Positions 1-34,367 of a DNA stretch of 34,367 bases are shown here, piece by piece; position 1 is the stretch's first letter; every line of letters begins with the position of its first letter. The notes beneath the pieces were generated by a model, which saw only the letters and a list, made by a program, of their open reading frames with translations, searched no databases and had not been told where the DNA came from. The stretch comes from Actinomycetes bacterium (GTDB taxonomy: Bacteria > Actinomycetota > Actinomycetes > JACCUZ01). Both the position numbers and the translations under genes were made by a program. The DNA is taken from positions 1 to 34,367 of the forward strand of contig JBOGDY010000002.1 in NCBI GenBank assembly GCA_050742955.1, written 5' to 3'.

Positions 1-551
1 ACCGCGATCGCCTCGCAGCATCCGGCATAGCCCTCCGGCGGGACGGACAGCAGCATCGCGCGGCACCGCTGCACGACGTCCGGGCGCGACGCGGCGAAGT
101 CGGCCGTGAACCACCTCGTGACGACGGTGTCGACGACCGCTGCCATGCCGCTGGCACGCACGGTCGCCGCGCGGTCGTGCCAGGCTGCCGCCGGGGGAAG
201 GTAGGCCGACGTGCAGCACAGCGCGAGCCGCTCGACCCGGGCCGGCTCGTGCGCGGCCATCCACATTCCGACCATGCCGCCGAGGGACAGGCCGCAGAAC
301 GAGAAGCGACGGACGTGCAGCGAGTCGAGCAGCGCCAGGACGTCGCCGGCCAGGTCCGCCACCGAGTAGGGGCCCGGAGGCACGTCGACCGGGTCGTGTC
401 CCCGGTGAGCGACGCGCACCACACGGAGGCGCTCCGAGAGGGCCGGGAGCTGCGGGTCCCACATCTCCAGCTGGGTGCCCACGGACGTGGCGAGGACGAG
501 GGCAGGCGCGTCGTCGGGCCCGTGCACGTCGTGGCGCAGCGTCGCGCTCAC
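1..551 (-). CDS. pcaD: 3-oxoadipate enol-lactonase (PcaD, or N-terminal domain of a fused PcaL); first ~183 codons only, gene runs off the left edge
   Basis: Own translation of the minus strand from GTG at 551-549: VSATLRHDVHGPDDAPALVLATSVGT...FCGLSLGGMVGMWMAAHEPARVERLAL. It has the alpha/beta-hydrolase elbow G-L-S-L-G. GTGA start/stop overlap with pcaB (548-551). Position downstream of pcaHGB fits. Confidence 0.8.
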   Translation of the reverse strand, partial: MSATLRHDVHGPDDAPALVLATSVGTQLEMWDPQLPALSERLRVVRVAHRGHDPVDVPPGPYSVADLAGDVLALLDSLHVRRFSFCGLSLGGMVGMWMAAHEPARVERLALCCTSAYLPPAAAWHDRAATVRASGMAAVVDTVVTRWFTADFAASRPDVVQRCRAMLLSVPPEGYAGCCEAIA

Positions 552-1690
552 ACCTGCCGCGCCCTTCGCTGGATGTCGTCGTGCACGGCGAGGGCACGGT
601 CGACGAAGGCCGGTGCCGAGCCGACGTCGAGAGGCGCTCCGGCCAGCAGCTCGTCGACGTGGGCGCGCATGCGCTCCGTGTCGATCTCGAGTCCGTCGAG
701 GGCCGCCCGGGTGTGCCGAGCCACTCCCCCGAGCAGGCGTAGCAGCTCGGTCACCGTCGCCCACTCGGCCTGCCACCGGCCGGTCGAGCGCTGCAGCTCC
801 TGCGGCATGCCGCCGAGGACGGTCGCCACGAGCCCCGGCACCCGGTGTGCGGCCGCCAGGGCGAGGACGGCGGGCGCCGGGTTCCGCTTGTGCGGCATGG
901 TCGAGGACCCGCCTGTGGCCGCGAGCCGCACCTCACCGATCTCGGTGGACGACAACAGAACGAGGTCTTGGGCGACGCTCGCCAGTGCACCGCACAGGAC
1001 GCCGATCGCACCCGCGAGCTCGGCGACGCGGCCGCGGGCGGTGTGCCAGGGCACGGTCGGCTGGACGAGCTCCAGCTCGCGGGCCAGCTCGGCCACCAGG
1101 GTCGGGCCCTTGTCCCCGACGCCCGCCAGGCTTCCGACGGCGCCACCGAGCTGCACCGCGAGGCCCTCGCGCGTGAGCAGCCCGAGCGCACCGAGAGCGT
1201 CATCCACCGCGGCCACTCCCGACGCGCAGGCCGCGCCGAACGTGGTCACCGCCCCCTGCTGCAGCAAGGTGCGGCCGACCTGCGGGGTGTCGCGGTGGGC
1301 CCGGGCGAGCTCGGCGAGCAGCCGGGAGACCGGGACCAGGTCGGCGGCCGTGGCGGCGACCGCGCGTCTCGCGATGAGCGAGGTGGCGGTGTCGAGAACG
1401 TCCTGGCTGGTCGCGGGGACGTGGACGTGGGGGGCGACCTCGGGCCCGACCCGTGCGCGGAGCTGCTCGACCAGGGCCACGACGGGCGTCGCGTCGCAGT
1501 CCCACCCGGAGGCGACCGCATCGGCGTCGATGTCCTCGGCGCGGCACGCGGTGGTGATCCTGGCGGCAGCCGCCGCGGGGACCAGCCCGACGCGGTCGCC
1601 GGCCCGGGCGAGAGCGGCCTCGACGTCGAGCATCGCCTGCAGCCACGCCCTGTCGGAGGTCGCCTCATCCACCGCGTCGCTGCTGAACAC
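548..1690 (-). CDS. pcaB: 3-carboxy-cis,cis-muconate cycloisomerase (fumarate-lyase superfamily)
   Basis: ORF 548..1801. Fumarate-lyase signature GSSTMPHKRNP and N-terminal block FSSDAVDEATSDRAWLQAMLDVEAALA typical of PcaB. Start placed at GTG 1690, 19 nt after the pcaG stop. The ORF-track start at 1801 would overlap pcaG by 92 nt. Confidence 0.88.
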   Translation of the reverse strand: MFSSDAVDEATSDRAWLQAMLDVEAALARAGDRVGLVPAAAAARITTACRAEDIDADAVASGWDCDATPVVALVEQLRARVGPEVAPHVHVPATSQDVLDTATSLIARRAVAATAADLVPVSRLLAELARAHRDTPQVGRTLLQQGAVTTFGAACASGVAAVDDALGALGLLTREGLAVQLGGAVGSLAGVGDKGPTLVAELARELELVQPTVPWHTARGRVAELAGAIGVLCGALASVAQDLVLLSSTEIGEVRLAATGGSSTMPHKRNPAPAVLALAAAHRVPGLVATVLGGMPQELQRSTGRWQAEWATVTELLRLLGGVARHTRAALDGLEIDTERMRAHVDELLAGAPLDVGSAPAFVDRALAVHDDIQRRARQV

Positions 1691-1709
1691 GCGGGCGAAC
1701 GGCCGGTGC

Positions 1710-2246
1710 TCAGACGTCGAAGAAGACAGTCTCGGCCTCCCCTTGGAGATGGATGTCGAACCGGTAGCCGTCGTCGACGGGGCGAGCGACCAGCGTGCCA
1801 CGCCGGTGCTGCTCGACCCCGGACAGCACCGGGTCGGCCGCGTTGGCCGCGTCCTCGTCGGCGAAGTAGATGCGGGTCACGACGCGGTCGAGCAGGCCCC
1901 GGGCGAACACCGAGACGTCCACGTGTGGGGCCTGGGTCACACCGTCCGGCGAGGTGATCGGGCCGGGCTTGAGGGTCCGGACACCCCACGTGCCGGCGCC
2001 GTCGGTCGCCGACCGGCCGAAGGCACGGAACTCCTCCGGGTCATCGAAGCCACCTGTGGGGTCTGCCTGCCACGTCTCCACCAGGGCGTCGGCGACGGGC
2101 TCACCGGCGCCGTCGTACACGTGTCCGCGCAGCCACACCGAGCCGGGCGTTCCCGTGGGGACGACCTCGGGACCGTCGGACCAGGCCAGCGCCTTGTGCA
2201 GGAAGGGGCCGATCGTCTGCGACGGGGTCAGGGGCAACTTGGTCAT
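1710..2246 (-). CDS. pcaG: protocatechuate 3,4-dioxygenase alpha subunit
   Basis: MTKLPLTPSQTIGPFLHKALAW... and C-terminal ...HVDVSVFARGLLDRVVTRIYFADE, typical PcaG. ATG at 2246 forms an ATGA overlap with the pcaH stop (2243-2246). Confidence 0.93.
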   Translation of the reverse strand: MTKLPLTPSQTIGPFLHKALAWSDGPEVVPTGTPGSVWLRGHVYDGAGEPVADALVETWQADPTGGFDDPEEFRAFGRSATDGAGTWGVRTLKPGPITSPDGVTQAPHVDVSVFARGLLDRVVTRIYFADEDAANAADPVLSGVEQHRRGTLVARPVDDGYRFDIHLQGEAETVFFDV

Positions 2247-2950
2247 TCCTCGCGCTCCGGGTCGTCGAACGGCGTCGCCGCCGACCCGCGCAGCACCAGG
2301 TCGAAGACGAAGGCGAGTGCCCACTGGGGCCGGGTGGTCTCCATATCGAACCGGCTGACGAGCCGGGATCGGGCTGCTTCCGGGACCGAGTTGAAGATCG
2401 GGTCATGGGCGAACAGCGGGTCGTCGGGGAAGTACATCTGGGTCACGAGCCGCTGCGTGAAGGCGCGTCCGAACAGGGAGAAGTGGATGTGGGCCGGGCG
2501 CCACGCATTGTCGTGGTTCTTCCAGGGGTAGGCGCCGGGCTTGATGGTGGTGAACTCGTAACGGCCCAGGTCGTCGGTCATCGCGCGGCCGACGCCGGTG
2601 AAGTTCGGGTCCAGGGGCGAGGGCCACTGGTCCACCACATGCCGGTAGCGGCCGCCGGCGTTGGCCTGCCAGACCTCCACCAGGGTGTCCGGCACCGCGC
2701 GGCCGTCGGAGTCCAGCACCCGACCGCGCACGATGATGCGCTGACCGATCGCCTCCCCCGAGTGCTGCCGGGTGAGGTCGCTGTCACCCGCCTGGACGCG
2801 GTCGGCGCCGAGCACCGGCCCGGTCAGCTCGGTCAGCCGGTGCGGCAGCAGCACCGGGGGCTGGGCGGGTGCGCGCAGCCGGGTGGAGCGGTAGGCCGGC
2901 GACACGAGCGGAGGGTGCACCCCCACCGGCCGCTCGTACGGCGTCAGCAA
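2243..2950 (-). CDS. pcaH: protocatechuate 3,4-dioxygenase beta subunit
   Basis: 235 aa. Blocks VEVWQANAGGRYRH, YPWKNHDNAWRPAHIHFSLFG and TQMYFPDDPL are intradiol dioxygenase beta-subunit hallmarks. Confidence 0.95.
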   Translation of the reverse strand: MLTPYERPVGVHPPLVSPAYRSTRLRAPAQPPVLLPHRLTELTGPVLGADRVQAGDSDLTRQHSGEAIGQRIIVRGRVLDSDGRAVPDTLVEVWQANAGGRYRHVVDQWPSPLDPNFTGVGRAMTDDLGRYEFTTIKPGAYPWKNHDNAWRPAHIHFSLFGRAFTQRLVTQMYFPDDPLFAHDPIFNSVPEAARSRLVSRFDMETTRPQWALAFVFDLVLRGSAATPFDDPEREE

Positions 2951-3030
2951 CGGGCGCCCCGGTCACGGTCCGGATGAACAGCCACGACACGTCCTCCCAA
3001 CGACGTTCGATGTGCCTGCCAACTGCGGTC

Positions 3031-3047
3031 AAAAGGTTATGCCTTTC
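3031..3047. promoter_or_regulatory. putative operator, 17-bp dyad family (AAAAGGTTATGCCTTTC)
   Basis: AT-rich island in the GC-rich pcaH/fdx divergent gap. It matches 11 of 14 specified positions of GAAnGGTAnTACCnTTC, the dyad seen best at 32745-32761. It lies 81-97 nt upstream of the pcaH ATG. Confidence 0.45.
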
Positions 3048-3129
3048 CCCAGACAGCCGCCCATGGCCGAGCTCTGCACGCCGCGGTTCCACAACCCGGA
3101 CAAGGCAGGACGTGAACCTCGGAGCCTAG

Positions 3130-3150
3130 GGTATTATCATTAGACCATTC
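3130..3150 (+). promoter_or_regulatory. putative promoter/operator box GGTATTATcaTTAGaCCATTC upstream of the ferredoxin gene
   Basis: It contains a TATTAT (TANNNT) -10-like hexamer about 40 nt upstream of GTG 3178. The 14-nt core GGTATTATnnTTAG is repeated, in the direction of transcription, upstream of the Rieske oxygenase gene (13855-13872, minus strand). Confidence 0.45.
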
Positions 3151-3177
3151 CAGGGACGTGCTCGAGAGGAACCGATA

Positions 3178-3501
3178 GTGCCCAAGGTCACCTTTGTCGA
3201 CCGCGACGGGTCCCAGCGCACCATCGACGCGACGGTCGGCGACTCGGTCATGGCAACGGCCGTCAGGAACGGTGTTCCCGGCATCGTCGGCGAGTGCGGG
3301 GGCAACTGCTCCTGCGCCACGTGCCACGTCTACGTCGACGAGGACTTCCTGACGCTGGTCGGTCCTCCGGGCGACCTCGAGGACGACATGCTGGACCTCG
3401 CGGCGTCGGACCGCCGCCCGTCGAGCCGCTTGTCTTGCCAGATAGAGGTCACCGACGAGCTGGATGGCCTGAGCGTCGACACTCCCGAGGAACAGCCGTG
3501 A
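3178..3501 (+). CDS. [2Fe-2S] ferredoxin, putidaredoxin/adrenodoxin type
   Basis: 107 aa. Cys ligand pattern GECGGNCSCATCHV ... SCQI is characteristic of vertebrate-type ferredoxins. GTG start; GTGA overlap with the reductase gene. Confidence 0.9.
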   Translation: MPKVTFVDRDGSQRTIDATVGDSVMATAVRNGVPGIVGECGGNCSCATCHVYVDEDFLTLVGPPGDLEDDMLDLAASDRRPSSRLSCQIEVTDELDGLSVDTPEEQP

Positions 3502-4757
3502 ACGGCGGAGCGCTCATCATCGGCGCGAGTCAGGCCGGTGTTCAGCTCGCCGTCTCGCTACGCGACAAGGGGTACGACGAGCCCATCACTCTGATCGGCG
3601 CGGAGTCGCAGCCGCCGTACCAGCGTCCTCCCCTGTCCAAGGCGTTCCTGAGCGGGAGCGCTGACATCACGACCCTCCAGCTGCGCACGAAGGCGTTCTA
3701 CGCCGCGCAGCGGATCGACCTTGCGCCGGCCGAACGCGTCACCAACCTCCGCCTCTCGGACTCCGGTCCGCGCGGCTCCGGCACGGCCCTGACCGACCAG
3801 GGCCGAACACTGGAGTTCGATCGGCTGGCCCTCACCGTGGGGGCGCGGCCCAGGCGCCTCGACGTGCCCGGCTGCGACCTCGAGGGCGTCTGCTACCTGC
3901 GTGCCGTCGATGACGCAGTCCGGCTCCGGTCCCACCTCACGAGGGCTCGTGACGTCGTCGTCATCGGCGGCGGCTTCATCGGGCTCGAGGCCGCCGCGGT
4001 CGCCCGTTCGGAAGACAAGAACGTCATCGTGGTGGAGGCAGCGGATCGGCTGATCTCCCGCTCGGTGGCCCCGGTGGTCTCGGAGTTCTACCGGCAGGCT
4101 CACATCCGGCGCGGGACCCAGGTGCGCCTCGGCGCCGAGGTCGCCGGGATCCGCGGTGCGCGTGGTCACGTGACCGGCGTCCGGCTCGAGGACGGCACCG
4201 TCCTGCCCGCCGACGTGGTCGTCGTGGGGGTCGGCATCACCCCGCGGACCGAGCTCGCCGAACAGCTCGGCCTCCACTGTGATGGTGGGATCGTCGTCGA
4301 CGAGTTCGCTCGCACCAGCGAGCAGTCGGTCGTGGCAGCAGGTGACTGCACCGTGCTGCCCAACCCGCAGAGCGGCGAAGGGATGGTGCGTCTGGAGTCG
4401 GTGCCCAACGCTGTCAGCCAGGCGAGGGTGGCAGCAGCGACTCTCGCCGGGAGTCCGCAGCCCTACACGGACGTACCGTGGAACTGGTCCGATCAGTACG
4501 ACCTCAAGCTGCAGATCGCAGGCGCGACGAACGGGTTCGACGAGCACCTGGTGCGGGGCGATCCCGACAGCGAGCGGTTCTCGGTCATGTACTACCGCCA
4601 GGGAGAGCTGCAGGCGATCAACGCGGTCAACATGGCACCTGACTACCTGGCGGCACGCAAGGCGCTCGCCAGCGGGACGCCACTCCCGGCGGACAGAGCC
4701 GTCGTCCCCGGCCTGTCGCTCAAGGACCTGCTCCTGGAGGGCGCCGCGGCGCGGTGA
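3498..4757 (+). CDS. FAD-dependent ferredoxin--NAD(P)+ reductase (putidaredoxin-reductase / glutathione-reductase fold)
   Basis: VNGGALIIGASQAGVQLA (FAD fold), PPYQRPPLSK and VVVIGGGFIGLEAA (NAD fold), plus the C-terminal reductase domain. Start moved to GTG 3498, overlapping the fdx stop. The ORF-track 5-prime extension is Arg/Pro-rich junk. Confidence 0.9.
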   Translation: MNGGALIIGASQAGVQLAVSLRDKGYDEPITLIGAESQPPYQRPPLSKAFLSGSADITTLQLRTKAFYAAQRIDLAPAERVTNLRLSDSGPRGSGTALTDQGRTLEFDRLALTVGARPRRLDVPGCDLEGVCYLRAVDDAVRLRSHLTRARDVVVIGGGFIGLEAAAVARSEDKNVIVVEAADRLISRSVAPVVSEFYRQAHIRRGTQVRLGAEVAGIRGARGHVTGVRLEDGTVLPADVVVVGVGITPRTELAEQLGLHCDGGIVVDEFARTSEQSVVAAGDCTVLPNPQSGEGMVRLESVPNAVSQARVAAATLAGSPQPYTDVPWNWSDQYDLKLQIAGATNGFDEHLVRGDPDSERFSVMYYRQGELQAINAVNMAPDYLAARKALASGTPLPADRAVVPGLSLKDLLLEGAAAR

Positions 4758-4785
4758 GGTCGCGGCCGGGCGTTCCCCCTCGGCA

Positions 4786-5778
4786 TCAGACCACGGCCGA
4801 CTCGGTCGACTCCGGCGCGAACAGCTCGTCGGGACGCAGCCGGCGTTCCGACAGGCCCTGTTCGTGGTGGTAGCGCAGGAAGGTCGCGAGCGCGTCGCGG
4901 TTGGGCTCGAGCCCGTAGGACCAGTAGTCGGCTCCGAGCAGCTGCTCGGCCTCTTCCACGTGCTGGTTGAGCCACGGGAGCATGAACCGCAACGCGGACG
5001 AGTCGTAGAGGCGGTCCCGCGCATCCTCTTTGGCCAGACGAAAGGCCTTGTAGAGCGACTGGGCGACCCAGGGGTATCGCTCATAGACGTCTCGTCTGAT
5101 CACGACCACGTGCATGATGGGGAAGATCCTCGTCGCCGCGTAGTAGGCCTGCTCCGCCGCGATCACGTCGCCGAACAGCCGCCGCACCCGAGGATCTCGC
5201 ACGACGAATGGTCGAGGGATGCGTGGCGTGACCAGCGCATCGATCTCTCCCTCGGCCAGCATCGCCGACAGGGTCCGGTCTTCGGGGATGGTCTCGACGC
5301 GGATGCTCCCGGGCAGGTCCAGCGAGGCCTTCTCGACGCGACCGGGCTGCTCCTGACCCCCGGTGAGGTGGGTCATCGAGTCCACGGCAACCCGGTGCTG
5401 GTCGGCCAGGATCCCGCGGACCCAGACACCAGCGGTGACCTGGAACTCGGGTGTCCCGACGCGCCGGCCGCGTAGGTCCCCGGGCGCCGTGATGCCCGCG
5501 TCCGCGTTGACGTAGATGGACCCGTGCCGAAAGCTCCGCGACGTGAACACCGGAAGCGCGACGAACGGCGACGTGGCGCTCTGCATCGAGATGACGTAGG
5601 AGGACAGCGACATCTCGGCGACCTCGAACTCCTGGTGCCGCATCATCCGGAAGAACGTCTCCTCGACAGGCAGGCGCAGGTAGACCAGCTCGATGCCGTC
5701 GGCACGGACGCTGCCCTCCTCGAGGGCCCTCGTGCGGTCGTAGTCGCCACAGGCGAGCGTCAACGTCAGCCTCGACAC
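4786..5778 (-). CDS. 4,5-dihydroxyphthalate decarboxylase-like protein (cytoplasmic NMT1/SsuA-fold family)
   Basis: 330 aa. N-terminus SRLTLTLACGDYDRTRALEEG and blocks FEVAEMSLSSY and ALPVFTSRSFRHGSIYVN match my recollection of Pht5/PhtD-type decarboxylases. No signal peptide. GTG start lies 1 nt after the ligJ stop. Confidence 0.72.
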   Translation of the reverse strand: MSRLTLTLACGDYDRTRALEEGSVRADGIELVYLRLPVEETFFRMMRHQEFEVAEMSLSSYVISMQSATSPFVALPVFTSRSFRHGSIYVNADAGITAPGDLRGRRVGTPEFQVTAGVWVRGILADQHRVAVDSMTHLTGGQEQPGRVEKASLDLPGSIRVETIPEDRTLSAMLAEGEIDALVTPRIPRPFVVRDPRVRRLFGDVIAAEQAYYAATRIFPIMHVVVIRRDVYERYPWVAQSLYKAFRLAKEDARDRLYDSSALRFMLPWLNQHVEEAEQLLGADYWSYGLEPNRDALATFLRYHHEQGLSERRLRPDELFAPESTESAVV

Positions 5779-5779
5779 G

Positions 5780-6802
5780 CTATCTCCCCGCGGCCGCCAG
5801 CTGCGCGTCGAGTCGCGGATAGACGCGCCGCGTGTTCAGCTCGAACATCTTCGCCCTGGCCTCGTCAGGCAGCCCGAGGTTGTCGACGTAGCGCTTCGTG
5901 TCGTCCCAGTGGTGCCCGGTCTCCGGGTCGATACCCCGAACGGCGCCGAACATCTCCGACGCGAAGAGGACGTTGTCGACGTCTATGACCCGGTGCAACA
6001 GGTCGATCCCCGCCTGGTGGTAGACGCACGTGTCGAAGAACACGTTCTTCATGACGTGGTCAGCGAGCGGCGGCCGGCCGAGCCGGTCGGCGAGCCCGCG
6101 AAAGCGACCCCAGTGGTAGGGAACCGCGCCGCCGCCGTGGGGGATCACGAAGCGCAGGGTAGGGAACGCGCTGAACAGGTCCCCCTGTACCAGCTGCATG
6201 AAGGCCGTGGTGTCGGCGTTCAGGTAGTGCGAGCCGAGGGCGTGAAAGTTCGGGTTGCACGAGGCGGAGACGTGGATCATGGCGGGGACGTCCAGCGAGA
6301 CCATCGCCTCGTAGAGGGGGAACCAGTACTCGTCGGTCAGCGGCTTGGACGTCCAGTAGCCACCGGAGGGATCAGGGTTCACGTTGCACCCGACGAATCC
6401 CAGCTCCTCGACGCACCGCCGTAGCTCGGTGATGGAGTCGTCCAGCGACCCCCCGGGAGTCTGCGGCAGCTGGCAGGCAGCCGCGAAGTGCTGCGGATAC
6501 AGGTCGACCACGCGGCGGACCAGGTCGTTGGACACCCGGGCCCAGGCCCGCGCCGTGGCTGCATCGGGCACATGGTGCTCCATTCCCGATGCCTTCGGGG
6601 AAAAGATCATCATGTCGCCGCCGCGCTCCCGCAGCATCTTCAGCTGAGTGCTCTCGATGCTCTCGCGGATCGCGTCGTCGCTGATGTCGGCCGGCTCCGG
6701 CTCCGGCAGGCCGGGATCGGCGAGGCGGGCGTGCTGGGCGTCACGAAAGTCCTGGTGCGCGCCCGGCGACGTCGTGTAGTGGCCGTGACAGTCGATGATC
6801 AC
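5780..6802 (-). CDS. ligJ: 4-oxalomesaconate hydratase (amidohydrolase_2 family)
   Basis: 340 aa. (M)IIDCHGHYTT N-terminus, NPDPSGGYW, YWFPLYEAM and IPHGGGAVPY blocks, as in LigJ/PmdE. Confidence 0.85.
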   Translation of the reverse strand: MIIDCHGHYTTSPGAHQDFRDAQHARLADPGLPEPEPADISDDAIRESIESTQLKMLRERGGDMMIFSPKASGMEHHVPDAATARAWARVSNDLVRRVVDLYPQHFAAACQLPQTPGGSLDDSITELRRCVEELGFVGCNVNPDPSGGYWTSKPLTDEYWFPLYEAMVSLDVPAMIHVSASCNPNFHALGSHYLNADTTAFMQLVQGDLFSAFPTLRFVIPHGGGAVPYHWGRFRGLADRLGRPPLADHVMKNVFFDTCVYHQAGIDLLHRVIDVDNVLFASEMFGAVRGIDPETGHHWDDTKRYVDNLGLPDEARAKMFELNTRRVYPRLDAQLAAAGR

Positions 6803-6845
6803 CGGTGACCAACCCTCGCTTCTGGACGCCGATGCGCGCGGCGGC

Positions 6846-7535
6846 TCAGTCGTCCGTCTCCTGGTCGATGTACTTCAGCCCCTTGCGCGCGAGCCGCCGC
6901 CGCATGTCCTGGACGTCGAGGCTGAGCTCCCCCGCCCGGTAGCGTGCACGCGAGACCGTCTCCCTCTCCTCGCGCGCCGTCGATGCGGCCAGCACCTCGT
7001 CAGCCGTACGGCGCGGGACCACGACCACGCCATCGTCGTCGGCGACGATCACATCACCCGGCCGCACCAGCTCGCCCGCGCACACAAGGGGCGTGTTGAC
7101 ACTGCCGAGCGTCTCCTTGACCGTTCCGGTCGCGGACACGCTGCGCGACCAGACCGGGAAGCCCATCCGAGCCAGCTCGGCCACGTCACGGCACCCGGCG
7201 TCGATGACGAGTCCCCGCACACCTCTTGCCTGCACCGCGGTGGCGAGCAGCTCACCGAAGTAGCCGGCGTCGGAGGGTGACGTGGGCGCCACGACGAGGA
7301 CGTCGCCATCCTGGCACTGCTCGACGGCGACGTGGATCATCCAGTTGTCAGCAGGGGGCACGCTGACGGTCACCGCGGTCCCGCTGATGTGCGCGCCCGG
7401 GTAGACCGGTCGGATGCGGGCCTCCAGCAGTCCCGTTCGGCCCTGTGCCTCGTGGATGGTCGCGACACCGAACGCGGCGAACGCGTCGACGGTCGACCTG
7501 TCAGCGCGGCGGACGTTCCGTACGACGACGCCCAT
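6846..7535 (-). CDS. ligK: 4-carboxy-4-hydroxy-2-oxoadipate / 4-hydroxy-4-methyl-2-oxoglutarate aldolase (RraA-fold class II aldolase)
   Basis: 229 aa. [32 protein letters not shown] and [12 protein letters not shown] are LigK/ProA/GalC-type blocks. SD AGGGAG lies 5 nt upstream of the ATG. Confidence 0.85.
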
Positions 7536-7580
7536 CTCGCTCCCTTCGCATGATCGTCTGGCTGGGTCCCGCCCGGTGCC

Positions 7581-8690
7581 TCACTTCCACGGCAGCAGGG
7601 ACACGTGGATGACGTCGTCGTCACCCTCGCCGCCGACCGACCTGATGGCATGGTCCACGTCGTTGAGACCGAACGTGTGCGTGGTCAGCCGATCCAGCGG
7701 AAACCGATCGGAAGCAAGCTGCGCGAGCGCGAGCTCGCAGGCGCGGTAGCTGTGACCGCGCGCGCTCTTGATGGTGATGGCCTTCTCGGTCACCTTCTTC
7801 ACCGGGAAGTCGGGGAAGGTCGCCATCTCGCCCTGGATGAGCAGGGTGCCCGCCCTTCGCTTCAGCGCGTCGACGCCGAGCAGGACGGGTGCGACACCAG
7901 CGCCGGCGGTGCAGTCGAGGACGACGTCGACGCCCTTGCCGCCGGTGACGTCCATGATGCGCTCGAGGGCGTCCTCCTGCTGGACGTCGATGACATGGTC
8001 GGCCCCTAACGTCTTCGCCAGCTCCAGCCGCGCTGCGTCCCGGGTCGTGCCCGTCATCACGATGAGCGAGGCACCCGCCTGCCTGCACGCGACGGTCTGC
8101 GAGAGTCCCTGCTGGCCCGGCCCCTGGATCAGGACGGTGGAGTCATAGCCGACCCCGGCGTCGAACAGTGCCCACTCGATGCCGTTGGACATCGGTGTCA
8201 CGATCCCGGCCAGCTCGGCCGACACGCCTGCCGGCACCCTGTGCAGCACGGCGTTCCACGGGAGGTACATGTAGCCGGCGAACCCGCCCCACAGATGGAA
8301 CGGCTTCTCGGCCGAGGTGTAGCCGTAGCGGCGGGCGTCCGGGTTCGTCCGCCAGTCGGTGGCTTCGCAGTGGCGGTACTCCCCCAGGTGGCACCACGCG
8401 CACCGCCGGCACGGGACGTAGTGCTCGACGAAGACGCGGTCGCCCTCAACCACGCCTTGACGCTCGCTGAAGGTGCGGCCTGCCCTGGCGATGACGCCGA
8501 CGTTCTCGTGGCCCATGATGACCGGGTCCTGCACAACCGGTTCGGCATACATCTTGACGTCGGTGCCGCAGATGCCCGCCACCTCGACCTTCAGCAGGGC
8601 GGCGTCGTCGGGGACGTCCGGCATCGGGTACTCGCGGAACTCGGTGGTGCCCGGGCCCGTCCTCACAGCCGCCAGAACCTGCTCTCCCAT
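7581..8690 (-). CDS. Zn-dependent medium-chain alcohol/polyol dehydrogenase
   Basis: GICGTDV and GHENVGV catalytic-Zn motifs. Structural-Zn CRRCAWCHLGEYRHC (C-x2-C-x2-C-x7-C). Rossmann motif IQGPGQQG. Start set at ATG 8690, preceded by strong SD GAGGGAGGA. The ORF-track GTG 8717 is less likely. Confidence 0.85.
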   Translation of the reverse strand: MGEQVLAAVRTGPGTTEFREYPMPDVPDDAALLKVEVAGICGTDVKMYAEPVVQDPVIMGHENVGVIARAGRTFSERQGVVEGDRVFVEHYVPCRRCAWCHLGEYRHCEATDWRTNPDARRYGYTSAEKPFHLWGGFAGYMYLPWNAVLHRVPAGVSAELAGIVTPMSNGIEWALFDAGVGYDSTVLIQGPGQQGLSQTVACRQAGASLIVMTGTTRDAARLELAKTLGADHVIDVQQEDALERIMDVTGGKGVDVVLDCTAGAGVAPVLLGVDALKRRAGTLLIQGEMATFPDFPVKKVTEKAITIKSARGHSYRACELALAQLASDRFPLDRLTTHTFGLNDVDHAIRSVGGEGDDDVIHVSLLPWK

Positions 8691-8726
8691 GAACGGTCCT
8701 CCCTCGACTGCGGGCACGACGTCCAG

Positions 8727-8753
8727 GGTAGCGTATGGTCTGATGGTCCTACC
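8727..8753. promoter_or_regulatory. inverted repeat GGTAG-N17-CTACC enclosing a direct repeat ATGGTC-tg-ATGGTC
   Basis: It lies in the 99-bp divergent gap between the ADH-ligKJ operon and the PhtD-like/rpiB pair. It shares the ATGGT core with the other AT-rich boxes, but the architecture differs. Confidence 0.3.
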
Positions 8754-8789
8754 ACGATCGGGTCACCCGAGGGAGCTGAGCCAGGGCAG

Positions 8790-9737
8790 ATGGCGACGCA
8801 GCGACTGACCGCCGTGACCCGGACGCAGGGGAACAACGAGGCCCTGAAGGACGGCCGCGTCACACCCCAGGGCTTCAGCCTCGACTTCCACGAGGTCCCG
8901 GTCCTCGTCCATGCGTTTCGCCGGATGGTGCGCGAGCTTGAGTACGACGTCTGCGAGATGGCGATCACCACCTACATGTGCGCCAAGGCCCACGGCCGGC
9001 GCTTCACTGCGCTGCCCGTCTTCCTGGTGCGCGGGTTCCATCACGGTGCCATCGTGCACAACCCCGCGGCAGGCATCCAGCACCCGACCGACCTCGAGGG
9101 CCGCCGGGTCGGCGTCAACCGCGGCTACACCGTGACCACCGGCCTGTGGGCGAGGAGCATCCTGCAGGACGAGTACGACGTCGACCTGGCCCGCGTGACG
9201 TGGGTGCCCTCCGGCGACGAGCACGTGGCCGAGTACCGACCGCCGGCCAACGTGGTCCCGATGGAGCCGGGAGGCAGCCTCGAGACGATGGTGGCGTCTG
9301 GGGAGCTGGCCGCCGCTGTCGGCATCGAGGCCGACCGTCCCGGCGTCGCGCCACTGATCCCGGACGCGGCGCAGGCAGGGTTCGAGGCGCTGCGGCGGCG
9401 CGGCCTCTACCCGATCAACCACCTCGTGGTCGTCAGGGACGAGGTGCTCGAGGCCCATCCCGGGGTGGCGGCCGCGGTCTTCGATGCGTTCGCCGCCGCC
9501 AAGCGGCTCTACGTCCAACGCCTTCGCAACGACGCGATCGATGCTCCGGGGACGACCGACCTCATGTACAAGCGCGTCATGGAGACCACCGGCAGCGACC
9601 CGTTGCCCTACGGCATCGCGCCCAACCGGGCGATGATCGAACAGCTCATCGACCACGCGATGCGCCAGCGGATCCTCGACCGTCCGCCGACGGTGGAGGA
9701 TCTGTTCCACAAGAGCACGCACGACTTGACCGGGTGA
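8790..9737 (+). CDS. second 4,5-dihydroxyphthalate-decarboxylase-like (NMT1/SsuA-fold) paralog, function unknown
   Basis: 315 aa from ATG 8790. Colinear with 4786-5778: YDVCEMAITTY / FEVAEMSLSSY, ALPVFLVRGFHHGAIVHN / ALPVFTSRSFRHGSIYVN, DLEGRRVGV / DLRGRRVGT. No signal peptide. Confidence 0.6.
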   Translation: MATQRLTAVTRTQGNNEALKDGRVTPQGFSLDFHEVPVLVHAFRRMVRELEYDVCEMAITTYMCAKAHGRRFTALPVFLVRGFHHGAIVHNPAAGIQHPTDLEGRRVGVNRGYTVTTGLWARSILQDEYDVDLARVTWVPSGDEHVAEYRPPANVVPMEPGGSLETMVASGELAAAVGIEADRPGVAPLIPDAAQAGFEALRRRGLYPINHLVVVRDEVLEAHPGVAAAVFDAFAAAKRLYVQRLRNDAIDAPGTTDLMYKRVMETTGSDPLPYGIAPNRAMIEQLIDHAMRQRILDRPPTVEDLFHKSTHDLTG

Positions 9738-9748
9738 GGATGCAGACC

Positions 9749-10201
9749 ATGCAGATCGCGATCGCAGCCGACCACAACGGCATCTCGATGAAGGCACACC
9801 TCATCGAGCGGCTGACCGCCCAGGGTCACGAGGTCGACGACCGCGGTGCGCACGACACACAGGTCGTGGACTACCCACCGCTGTGCGCCGACATCGGCCG
9901 AGAGGTCGTGGAGGGCCACGCCGAGCGAGGCATCGTGATCGGCGGCACCGGCGGAGGCGAAGCCATCGCCTGCAACAAGATCCGCGGAGTCCGCGCCGGG
10001 CTGTGCCACTCGGTGTTCCTCGCGGAGATCTCGAGCGCGCACAACGCAACCAACGTCCTCGTGATGGGTGCGAAGGTGGTGACCCCGGACGACGCCGAGA
10101 AGATCGTCGGCACGTGGCTGACCACGCCGTTCAAGGGTGAACGACACCAGCGGCGCCTGGAGCAGATCGCAGCACTGGAGCGCGGCGAACCGATCGCCTG
10201 A
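9749..10201 (+). CDS. rpiB: ribose-5-phosphate isomerase B family, actinobacterial Glu-base type
   Basis: MQIAIAADHNG..., GIVIGGTGGGEAIACNKIRG and RHQRRLEQI resemble M. tuberculosis RpiB (GIVLGGSGNGEQIAANK, RHQRRI). The second ATG (9749) has better SD spacing than ATG 9740. Confidence 0.82.
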   Translation: MQIAIAADHNGISMKAHLIERLTAQGHEVDDRGAHDTQVVDYPPLCADIGREVVEGHAERGIVIGGTGGGEAIACNKIRGVRAGLCHSVFLAEISSAHNATNVLVMGAKVVTPDDAEKIVGTWLTTPFKGERHQRRLEQIAALERGEPIA

Positions 10202-10222
10202 GGGCCTCGCCGGGGAGCCCGG

Positions 10223-11071
10223 TCAGACCGCGTCGAGAAACTGCAGCACCCTGGCCGGTGCGCTGTCCTCGGTCTGCTCGCTGACAGGAACATCCCAGTA
10301 CTCCGCGCGAGCCAGGCACTCCTCGAGGTAGCGGGCCGCCGAGGTCGCGTGGGACTCGTCCTGACCCGGGACGACGAGTGCGGGGATGTCGAGCCGCATC
10401 AGGTCCTCCGGCTCCGCTCCGGGGGCCGTGTCGCGGTCGAAGAGGAGCCGAGCGAGGCCCGTCACGATGACGGCGTAGTGGTCGGGCTCCTGCCGGGCGT
10501 AGGCCTCGGCGAAGTCCGGGTCACGTCGGATCACTGTGACCCACGGGCCGACCCTGGGGTCCTGGGTGAAGCTGTGGTCGTCGCTGTTGGCCAACGCCAC
10601 GACCTGCTTCAAGCCGTTCTCGGCGACGTAGGCAAGATGCCGCCCCAGCCGAGCGTGCTGCGTGATGCGGTACCTCGCGCCGCCGGCGGGCGAGTACAGC
10701 ACCATGCTCGACACCGTTTCGGGATGCGACACGGCGAACCGCGCGACGATGGAGCAGCCCACACATCCCCCCATCAGGTGTGCCCGTTCGATGCCCAGGT
10801 GCTCGAGCAGTCCCCGGCCCTGAGCGGCGTAGTCACTCCAGCCGATGCGTTCCACCCGGCCCCCCGACTGCCCCGACTCGCGCTTGTCGAAGGTGATGCA
10901 GGTATATCTGGCGGTGAGGTGGTCGAGCAGGTTGAGACGGCGGTAGATGCCCTGCGACGTCCAGTTGTCCAGGGTCGCGTTGAACCCGCCGGGGGCGAAC
11001 ATCAGCAGCGGCGGGCCCGAGCCGGCCACCTCGTAACGTGTGCTGATCCCGTCGATGACGGCACTGGGCAC
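10223..11071 (-). CDS. alpha/beta-fold hydrolase with a predicted cysteine nucleophile
   Basis: 282 aa. The oxyanion/elbow region HLMGGCVGCS reads G-x-C-x-G in place of G-x-S-x-G (Cys103 codon at 10763-10765). GTG start is preceded by GGAGAGG. It is the last gene of the Rieske oxygenase operon. Confidence 0.8.
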   Translation of the reverse strand: MPSAVIDGISTRYEVAGSGPPLLMFAPGGFNATLDNWTSQGIYRRLNLLDHLTARYTCITFDKRESGQSGGRVERIGWSDYAAQGRGLLEHLGIERAHLMGGCVGCSIVARFAVSHPETVSSMVLYSPAGGARYRITQHARLGRHLAYVAENGLKQVVALANSDDHSFTQDPRVGPWVTVIRRDPDFAEAYARQEPDHYAVIVTGLARLLFDRDTAPGAEPEDLMRLDIPALVVPGQDESHATSAARYLEECLARAEYWDVPVSEQTEDSAPARVLQFLDAV

Positions 11072-11088
11072 GACGCCTCTCCGTTCGG

Positions 11089-11913
11089 TCAGGCCTTGCG
11101 GGTGCCACCCTTGATCTGGCGCGCGGCGCGGACGTCCTCGGCGTAGGCCGTGATGGCGTCGTAGCTGATCTGCGCCACGTTGGCGTAGGTCTCCGGCGGG
11201 TCGTCCAGCGCCGACGCCGCATAGCCTATGGCAGCGTTCGCCATGCGCATCCGACCGTCGAGCCAGGGCCCCCCGCCGAACCCTCCGAGAACCGGGATGG
11301 AAACGGCGCGGGCCACCGCCGCACCGACCACCGGTCCTGAGTTGGTGAAGTTGAGCAGCGAAGCCCCGGCCTCTTCCAACCGCTTGGCTTCGACGACCAT
11401 CTCGTCGAGCATCTCCACCGGCACCTCGGAGTCCGTGCCCGGGTGCGCGCTGTAGGTGACGCCGTAGCGCAGCGCGGTCTGCGGCGTGATCCCGAACTGG
11501 GCGAACACCGGGATGCCTGCTCGGCTGACGGCCGTGACCGCGTCGAGGTGGTCGGAAGCCCCGTCGAGCTTCACCAGGTCCACCCCGGCCTCCTTGACGA
11601 GACGGACGGCGGCTCGCACGGCGCTGCCGGGTCCCTCCTGGAGGGGGCCGAACGGGAAGTCGGCGCTGACGAGCGCCCGGCTCACCCCCCGGCGGACCGC
11701 CTGGGAGACGACGACCATCTGGTCCATCGTCACCTCGAGAGGATTCGCGTGCCCCCAGAGGTTGACGCCGACCGTGTCGCCGACCGAGATGATGTCGACT
11801 CCGACCTTGTCGACGATCCGCGCCATCTGGTAGTCCCAGACGACCACACCGACCACCTTGCGCCCGTCGCGCTTCATCGCCTGAAGCGCCGGCAGCGTGA
11901 CCTTCCCGTCCAT
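11089..11913 (-). CDS. PanB-like protein (ketopantoate hydroxymethyltransferase fold, ICL/PEP-mutase superfamily), probably not canonical PanB
   Basis: 274 aa. VGDTVGV, SADFPFG, VKLDGA and FGITPQT are colinear with E. coli PanB VGDSLGM, ADLPF, VKIEGG and LGLTPQS. The region equivalent to LLVLECVP reads LLNFTNSGP. Confidence 0.72.
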   Translation of the reverse strand: MDGKVTLPALQAMKRDGRKVVGVVVWDYQMARIVDKVGVDIISVGDTVGVNLWGHANPLEVTMDQMVVVSQAVRRGVSRALVSADFPFGPLQEGPGSAVRAAVRLVKEAGVDLVKLDGASDHLDAVTAVSRAGIPVFAQFGITPQTALRYGVTYSAHPGTDSEVPVEMLDEMVVEAKRLEEAGASLLNFTNSGPVVGAAVARAVSIPVLGGFGGGPWLDGRMRMANAAIGYAASALDDPPETYANVAQISYDAITAYAEDVRAARQIKGGTRKA

Positions 11914-11929
11914 CTCCTACGTCCCGCCT

Positions 11930-12454
11930 CTAGGCCCGCAGCGCAGTGAGCACCTCGGACACGTCACGTTCGTCGTGCGTAACGATGAGGACCCGGGCAT
12001 GGGGCCGCAGCGCCGCCACCGCGGCATTGGTGTCGTAGCCGTCGGCGAGCACCAGGCCGGCCGTCATGATGCCCCGCAGCGTGCAGGCATCGCCGATGGC
12101 CGAGGCCGTCGCGGCGCCGTCGTTGGCGGTGGCGACCATGACGGCCACGTCGGCGTCGGTGAGCTGCTCACTCAGTCGCGACTCCTCACCGTCGGCGGTT
12201 GACCGCAGCACGACGTCGCCGAGGCCGCCGTTGCTCTCGGCCGAAGCCGCCGGCGACGTGCACGTGAAGAACCTCGCGCTGGCCCACTCCTGCGCGGCCA
12301 CCCGTCGCACGACGGGCTCCGCCCCCTCGTCCAGAGCCACGACCCGGGTTGCGCGCGACGACGCGATCGGGGCGTTGATCCTGAAGCGCGACTCCGCCGC
12401 GGTGGAGGCCCGGGCACAGCTGTTGAGGAGTATCTGCTGCATGGGCTTGCTCAC
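11930..12454 (-). CDS. hypothetical protein, 174 aa, no confident family assignment
   Basis: GTGA start/stop overlap with the Rieske oxygenase gene (12451-12454). Codon usage is consistent with coding. No TM segment or signal peptide. Weak resemblance to a degenerate nucleotide-binding alpha/beta fold (DADVAVMVATANDGAATASAIGDACTLRGIMTAGLV). Confidence 0.5.
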   Translation of the reverse strand: MSKPMQQILLNSCARASTAAESRFRINAPIASSRATRVVALDEGAEPVVRRVAAQEWASARFFTCTSPAASAESNGGLGDVVLRSTADGEESRLSEQLTDADVAVMVATANDGAATASAIGDACTLRGIMTAGLVLADGYDTNAAVAALRPHARVLIVTHDERDVSEVLTALRA

Positions 12455-13737
12455 ACCGAGGACTGGGGAACGCCGGGCCGTGCGGTCACGGCGTCACGGC
12501 TCGCCTCGAGGAACGACTCCTCCTTGGGCAGCACGATCGCAGCGGAGCGGACCCTGTGGTGCTCAGGGTCAACCCCGGGGGGAGTCACGCCCTCGTCGCG
12601 CAGCGCGAGGGCCGCCTTGCGCAGCTTCTGGCGCGCCTTGATGATGCCGCTGTCTGCGGGGACCAACCGCTCCTTGGTGCGGTCGACGATCGGCCCCATG
12701 CTCTCCTGCAGGGACGCGTCCTGCATCGCGATACCGCGAACACCCGAGTAGTGCTCGCTGAGCTTCTGCGCCTCCCGGTCCATCAGGTAGTCGTTGTCCT
12801 TGTTCTGGACCGGCCGGTAGGTGCCCGGGATGTTCTCGCTGTGCACCCCGAACCCGGCTCTCATGTTCGCCACCTCCTGCTCGGTGAGCGCTCGGACGGG
12901 GTGGTAGTCGAACGTGTAGACCCAGCAGTTCTCGTCGTCGATCGGGACCCACAAGTGCCCATGGACCGGATGGTCCCCACGCGGGGGGACCAGCGTGAAG
13001 CTCGGCATGACCCACGGCGTGATCCGCCAGTAGTACTGGCCCTCCTCGGCGTTGCGTCGGGCACCTACGAACAGTCCGCCGTCGGAGTCAACGACCTCGA
13101 AGAACGGCTTGAGGTCGGACATGTTGTACTCGTTGCCCCTGGAGCCCTTGAACAATGGGTCGCTGGACAGGGCACCCGAGTGCAGCCACGAGACGTGGCT
13201 CGAGTCGATGCCACCCTCCAGCGCCTGCAGCCAGTTGCTCTCCTGCCAGCGCTTGGACGTGTAGGTCTGCTCGGGCGGCACCTGGGCGAACTCGAACTCC
13301 GGAAGCGGCGGCTTCCTCGCCGGGTCGCCGAGGTAGGTCCACAGGATGTCGCCGACCTTGACCAGCGGGTAGGACGTCAGCTTGACGTTCGCGCAGAAGC
13401 TGCTGTTCTCCGGCTCGGACGGGACCTCGAGGCACTGCCCCGTGACGTCGTACTTCCACCCGTGGTAGACGCAGCGCAGGCCGCCTTCCTCGTTGCGGCC
13501 GAACCAGAGGGAGACTCCACGGTGGGCGCAGAACTCGTCGATGAGGCCGTACCGACCGTTGCTGTCGCGGAACGCGACCAGGCGCTCGGAAAGGATCTTG
13601 ACTCGCACCGGCGGACAGTCGTCATCCGGCAGCTCCTCGGCCAGGAGGGCAGGCTGCCAGTACTGGCGAAAGAGGTCGCCCATCGGCGTCCCGGGACCGG
13701 TCTCCGTCAACAGCTCGTTGAGCTCTTGCTTGAGCAT
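12451..13737 (-). CDS. Rieske non-heme iron oxygenase, phthalate-family (class IA-like, alpha-only) catalytic subunit
   Basis: 428 aa from ATG 13737 (SD GGAGGAAAG). Rieske motif CAHRGVSLWFGRNEEGGLRCVYHGWKYD. Mononuclear Fe motif SSHVSWLH. N-terminus ELNELLTETGPGTPMGDLFRQYWQPA is typical of phthalate 4,5-dioxygenase-like proteins. Confidence 0.9.
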   Translation of the reverse strand: MLKQELNELLTETGPGTPMGDLFRQYWQPALLAEELPDDDCPPVRVKILSERLVAFRDSNGRYGLIDEFCAHRGVSLWFGRNEEGGLRCVYHGWKYDVTGQCLEVPSEPENSSFCANVKLTSYPLVKVGDILWTYLGDPARKPPLPEFEFAQVPPEQTYTSKRWQESNWLQALEGGIDSSHVSWLHSGALSSDPLFKGSRGNEYNMSDLKPFFEVVDSDGGLFVGARRNAEEGQYYWRITPWVMPSFTLVPPRGDHPVHGHLWVPIDDENCWVYTFDYHPVRALTEQEVANMRAGFGVHSENIPGTYRPVQNKDNDYLMDREAQKLSEHYSGVRGIAMQDASLQESMGPIVDRTKERLVPADSGIIKARQKLRKAALALRDEGVTPPGVDPEHHRVRSAAIVLPKEESFLEASRDAVTARPGVPQSSV

Positions 13738-13854
13738 CGTGCTTCTTTCCTCCCGCGTCCTGACCAGAGAGTGGAGAGTGGCGACCTTCCTCGATCCGGC
13801 TGACAGGCATCCCGCGCCCGGCACGCCCATCGGATGTGTGTGCCCGCTGAAGTG

Positions 13855-13872
13855 CTAACCATAATACCATTG
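13855..13872 (-). promoter_or_regulatory. putative promoter/operator box (minus strand reads CAATGGTATTATGGTTAG) upstream of the Rieske oxygenase operon
   Basis: It shares the GGTATTATnnTTAG core with 3130-3143 upstream of the ferredoxin gene. It is an AT-rich island about 120 nt upstream of ATG 13737. Confidence 0.45.
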
Positions 13873-13957
13873 GCCGGCGCGAACAACGGGCAACCGAGGT
13901 GCGGTCACGGACGCCCGCGGCCCCGGCCGATCGGGCCCGCCTTGCGGCCCGGCGGTA

Positions 13958-13975
13958 GAAGGGTTATACCATTTC
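13958..13975. promoter_or_regulatory. putative operator, 17-bp dyad family (GAAGGGTTATACCATTTC)
   Basis: It matches 12 of 14 specified positions of GAAnGGTAnTACCnTTC. It lies 142-159 nt upstream of bicupin ATG 14117, within an unusually long 379-bp gap. Confidence 0.45.
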
Positions 13976-14116
13976 CCGAGGGCGGTACCGCAGAGAGGAT
14001 GGCCACACAGGGTGAGGCCTGGGTGAGCGGTCGTCACCCTGCCGAGACGGTCCCGGTTGCTCGATCTGCGGTCCGTCGTCGGACCGACGACCCCGACCGA
14101 TGAGAAGAGGAGACCC

Positions 14117-15139
14117 ATGGGCAAGAGCGGACGCGTCTTCGTACGAGGCCTGACCTCCGAGACCTACGGCCTCGGCGAGTTCCGACGCCAACAGCTCGAA
14201 GCGCCGCGGGTTCGCGACGACTCCGTGGTGGTCGACGACGCGAAGGTCGGCCACTCCGGCGACAGTGCCCAGTCACGCACCTGGTGGCGGATCGGCCCGG
14301 GTGATGACGACTTCCTCACCCAGACTCTGCAGGTGCACTTCGTGGAGCTGCCACCGCGATCGGCCAACCACGGCCACGGCCACCAGAACGAGGCCGCGTT
14401 CTACATCCTCGAGGGTGCGGGCTACGAGATCCACGACGACCAACGCTACGACTGGGAGAAGGACGACCTGGTCATCGTGCACACCGACTCGGTGCACCGG
14501 CACTTCAACCCGTACGACGAGAAGGCCGTCGCCCTGGTCATGAAGGCCAAGTGCACCTGGATGTTCATGGGCCTGATCCAGCAGGGCCGCAGCGGACCGG
14601 TCGAACGTGAGACCGAGTTCGGCCCACGGGAGGACTGGTCGGCCATCTGGACGCCCAGCGTCGGCGAGCGGAAGAAGGTCGTCAAGCCCGCCGACACGAC
14701 CTGGGAGAGCACCCCGCTCGGGCGGGTCCGGGTCCTGTCCAGCCCCGACCGTGACGACGTCCGCGTCTTCAGCGTCGACGTGTTCGAGCTGGAGATCCCG
14801 GCCGGGAGCCGGTCCGGCAAGCACTGGAAGATGGCCGACGAGGTGCTCTACGCGGTCGACGGCGAGGGCTACTCGCTGCACTGGGAGGTCGAGGCGGAGA
14901 TCGCCGAGAAGTACTACGCGCGCGTCGCCAAGGAGCCCACGCGCCACGAGTTCAAGAAGGGCGACACCATCTACGTGCCGCAGAACACGGTGGCCCAGCA
15001 CTTCGCCGCCGACGGTTCGCCGGTCCGGCTGCTCTCGGCGCAGAACCGTGTCTTCAAGCACCTCGGCTACGACACGGTCCACTACGTCGAGCCGGCCCCG
15101 GACACCGCTGCCGGCACGCTGACGGCCGCGAACGCCTGA
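14117..15139 (+). CDS. bicupin protein, putative metal-dependent dioxygenase (N-terminal cupin intact, C-terminal cupin degenerate)
   Basis: 340 aa. N-domain motif HGHGHQNEAAFYILEGAG ... VHRHFN (HxHx3-4E...H). The C-domain has GKHWKMADEVLYAVDGEG with only one His. SD GAAGAGGAG lies upstream of the ATG. Confidence 0.72.
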   Translation: MGKSGRVFVRGLTSETYGLGEFRRQQLEAPRVRDDSVVVDDAKVGHSGDSAQSRTWWRIGPGDDDFLTQTLQVHFVELPPRSANHGHGHQNEAAFYILEGAGYEIHDDQRYDWEKDDLVIVHTDSVHRHFNPYDEKAVALVMKAKCTWMFMGLIQQGRSGPVERETEFGPREDWSAIWTPSVGERKKVVKPADTTWESTPLGRVRVLSSPDRDDVRVFSVDVFELEIPAGSRSGKHWKMADEVLYAVDGEGYSLHWEVEAEIAEKYYARVAKEPTRHEFKKGDTIYVPQNTVAQHFAADGSPVRLLSAQNRVFKHLGYDTVHYVEPAPDTAAGTLTAANA

Positions 15140-15232
15140 GAGAGGACGCCCTCGCTGCCCCGCCTCAGCCGCCCTCCGCGCGACGTCCTCGCCGCTGCGG
15201 GGGGCGCCTGCGTCTTCTCCTTCTCCCTCGGC

Positions 15233-16366
15233 ATGGCATCCGTGGCGATGCCCCTGCTGGCGTTGCGCAGTGGCTACTCGGGCATAGACGTCGGGCTGCT
15301 CACCGCGGCCTCCGCCCTCGCGCAGATGGCGACCCGCCTCGTGCTGGGCCGAGCGATGCGACTCGTGGGCGACTGGGTTCTGGTGGTGGTGGCGGCTGCA
15401 CTCCTGACCGGCTCCAACGGCCTGCTCGCCACTACCGCCGCAGTGGTGCCGTTCACCGTGGCGGCGATCCTCCAGGGTGTGGCGCGTGCCTGCTTCTGGA
15501 CCGGGAGCCAGACGCATGTCGTGCGCGGGGAGGGCACCGCGGTGAGCGCCCTCGCCCAGGTCAACTTCATCTCCAGCATCGGCCTGCTGGCCGGACCGGC
15601 GGTCGCGGGACTGCTGGCCGAGGCGTCCGTCCAGGTGGCGCTGTCGGTGGCCGCCGTCGCCTCGCTGGTCGCCGTCGCCCCGGCGCTGCTGCTCGACCGG
15701 CTCCCGCCGTTCCAGCCTCCGGCGGAGCGGCCTCCGGGCATGCTCTGGCGGCGCCCCGGCGTCTCGACCGGATGCTGGGTCGGCGCCAGCGCCGGCGCGT
15801 GGCGCGGGCTGGTGAGCTCGTACGTGCCCGTGGCACTGGAGACCGCGCGACAGCCCGGGACGACGACAGGAGCCCTCGTCTCGGTCGCCAACGCGGCGTC
15901 GATGGTCGGTGCGATCGTCGTCGCGAGGGTCCACGGCCCATGGGTACGCCGGTCCCTCGTGCTCGGCTGCCTGCTGGCCGGCCTGGCCTTCTGCGTCTTC
16001 GTCCCGCTGGCGGGGGTGGCGTGGGCGGCCGGCCTGGCTCTGGCCGCGTCAGGACTCGGCGCCGGTGCGCTGCAGTCCGTCGGACCCGCCGTGGCCACCG
16101 AAGCCGTCCATCGCGAGGAGCGGGGTGAGGCGATCGCGGCCGCCGGGACCTTCCGTGCGACCGCGCTCTTCGGCGCACCGCTCGTGGTCGCCTCGGCTCT
16201 CACGGTGATGCCCCTCGCTGCGGCCATGGCGATCGTGGGCGTCCTCATCGCCGCGCCGTCCGTTGCCTCGTCCCGTCGTTCGCTGGGCCATGTCACGGAC
16301 GGTGACGCAGCCGTGAGGGACCCGGCACCCACGGCGGTCCACGGTCAGGGCGGAGAACCCTCGTGA
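15233..16366 (+). CDS. MFS transporter (5-prime end uncertain, may begin upstream at about 15155)
   Basis: Multi-TM Ala/Leu/Gly-rich protein with an MFS loop motif LGRAMRLVGD. The first ATG leaves TM1 truncated. The in-frame upstream codons encode DVLAAAGGACVFSFSLG. Confidence 0.72.
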   Translation: MASVAMPLLALRSGYSGIDVGLLTAASALAQMATRLVLGRAMRLVGDWVLVVVAAALLTGSNGLLATTAAVVPFTVAAILQGVARACFWTGSQTHVVRGEGTAVSALAQVNFISSIGLLAGPAVAGLLAEASVQVALSVAAVASLVAVAPALLLDRLPPFQPPAERPPGMLWRRPGVSTGCWVGASAGAWRGLVSSYVPVALETARQPGTTTGALVSVANAASMVGAIVVARVHGPWVRRSLVLGCLLAGLAFCVFVPLAGVAWAAGLALAASGLGAGALQSVGPAVATEAVHREERGEAIAAAGTFRATALFGAPLVVASALTVMPLAAAMAIVGVLIAAPSVASSRRSLGHVTDGDAAVRDPAPTAVHGQGGEPS

Positions 16367-16854
16367 GGCGGTCGCTCGGCTCCACCTCCACCCGCACCTT
16401 CGCGGTCTGGCCCGCGGCACTCGCCCTGGAGCAGGCGTTCACCCGTCGCCGTCCCCACCTGTCGGGCCTCCCGCTGCTCGCCTCCGGATATGCCCTCTAC
16501 CGACTGGCCGGGGCCCACCGGCTGCCGCGGGCCGGCGGCCCACCGGGCATGACCGGGATGCCGGGGCGGCTGGTCGAGGACGGTCCGTACCGGCTCAGTC
16601 GGAACCCGATGTACACCGGCCACCTGGTCTTCCTGGCCGGCCTCGTGGTCACCACCCGCTCGCCCTGGTCGGCCGGCCTCCTGGCGGCCCACGTGCCGTG
16701 GTTCCGCGCACGGGTGCGACGCGACGAGCAGCGGCTGCGGGAGCGGTTCGGCCCGGCGTACGACCACTACTGCGTGCAGGTGCCGCGGTGGCTCCCCGGA
16801 CCTGTCCGCTTCGCCGCACTTGTGCGGCGGCCCGGCACCTGGCAAAGTGCCTAA
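16363..16854 (+). CDS. ICMT/PEMT-family membrane methyltransferase-like protein
   Basis: 163 aa. GPYRLSRNPMYTGHLVFLAG and RDEQRLRERFGPAYDHYCVQVPRW are typical of the isoprenylcysteine carboxyl / phospholipid methyltransferase family. GTGA overlap with the MFS stop. Confidence 0.68.
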   Translation: MRRSLGSTSTRTFAVWPAALALEQAFTRRRPHLSGLPLLASGYALYRLAGAHRLPRAGGPPGMTGMPGRLVEDGPYRLSRNPMYTGHLVFLAGLVVTTRSPWSAGLLAAHVPWFRARVRRDEQRLRERFGPAYDHYCVQVPRWLPGPVRFAALVRRPGTWQSA

Positions 16855-16868
16855 TGGTCAGTCCATTG
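16852..16868. promoter_or_regulatory. palindromic box TAATGGTCAGTCCATTG abutting the RBS of the bicupin-AAA-ThDP operon
   Basis: AATGG-N5-CCATT has the same arm spacing as the 17-bp dyad family. It overlaps the ICMT stop codon and ends at the SD GGAGGA (16868-16873) of GTG 16877. Confidence 0.4.
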
Positions 16869-16876
16869 GAGGATTC

Positions 16877-17944
16877 GTGAGCACCCGCACCACGACCAAC
16901 GTGACGCACTACCACGTCCAGAAGGGCCGACGCGCGAAGTTCATCGAGGACTGGCGGTCGAACCACCGGGACATCGTGGCCGTCGAGGACGTCGTGATGC
17001 GCGACACGGCTCGGGGCAGCCGCATAGGGGTCTACTGCGGCACCGACGGCGACCGGCCGACCCGCACGATGGACGCCCTCGCCCACGAGTTCGAGCCGGG
17101 CAGCCGCACGACGGTGCACCGGCACTCATGGGACGCGATGGTGTTCGTGGTCGCCGGCTGGGGCTGGACGGAGATCGACGGAGAGCGCGTCGACTGGGGG
17201 CCGGGTGACTCGCTGCACCTGCCGGCGTGGGCCTGGCACCGCTCGGGCAACGACGGCACGACGACGGCCCGCTACCTGACCTTCTCCAGCGAGCCGATGC
17301 TCGACACGATGGGGATGTCCGTCCTCGAGGAGGCGGGCGACACCGAGGTGGCCGAGCTGCCTGCACGGCCGGCGTTCACGTCCGAGCTGCCGGGTGACGA
17401 GCCCTACGCGCGCCGGGTCCGGCGTCTGGGCCGGGAGCAGACAGCGCGCCGCAACGGCCGACTCCACACGTCCTGGGACGACCTCGAGCTGCTCAACACC
17501 CCACGCGGGACACGCACCACCTTCCTGCTCGACCGGGCGATCGGCTACCAGGCATCCGGCATCACCATGGCGATGTTCGAGATCGGTCCCGGGCGTGCGC
17601 AGTCGATGCATCGCCACCCTGGCGAAGCCTGGCTCTATGTCGTGGAGGGCAGCGGTCACAGCTATGTCGGCACCGAGCCCGAGGGTGGGAAGAACCATCC
17701 GTGGAAGAAGGGCGACCTGATCGTCGTCGACCACTTCCTGTGGCATCAGCACTTCAACGACGACCCCGACAGGACCGCCAAGGTGGTCCGGATCCACATG
17801 TTCGACAGCCTTCTGGAGACGATGCGCGTCCTGACCGACCCGCTGGTGCTCTTCGAGGAGCCCCCGGAGCACATCAGGGACCGGCAGGCAGGCGACCCCT
17901 CCACCATCGACTGGCCCGCCCTCGAGCGGCCCACCTGGCCCTGA
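16877..17944 (+). CDS. gentisate 1,2-dioxygenase-family bicupin (ring-cleaving dioxygenase, substrate unknown)
   Basis: 355 aa from GTG 16877. Both cupin domains are intact: VHRHSWDAMVFVVAGWG...LPAWAWHRSGN and MHRHPGEAWLYVVEGSG...FLWHQHFN, which are GDO-like HRH...WH.H.N motifs. Confidence 0.8.
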   Translation: MSTRTTTNVTHYHVQKGRRAKFIEDWRSNHRDIVAVEDVVMRDTARGSRIGVYCGTDGDRPTRTMDALAHEFEPGSRTTVHRHSWDAMVFVVAGWGWTEIDGERVDWGPGDSLHLPAWAWHRSGNDGTTTARYLTFSSEPMLDTMGMSVLEEAGDTEVAELPARPAFTSELPGDEPYARRVRRLGREQTARRNGRLHTSWDDLELLNTPRGTRTTFLLDRAIGYQASGITMAMFEIGPGRAQSMHRHPGEAWLYVVEGSGHSYVGTEPEGGKNHPWKKGDLIVVDHFLWHQHFNDDPDRTAKVVRIHMFDSLLETMRVLTDPLVLFEEPPEHIRDRQAGDPSTIDWPALERPTWP

Positions 17945-17952
17945 CCACCGCA

Positions 17953-18846
17953 GTGGACACCGCCCGGCTGCCTCCCGGCGTGGGGGGACTGCACGTCCTT
18001 CCCGCCGACCACCACGACGGTCCGTGGGACAGCATCATCGTCCCTGCGGGCACCAAGCAGCGGCTGTTGGGGGCTGCCCTGCTGGTGCTGCGGCACGGCC
18101 GTGCCCTCTCCCAGCTGGCCGGGCCGCCGCACGGCCTGGTCGTCCTCGCCGGCCCGCCCGGGACGGGCAAGACCACGCTCTGCCAGGGGCTCGCGCAGGT
18201 GGCCGCCCGGACAGTGGCGCACAAGGGTGCGACGACGTTCGTGGAGATCGACCCGCACGCGTTCCCCAGCGAGATGCTCGGCGAGAGCCAACGCGCCGTC
18301 CGCCGACTCTTCACCGAGACGCTGCCCGAGCTGGCAGCGCGCCGACCGCACACCGTCGTCCTCGTGGACGAGATCGAGGCCCTCGCGGTGCGTCGCAGGA
18401 CCGCCTCCTTCGAGACCAACCCGGTCGACGTGCACCGGGCGACCGACGCGCTGCTGGCCGGTCTGGACCTGTTGCGAGCCTCGAGCCCGAACGTCCTGCT
18501 GCTCGCCACCACGAACTTCGTCGCGGCGGTCGACGAGGCGTTCCTGTCGCGCACCGACCTGGTGCTCACCCTCGACCTGCCGGACGAACAGGCGCTGACA
18601 GCCATCTTCGCGGCGACCCTGCGCGAGCTCGCTGTCCTCTGGCCGGACCTGCGCGAGCTGGCGCTGGACGACTCGCTGCACGCCAAGCTGGCCGCCACCT
18701 GTGTGGGTCTGGACGGTCGCCGCGCGCGCAAGGTGGCTCTGGCCGCGCTGGCGCGCGAGCCACGACTGGCCCAGGACCCGACCCAGCTCAGCGGGGACGA
18801 CCTCCTCGCCGCCGCCGAGGACATGGCGGCGGAGGACCGTCCATGA
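17953..18846 (+). CDS. AAA+ ATPase, Pch2/TRIP13-like core without an N-terminal domain
   Basis: Walker A GPPGTGKT (18151-18174) and Walker B VVLVDEIE (18355-18378). Blocks FVEIDPHAFPSEMLGESQRAVRRLF, NVLLLATTNFVAAVDEAFLSRTDLVLTLDLPD and GLDGRRARKV are present. The start is uncertain (GTG 17953 or 17980, or CTG 17941). ATGA overlap with the next gene. Confidence 0.85.
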   Translation: MDTARLPPGVGGLHVLPADHHDGPWDSIIVPAGTKQRLLGAALLVLRHGRALSQLAGPPHGLVVLAGPPGTGKTTLCQGLAQVAARTVAHKGATTFVEIDPHAFPSEMLGESQRAVRRLFTETLPELAARRPHTVVLVDEIEALAVRRRTASFETNPVDVHRATDALLAGLDLLRASSPNVLLLATTNFVAAVDEAFLSRTDLVLTLDLPDEQALTAIFAATLRELAVLWPDLRELALDDSLHAKLAATCVGLDGRRARKVALAALAREPRLAQDPTQLSGDDLLAAAEDMAAEDRP

Positions 18847-20609
18847 CGGCCGTCGAGGCCGTGGTGCCTGTGCCCCCGGAGTCGTCCGCCGGCTGGGGCA
18901 GCGACCTCGTCGTGGACCTGCTCCGCGACCTCGACGTCCCGTACCTGCCGATGAACCCAGGCTCGTCGTTCCGCGGGCTGCACGACTCGGTGGTCAACCA
19001 CGGCGGCAACCGATGCCCGCAGCTGCTGCTCTGCCTCCATGAGGAGATCGCGGTCTCGCTGGCGCACGGCTGGGCGAAGGCCACCGGCCGTCTCGGCCTC
19101 GCCGCGGTCCACGACCTGGTCGGGCTCATGCACGCGTCCATGGCGGTCTACAACGCCTACTGCGACCGCACTCCCCTCCTGCTCCTGGGCGGGAGCGGGC
19201 CGGTGGACCCGGCGCTGCGCCGTCCGGTGGACTGGACCCACTCCGCCACCACCCAGGCCGAGCTGGTCCGCGACTACGTGGTGTGGGACGGGGAGCCCGC
19301 GACGCCACAGGCGGCGGTCGCGGACCTGGTCCGGGCCCGGCAGAGGGCGATGTCTGCCCCGCGCGGCCCGGCGTACGTCTCCCTGGACGCGGGCCTGCAG
19401 GAGTGCCGGCTCGACGTGCCGGTGCGGCTGCCCCCGGTACACCGTTTCGCACCCGCACCACCGATGGCCCCGAACCCGCAGTCGCTCGACGACGCGGTCA
19501 CCGTCCTGGCATCGGCCGAGCGGGTGGTGGTCGTCGCGGGTCGGGTCGGACTGGGCCCCATGGTGACGGAGCCGTTGGCCGCGGTGGTCGAGACGCTCGG
19601 TGCGGCCTACATGGACGAGCGGAACTGGTCGGTGCTGCCGACCAGGCACCCGCAGAACTGTTCCGGGGACGCCGACCTGCTCGCGGAGGCCGACGTCGTG
19701 CTCGCCGTCGACGTGGTCGACCTGCCGGCGCTGCTACAGCCCAGGAGCCGCAGGCGAGCGCAGGCGCAGCACGACCCGGCCCCGTCGCCCACCGTCGTCG
19801 ACCTCTCGTACGGCGACCTCGGGCTGCGCTCCTGGACCAACGCACACGGCGCGCCGACGCCCCGCGACATCGCGCTCCTCGCGGATCCGGTCGTCGGTCT
19901 CCGCATGCTGGCTGACCTGCTCGCGGACGCCGTGGACCCGACGCGGGCGCAGGCCCGCCGCCGCGCCGTGACCGCCCGGGCGAGTGCCCTGCGGGTCAGT
20001 CAGCGCGCCGCGGTCGATGCCCGGTGGGCCGACCGGCCGATCGCGCCCGCGCGGCTGGTCGCGGAGACCTGGAACGCCGTACGGGAGGTCCCCCACCTGC
20101 TGTGCCTGCGCAACACCCGCACCTGGCCGGAAGGCGTGTGGGAGCTCCCCGGCGCCGGCGGCTACCTGGGGCACTCCGGTGGCGGAGGGGTCGGCTACGG
20201 GCCGGGCGCCCTGGTCGGCGGCGCCCTCGCGGCCCGGGACAGAGGTCAGCTCGGTGTGGGCATCATCGGCGACGGTGACCTGCTCATGGCGGCCGGAGCA
20301 CTGTGGACCGCCGTGCACTACCGCGTGCCCGCCCTGGTGGTGGTGAACGACAACGGCTCGTTCTACAACGACGAACCGCACCAGGCGGCAGTGGCCCGCG
20401 AGCGGGGTCGGCCGGTGGACAACAGCTGGATCGGCATGCGCATCGCGGACCCGCCGGTGGACATCGCGGCCCTGGCCCGCGGTTACGGCTGCTGGGCGGA
20501 GGGCACGGTCGACGACCCGGACGACCTTGCGGCAGCACTTGCCCGCGCCACGGCCGCGGCCGTGCAGGGCGCGACGGCAGTGGTGCACGTCCGGACGGCG
20601 CCGCAGTGA
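18843..20609 (+). CDS. thiamine-diphosphate-dependent enzyme (acetolactate-synthase-like three-domain fold), paralog 1
   Basis: 588 aa. Cofactor-activating Glu in CLHEEIAV. ThDP motif GDGD(20268-20279)-x26-NDN. Divergent N-domain (NPGSSFRGLHDS, HDLVGLMHAS in place of TSGPGATN). Confidence 0.85.
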   Translation: MTAVEAVVPVPPESSAGWGSDLVVDLLRDLDVPYLPMNPGSSFRGLHDSVVNHGGNRCPQLLLCLHEEIAVSLAHGWAKATGRLGLAAVHDLVGLMHASMAVYNAYCDRTPLLLLGGSGPVDPALRRPVDWTHSATTQAELVRDYVVWDGEPATPQAAVADLVRARQRAMSAPRGPAYVSLDAGLQECRLDVPVRLPPVHRFAPAPPMAPNPQSLDDAVTVLASAERVVVVAGRVGLGPMVTEPLAAVVETLGAAYMDERNWSVLPTRHPQNCSGDADLLAEADVVLAVDVVDLPALLQPRSRRRAQAQHDPAPSPTVVDLSYGDLGLRSWTNAHGAPTPRDIALLADPVVGLRMLADLLADAVDPTRAQARRRAVTARASALRVSQRAAVDARWADRPIAPARLVAETWNAVREVPHLLCLRNTRTWPEGVWELPGAGGYLGHSGGGGVGYGPGALVGGALAARDRGQLGVGIIGDGDLLMAAGALWTAVHYRVPALVVVNDNGSFYNDEPHQAAVARERGRPVDNSWIGMRIADPPVDIAALARGYGCWAEGTVDDPDDLAAALARATAAAVQGATAVVHVRTAPQ

Positions 20610-22081
20610 GCGCCCGGACCGAGGTGGCGGCCACGGCCCCCGAGGCCCCGGACCGGTTGATGTACGTCGGCGGCAGATGGGAGCCGGCCGCGGACGGCGC
20701 TCGGGTCCAGTCGGTCGACCCCGCGACCGAGGCCGTCATCGCGACGGTCCCCGAGGCCGGGCCGACGGACGTCGACCGGGCTGTCGGGGCGGCCACCGCG
20801 GCCGCTCCGAGCTGGTGCGACCTCGGCTGGGCGGCCCGGGCGGCGATGCTGCGGCAGCTGGCGGGTCGGATCGAGGAGCATGCCGAGGACCTGGCCCGGC
20901 TGGACGTCCGCGACGGCGGCGCGCCCCTGACGGGCATGCGGGCTGACGTGCACAGCGCGGTCGGTGAGATCCACTACTACGCGGGCATCGCTCCGCAGAC
21001 GGGCGGCAGCACCGGGCCGGTGAGTCCCGAGAGCCTGTCCTACACGCAGCGGGAGCCCTACGGCGTCGTGGGCCGGATCATTCCGTTCAACCACCCGTTC
21101 AAGTTCGCCGCGGCGAAGGTCGCCGCACCCCTTGCCGCCGGCAACGCCGTGGTGCTCAAGCCCGGTGAGCAGACGAGCCTGTCCGCTCTCGAGCTGGCCC
21201 GCCTGGCGCACGACGTCCTGCCCGCCGGCGTGCTCAACGTCGTGACCGGTCGCGGTCCCACGACGGGTGCCGCTCTGGTGTCGCACCCGGGGGTGCCCCG
21301 CATCGCCTTCACCGGCTCGGTCCCCTCCGGCCGCGCCGTCCTGCACGCCGCCGCCGACGAGATCAAGCACGTCTCCCTCGAGCTGGGCGGGAAGAACCCG
21401 ATCATCGTCTTCCCCGACGTCGATGTCGCACGGGCGGCCGGAGCCGCGGTCGCGGCGATGAACATCGCCCGGTGCACGGGACAGTCGTGCGGCTCCACCT
21501 CCCGGCTCTACGTGCATGACGAGGTCTACGACGCCTTCCTGGCCGCGCTCCAGGCCCGGCTCGCCGAGCTGCGCATCGGTGACCCGATGGACGAGCAGAC
21601 GCAGGTCGGCCCACTGGCCTTCGCCGACCACCACCGGCGCGTGACGGGGCACGTGGAGACCGCCCGGGCCGAGGGTGCGACGGTGCTGTACGGAGGCGGG
21701 CGTCCCGCCGGCCTCCCCCGCGGCTTCTACCTCGAGCCCACCGTGCTGACCGACCTCACCGATGACATGACGGTGGTGCGGGAGGAGGTCTTCGGGCCGG
21801 TCATGTCGGTGCTGCGGTGGCGGGACGTGGACGACGTCGTACGCCGGGCCAACGACACGCCGCTCGGGCTCACAGCCAATGTCTGGACCCGCGACCTGTC
21901 GACCGCCCATCGGGTGACGCGCTCGCTGCAGGCCGGCTACGTCTCCGTGAACGGCAGCGGTCGGCGACCGCTCGGCATGCCCTTCGGCGGTTGGAAGCAC
22001 AGTGGTCTCGGCCAGGAGAACGCACTGGCGGAGCTCCAGTCCTACACCAGGGAGAAGTCGGTGACGGTGACCTTGTGGTGA
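20606..22081 (+). CDS. NAD(P)+-dependent aldehyde dehydrogenase
   Basis: 491 aa. ELGGKNP, catalytic Cys in GQSCGSTSR, FTGSVPSGR, and EEVFGPV. GTGA overlaps at both ends. Confidence 0.95.
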   Translation: MSARTEVAATAPEAPDRLMYVGGRWEPAADGARVQSVDPATEAVIATVPEAGPTDVDRAVGAATAAAPSWCDLGWAARAAMLRQLAGRIEEHAEDLARLDVRDGGAPLTGMRADVHSAVGEIHYYAGIAPQTGGSTGPVSPESLSYTQREPYGVVGRIIPFNHPFKFAAAKVAAPLAAGNAVVLKPGEQTSLSALELARLAHDVLPAGVLNVVTGRGPTTGAALVSHPGVPRIAFTGSVPSGRAVLHAAADEIKHVSLELGGKNPIIVFPDVDVARAAGAAVAAMNIARCTGQSCGSTSRLYVHDEVYDAFLAALQARLAELRIGDPMDEQTQVGPLAFADHHRRVTGHVETARAEGATVLYGGGRPAGLPRGFYLEPTVLTDLTDDMTVVREEVFGPVMSVLRWRDVDDVVRRANDTPLGLTANVWTRDLSTAHRVTRSLQAGYVSVNGSGRRPLGMPFGGWKHSGLGQENALAELQSYTREKSVTVTLW

Positions 22082-22713
22082 ACGATGACCCGGCCGCGCA
22101 CGAGGAGCTCCTGGACGCCGACCGCAGCGTGCTCGTGGTGTTCGACATGCTGGAGTGCTACCGGCAGGCGGCCGAGGAGGCTGGCGCCGTCCCTGCGGTT
22201 CAGCGGTTGATCGAGGGCTGCCGACGACACGGGGTCCCGGTCGCGTGGGCCAGGGCCGACCACAGAGCCGACGGTCGTGACTTCGCCCGGACGCTGGCGG
22301 ACGTGGACAACCGGCACCGGCCCTTCGGACCGGACAACCCCCGGCCGACCGGTCCACCGCACGGCTCGGGGTCGCCGCAGTACCGCTCATTGGTCGAGCT
22401 GGGGCAGCGGGACGACGACTACGACGTGCCCAAGCACCGCTGGTCGGCGTTCCACGGCACCCACCTGGACACGTCTCTGCGTGCGCGTGGCATCGACACC
22501 GTGCTGCTGGTGGGCGGCTCCACTCACGTGGGCGTCGCCTCCACCGCCTATGCAGCCCGCGACCTCGACTACCAGGTCGTCGTCGTGTCCGACGGGCTGA
22601 CGGGCCGGCAGCCCCAGCGCGACTTCTTCGTGCAGCAGGTGCTGCCACGGGTCGGCCGCGTCCGCACCGCCGACCAGGTGCTAGCGGCCATGGACAAGGA
22701 AGGTCATCGATGA
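22078..22713 (+). CDS. isochorismatase-family hydrolase lacking the catalytic Cys (EntB/PhzD-like variant)
   Basis: 211 aa. Asp in LVVFDM and Lys in PKHRWSAFHGT are retained. The Cys position reads GGSTHVGVAST (Gly codon at 22531-22533), compare EntB AHIGC. Confidence 0.78.
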   Translation: MNDDPAAHEELLDADRSVLVVFDMLECYRQAAEEAGAVPAVQRLIEGCRRHGVPVAWARADHRADGRDFARTLADVDNRHRPFGPDNPRPTGPPHGSGSPQYRSLVELGQRDDDYDVPKHRWSAFHGTHLDTSLRARGIDTVLLVGGSTHVGVASTAYAARDLDYQVVVVSDGLTGRQPQRDFFVQQVLPRVGRVRTADQVLAAMDKEGHR

Positions 22714-24476
22714 CAGCGGCTTACACGCCGTACGAGGAACCCGCCTGGGGTTCCGACGTCATGGTGGACGTGCTCAGGCAGCTCGGCTTGAGATACGTCA
22801 GCCTCAACCCAGGCTCGTCGTTCCGGGGCCTGCACGACTCGCTGGTGAACTACGGCGCGGACCAGGTCTCGATGATCGAGTGCCCGCACGAGAAGGTCGC
22901 CGTCGGCCTGGCCCACGGCTATGCCAAGGCCAGCGGAGAGCCGATGGCGGTCCTCCTGCACGACCTCGTGGGGCTGCTGCACGGCTCGATGGGCGTCTAC
23001 TACGCCTACATCGACCGCTGCCCGGTGCTCGTGCTCGGGGGGTCCGGACCGGCCGACCACGTGCGCCGCCGGCCCAACATCGACTGGATCCACTCGGCGA
23101 ACGTGCAGGGTGAGGCCGTCCGGGCCTACACGAAGTGGGATCACGAGCCACGCTCCATCGCCTCCGTGCCGACGGTGCTCGCGAGGGCTCACCGGATCGC
23201 ACGGGAGGAGCCCGCGGGGCCGGTCTACGTGGCCCTGGACGCCGGGCTCCAGGAGGATGCGCTCGAGGCTCCGGTCCCCCTCGACGACCTGCCCCGGCTC
23301 GCACGCGAACCCAGCGCGCTGGCACCCGAGGCCACGGCGCTGCGAGACCTGGCCCGTCGACTGTGCACCGCCGAGCGCCCGGTCATGGTGCTCGGCTACC
23401 CCGGTCGGGACCCTGCGGCGTTCGACCAGCTCGTCCAGCTCGCCGAGCTGGTCGGCGTCGGCGCCGTGGACACGCACTGGCGACTGAACTTCCCCAACCG
23501 CCATCCCTTGAACGTGACTGGGACCGAGGCGCTGGAGAACAGCGACTGCGTCCTGTTCGTCGACGTGAAGGACATGGGGAAGGCGACCCAGAGCCTGGAG
23601 TCGACCACACGTCGGATCACCACCCGTCTCGCGCCGGGGACTCAGGTTCTCGACGTCGGGTTCAACGACGTCGGGATCTCGTCATGGAGCGAGGACTACG
23701 CGGAGCTCGTGGCGACCGACCTCCAGGTGACCGCCGACACCTCGGTCGCGCTGCCGATGCTGCTGGCCGAGTGCCGCAGTCTGCTCGCGGACGAGGCATC
23801 GGACCGAGCAGCCGGCCGAGTCGCCTGGCGGGACCGGCTCGCCGGCTGGCACGAGCAGACGTGGAAGGGATGGCAGCGCCGGGCCGAGGACGTCACTGAG
23901 TCCGTACCGGTGTCCACGGCGAGGCTTGCCGCCGATGTCTGGGACGTCGTGCGCGAGCACGACTGGGTGCTCAGCGCAGGGACGGCTTCGGAGTGGGCGC
24001 TGAGACTCTGGGACTTCGACCGCCCCTACCGCCACCCCGGTCGCCAGCTCGGCACGGCCACCCAGATCGGCATCTCCCTCGGTGTCGCGCTCGCGCACAA
24101 GGGCACCGGCCGGGTCGTCGTCGACCTCCAGCCGGACGGCGACCTCATGTTCGACGTGGGGGCCCTGTGGGTCGCGGCCCGCTACGAGCTCCCGCTCCTG
24201 GTGGTGATGTTCAACAACCGGGCGTACTACAACGACTGGGAGCACCAGGAGCGGCTGGCCAGGCAGCGCGGAACCCCGGTGGACAGGGCGCACATCGGCA
24301 TGTCGATCTCCGAACCGGAGCCGGACTTCGCCACCATCGCCGAGGGCTTCGGCTGGTGGGCGGAGGGCCCGGTCACCGACCCCGGGCAGGTCCGTGAGAG
24401 CGTCGCCCGAGCAGCCGAGCACGTGCTCGCGACCGGCCGGCCGGCCCTGGTGGACGTGGTGTGCCAGCCGAAGTGA
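22710..24476 (+). CDS. thiamine-diphosphate-dependent enzyme, paralog 2
   Basis: 588 aa, colinear with 18843-20609 (WGSDVMVDVLRQLGLRYVSLNPGSSFRGLHDS, HDLVGLLHGS). Glu in CPHEKVAV. The ThDP motif is altered to PDGD (24132-24143)-x26-NNR. Confidence 0.85.
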   Translation: MTAAYTPYEEPAWGSDVMVDVLRQLGLRYVSLNPGSSFRGLHDSLVNYGADQVSMIECPHEKVAVGLAHGYAKASGEPMAVLLHDLVGLLHGSMGVYYAYIDRCPVLVLGGSGPADHVRRRPNIDWIHSANVQGEAVRAYTKWDHEPRSIASVPTVLARAHRIAREEPAGPVYVALDAGLQEDALEAPVPLDDLPRLAREPSALAPEATALRDLARRLCTAERPVMVLGYPGRDPAAFDQLVQLAELVGVGAVDTHWRLNFPNRHPLNVTGTEALENSDCVLFVDVKDMGKATQSLESTTRRITTRLAPGTQVLDVGFNDVGISSWSEDYAELVATDLQVTADTSVALPMLLAECRSLLADEASDRAAGRVAWRDRLAGWHEQTWKGWQRRAEDVTESVPVSTARLAADVWDVVREHDWVLSAGTASEWALRLWDFDRPYRHPGRQLGTATQIGISLGVALAHKGTGRVVVDLQPDGDLMFDVGALWVAARYELPLLVVMFNNRAYYNDWEHQERLARQRGTPVDRAHIGMSISEPEPDFATIAEGFGWWAEGPVTDPGQVRESVARAAEHVLATGRPALVDVVCQPK

Positions 24477-24480
24477 CGCC

Positions 24481-25767
24481 TCAGGGCTTCGGACCCTGGG
24501 AGACCGGGCGGGCGTCCGGCGGGGTCGCGGCCGGCTCGCCGGCCGACGGGTCCGCGAGCCCGGTGTACTCCCGGACCTCGTTGGGCCGGGCTGCGAACCC
24601 GAGCGCGACCAGCACCGGGCCCAGACCACCCAGGGTGAGCGCAACGACCGGCCCCAGCGCGCCCGCGATGACGCCGACCGCGACGTCGCCCAGCGCCGGC
24701 CCGCCGCGCGAGGACATCTGGTAGAACGCCTGGACTCGGCCGCGCAGCTGGTCCGGCGTCTCGATCTGGACCGCTGCGTGCCTGATGGTCGTCGCCATCG
24801 CATCGAAGGCTCCGAGGAGCAGCGCGGCTGCGAGGGCCGCGAGGAAGAGATGCACCTGCACCAGCAGGATCGCGCTCAGGCCATAGAGGCCCGTGGAGAA
24901 CAGCAGCACCCGGCCCAGGCGGCGGCTGCGCTCGACGACCCGGAAGACGGTGTAGGTCGCCAGCAAGGCGCCCGCCGACGGCGCACTGCCGAGCAGGCCG
25001 TATCCCGTCGCCCCCACGTGGAGGATGTCGACGGCCAGGGCAGGAAGGATCACGCGGTATGCGCTGAAGACCGTGGCGGACAGGTCCAGGCACATGAGCT
25101 TCCAGATCAGCGGGCGATGCGCGACGTACCGCGCGCCCTCGGCGATCGAGGCGAACACCGAGGCGCGCGGACCTTCTCCGTGCGCCAGGCCCGGAATTCT
25201 CAGCACCGCCAACACGGCGATCAGCACCGCGTAGCTCACCACGTCCACCAGGTACATCAGGCCCGGACCACCGAGCGCGATGAGCAGGCCGGCCATCGCC
25301 GGCCCGACCAGCACGGCGATCTCCCGCGACGGATTGAGCAGGGCGATGGCCTGGCCGAGCTGCTCGCGTGGCACGAGCGCGGGGATCATCGCTTGGCGCG
25401 CCGGTTGGTCGAACGTCGCTGCGGCCGTGGTGAGGAGGGCGCAGAGCAGCACGTGCCACACCTGAGCGCGGTCCGCGAGCGTGACGATGGCGAGGCCCGC
25501 GGCAACCAGCAGGGACACGAGCTGGGCCCACTGAAGCAGCCGCCGCCGGTCGTGGCGATCGGCCAGAGCGCCCCCGAGGGGGCTGAGTACCAGCAGTGCG
25601 ACGGCCTGCGCCGCACCCAGCAGGCCGGTCTGGGCGATCGACCCGGTCAGGTCGTAGACCTGGTAGAAGGTCGCGGCGACCGTGCCGCGGGTCCCGATCT
25701 GGGAGAGGACGACGCCGGACCAGTAGAGGTTGAAGTCGCGGTTGCGCAGGACGACCGGCAGGGCCAT
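24481..25767 (-). CDS. MFS transporter, MFS_3/EntS-like family
   Basis: 428 aa. RNRDFNLYWSGVVLSQIG N-terminus and GGALADRHDRRRLL loop. About 12 predicted TM segments. Confidence 0.85.
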   Translation of the reverse strand: MALPVVLRNRDFNLYWSGVVLSQIGTRGTVAATFYQVYDLTGSIAQTGLLGAAQAVALLVLSPLGGALADRHDRRRLLQWAQLVSLLVAAGLAIVTLADRAQVWHVLLCALLTTAAATFDQPARQAMIPALVPREQLGQAIALLNPSREIAVLVGPAMAGLLIALGGPGLMYLVDVVSYAVLIAVLAVLRIPGLAHGEGPRASVFASIAEGARYVAHRPLIWKLMCLDLSATVFSAYRVILPALAVDILHVGATGYGLLGSAPSAGALLATYTVFRVVERSRRLGRVLLFSTGLYGLSAILLVQVHLFLAALAAALLLGAFDAMATTIRHAAVQIETPDQLRGRVQAFYQMSSRGGPALGDVAVGVIAGALGPVVALTLGGLGPVLVALGFAARPNEVREYTGLADPSAGEPAATPPDARPVSQGPKP

Positions 25768-25784
25768 GTGTGTCCGGCCCCGGG

Positions 25785-26936
25785 TCAGCTGATCGGGACG
25801 AGGGACAGCTTGGCGGGATCCATCCGCAGATAGACGGTGGAGCCCTGCTCGATCGACACCGCAGGGTTGCCGCGAGCACGGAGCTCATGTTTCCCGACGT
25901 CCACGACGTGATCCACCGCGTCACCGAGGAAGGCCCGGGTCAGCACCGTCCCCGACCACTCGTTGTTCACCTCGCCGCCGCGTGAGGTGGTGCTGATCTC
26001 CATCGCCTCGGGACGGATCGACACCACGACCTCGGTGCCGGCGGGCATCTGTGCCCCCGAGCTGAGCTCCAGCGAACCGTCTGCCGTGTCGACGCGGTAC
26101 CGCTCGCCGTCCCGAGCCACGACCGTCCCTGCGATGAAGTTGGACGTGCCGATGAACTCTGCGACGAACTTGCAGTTGGGGTTCTCGTAGACGTCGCGGG
26201 GCCGGCCCAGCTGCATCACGTTGCCCTCTTTCATGACCGCGATGGTCGTCGAGAGGGCCAGTGCCTCGATCTGGTCGTGGGTGACGTAGACGGAGGTGAT
26301 CCCGAGGTCACGTTGCAGCCGCTTGAGCTCGTAGCGCAGCGATTCCCGCAGCTTGGCGTCGAGGTTGGACAGCGGTTCGTCCAGCAACAGCAGTGGAGGC
26401 TCGATGACGACGGCCCGGGCGAGGGCGAGGCGTTGCTGCTGGCCACCGGAGAGCTTGGTGGCCTGACGGTCGGCGTAGCCCGCCAGCTCCATGGTCTCCA
26501 GGACCTTCATCACACGCTCGGAGACCTCCCTCTTGCCGAGCCGCTCTCTGCGCTTCTTGACCTGAAGGGGAAACGCGACGTTGTCGAAGACCGACATGTG
26601 CGGCCAGATGGCGTAGGACTGGAAGACCATCCCGAGGCCGCGCTCGTTGGCCGGCACGTTCACCTTGCGCTGACCGTTCCGCGCCGAGAACAAGGGCTTG
26701 TCAGCCAGCGTGATGGCCCCGGCGTCGGGTCGCTCCAGGCCCGCTATGGAACGCAGCGTCGTGGTCTTGCCGCAGCCTGATGGCCCCAGCAGTGTGAAGA
26801 GCTCGCCGTTCTCGACCTCGAACGAAACGTCGTTGACGGCGAAGACGCGCTCAGGCGCCTCGGCTCCGCTCGCCTTGGACCGACGACTGCGACGCTCAGC
26901 GTCAAAGGTCTTCACCAGGTTGTCGATGCGCAGCAT
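25785..26936 (-). CDS. ABC transporter ATP-binding protein (PotA/FbpC/MalK-like, with C-terminal TOBE-like domain)
   Basis: Walker A GPSGCGKTT, signature LSGGQQQR and Walker B LLLLDEPLS. 383 aa. Confidence 0.95.
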   Translation of the reverse strand: MLRIDNLVKTFDAERRSRRSKASGAEAPERVFAVNDVSFEVENGELFTLLGPSGCGKTTTLRSIAGLERPDAGAITLADKPLFSARNGQRKVNVPANERGLGMVFQSYAIWPHMSVFDNVAFPLQVKKRRERLGKREVSERVMKVLETMELAGYADRQATKLSGGQQQRLALARAVVIEPPLLLLDEPLSNLDAKLRESLRYELKRLQRDLGITSVYVTHDQIEALALSTTIAVMKEGNVMQLGRPRDVYENPNCKFVAEFIGTSNFIAGTVVARDGERYRVDTADGSLELSSGAQMPAGTEVVVSIRPEAMEISTTSRGGEVNNEWSGTVLTRAFLGDAVDHVVDVGKHELRARGNPAVSIEQGSTVYLRMDPAKLSLVPIS

Positions 26937-26965
26937 TGCCTCTCCATGGATGTGCGGAGCAGCCG

Positions 26966-28720
26966 TCAGTCTTGACGGAGCCCGACCTTGGCGCCGAGCT
27001 TGTAGGCCACCGTGACGAGAAACACCAGCGTGAGGACCATGACGACGCCGAGCGCGGCCAGCACGGTGAACTGGCCGTTCTCGAACTGCTCGAAGATCAG
27101 GATCGACAGCACCTCAGTGCCCGGGCTGTAGAGCAGGATCGAGCTGGACAGCTCGCGGAAGGACACCACGAGGATGTAGATCCATCCAGCCAGCAGGCCC
27201 GGCGAGAGCAGCGGGAGCAGCACCCGTCGGAACGTCTGCCACCAGCTCGCTCCGCTGACCTGTGCCGACTCCTCGAGCTCGGAGGAGATCTGGTGCATGG
27301 ACGTCACGGCGTAGCGCATGCCGTACGGCATGTACCTCGTGACGTAGGCGATCAGCAGGATGAACAGGGTGCCGTAGATCGGGATGGGGCTGCGCAGGTA
27401 GACGAACGACAGGGCGAGCCCCAGCACCAGTCCCGGGATGACGAGCGGCACGAAGGCGAACTGGTCGATAAGCGAGCGGCCGGGGGCCCGTGAGCGCACA
27501 ACGATCCACGCCGCCACCGACATGCCCGCCATCACCAGTGTTGCGGACCCGATGCCGAGGATGAGCGAGTTCTTCAGAGCGGTCGTCGCCTGCGACAGCT
27601 CCATCAGGTCGCGGTAGTTGTCGAGGGTGACGCTCTTGAACGCCTCCATGGAAGGGGCTTGGTAGTAGGGCAGGACCGAGGTGTAGAGGAGCACGAGCAG
27701 CGGCGCGATCACCGTGAGGCAGAAGTAGAAGATGATGGCGACGCCCATGACGGGTCGCCACTTGCCGAGTTCCATGGGGCGCGGGCGGAAACCCTTACCT
27801 GTGACCGTCTGGAAGCTCTTTCCCGAGCGTCCCACGAGGTTGGAGATCGCAACACCGAGCATCGCCAGCACCAGCAGCCCCACGGCGAGTGAACCCGCGG
27901 CCGCGAGGTCCGGCGGGTAGCTGCGCAGCACGAAGTAGATACGGCTGGTGAAGACGTAGATGCCGTTCTGCAGGCCGAGCAGCGCCGGCACCTCGAAGCT
28001 CTCCAGGCTCCGGACGGCCATGATGAGAACCGCGGCGACGATCGCCGGGCGGGTGAGCGGGACGGTGATCTTGCGGAAGACCTGCCAGCGCGTGGCGCCG
28101 GACATGAGCGCCGACTCCTCGAGCGACGGATCCATCGACCGGAACGCCGCGACCATGAGGAGGAACACGATCGGCGACAGATGGAGGCCTTCGACCCACA
28201 CCATGCCCCACAGGGTGAACACGTCGAGCAGCCCCGGCCCGAACACCGGTTCCAAGGCCTTGTTGAGCAGGCCGATGTCGGGGCTGGCCAGGAAGATCCA
28301 GGAGATGGTGTAGAGGATGCCAGGGATGATCAGTGGGATGATCGACGCGGAGAAGAACAAGGCCTTGAACGGCACGTCGGTCCGCACGTTCAGGTAGGCC
28401 AACGACGTGCCGACCACGAGCGACAGGATCGCGGCGCCGGTCGCGAACAGCAGCGAGTTGCTGATCAGCTCGCCGATGCGATTGTTGCCGTAAGCCCGCT
28501 GGAAGCCGTCCAGGGTGAAGCCGGCGTCGTCGAAGAACGTTCCCCACAGCAGGTAGTACAGCGGCACCAGAGCCAGGTAGCCGATCAGGATCGCCACCGT
28601 GGCGGAGATCAGCACCTTGGGCGTAGGCACCCACCGCCGTCGCCGACCCCGCGTCAGCCCCTGCACCTCGGGGACCACGGGGGCGGCGGTCGTCGTGTCA
28701 TCGTCTGTGGCGGTGGTCAT
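26966..28720 (-). CDS. ABC transporter permease, fused double-domain (FbpB/ThiP-like)
   Basis: 584 aa from ATG 28720 (SD GGAGAGGGAAG). Two tandem BPD-transport permease modules, each with an EESA..SGA EAA-loop (LEESALMSGATRWQ and LEESAQVSGASWWQ). Confidence 0.9.
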   Translation of the reverse strand: MTTATDDDTTTAAPVVPEVQGLTRGRRRRWVPTPKVLISATVAILIGYLALVPLYYLLWGTFFDDAGFTLDGFQRAYGNNRIGELISNSLLFATGAAILSLVVGTSLAYLNVRTDVPFKALFFSASIIPLIIPGILYTISWIFLASPDIGLLNKALEPVFGPGLLDVFTLWGMVWVEGLHLSPIVFLLMVAAFRSMDPSLEESALMSGATRWQVFRKITVPLTRPAIVAAVLIMAVRSLESFEVPALLGLQNGIYVFTSRIYFVLRSYPPDLAAAGSLAVGLLVLAMLGVAISNLVGRSGKSFQTVTGKGFRPRPMELGKWRPVMGVAIIFYFCLTVIAPLLVLLYTSVLPYYQAPSMEAFKSVTLDNYRDLMELSQATTALKNSLILGIGSATLVMAGMSVAAWIVVRSRAPGRSLIDQFAFVPLVIPGLVLGLALSFVYLRSPIPIYGTLFILLIAYVTRYMPYGMRYAVTSMHQISSELEESAQVSGASWWQTFRRVLLPLLSPGLLAGWIYILVVSFRELSSSILLYSPGTEVLSILIFEQFENGQFTVLAALGVVMVLTLVFLVTVAYKLGAKVGLRQD

Positions 28721-28774
28721 CTTCCCTCTCCAGGGGGAGCCTGGCCTGTGTCCTCGCTCGCGCACTCTTGGTGT

Positions 28775-28809
28775 CGGTGATACCCGCGGGGTTGGGTGGG
28801 GTACCACCG
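28775..28809 (-). other. intercistronic RNA stem-loop between the SBP and permease genes
   Basis: The minus-strand RNA has CGGUGGUACCC - 13 nt loop - GGGUAUCACCG. That gives 11 bp including one G-U pair, with no U-tract after it. Confidence 0.35.
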
Positions 28810-28812
28810 GCC

Positions 28813-29940
28813 CTAGTTCTCGACCGCCTCGCCGCCCGCGACGACCTCGTCGTACTTCTTGGACCACTCGTCACCGGACTCGATCAGGGCCTTCACGTCG
28901 ACGGGGATCACCTCGATGCCCTCGAGCGGGTCAGAGCCATCTGGGCTGATGGAGGGGGTCAGTCCCTCATCCACCAGAACCTTCTGGCCTTCCTCGAGGA
29001 TCCAGTCGGCGAAGAGCATGGCCGCAGCGGGATGTACCGCCGTCTTCATCAGGGCGATGCCGTTGGGCCGCGAGATCACCGGCTCGACAAACGGCTGGTA
29101 GTCCACCGGCGCACCGGCCCGCTTCTGCTGCTCGACCAGGTAGCTGTAGTTCGACGCTGTGATCGCGAACTGGCCGGCAGACATGAGCTCGCCCTGGACG
29201 GTGTGTCCCTTCACGATCTTGGCCTTGCTGGCCATGTCGGCGAACAACTTGTCGATCTCTGCCTTGCTCTTGCCCTGCTTCTCCCAGTAGCCGTAGAGGG
29301 ACAGGTACCAGTCGTAGTCGGCGACCTCCATGGACAGCTGACCGTCCCACTTGGGGTCGGCCAGCTCCTCCCAGCTGGTCGGTTCCTCGCCCTTCTTCAC
29401 CATCTTCGTGTTCCAGCTGGGGGCGAAGAGGTTGTAGCGGGTGGCGGTCCAGCCGTCGAACCGCCCGGTGTCCGACACGAGTTCGCGACGCTCACCCTGG
29501 TAGTCCGCGAGCAGCTTCTCCTGGCTGAGGGCGAACATCTCCGTGGCGTTGGACTCGACCGCGTCGTTGCCGGCGTAGTTGGCCTTCTGCTCCTGCAGGA
29601 CGCGCTGGAGCACCGTTTCGGAGCTGGCCCGGTAGAGGTTGACGTCCACGTCGAACTCGTCCGAGAACGCCTCCGTCACCGAGTCGGCGACCTCGCTGGT
29701 CATCGAGGTGTAGAGGTTGAACTCGCCCTCCTCCTGGGCCAGCTTCACCAGCTTGTCGCGCCGTGCCTGGCCGGTCAGCCCTCCAATTTCCTTGTAGAGC
29801 TTCTCGGCCTTGCCGCTCTTCTGTGCCCCACCGGCCTTCTCACCGCCGGCATCCGAGGTCGGGGATCCGCCACAACCCACGATGGCGAGTGCCATACCGA
29901 GCACTAGAACACCGGTCCGTATTGCCACAATCCGTTTCAT
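28813..29940 (-). CDS. ABC transporter substrate-binding lipoprotein (family-1 SBP, Fe3+/thiamine/AfuA-like), copy 1
   Basis: MKRIVAIRTGVLVLGMALAIVGCGG is a lipoprotein signal with lipobox. An alternative start ATG 29979 overlaps the upstream stop (TGATG). Paralogous to 29979-31115. Confidence 0.85.
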   Translation of the reverse strand: MKRIVAIRTGVLVLGMALAIVGCGGSPTSDAGGEKAGGAQKSGKAEKLYKEIGGLTGQARRDKLVKLAQEEGEFNLYTSMTSEVADSVTEAFSDEFDVDVNLYRASSETVLQRVLQEQKANYAGNDAVESNATEMFALSQEKLLADYQGERRELVSDTGRFDGWTATRYNLFAPSWNTKMVKKGEEPTSWEELADPKWDGQLSMEVADYDWYLSLYGYWEKQGKSKAEIDKLFADMASKAKIVKGHTVQGELMSAGQFAITASNYSYLVEQQKRAGAPVDYQPFVEPVISRPNGIALMKTAVHPAAAMLFADWILEEGQKVLVDEGLTPSISPDGSDPLEGIEVIPVDVKALIESGDEWSKKYDEVVAGGEAVEN

Positions 29941-29978
29941 GCTGGTCCGTCCCGTGCCTTCGGAAGCGATGTCGGTCA

Positions 29979-31115
29979 TCAGCTCTCGCCCACCTGTTGG
30001 CCGCCTTGCGTGATGTCCGCGTACAGGTCATCCCACGGCTTGGGGTCCTTCAGCAGCTTCTGCTCCGGGACAGGGATGACCTCGAGACCCTCCAGGGGGT
30101 CCTTTCCTGTGGGGACGGAGCCGATCCGGAAGGCGTCTTCGAAGATCTTCTGCCCTTCGGTCAGCTCGAAGTCGACGAAGAGCATCGCGGCTGCCGGGTT
30201 GGCGGCGTTCTTCATGAGGCCGATGCCGTTCGGGCGCACCACGAGCGGTTCGACGGGGGCTCCCTCCACACGCCAGGCGACTGGCGCACCATCCTCGTTG
30301 GCGGCCTTGTCGATGGTGTGGCTGTAGCTGGACACCGAGACCGCGAACTGTCCGGCCGAGAGCAGCTCGCCCTGGACGGTATGGCCCTTCACCACCTTGG
30401 AGTTGGCCGCGACTTTGGCGAAGAGGTCCTTGACCTCCTGCTCGGACTTGCCCTGCGCCAGGTAGTAGTCGTACAGGGCGGTGAACCAGTCAACGTCGCC
30501 GACCTCCATGGACACCTTGCCCTTCCACTTCGGGTCGGCCAGGTCCTCGAAGCTCTTCGGCTCCTCGCCGGGCTTGACGAGCTTGGTGTTCCAGCCGATG
30601 ACGAAGACGTTGAACCGGGTGCCGGTCCAGTTCTGCGCCTTGGCCTCGTCCCGGGCCTGCTCGCGCAGCTCGGACTGGTACTCGTAGAGCAGGTCCTCCT
30701 GGTTGGCGACGTTGAGCTCGAGTGCGTTGGTCTCGAGCACGTCGTTGGCGAAGTAGTCGGCCTTCTGCTCCTGGAGGACACGCTGCAGGACGGACTCGGA
30801 GTTCCCGCGGTAGACGCTGACCTCGATGTCGTAGGTGTCCTCGAACACCTCGATGAGGTCCTCGATGTCGGTGTTCGAGGTGTAGATCGACAGCTCGCCT
30901 TCCTTCTCGGCGAGCTCGACGAGCTTGTCAGTTCTTGCCTGGCCGGTGAGGCCGTTGATCTGGTCGTAGACCTTCTTGGCCTTCTGCTCGTTCTTCGAGC
31001 TCGCGCCCTGGTCCCCCGAGCCCGAGCCGCCGGCGGTGGGGGAACCGCCACACGCGGCAAGACTGAGGACGCAGATGGCTGCGAGAATCGGCCGAAGCAA
31101 CCGTCGGTGTCGCAT
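29979..31115 (-). CDS. ABC transporter substrate-binding lipoprotein, copy 2
   Basis: MRHRRLLRPILAAICVLSLAACGG is a lipoprotein signal. More than half of the residues are identical to copy 1 by eye (GLTGQAR.DKLV.LA..EGE, SE.VLQRVLQEQKA.Y, VKGHTVQGEL.SAGQFA). Confidence 0.85.
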   Translation of the reverse strand: MRHRRLLRPILAAICVLSLAACGGSPTAGGSGSGDQGASSKNEQKAKKVYDQINGLTGQARTDKLVELAEKEGELSIYTSNTDIEDLIEVFEDTYDIEVSVYRGNSESVLQRVLQEQKADYFANDVLETNALELNVANQEDLLYEYQSELREQARDEAKAQNWTGTRFNVFVIGWNTKLVKPGEEPKSFEDLADPKWKGKVSMEVGDVDWFTALYDYYLAQGKSEQEVKDLFAKVAANSKVVKGHTVQGELLSAGQFAVSVSSYSHTIDKAANEDGAPVAWRVEGAPVEPLVVRPNGIGLMKNAANPAAAMLFVDFELTEGQKIFEDAFRIGSVPTGKDPLEGLEVIPVPEQKLLKDPKPWDDLYADITQGGQQVGES

Positions 31116-31120
31116 GAGAG

Positions 31121-31762
31121 TCAGTCGCCTTCTGGGTCGTGGGGCGGCACGACGGCCGCTTCATGCGGCTGCAGATGACCGCCCGGCCCGGTGTGCGCGC
31201 CGTGCACGGTGCCCTGCTCGGCCGCTGCGGCTACCAGCTCGGCGCCCTCCTCGGGGCTGAGCTGGACACTGTGCCGCTCGATGTTGTGCAGGCGCATCGT
31301 GCGCAGCAGCCCGGTGTCCTGGATCGCGAGGTAGCGCGAGGTGTCGTTCTCGTCGAGGTTGAAGTGCTGGTGCCAGGCCCAGCGAGGCGGCGCGAAGAGC
31401 GTGCCCTCGGACCACTCCACCGCCTGAATCGGCTCGTCATCGTAGTTGATCAACGAGTAGCCGTGACCCTTGACGATGTACAGGTAGGCCTCGGTGGTGT
31501 GCCGATGGCGCACGGAAGGGGTGCCCGGCTTGAGCTCCGACAGGTGCGCGGACAGCACCTCGTAGTCGGCAAGGTCGAACCAGTGCCCACGGTTGTTGCG
31601 CCACGGCCGTTCGGGCAGCTCCATCTTGCGCAGGTCGTGCGGCACCACGAGCCCCTCGATGGGCGGGTGCTTACGGTTGAACTCGTCCCGCGCCGCGATC
31701 TCCGACGAGTCGCGATTCCGCTTCTCGTTGGCGAGCACCCCGCTGAGGTAGTCGTTACGCAC
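31121..31762 (-). CDS. monocupin protein related to the gentisate-dioxygenase-type domain
   Basis: 213 aa. VRHRHTTEAYLYIVKGHG ... PPRWAWHQHFN closely resembles the C-terminal domain of the bicupin at 16877-17944. The stop lies 5 nt before the SBP copy-2 start. Confidence 0.75.
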   Translation of the reverse strand: MRNDYLSGVLANEKRNRDSSEIAARDEFNRKHPPIEGLVVPHDLRKMELPERPWRNNRGHWFDLADYEVLSAHLSELKPGTPSVRHRHTTEAYLYIVKGHGYSLINYDDEPIQAVEWSEGTLFAPPRWAWHQHFNLDENDTSRYLAIQDTGLLRTMRLHNIERHSVQLSPEEGAELVAAAAEQGTVHGAHTGPGGHLQPHEAAVVPPHDPEGD

Positions 31763-31814
31763 GTCGCCGTCCTTCCCTTGCGACTGGATTCACGATGGAA
31801 GACCGAGGGAGGTC

Positions 31815-31831
31815 TGACGGTCTAACCATTG
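31815..31831 (-). promoter_or_regulatory. AATGGT-type box (minus strand CAATGGTTAGACCGTCA) overlapping the dehydrogenase stop codon, upstream of the cupin-ABC genes
   Basis: It matches about 10 of 14 specified positions of the dyad family. It shares CCAATGGT..TTAG with the box at 13855-13872. Confidence 0.35.
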
Positions 31832-32703
31832 GCACGATTCGCTACTTTTCCGTAATCCGGGCCGGACGTCAACAGGTCATGCAGTGACGGCACCGTCACG
31901 CTCTGCATCACGGCCTGCGACATCCGCGCGACGGGGGTGTCCAGGCCGACCTGCTCGGCCATGACCAAGGCGTTGGCCAGGTCCTTGGCGTGCCAGGTGA
32001 GGCGCATCTGCTCGAGCTCGCGCAACGTCCGGCTGGCGACCGGCGAGTCGAGCAGGGCGCGCCGCAGGTCGGGGATCGACAGGCCATGTCGTCGACCCAG
32101 CTCGAGCGCCTCGCTGATCGCGGAGATCTGCGCCCAGTGCAGGAGGTTGTTGACGGTCTTCGCGACCTGGCCGGCCCCGAGCGGCCCCAGGTGGTGCACC
32201 GTCGCAGTCCACGGGTCGAGGGCCCACCGAGCCCGTTCCAGACCGGCCTCGTCTCCCCCGACGAGCAGGTTGACGGCGCCGGACTCGGCGCCACGGACCC
32301 CGCCGGTGAGCGCCGTGTCCAGGACGTGGACGGTCGGCGCGGCCGCTGCGATGTCCCGGCAGGTCTCGGGGAGCACCGAGCTGCAGATGCACAGCACGCC
32401 ACCGTCCGACATGGCCGCTGCGAGGCCGCCGTCCAGACCGATGGCGCGGACATCGGCATCCGATGCCACCGTGAGCAGCACCACGTCCGCCGCCGCGGCA
32501 GCCGCGAGATCAGCGGGCACGCCGCCGGCGTCGGCGCCGGCCCGCACCAGCGACTGGTCCAGGTCGACGAGCAGCGGTCGCAGGCCGGCCACCGCGAGGT
32601 GTCGCGCGATGGGCCTACCCATCGCGCCGAGCCCCACGACCGCCACCCGGCGCCCGACCATCCGATCGCCAGGTCGCCCGTTCTCGGTCGCGTCCGCCTG
32701 CAT
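31822..32703 (-). CDS. NAD(P)-dependent beta-hydroxyacid dehydrogenase (3-hydroxyisobutyrate / tartronate-semialdehyde reductase family)
   Basis: 293 aa from ATG 32703 (SD GGAGG). VAVVGLGAMGRPIARHL dinucleotide fold, and LGAGQVAKTVNNLL with the catalytic Lys block. The 678-aa ORF-track extension is antisense to the MFS gene and therefore spurious. Confidence 0.85.
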   Translation of the reverse strand: MQADATENGRPGDRMVGRRVAVVGLGAMGRPIARHLAVAGLRPLLVDLDQSLVRAGADAGGVPADLAAAAAADVVLLTVASDADVRAIGLDGGLAAAMSDGGVLCICSSVLPETCRDIAAAAPTVHVLDTALTGGVRGAESGAVNLLVGGDEAGLERARWALDPWTATVHHLGPLGAGQVAKTVNNLLHWAQISAISEALELGRRHGLSIPDLRRALLDSPVASRTLRELEQMRLTWHAKDLANALVMAEQVGLDTPVARMSQAVMQSVTVPSLHDLLTSGPDYGKVANRANG

Positions 32704-32744
32704 GAGAGCCTCCTGCCCGAGTGGAGCCGTTTCCAGCCTTCGGG

Positions 32745-32761
32745 GAAAGGTAATACCATTC
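32745..32761. promoter_or_regulatory. best copy of the 17-bp dyad GAAAGGTAATACCATTC (putative operator)
   Basis: 7 of 8 arm positions are self-complementary. It is centred in the 81-bp divergent gap between the dehydrogenase-cupin-ABC operon and the MFS gene. Confidence 0.5.
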
Positions 32762-32784
32762 ACCGAGTCGGTCGAGGGGGTCGC

Positions 32785-34020
32785 GTGCGCGAGGGTCAGC
32801 GGTCGGTCGCGCACTGGTGGGGGCGCACGTTTCGATCTCTCGCTGTCCCGAACTACCGCAGCTACTTCGCGGGGCAGGCGGTCAGCGTCATCGGGATCTG
32901 GATGCAGCGCGTCGCCCAGGACTGGCTGGTGCTCGAGATCTCCGACTCTGCGGTCGCGGTCGGCGTTGCGATGGCCTTGCAGTTCCTGCCGACGCTGGTG
33001 CTCGGCATCTACGGGGGCGTGCTGGTCGACCGGGTCGACCGGCGTCGCGCCATCATTGCCACGCAGTCGGTCAGCGCGGTCCTCGCGGCCGTGCTCGCGG
33101 CGGTGACGCTGACGGACGTCGTGACGTTGTGGATGATCTACGCGCTCGCGCTGACTCTCGGGTTCGTCACCGTGGTGGATGTTCCGGCCCGCCATGCATT
33201 CGTGACCGAGATGGTCGAACCAGCCGACTACGTCAACGCGCAGGCTCTCAACTCGACCATCCACAACGCGGGTCGCCTGGTGGGGCCGGCGATCGCCGGG
33301 ATCCTCATCGCGAGCGTCGGCGCAGGGCTCGTGTTCGCGGTGAACGCGCTGTCCTTCCTGGCGGTGCTGGCGGGCCTCCTGCGCATCGATACGAGGCGGT
33401 TGCGGCGGGCGCCTCCGATGGCTCGCTCGCGCGGCCAGGCCATGGCAGGGCTGCGCTATGTCTGGTCCCACGACGAGCTGCGCGCCTGCATGCTGCTCGT
33501 CGCCGTCGTGGCACTCCTGGGGCAGAACTTCCGCGTCGTACTGCCTCTTCTGGCGCGCGAGACCTTCGACGGCGGCGCCGAGATCTACGGCTGGCTGACG
33601 TCGGCGCTCGGTGCCGGCGCGGTGCTCGGGGCCCTGGCCAGCGCCGCGCGACAGACCGCCACCGCCTGGTCGTTGCTCCTGTGGACCTTCGCCTTCGCGG
33701 CGGCCAACGGGGTCGCGGCCTTCTCGCCGGCCCTCGCCGTGGCGCTGATGGCGATGGTCGCGCTCGGCGTGGCCAACATCTGCTTCAACACCCTCGCCCG
33801 GACCATGCTGCAGCTCGGCACGGAACCGTCCATGCAGGGGCGGGTGAGCGCGCTGCACTCGATGGTGTTCCTCGGGAGCACCCCGATCGGCGGACCGGCG
33901 CTCGGCTGGGTCTGCGAAGCGTGGGGGCCACGGGCCGGCCTGGGGGTCGCGTCGCTGACCACCGGCCTCGCCGCTCTGGCCGTACTTCCCCGGCTGCGTG
34001 CGTTGCGGCTCCCCTCCTGA
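32785..34020 (+). CDS. MFS transporter, MFS_3/EntS-like family
   Basis: 411 aa from GTG 32785. NYRSYFAGQAVSVIG, GGVLVDRVDRRRAI. Paralogous to 24481-25767. Confidence 0.85.
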   Translation: MREGQRSVAHWWGRTFRSLAVPNYRSYFAGQAVSVIGIWMQRVAQDWLVLEISDSAVAVGVAMALQFLPTLVLGIYGGVLVDRVDRRRAIIATQSVSAVLAAVLAAVTLTDVVTLWMIYALALTLGFVTVVDVPARHAFVTEMVEPADYVNAQALNSTIHNAGRLVGPAIAGILIASVGAGLVFAVNALSFLAVLAGLLRIDTRRLRRAPPMARSRGQAMAGLRYVWSHDELRACMLLVAVVALLGQNFRVVLPLLARETFDGGAEIYGWLTSALGAGAVLGALASAARQTATAWSLLLWTFAFAAANGVAAFSPALAVALMAMVALGVANICFNTLARTMLQLGTEPSMQGRVSALHSMVFLGSTPIGGPALGWVCEAWGPRAGLGVASLTTGLAALAVLPRLRALRLPS

Positions 34021-34059
34021 CGGCCCACGGCGCGGTGCGGCGTGACACGGCGGTGCTGG

Positions 34060-34367
34060 TCAGAGCGCCAGGCCGGCGTGCTCGAGGCGGGCGACGTTGT
34101 GCCGCCAGACGAGGTCGTCGTTGAACGAGGCACCGAGGTCGGGCAGCTCGGCCAGGTCCTCCGAAGGGAGGTCGGGCGGGGTCACGCCCAGACCGGCCAC
34201 GTCGACACACACGCGGGCGAGCACGTCCAGAGTCAGCGCACGGACGACCGCCTGAGCAACGGTCGCACCGAGCGTGGTCACGCCGTGCCCCCGGAGCACG
34301 CAGACCGAGGCCGTGCCCATCGCCGCGACCATCTCCCTGCCCAGGTCCGGGCGTCGGATGAGAATCG
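34060..34367 (-). CDS. class II aldolase/adducin-family protein, C-terminal ~100 codons only (gene continues past the right edge)
   Basis: ...ILIRRPDLGREMVAAMGTASVCVLRGHGVTTLGATVAQAVVRALTLD. The RGHG...G block is typical of the AraD/FucA-like fold. Confidence 0.65.
   Translation of the reverse strand, partial: ILIRRPDLGREMVAAMGTASVCVLRGHGVTTLGATVAQAVVRALTLDVLARVCVDVAGLGVTPPDLPSEDLAELPDLGASFNDDLVWRHNVARLEHAGLAL

Follow-up and report, generated by a model that had tools for sequence, protein, structure and literature searches.

A metal-binding bicupin and a TRIP13-type AAA+ ATPase form the conserved core of a six-gene actinobacterial operon

The window, i.e., the whole stretch of DNA that was analysed (34,367 nt), contains a 7.6-kb run of six genes on the + strand, here termed g1 to g6. 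They code for a 355-aa bicupin (g1, 16877..17944), a 297-aa bacterial TRIP13-type AAA+ ATPase (g2, 17953..18846), a ThDP enzyme of 588 aa (g3 or ThDP1, 18843..20609), an NAD(P)-dependent aldehyde dehydrogenase (ALDH) of 491 aa (g4, 20606..22081), a Cys-less isochorismatase-fold hydrolase of the YecD/3txy type (g5, 22078..22713), and another 588-aa ThDP enzyme (g6 or ThDP2, 22710..24476). The Pfam search assigned two Cupin_2 stretches to g1, AAA to g2, Aldedh to g4 (522 bits), Isochorismatase to g5, and both TPP_enzyme_N and TPP_enzyme_C to g3 and g6, the central TPP_enzyme_M domain of which was found only under the cut-off. Together with PDB matches and motif alignment, these results confirmed all six family assignments of the initial annotation, including "TRIP13-like" and "Cys-less". 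As read directly in the sequence, the TGA stop codon of g1 (17942-17944) and the GTG start codon of g2 (17953) are separated by an 8-nt gap. The remaining junctions are 4-nt start/stop overlaps, namely ATGA at 18843-18846 (g2/g3), GTGA at 20606-20609 (g3/g4), GTGA at 22078-22081 (g4/g5), and ATGA at 22710-22713 (g5/g6). The co-directional layout was seen as it had been described, with a palindromic box before g1, and the proposed single co-expressed unit was borne out as one translationally coupled operon. We lean towards an operon of two layers, a core of g1 and g2 and an accessory cassette of g3-g6.

A g2-type AAA+ is present in at least 536 species genomes. The gene neighbourhood was compared in the 80 best-scoring of them, a sample with a bias towards close relatives, and in all 80 loci a bicupin gene lies directly upstream of the AAA+ gene. 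The two genes overlap by 4 nt in 32 of 78 pairs and are spaced by 24 nt or less in nearly all remaining pairs. With the bicupin as the anchor, an overlapping AAA+ gene was likewise seen in both look-ups. The pairing spans many actinobacterial orders and one Burkholderiales MAG, and the Mycobacterium-type gene order is bicupin-AAA-isochorismatase-cupA, where cupA codes for a second bicupin. The conserved heart of the operon is the metal-binding bicupin followed by the TRIP13-type ATPase.

The N-terminal domain of g1 contains a 3-His site (H81, H83, H121) similar to that of gentisate 1,2-dioxygenase (GDO), and the C-terminal domain contains a 3-His-1-Glu site (H245, H247, E250, H290). Both metal motifs are invariant across 28 orthologues; the orthologues are 74-85% identical, and their length is fixed at ~355 aa. 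Among the GDO structures in the PDB, g1 matched 3bu7 (E 7e-18) and 2d40 (E 3e-12), and its HRH...H 3-His motif aligns with the active-site cupin of GDO. The profile scores are far under the equivalog cut-offs, being 54 bits against 442 for GDO and 71 against 650 for MabB; at such a GDO score, g1 can be regarded as a putative ring-cleaving dioxygenase. Public pipelines label the g1 orthologues as "gentisate 1,2-dioxygenase". The AF2 model of g1 is of moderate quality (pLDDT 76.5), and its Foldseek matches are generic bicupins (OxdC, MncA as the second-best, and salicylate and gentisate dioxygenases) that do not separate the dioxygenase, oxalate-decarboxylase, and MncA types. Residues 1-6 have a pLDDT below 50 (mean of 45 over residues 1-10); nonetheless, T5, T7, H11, and Y12 of this tail are invariant. 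The bicupin fold of ~355 aa and the N-terminal 3-His site are common to g1 and the class III ring-cleaving bicupins (GDO and salicylate 1,2-dioxygenase). However, the metal site in the second cupin of g1 is complete as well and, with its 3-His-1-Glu set, resembles that of oxalate decarboxylase or quercetinase, and the protein is obligately coupled to an AAA+; we know of no characterised GDO with such a coupling.

The g2 protein matched the PADLOC TRIP13 profile PDLC00915 over its full length (E 5.6e-93, 310 bits, profile positions 7-294 of 302), and its best PDB matches are PCH-2/TRIP13. Its ATPase motifs are preserved, namely Walker A (GPPGTGKT), Walker B (VLVDEIE), NPVDVHRATDA, TTNF, and DEAFLSRTD. 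Compared with the TRIP13 genes in CBASS operons on plasmids, g2 is 43-46% identical, and every one of its closest plasmid homologues is part of such an operon. The motif alignment showed that g2 and CBASS TRIP13 have all ATPase and pore-loop-region motifs in common (Walker A/B, NPxDxHRATDA, TTNF, D.AF.SR.D, and G.DGR..RK). The g2 clade forms one tight cluster at 50% identity, apart from the CBASS sequences (63% vs. at most 48%). Thus, g2 is a full-length bacterial TRIP13-family member encoded beside a presumed client, as in the TRIP13/Pch2-HORMA module of CBASS type III (Cap6, Cap7/Cap8, CD-NTase). In contrast to this module, no HORMA protein, CD-NTase, or effector was found in any of 85 loci; the neighbour of g2 is a 355-aa bicupin metalloprotein, and its setting is a GntR-regulated catabolic/transport island, not a defence island. 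To our knowledge, TRIP13-type remodelling ATPases have so far come only from phage defence and meiosis. We slightly favour the reading that g2 is an unfoldase detached from its usual HORMA/CD-NTase context. A decayed remnant of CBASS type III, or a chance juxtaposition beside metabolic genes, would be in line with the strong PADLOC match and the CBASS location of the plasmid homologues, but it is refuted by the conservation of the pair across these taxa, by the intact ATPase, and by the lack of all CBASS partners in those 85 loci. In particular, chance juxtaposition of the AAA+ and the bicupin was rejected based on the constant adjacency and the translational coupling.

The accessory genes were counted in the 66 loci with enough downstream DNA. 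Both ThDP paralogs are carried by 15 of them and the full six-gene set by three; 13 loci have the core and the hydrolase alone, and in 34 none of the four accessory genes lies beside the AAA+ gene. By this neighbourhood check, which the initial annotation had itself set for its gene set, the conserved unit is not the six genes, and the AAA+/ThDP/ThDP/isochorismatase quartet is found together in a minority of loci only. Instead, g3-g6 are an optional, lineage-specific cassette inserted downstream of the core, ahead of a conserved block of transporter genes. Since the bicupin accompanies the AAA+ in every locus and the ThDP pair only in the 15, the AAA+ partners the bicupin and not the ThDP enzymes. 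In the model of the initial annotation, the AAA+ would be an ATP-driven activase or assembly factor of a heteromeric ThDP1/ThDP2 enzyme that follows ring cleavage with C-C cleavage or carboligation, and the six genes would form a functional unit. Apart from the g2/g3 overlap in the window, this idea is favoured by the position of ThDP1, which, where present, starts no more than 600 nt from the AAA+ stop codon (15 loci), and by the ThDP2 orthologues, which in three look-ups fell each time inside bicupin-AAA islands. However, the bicupin is the obligate partner of the ATPase, and therefore the idea loses its basis. Across all these loci, the identity of the AAA+ is 64-78%, which means that it keeps its function where ThDP proteins are lacking. 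Moreover, each of the two paralogs (40% identical over the full length) retains a catalytic Glu and an Mg-ThDP motif of its own, namely HEE and GDGD...NDN in g3 and HEK and PDGD...NN in g6, and they resemble self-sufficient decarboxylases. We consider the ThDP activase highly improbable and largely refuted.

The palindromic box AATGGTCAGTCCATT lies at 16853..16867 on the + strand and is similar to the GntR/FadR-type TGGTnnnACCA. The box itself was confirmed, but not its location on the first RBS, since it abuts the GGAGG of g1 (16868-16872) without covering it. The pattern has four sites in the window (seven matches counting both strands vs. 0.59 expected) and also precedes the g1 orthologue of many related loci; it is more than a chance match. 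In total, 192 sites were found in 76 of the 80 related loci, including sites upstream of the genes for cupA (34), the bicupin (25), the substrate-binding protein SBP (20), and the GntR regulator itself (5), as well as upstream of Pht5-like and ZnADH genes and a third bicupin gene. Two further operator-like boxes of the window are located at 13959-13973, before cupA, and at 31816-31830, by the transport block. As judged from this distribution, the palindrome is a predicted conserved operator that makes the operon part of a larger regulon for the catabolism and transport of aromatic carboxylates. Upstream of it, inside the 3' end of a PEMT-like gene, there are promoter-like elements CTTGTG and CAAAGT with an 18-nt spacer (16819..16848, + strand). 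They were not called by a generic sigma-70 scan. CTTGTG...CAGAGT likewise stands before the box in L001, L002, L006, L009, L010, L012, and L014, and the elements are a candidate promoter.

The genes for cupA (14057-15139), an MFS_1 transporter (15233-16366), and a PEMT/ICMT-like membrane protein (16363-16854), all on the + strand and assigned by Pfam, are co-directional upstream members of the same regulon as g1-g6. The cupA gene is less than 10 kb away in 39 of the 80 loci (74-87% identity). Convergent to the operon is a transport block on the - strand (24481..31762), present in 42-53 of the 80 loci, which codes for an MFS_3 protein (24481-25767), an ABC ATPase with TOBE (25785-26936), a fused ABC permease (26966-28867), two FbpA/AfuA/P5PA-like SBPs (28813-29979 and 29979-31115), and a monocupin (31121-31762), all assigned by Pfam. 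In the PDB, the nearest relatives of the SBPs are Fe3+-binding proteins, and AfuA and P5PA are also among the matches. The flanks encode an isophthalate-dioxygenase-like Rieske oxygenase (9INA, E 1.5e-135), whose gene is less than 10 kb away in only 10 of the 80 loci, two 4,5-dihydroxyphthalate-decarboxylase-like proteins, LigJ (E 5e-149), LigK above the equivalog cut-off, and pcaHG. In related loci, the third bicupin is paired with an EutA-like ATPase of the reactivase family, which makes a second couple of cupin and ATPase in the island. The operon is somewhat more probably than otherwise one of several units with GntR-type operators that form an island for the uptake and catabolism of aromatic (poly)carboxylates. 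The flanking enzymes match those of isophthalate/phthalate clusters (iph/pht) and of the lower protocatechuate 4,5-cleavage pathway (LigJ/LigK); we know of no described cluster of these kinds with a bicupin-TRIP13 pair or a ThDP cassette. None of the six proteins reached a curated cut-off in NCBIfam, and neither the bicupin-TRIP13 pairing nor a cluster with this gene set was found described in the open-access literature, so the claimed novelty of the gene set stood in both sources.

The transporters could point to metal handling. In this case, g1 would be an MncA-like metal-binding/storage bicupin or a metallochaperone, and the unfoldase would release or exchange kinetically trapped metal in connection with the Fe3+-type ABC importer and the EntS-like MFS exporters (MFS_3/EntS type) of the island. 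The Foldseek rank of MncA, the two complete metal sites of g1, the nearest relatives of the SBPs, and a VIT1 Fe/Mn transporter in the Burkholderiales locus (L073) are consistent with this role. However, sugar phosphates and PLP are bound by members of this SBP family as well, the regulon consists mostly of catabolic enzymes (LigJ, LigK, Rieske oxygenase, decarboxylases), its regulator is of the GntR/FCD type and not Fur or DtxR, and the ABC and MFS genes occur in only 43-53 of the 80 loci. MncA, a cyanobacterial Mn bicupin, also has two buried metal sites, but it is periplasmic, has no ATPase partner, and is only ~17% identical to g1. We regard metal handling as quite unlikely.

Our preferred explanation, with a probability of roughly 0.55, is that a two-metal GDO-like bicupin is reset by a TRIP13-type unfoldase and that the ThDP/ALDH/hydrolase cassette handles the 2-oxo-acid products. 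The bicupin would cleave a hydroxylated aromatic carboxylate. The hexameric ATPase, linked to it only by gene adjacency, would engage it, probably via the conserved and predicted-disordered N-terminal tail, and ATP-driven partial unfolding would reset the bicupin by clearing the buried cupin site of a trapped dead-end ligand or of a metal that is oxidised or wrongly bound. The metal of MncA is fixed at folding; hence the rationale that a cupin metal may be exchangeable only by unfolding. Such a g2 would be an enzyme reactivase in the manner of Rubisco activase and EutA. Like Rubisco activase/CbbX (AAA+) and EutA/DdrAB (ASKHA-type), it is an ATPase encoded and co-transcribed beside a metallo- or cofactor enzyme, with a proposed role in the ATP-driven removal of an inhibitory state; it differs in belonging to the TRIP13 clade rather than the Rca/CbbX clade and in having a cupin as its presumed client. 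The couple of the third bicupin and the EutA-like ATPase offers a supporting analogy. We know of no AAA+ reactivase of a cupin enzyme, and none was found in the literature. Alternatively, the bicupin may be a ligand- or metal-sensing switch in the role of HORMA, reset by TRIP13, with the pair regulating the transporters or enzymes of the island. The only known function of bacterial TRIP13 is reportedly the resetting of a conformational-switch protein, in CBASS; cupins often act as sensor domains, and the strong conservation of g1 and g2 fits a protein-protein machine. On the other hand, both cupins have complete catalytic-type metal motifs, the N-terminal domain aligns with the active-site domain of GDO, a dedicated regulator of the GntR type, with an operator, is already present in the island, and no output partner is common to all loci. 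We consider the switch unlikely.

Following the reactivase reading, the ThDP enzymes would decarboxylate 2-oxo-acid ring-fission products to aldehydes, g4 would oxidise these aldehydes, and g5 would cleave an enol-ether or ester intermediate. The best PDB match of g6 is benzoylformate decarboxylase (E 2.6e-27), and g3 scored 226 bits with PRK08327 (cut-off 456) and 128 bits with BFDC (cut-off 493). In g4, the catalytic Glu (ELGGKN) and Cys (GQSCG) are present, and no equivalog cut-off was reached. Because the nearest relatives of the ThDP enzymes are benzoylformate decarboxylases and the ALDH gene is adjacent, a plain route from 2-oxo acid via aldehyde to acid is more parsimonious than C-C cleavage or carboligation on a heteromer. 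The same logic holds for the mandelate pair MdlC (benzoylformate decarboxylase) and MdlD (benzaldehyde dehydrogenase); in the operon, too, a ThDP enzyme with BFDCs as its closest solved relatives adjoins an ALDH, whose Glu and Cys are intact. Unlike in the mandelate pair, two ThDP paralogs flank the ALDH, and their best profile is the uncharacterised PRK08327 family. In g5, the nucleophilic Cys is replaced by Gly (THVGV aligned to adICV), and the Asp and Lys are kept. In many relatives, a g5-type hydrolase gene directly follows the AAA+ gene without any ThDP genes.

The stretch from 16877 to 24476, in a window of about 70% G+C, was read from the sequence as six plus-strand ORFs: a bicupin (g1, 16877-17944), a TRIP13-type AAA+ protein (g2, 17953-18846), a ThDP enzyme (g3, 18843-20609), an aldehyde dehydrogenase (g4, 20606-22081), a Cys-less hydrolase of the isochorismatase fold (g5, 22078-22713), and a second ThDP enzyme (g6, 22710-24476). 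The TGA stop of g1 (17942-17944) is separated by a gap of 8 nt from the GTG start of g2 at 17953. The other four plus-strand junctions are start/stop overlaps, namely ATGA at 18843 (g2/g3), GTGA at 20606 (g3/g4), GTGA at 22078 (g4/g5), and ATGA at 22710 (g5/g6). At the far end of the operon, 4 nt lie between g6 and the stop codon of a convergent MFS_3 gene. Rereading the sequence thus confirmed the junctions described in the initial annotation, and its six family calls were borne out by Pfam. It had also stated that the operon has no characterised counterpart. This still holds, as none of the six proteins reached an NCBIfam curated cut-off, and a search of open-access text for bicupin with AAA, cupin with activase, TRIP13 with cupin, EutA with cupin, or PRK08327 returned no characterised counterpart.

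To survey the gene neighbourhood, one genome per species was scanned with an alignment of g2 orthologues. Relatives of g2 were found in at least 536 genomes, and the 80 best-scoring loci, a sample that favours close relatives, all come from Actinomycetota except for one Burkholderiales MAG. Genes were counted by tblastn of the window proteins and not from GC3-based ORF calls, which miscalled several genes (for example, an antisense ORF was placed over g2). In all 80 loci, the bicupin lies directly upstream of the AAA+ gene; the two share a 4-nt overlap in 32 of 78 pairs, and a gap of at most 24 nt separates them in nearly all others. Accessory genes were counted in the 66 loci with at least 6.5 kb of downstream DNA. 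ThDP1 (g3), ALDH, hydrolase, and ThDP2 (g6) are all absent in 34 of them, the hydrolase is the sole accessory gene in 13, both ThDP paralogs occur in 15, and the complete set of six is present in 3. ThDP2 occurs without ThDP1 in two loci, L039 and L051. The look-ups made in the reverse direction placed all three ThDP2 orthologues (74-75% identity) inside bicupin-AAA islands, and both bicupin orthologues (75%) were found with an AAA+ gene overlapping the bicupin stop codon. The adjacency in 80/80 loci, the accessory counts, and the reverse look-ups together identify bicupin plus AAA+ as the conserved unit. The initial annotation was therefore sound in its observations and only partly so in its interpretation, which took the six genes as the unit. 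By these comparisons, the ThDP1-ALDH-(hydrolase)-ThDP2 block is a lineage-specific insertion between the bicupin+AAA+ core and a conserved MFS_3/ABC transport block. The same annotation had proposed that the AAA+ protein may activate a heteromeric ThDP enzyme; we reject this on the neighbourhood counts, which remove the basis of the proposal. The object of interest is the bicupin/TRIP13 pair, not the six-gene set, and this pair is undescribed in the open-access literature.

TRIP13/Pch2 is regarded as a dedicated remodeller of HORMA proteins, in the checkpoints of eukaryotes as well as in the CBASS immunity of bacteria. Bacterial TRIP13 (Cap6) acts as a hexamer and unfolds its client starting at the N-terminal end. 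The g2 protein matched the PADLOC TRIP13 model PDLC00915 with an E-value of 5.6e-93 and 309.6 bits over profile positions 7-294 of 302, and its best PDB matches are PCH-2/TRIP13, in agreement with the earlier description of g2 as TRIP13-like. A motif alignment showed that g2 and CBASS TRIP13 have in common the Walker A and Walker B motifs, the G-[EQK]-[ST]-Q loop, and NPxDxHRATDA, together with TTNF, D.AF.SR.D, and G.DGR..RK. With this full-length profile match and these motifs, g2 belongs to the TRIP13 family. In the plasmid collection, the only g2 homologues are TRIP13 genes of CBASS operons (43-46% identity; arranged as AAA, then two small proteins, the CBASS oligonucleotide cyclase, and an effector), and none of the homologues found there is linked to a bicupin. 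After clustering at 50% identity, the library sequences of the clade linked to the bicupin amount to essentially one full-length representative (63% identity), and the next relatives are at 40-48%. By these sequence comparisons, the g2 clade is a tight branch of bacterial TRIP13 under strong constraint.

Bacterial TRIP13 (CBASS Cap6) is accompanied by one or two HORMA neighbours, a CD-NTase, and an effector, whereas such partners were not found with g2. Pfam and PADLOC were run on the window and on a small number of representative proteins from other loci, and the related loci as a whole were searched by tblastn. No window protein had a Pfam or PADLOC match to HORMA. The small proteins whose two genes separate TRIP13 from the cyclase in two CBASS loci, annotated 'hypothetical' and presumed to be HORMA, gave no tblastn hit in the window and 85 loci, a search of weak detection because HORMA sequences diverge fast. 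No operon of CD-NTase and effector was detected by PADLOC or by tblastn with the CBASS cyclase in the window and 85 loci, and no other PADLOC family was present in the window or in the few related-locus proteins scanned. The Pfam annotation of all g2 neighbours is metabolic or transport. These PADLOC and tblastn negatives, together with the 80/80 bicupin adjacency, rule out a remnant of a defence island. At 310 bits on the PADLOC TRIP13 model, g2 (17953-18846) could be flagged as a CBASS component by defence-system finders, and finders that use a TRIP13 profile will mislabel bicupin-linked AAA+ genes in general.

The g1 protein has two Cupin_2 stretches in Pfam, and its AlphaFold2 model and Foldseek matches agree with a bicupin fold. 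Its orthologues are uniformly about 355 aa long, with 74-85% identity across orders. The metal motifs are complete in both cupin domains (H81/H83/H121 and H245/H247/E250/H290) and invariant in 28 sequences. The HRH at 81-83 and H121 align with the 3-His Fe(II) site of gentisate 1,2-dioxygenase in 3bu7 and 2d40, and the N-terminal domain can be aligned with the cupin that holds the active site in gentisate dioxygenases (3bu7, E 7e-18). Gentisate 1,2-dioxygenase converts gentisate to maleylpyruvate. The scores of g1 stay far below the cut-offs of the gentisate 1,2-dioxygenase equivalog TIGR02272 (54.1 vs 442.1 bits) and of the 5-aminosalicylate dioxygenase model (71.2 vs 650 bits). The label 'gentisate 1,2-dioxygenase' carried by the bicupin in public records is unsupported. 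Foldseek matches of the model (pLDDT 76.5) are generic, including oxalate decarboxylase, MncA, and salicylate and gentisate dioxygenases at a TM of about 0.5, and do not separate a dioxygenase from oxalate-decarboxylase or MncA-type bicupins. We consider it unlikely that the bicupin is a sensor switch, and slightly less likely again that it is a metal-handling protein.

The boldest reading, to which we give a probability of about 0.3, is that a TRIP13-type unfoldase exapted from HORMA remodelling became a dedicated, HORMA-independent reactivase of a two-metal, ring-cleaving bicupin, whose metal or ligand it resets. In the mechanism that we consider most likely, the g1 bicupin would be the ring-cleaving dioxygenase, and the TRIP13-type hexamer would remodel it and so reset a trapped metal or ligand, in a manner that we liken to Rubisco activase and EutA. 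Metals are kinetically trapped in folded cupins such as MncA, and a reset of the bicupin metal by g2 would fit this property. In reactivase systems, which use ATP to restore the activity of a client, the ATPase gene invariably lies beside the gene of its client and is co-transcribed with it, as in the g1-g2 pair (80/80 loci, 32/78 overlaps); the likeness is one of working and not of family membership. Residues 1-6 of g1 have a pLDDT below 50 (mean 45 over residues 1-10), yet include invariant positions, and in the model this N-terminus would suit as a handle for threading into the ATPase pore. If the reactivase reading is true, g2 would be the first activase of a cupin enzyme, and g1 would be the first client of the TRIP13 clade that is not a HORMA protein. 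A tight TRIP13 clade, present in at least 536 species genomes and locked to a metalloenzyme, would extend the clients of this ATPase family beyond HORMA proteins, and the pair would offer a tractable bacterial system for TRIP13 substrate recognition. For enzymology, it points to a possible need for ATP-driven repair at buried metal sites of cupins, a parallel to Rubisco activase.

The accessory proteins were compared with characterised families. Both g3 and g6 contain TPP_enzyme_N and TPP_enzyme_C, and the central domain, TPP_enzyme_M, scored 18.4 and 25.6 bits against a Pfam cut-off of 30.4. The catalytic Glu lies in HEE and HEK, and the Mg-ThDP motif reads GDGD...NDN in g3 and PDGD...NN in g6. 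With PYR and PP domains and these motifs, both belong to the ThDP superfamily, and they are 40% identical to each other over the full length. Their best NCBIfam match is the uncharacterised PRK08327 (226 and 250 bits, cut-off 456), followed by scores of 128 and 144 bits for the BFDC model (cut-off 493) and 48 for IolD (cut-off 715). Equivalog-level membership of BFDC, ALS, IolD, Xsc, HACL, or Gcl was not obtained in NCBIfam, and we describe the pair as BFDC-like. Public records label these proteins 'acetolactate synthase', which is unsupported. The g4 ALDH (PF00171) is full-length at 522 bits, with the catalytic Glu in ELGGKN at 259 and the catalytic Cys295 in GQSCG, and stays below equivalog cut-offs (BADH, 478 vs 593). 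Together, the ThDP enzymes and the ALDH would carry 2-oxo-acid fission products through aldehydes to acids. The g5 protein has the isochorismatase fold (Pfam, 110 bits) and keeps D23 and K119, with THVGV in place of T-x-x-C-V. It was rightly called Cys-less, as Gly stands where amidase-type members of the family carry the nucleophilic Cys. Isochorismatases proper (the vinyl-ether hydrolases EntB/PhzD) likewise have the Asp and Lys without the Cys, but the nearest solved relatives of g5 are the uncharacterised 3txy (E 6.5e-20) and YecD (2e-19), not characterised isochorismatases; VibB, PhzD, and EntB follow at 2e-10 to 8e-07, and NCBIfam PRK11440 scored 94 against 195. The hydrolase may act on an enol ether or ester, and in many relatives it goes with the bicupins, not with ThDP genes.

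A generic promoter/terminator scan detected neither a sigma-70 consensus promoter nor a terminator within the operon. The element CTTGTG-18 nt-CAAAGT is promoter-like as judged by cross-locus conservation, and between it and the GGAGG RBS lies the palindrome AATGGTCAGTCCATT (16853-16867), variants of which precede the g1 orthologue in many related loci. The box pattern, AATGGTnnGnCCATT, occurs at four window sites (13959-13973, 16853-16867, 31816-31830, and 32746-32760), and matches on both strands number 7, against 0.59 expected by chance. The additional copies are intergenic and precede cupA (a second bicupin gene, 14057-15139, plus strand)/Rieske, a monocupin/SBP operon, and 3-hydroxyisobutyrate-dehydrogenase-like and MFS_3 genes. 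In related loci, 192 sites are spread over 76 of 80 loci, upstream of cupA (34), the bicupin (25), ABC substrate-binding genes (20), and a GntR/FCD regulator gene (5), and further sites precede Pht5-like/Zn-ADH genes and a third bicupin. This recurrence indicates that the six genes are one transcription unit of a larger regulon, and the palindrome appears to be a conserved operator. Its TGGTnnnACCA-like form fits a GntR/FadR-type operator. The window contains no GntR gene; the gene for the regulator must therefore lie outside it.

By its gene content, the surrounding island is catabolic. The minus-strand gene at 12451-13830 encodes a Rieske oxygenase very similar to isophthalate dioxygenase (PDB 9INA, E 1.5e-135; PMC12445078); a ferredoxin and a reductase accompany it in the flanks. 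It forms one minus-strand operon with genes for a 174-aa protein without a family match (11930-12454), a PanB-like protein of the ketopantoate hydroxymethyltransferase family (11089-11913), and an alpha/beta hydrolase (10223-11071), a set unusual for a phthalate-type pathway. A further block (4786-10195) encodes LigJ 4-oxalomesaconate hydratase (5780-6802, E 5e-149), LigK aldolase (6846-7535, above its cut-off), a Zn-ADH (7581-8717), two 4,5-dihydroxyphthalate-decarboxylase-like paralogs (4786-5778 and 8805-9728), and an RpiB-like isomerase (9749-10195). A LigAB-type enzyme for ring cleavage is absent here, and one of the bicupins may be the source of 4-oxalomesaconate. At the left edge of the window, pcaH, pcaG (protocatechuate 3,4-dioxygenase), and a pcaB-like cycloisomerase gene lie on the minus strand (548-2950); together with LigJ and LigK, they show that the window holds parts of the ortho and 4,5-cleavage lower protocatechuate routes. 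The minus-strand ABC importer block (24481-31115) encodes two tandem substrate-binding proteins, a fused 633-aa permease, and an EntS-like MFS_3 transporter, and its importer/MFS_3 genes are kept in 42-53 of the 80 loci. The nearest solved relatives of the tandem proteins bind Fe3+, hexose phosphates (AfuA), or PLP (P5PA), and their homology is divided among binders of Fe3+, sugar phosphates, and PLP. Our best guess for the island substrate is an aromatic (poly)carboxylate. For biodegradation, the regulon marks a widespread, uncharacterised actinobacterial route for aromatic carboxylates.

Islands in relatives also encode TctA/TctC transporters, an aromatic hydroxylase, and class II aldolase-type proteins. 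In many of them, a third bicupin of about 360-395 aa adjoins a 490-535-aa ATPase of the EutA family (ASKHA; Pfam EutA, E 1e-110), which makes a second couple of cupin and ATPase, absent from the window. Examples in the related loci are L061:18292-19479 (bicupin, with the next gene), L040:579-2177 (EutA-like), L086:15402-17953, and L087:19375-21068. Under the reactivase reading, the presence of this bicupin and EutA-like reactivase in the regulon of relatives would imply that the pathway substrate routinely poisons cupin enzymes and that ATP-driven repair is built in; the poisoning substrate would probably be a chelating aromatic polycarboxylate. The sole non-actinobacterial locus among the best 80, from the Burkholderiales MAG (L073, 4055-15416), keeps the bicupin-TRIP13 pair at 61-62% identity, and its neighbours are an IclR regulator, TctC/TctA/TctC, an EutA-like ATPase, two SBP_bac_6 proteins, and a VIT1 Fe/Mn transporter. 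Directly before the bicupin in the window, the plus-strand gene at 16363-16854 encodes a 163-aa membrane protein of the PEMT/ICMT family. This small protein is found in at least nine loci, including the Burkholderiales one (L073:14967-15416).

Follow-up and report, generated by a model that had tools for sequence, protein, structure and literature searches.

A Pch2/TRIP13-clade AAA+ ATPase invariably paired with a bicupin in bacterial catabolic operons: a candidate enzyme remodeller

AAA+ ATPases of the Trip13/Pch2 type are regarded as remodellers specific to HORMA proteins, acting in the spindle and meiotic checkpoints of eukaryotes and in CBASS immunity of bacteria. The locus analyzed here, within a 34,367-nucleotide stretch of actinomycete DNA (hereafter the window), raises the question of what such a motor does in an operon of catabolic genes. 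A preliminary description of this DNA had recognized a Pch2/TRIP13-like ATPase without HORMA or CD-NTase partners, and had suggested that it serves as a remodeller or activase of a neighbouring enzyme, either a pair of ThDP enzymes or a bicupin. The operon around the ATPase, as annotated with Pfam and NCBIfam, comprises the following features.

14117-24476, + strand: operon around the bicupin-ATPase pair
14117-15139, + strand: bicupin A (cupA)
15233-16366, + strand: MFS gene
16363-16854, + strand: PEMT/ICMT-like gene
16877-17944, + strand: partner bicupin cupB (355 aa), a divergent gentisate-dioxygenase-like bicupin directly upstream of the ATPase
17953-18846, + strand: Trip13/Pch2-type AAA+ ATPase (297 aa), a single AAA+ module without N-domain
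18843-20609, + strand: ThDP1
20606-22081, + strand: ALDH
22078-22713, + strand: isochorismatase-like hydrolase
22710-24476, + strand: ThDP2

Start/stop overlaps of the form ATGA or GTGA occur at 16363, 18843, 20606, 22078 and 22710 which, together with the Pfam and NCBIfam matches of the neighbours, agree with the earlier view that the ATPase lies within a translationally coupled metabolic operon. The stop codon of the ATPase indeed overlaps the ATG of ThDP1 (ATGA at 18843-18846). The 34-kb window as a whole is a conserved catabolic supercluster, which contains a Rieske oxygenase with ferredoxin and reductase, Amidohydro_2, RraA-like and ADH proteins, as well as NMT1-like proteins, a PanB-like protein, an ABC importer and MFS_3. 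Apart from the cupB-ATPase core, the operon neighbours differ among lineages.

The ATPase ORF is genuine. It begins with GTG at 17953, ends with TGA at 18844-18846, encodes 297 aa and shows a GC3 of 0.91, similar to that of its neighbours. Its assignment to the Pch2/TRIP13 clade, originally based on a comparison of motifs, was borne out by several independent searches, whose scores exceed by far what coincidence would give. The PADLOC TRIP13 model PDLC00915 matched the protein over essentially its full length (E=5.6e-93, 309.6 bits, profile positions 7-294 of 302). When PDB was searched by phmmer, PCH-2 was the best hit (1.7e-28), followed by TRIP13 (7e-26) and Cdc48 (2e-25), and a profile of the ATPase family placed TRIP13 (2e-43) ahead of Cdc48 (1.6e-37). 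A Foldseek search with the AlphaFold model (pLDDT 92.3), a check that had been proposed at the outset, returned PCH-2, the CBASS Trip13 of E. coli MS115-1 (6p8v) and human TRIP13 as the best matches, and the top 15 consisted exclusively of PCH-2, TRIP13 or E. coli Trip13 structures. The margin of TRIP13 over Cdc48 is modest by single sequence and clear by profile and fold. By these sequence searches and the predicted structure, the product of 17953-18846 is confirmed as an AAA+ ATPase of the Pch2/TRIP13 clade.

Placement among PAN, CDC48, IteA, Mpa, CdvC, FtsH or CbbX was also considered and was rejected, as all NCBIfam scores were far under the respective cut-offs. The CbbX equivalog TIGR02880 matched only the Walker A region of the ATPase (E=0.0071, 15.6 bits versus a cut-off of 459), and a Pfam scan of the protein reported the generic AAA family alone. 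The preliminary description had allowed for a firm placement in another AAA+ clade; both profile and fold prefer Trip13. It had also pointed out that the protein lacks the N-terminal domain of TRIP13. This observation is correct, but it does not mark a special trait of the gene. Approximately 65 aa precede Walker A in the ATPase, and in the alignment with TRIP13 its N-terminus falls at residue ~123 of the latter. Genuine CBASS Trip13 proteins have ~270-310 aa (302 positions in the PADLOC model; 268-311 aa in plasmid CBASS homologs), and the E. coli Trip13 chains in 6p8v, with ~300 residues, aligned to the ATPase model over their full length. Because CBASS Trip13 also lacks the N-domain, its absence here is no argument against membership of the bacterial branch.

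The functional elements of the ATPase were located as follows (n = 32 for the alignment).

17989-18030, + strand: N-terminal segment LHVLPADHHDGPWD with the His cluster H14, H20 and H21, specific to the bicupin-linked clade
18151-18174, + strand: Walker A, GPPGTGKT (aa 67-74), invariant in the alignment
18262-18294, + strand: pore loop 1 region, FPSEMLGESQR (aa 104-114), with conserved columns in the alignment
18355-18378, + strand: Walker B, VVLVDEIE (aa 135-142), E140 invariant and D139 nearly so
18406-18450, + strand: pore loop 2 region, SFETNPVDVHRATDA, with His161, from the alignment
18508-18558, + strand: sensor 1 (TTN, N188) and second region of homology with a single Arg finger (AFLSRTD, R200)
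18706-18732, + strand: sensor 2 region, GLDGRRARK, G255 and R256 invariant in the alignment

All motifs quoted in the preliminary description (GPPGTGKT, VVLVDEIE, PWDSIIVPAGTKQRLL, FVEIDPHAFPSEMLGESQRAVRRLF, NVLLLATTNFVAAVDEAFLSRTDLVLTLDLPD and GLDGRRARKV) were found in the protein, and alignments with human TRIP13 and C. elegans PCH-2 demonstrate that the blocks are colinear, just as described there. In a profile alignment, the sensor 2 region pairs with GLSGRVLRKL of TRIP13. Across the 32 homologs, which come from several phyla, the Walker A and B motifs, both pore loops, sensor 1, the Arg finger and sensor 2 are invariant or conserved in at least 90% of sequences, and all of them are present in the window ATPase. 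Invariant residues comprise P105, S106, L109, G110, S112 and Q113 in pore loop 1; N156, P157, D159, R162, T164, D165 and A166 in pore loop 2, where H161 is found in at least 90%; and T186, N188, D194, A196, S199 and R200 in the stretch from sensor 1 to the Arg finger. Judging from sequence conservation, the catalytic and translocation motifs of this ATPase are intact.

We then examined the partners expected of such an enzyme. The reported absence of HORMA, CD-NTase and effector genes from the window was upheld by Pfam, tblastn, HMM and PADLOC scans. For HORMA and CD-NTase, tblastn searches and small HMMs, with queries built from three verified CBASS operons (L085-L087), gave only noise in the window and ~1.6 Mb of related loci taken at about 20 kb per genome (best E=0.038). 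A PADLOC scan of cupB and nine other window proteins gave no match to HORMA, CD-NTase or effector models, and the plasmid loci L085 and L087, used as positive control, yielded PADLOC HORMA matches of 1e-68 to 8e-85. Pfam annotation of the whole window contained no CD-NTase. Wherever Pfam or NCBIfam gave a match, the neighbour was a catabolic enzyme or a transporter, and none is a cyclic-nucleotide-activated effector. As to a HORMA-like fold hidden among the operon proteins, which had been raised earlier, the screen gave no PADLOC HORMA match, and cupB folds as a bicupin.

These results bear on the idea that the locus is a cryptic signalling or defence module, with the bicupin replacing HORMA as the sensor reset by the ATPase, or a decaying CBASS remnant. 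The closest characterised relatives of the ATPase are CBASS Trip13 proteins and the bicupin carries a HORMA-like tail pattern, both of which would fit this idea. However, besides the missing CBASS components, the surrounding genes throughout serve catabolism or transport and belong to a single coupled operon, hallmarks of mobile elements and defence islands are absent, the bicupin retains a complete catalytic-type metal site, and the conservation of catalytic motifs across phyla argues against a relic. We therefore consider a defence role or a remnant very unlikely.

A different partner emerged from the genomic contexts. The bicupin gene is located directly upstream of the ATPase in all 79 species loci, and it adjoins the ATPase in 9/9 more distant lineages of Chloroflexota and Proteobacteria (retrieved by a profile search followed by contig look-ups), several of which have an overlapping stop and start. 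One locus (L089) was at first a candidate for a bicupin-less exception and was discarded after tblastn revealed a frameshifted cupB directly upstream in this nanopore assembly. Viral contigs were also scanned for contexts of the nearest outgroup, and none was found. All 21 verified bicupin-linked ATPases were monophyletic (bootstrap 90/100) in a neighbour-joining tree of limited sampling that is unrooted in effect, which shows a single origin of the bicupin-ATPase pairing at the level of these sequences.

The distribution of ThDP genes is quite different. Among 68 loci with at least 6 kb of downstream sequence, ThDP genes occur in 23 and directly follow the ATPase in 18; ThDP1 is the next gene in L001-L004. 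The versions in Streptomyces, Mycobacterium and Amycolatopsis, as well as the nine distant-lineage contexts, lack ThDP genes, whereas the bicupin is present throughout. The view that the ATPase activates or helps to assemble the two ThDP enzymes draws on its overlap with the first of their genes and on the loci with ThDP1 next in line. It is largely refuted already by gene distribution, and we give it almost no weight. Thus, of the two clients originally put forward, the bicupin was retained and the ThDP enzymes were rejected because of their distribution (23/68 versus 79/79); the earlier description was misled by the overlap of the ATPase stop with the ThDP gene. It had also considered that this copy might be a relic of a family whose other members always sit beside HORMA and CD-NTase genes. 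Instead, 80 or more species keep the ATPase-bicupin arrangement with every catalytic motif preserved, and for this reason the ATPase is not a relic. Complete genomes with the pair include those of Phytohabitans suffuscus (NZ_AP022871), Amycolatopsis rhabdoformis (NZ_CP142149) and Streptomyces sp. HUAS TT11 (NZ_CP196184). The invariant pairing points to an undescribed job for a Trip13-type motor.

The partner, cupB, was characterized by sequence and structure prediction, and three of its segments are relevant here.

16877-16906, + strand: N-terminal tail (M)STRTTTNVT with Thr at alternate positions 3, 5 and 7, a candidate pore handle
16907-16963, + strand: helix alpha-1 (aa 11-29), HYHVQKGRRAKFIEDWRSN, directly after the tail, from DSSP on the AlphaFold model
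17606-17758, + strand: C-terminal cupin metal motifs MHRHPGEAW ... VVDHFLWHQHFN (His245, His247, Glu250, His286/290/292)

Pfam Cupin_2 matched cupB twice, and its AlphaFold model (pLDDT 79.7) contains two cupin barrels. The best Foldseek matches were gentisate/salicylate 1,2-dioxygenases (3bu7, 3nl1 and 2phd) with TM of ~0.52 and 17-18% identity, while MncA (2vqa) was at rank 8. Across actinomycetes, cupB proteins share 74-85% identity and are almost always exactly 355 aa long. With 54.1 bits against a cut-off of 442 for the NCBIfam gentisate dioxygenase TIGR02272, and 71 against 650 for MabB, cupB appears from sequence to be a distant relative of gentisate 1,2-dioxygenase, and the public label 'gentisate 1,2-dioxygenase' is unjustified. 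The metal residues of its C-terminal cupin are invariant in 22 close homologs and 8 divergent partner bicupins. In some lineages the motif of the N-terminal cupin has partly degenerated, and only RHSWD and GNDG remain.

The N-terminus of cupB is unusually well conserved: invariant columns amount to 30% in aa 1-20, compared with 10% in aa 21-60 and 21% overall. With the sequences aligned at the HY motif, Ser or Thr occupies position -8 in 108/116, and Thr occupies position -6 in 115/116 and position -4 in all 116. T5, T7, H11, Q15, R18 and R19 remain invariant even among partners that are only ~40-60% identical. The tail itself is predicted as coil with low pLDDT in the AlphaFold model, and the helix that follows carries the motif H-Y-x-V-Q-K-x-R-R-A-x-F, which is invariant or nearly so. 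A paralogous bicupin from the same cluster retains the Thr-rich tail. HORMA proteins of related CBASS operons begin with MTTVAAYSYTHSVTY and MSTSTSTTTYTRTHTATH. According to Ye et al. (bioRxiv 10.1101/694695), HORMA tails are conserved with an alternating Ser/Thr periodicity, and in E. coli Trip13 a ladder of His173 residues from pore loop 2 forms hydrogen bonds with every second residue, a Ser or Thr, of the HORMA N-terminus. In its pattern, the Thr tail of cupB resembles these Trip13-threaded HORMA tails. Such a tail could instead be a phosphorylation site, an FHA-binding site or an element of oligomerisation.

A second feature sets the bicupin-linked ATPases apart. At least two His within eight residues of the N-terminal region are found in 233/234 bicupin-linked homologs, compared with 4 of 28 CBASS-like representatives, and none of the latter has three or more His in this cluster. 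The segment aligns to the linker after the NTD in TRIP13. In addition, His-rich C-tails (e.g. HDHDHGHAPHRHTHTH) are present in 35/115 members, and in L091 the pair has a NicO nickel/cobalt transporter gene as its neighbour, an adjacency seen once. These His-rich patches suggest metal ion handling, although they vary in position and could be incidental. Work on MncA by Tottey et al. in 2008 reportedly showed that the metal of a cupin site can be determined when the protein folds.

Our preferred reading, to which we assign a probability of roughly 55%, is that the ATPase is a dedicated remodeller or activase of the bicupin rather than of a HORMA or ThDP client, and that it possibly resets the metal site. 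By homology with CBASS Trip13, the ATPase would assemble as a hexamer and engage cupB physically, its pore loops gripping the free N-terminal tail while His161 reads the alternating Thr 3, 5 and 7. A few ATP-driven translocation steps would extract the tail and helix alpha-1 (aa 11-29), probably the first element of cupB to unfold upon pulling, and would leave the bicupin partly opened. The likely purpose would be to activate or reset cupB by opening a kinetically closed cupin metal site, upon which cupB could take up or swap in the correct metal, or shed an oxidised metal or a dead-end ligand, in a manner similar to Rubisco activase. The His-rich patches may help in handling the metal ion as well.

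The gene pairing and the cupB tail would fit equally well with a regulatory switch in which the ATPase disassembles or inactivates the bicupin, or a bicupin complex such as a cupA/cupB hetero-oligomer, with no metal role. CBASS Trip13 exerts negative control by taking apart the active HORMA:CD-NTase complex, and cupA co-occurs in 31/57 full loci. On the other hand, many loci lack cupA, the clade-specific His-rich patches would be left unexplained, and spending ATP on inactivating a co-transcribed, translationally coupled catabolic enzyme seems wasteful. We regard such a switch as unlikely.

It is also conceivable that the ATPase unfolds the bicupin and delivers it to a protease of the proteasome, ClpP or FtsH type for regulated turnover. 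The enzyme is a member of the classical AAA clade, with proteasomal ATPases and Cdc48 as its next-best profile matches, and N-terminal tails are common as degron-like handles for such machines. However, a protease gene is linked in none of the loci, many host phyla lack the proteasome, and Trip13-type enzymes are limited remodellers that release the client after a few steps. Moreover, the C-terminus of the ATPase (…AAEDMAAEDRP) lacks a HbYX-type ending, which serves in proteasome docking. Handover to a protease is thus highly improbable.

If the bicupin is the client, the consequences extend beyond this operon. A large monophyletic Trip13 branch tied to a catabolic bicupin would end the picture of one family with one client, and would show a motor moving between defence or signalling and metabolism, in either direction. 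We tentatively propose, with considerable doubt, a second, non-HORMA class of Trip13/Pch2 clients, in which one clade was recruited once to a Thr-tailed bicupin as an activase for loading, exchange or repair of the metal centre. Equally tentative is the extent of this clade, which may span hundreds of species of Actinomycetota, Chloroflexota and Proteobacteria. The cupB-ATPase pair offers a simple bacterial system for studying how a pore recognizes an alternating Ser/Thr tail. Should the metal/activation idea be true, it would represent a new class of enzyme activases and the first AAA+ system for 'metal-site resetting' of a cupin enzyme, it would answer how cells correct cupin metal sites that are fixed by folding, and it would provide a portable Ser/Thr-ladder tag for Trip13-type motors. 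A literature search for publications tying Trip13/Pch2 to cupins, bicupins or gentisate, or an AAA+ protein to a cupin metallochaperone, gave nothing relevant. There is a practical consequence for annotation as well. The bicupin-linked ATPases match PADLOC TRIP13 at ~300 bits and bear the JGI label 'pachytene checkpoint protein 2', which can mislead defence or homology annotation, and the mislabelling of the partner bicupin as 'gentisate 1,2-dioxygenase' is widespread.

Among known systems, the gentisate/salicylate 1,2-dioxygenase bicupins and MncA share with cupB the two-cupin architecture and His-based metal motifs. They differ from cupB in that its fully conserved metal site lies in the C-terminal barrel and that it carries a conserved Thr-ladder N-tail and a WP..RP C-terminus. 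To our knowledge, no characterised bicupin has a dedicated AAA+ partner. For the ATPase, the Rubisco activases (CbbX, Rca) provide a functional analogy alone, namely an AAA+ motor whose gene accompanies that of a single metabolic enzyme, its dedicated client. These activases pull a terminal tail of the enzyme and thereby reopen its active site. They belong to another AAA+ subclade and act on another client fold, and the window ATPase is not a CbbX member; as an analogy, the comparison seems reasonable.

Eukaryotic Pch2/TRIP13 proteins are the best solved relatives (4xgu, 5vq9 and 6f0x; TM 0.7-0.78) and have colinear motif blocks. Identity is only ~24-28%, and they possess their own N-terminal domain for substrate or adapter recognition, whereas the window ATPase starts at the linker after that domain, in a system with neither a HORMA client nor a p31comet-like adapter.

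The closest counterpart is the Trip13 (Cap6) of type III CBASS of the two-HORMA class, with plasmid examples in Polaromonas JS666, Rhodococcus opacus and Rhizobium leguminosarum. These proteins resemble the window ATPase in size (~300 aa without N-domain), in identity (~43-45% for verified operons), in their full-length match to PDLC00915, in the layout of the Walker, sensor and Arg-finger motifs, and in the DxHRATDA histidine of pore loop 2. Furthermore, alternating Ser/Thr residues are abundant in the N-terminal tail of the adjacently encoded client in both systems. The CBASS ATPases adjoin HORMA genes, which are placed downstream of Trip13. In contrast, the window ATPase adjoins a 355-aa bicupin whose gene lies upstream, with no CD-NTase, effector or CapH/CapP. 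Scores against PDLC00915 are 285-322 bits for the bicupin-linked ATPases versus 353-475 for CBASS Trip13. Pore loop 1 reads PS(E/D)(M/L)LGESQ in the former versus (T/A)S(S/A)xxG(K/R/Q)(S/T)Q in the latter (e.g. PSEMLGESQ versus SSAMGKTQ), and therefore the grip on the substrate may differ. Finally, compared with CBASS Trip13, the bicupin-linked ATPases carry extra His-rich patches, form a separate monophyletic clade and reside in catabolic operons rather than defence islands.

The gene of the AAA+ ATPase (17953-18846, + strand) was found to start with GTG, 8 nt past the stop codon of the upstream bicupin gene cupB (16877-17944, + strand, 355 aa), and its TGA stop codon shares bases with the ATG start of the following gene (ATGA, 18843-18846). 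The GC contents of its three codon positions (0.79/0.50/0.91) are similar to those of the neighboring genes, indicating a real gene of a high-GC actinobacterial contig. The record of the source contig lists a 288-aa product (P0509), corresponding to GTG 17980 as start codon; homologs conserve an LPxGV (LPPGV) segment before residue 10, which supports instead GTG 17953 as the start and a protein of 297 aa.

All ATPase motifs quoted in the preliminary description are present in this protein, and its placement in the Pch2/TRIP13 family proved right. Pfam detected only the generic AAA family, and NCBIfam returned many classical AAA proteins, all sub-threshold. The PADLOC TRIP13 model (PDLC00915) matched the protein over its full length (E = 5.6e-93, 309.6 bits), and the nearest solved structures by sequence are PCH-2 and TRIP13. 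When a profile of 32 homologs was compared with solved structures, TRIP13 (2e-43) was clearly ahead of Cdc48 (1.6e-37). In addition, the 15 best Foldseek matches of the AlphaFold model (pLDDT 92.3) comprise PCH-2, E. coli MS115-1 CBASS Trip13, and human TRIP13; the match to the E. coli protein (6p8v) covers the whole chain of ~300 residues with TM 0.73/0.72. This evidence is specific to Trip13 and argues against another AAA+ clade.

The ATPase gene belongs to a same-strand run in the order bicupin A, MFS, PEMT/ICMT-like, cupB, AAA, ThDP1 (a thiamine-diphosphate enzyme), ALDH, isochorismatase-like hydrolase, and ThDP2. Stop/start overlaps were observed at MFS/PEMT, AAA/ThDP1, ThDP1/ALDH, ALDH/hydrolase, and hydrolase/ThDP2, with short gaps at the other junctions. 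The remaining window genes include MFS_3 transporters and those listed below.

Window genes outside the run (strand where recorded)
548-1876, - strand: Lyase_1 family gene at the left end, possibly carboxymuconate cycloisomerase
2243-2962, - strand: protocatechuate 3,4-dioxygenase beta-subunit-like gene at the left end
3178-3495: 2Fe-2S ferredoxin
3465-4736: ferredoxin reductase
4789-5778, - strand: first NMT1-like protein
5783-6838: Amidohydro_2
6849-7535: RraA-like
7587-8690: Zn-ADH
8736-9686, + strand: second NMT1-like protein
11104-11928: PanB-like
12454-13761: Rieske/LigXa-like oxygenase
25794-31160, - strand: FbpABC/ThiBPQ-like ABC importer
31888-34020, + strand: second MFS_3 transporter, stop-to-stop open frame

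Nearly the whole window (1-34367), including the operon with the ATPase/cupB pair, is a conserved supercluster common to many actinomycetes, and the left-end genes (548-2962) suggest a tie to beta-ketoadipate-type aromatic catabolism. In the ABC importer, the ATPase carries a TOBE_2 domain, the two permeases are fused into one protein of ~630 aa, and the binding proteins are two SBP_bac_6-type paralogs (ATPase in 51, permease in 45, and binding protein in 44 of 80 related loci). Distant-lineage loci (L088, L092, and L093) contain comparable transporters, and the cargo of the window importer may be the pathway substrate or a metal. The MFS_3 frame translates to 710 aa, but its MFS domain does not begin before ~residue 317, which points to either a start codon further into the frame or an N-terminal region that lacks annotation.

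The ThDP pair and the bicupin had initially both been considered as possible targets of the ATPase. A scan with one genome per species yielded 80 related loci, mostly from Actinomycetota and two from Burkholderiales, with ATPase homologs of 61-77% identity. In all 79 loci with enough upstream DNA, the gene immediately preceding the ATPase on its strand was cupB. A ThDP gene of any kind was present in 23 of 68 loci, and ThDP1 immediately followed the ATPase in 18 of these 68, the next gene otherwise being a hydrolase, cupA (bicupin A), MFS_3, or other. This gene distribution largely excludes the ThDP enzymes as partner. Moreover, conservation is higher in cupB (74-85% identity) than in the ATPase, and its length hardly ever departs from 355 aa. 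Some genomes contain a second cupB paralog (70-72% identity) in the same cluster, ~5 kb downstream and without its own ATPase (L023:15169-16299; L032, ~15300-16360); one ATPase may serve two clients there.

Clustering of the library at 50% identity gave 133 ATPase family representatives at E<=1e-30. The closest outgroups of the actinobacterial clade seeded a profile search, and nine contexts were then retrieved; they come from Chloroflexota-like, Usitatibacter-like, and Roseovarius-like organisms and from unassigned metagenome contigs. A bicupin of 343-366 aa lies directly upstream in all nine, often with an ATGA or TGATG overlap; one seemingly lacking it proved to have a frameshifted bicupin. 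In an NJ tree of 45 taxa, one split (bootstrap 90/100) united the 21 ATPases whose bicupin partner was verified; every verified CBASS Trip13 and all CBASS-like and eukaryote-like representatives fell outside it. Thus, homologs are not always found beside HORMA/CD-NTase genes, and the ATPase-bicupin pairing seems to go back to a single recruitment long ago. Within a known family, the ATPase represents a new branch, and no description of the two-gene system seems to exist; full-text literature searches yielded no publication that connects Trip13/Pch2 with cupins or dioxygenases.

Plasmid homologs of the ATPase identified by tblastn (43-45% identity) are recorded in the gene order AAA, two small genes, 'CBASS oligonucleotide cyclase', and effector; ImmA/IrrE and HTH regulators are encoded close by. 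PADLOC assigned the small genes to HORMA (1e-68 to 8e-85) and the ATPases to TRIP13 (PDLC00915, 353-475 bits). These genuine CBASS Trip13 proteins have 268-311 aa, so the missing N-domain, previously regarded as a peculiarity of the window ATPase (which aligns to TRIP13 from ~residue 123, past the eukaryotic N-domain), is a family trait. The reported absence of CBASS partners held: searches with HORMA and CD-NTase of three verified operons (tblastn, small HMMs) had no hits in the window and none in the 1.6 Mb of related loci covered (~20 kb per genome), and PADLOC gave no match for cupB and nine other window proteins. Among rival readings of a cryptic defense or relic module, the relic is excluded by conservation.

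The N-terminus of cupB follows the pattern M-(S/T)-(T/S)-(R/K)-T-T-T-x-(V/T)-(T/S)-H-Y-H-V-Q-K-x-R-R-A-x-F. Anchored on HY, position -8 is S/T in 108/116 sequences, -6 is T in 115/116, and -4 is T in 116/116. Invariant columns account for 30% of the first 20 residues vs 10% of residues 21-60 and 21% overall; residues 1-10 are predicted to be disordered despite this conservation. Partner bicupins at ~40-60% identity retain T5, T7, H11, Q15, R18, and R19 (TKTQT, TKTKT, TRTQT), and the L023 paralog also keeps the Thr-ladder tail (MSTRTATSVTHYHVQK). No such tail was found in bicupin A of the window or in the one representative of a third neighborhood bicupin family.

In the E. coli CdnC:HORMA:Trip13 structure solved by Ye et al. 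(bioRxiv 10.1101/694695), the HORMA N-terminus lies in the Trip13 pore with a two-residue periodicity, and a ladder of pore-loop-2 His173 residues hydrogen-bonds Ser/Thr at every second HORMA position. This periodicity is conserved in HORMA N-termini into helix alpha-A, and tail deletion abolishes regulation (bioRxiv 10.1101/694695). HORMA proteins beside the closest CBASS relatives start with MTTVAAYSYTHSVTY and MSTSTSTTTYTRTHTATH, and in the window ATPase the pore-loop-2 histidine is retained (NPVDVH161RATDA; conserved at >=90%). The HORMA client of CBASS Trip13 has a free tail followed by a helix, and cupB has the same geometry: its AlphaFold model (pLDDT 79.7) consists of coil (residues 1-10), a helix (11-29), and two cupin barrels. 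From this pattern and homology, we infer that the ATPase would thread the cupB N-terminus through its pore.

In every lineage, the His/His/Glu/His motif of the C-terminal barrel of cupB is complete; the motif of the N-terminal barrel is partly degenerate. Foldseek matched gentisate/salicylate 1,2-dioxygenases, MncA, and oxalate decarboxylase (TM ~0.5, 13-19% identity), and NCBIfam dioxygenase models scored far under their cut-offs. Public labels are misleading for both proteins: cupB homologs are called 'gentisate 1,2-dioxygenase' (54 bits vs a 442-bit cut-off), and ATPase homologs 'pachytene checkpoint protein 2', '26S proteasome regulatory subunit', or 'SpoVK/Ycf46/Vps4'. The PADLOC TRIP13 model also matches bicupin-linked ATPases at ~300 bits without any CBASS context.

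A His cluster was found in the N-terminal segment of 233/234 bicupin-linked ATPases vs 4/28 CBASS-like representatives (LPADHHDGPWD in the window; GPHDHN, HGHGHHH, and HLHAHSHSHGH elsewhere), and a His-rich C-terminal tail in 35/115 members of the wider clade. Usitatibacter-like ATPases (L091:6001-7029 = P0361; P0334) have a C-terminal His-rich extension of ~40 aa (HDHDHGHAPHRHTHTHQHDDD), and L091 alone has a gene for a NicO nickel/cobalt transporter next to the pair, located two genes ahead of the bicupin. Besides, 27 of the 80 loci, but not the window, encode a EutA-family protein (PF06277, E = 5.6e-106; e.g., L079:507-2156, L044:6596-8653, L054:7154-8902), directly upstream of cupB in several loci; in L091 and L094 it also lies close to cupins. 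Its family is that of the ethanolamine-ammonia-lyase reactivase, its N-terminus is extended by a His-rich stretch (HADGDSHDHG...DHDHIHDDE), and it may be a second 'reactivase-like' ATPase of the same clusters.

The His-rich segments of the bicupin-linked ATPases and the NicO gene hint at a possible role of the ATPase in metal handling, and metal sites of cupins can be set at folding (MncA). If an unfoldase reopened the cupin barrel, the metal could be loaded, exchanged, or repaired, or a dead-end ligand set free. Rival readings are a Trip13-like off-switch for the bicupin and an unfoldase feeding a protease. The ATPase is likely a dedicated bicupin remodeller acting via the N-terminal tail, for which a metal-specific purpose is plausible; such a barrel-reopening ATPase would resemble Rubisco activase acting on Rubisco.
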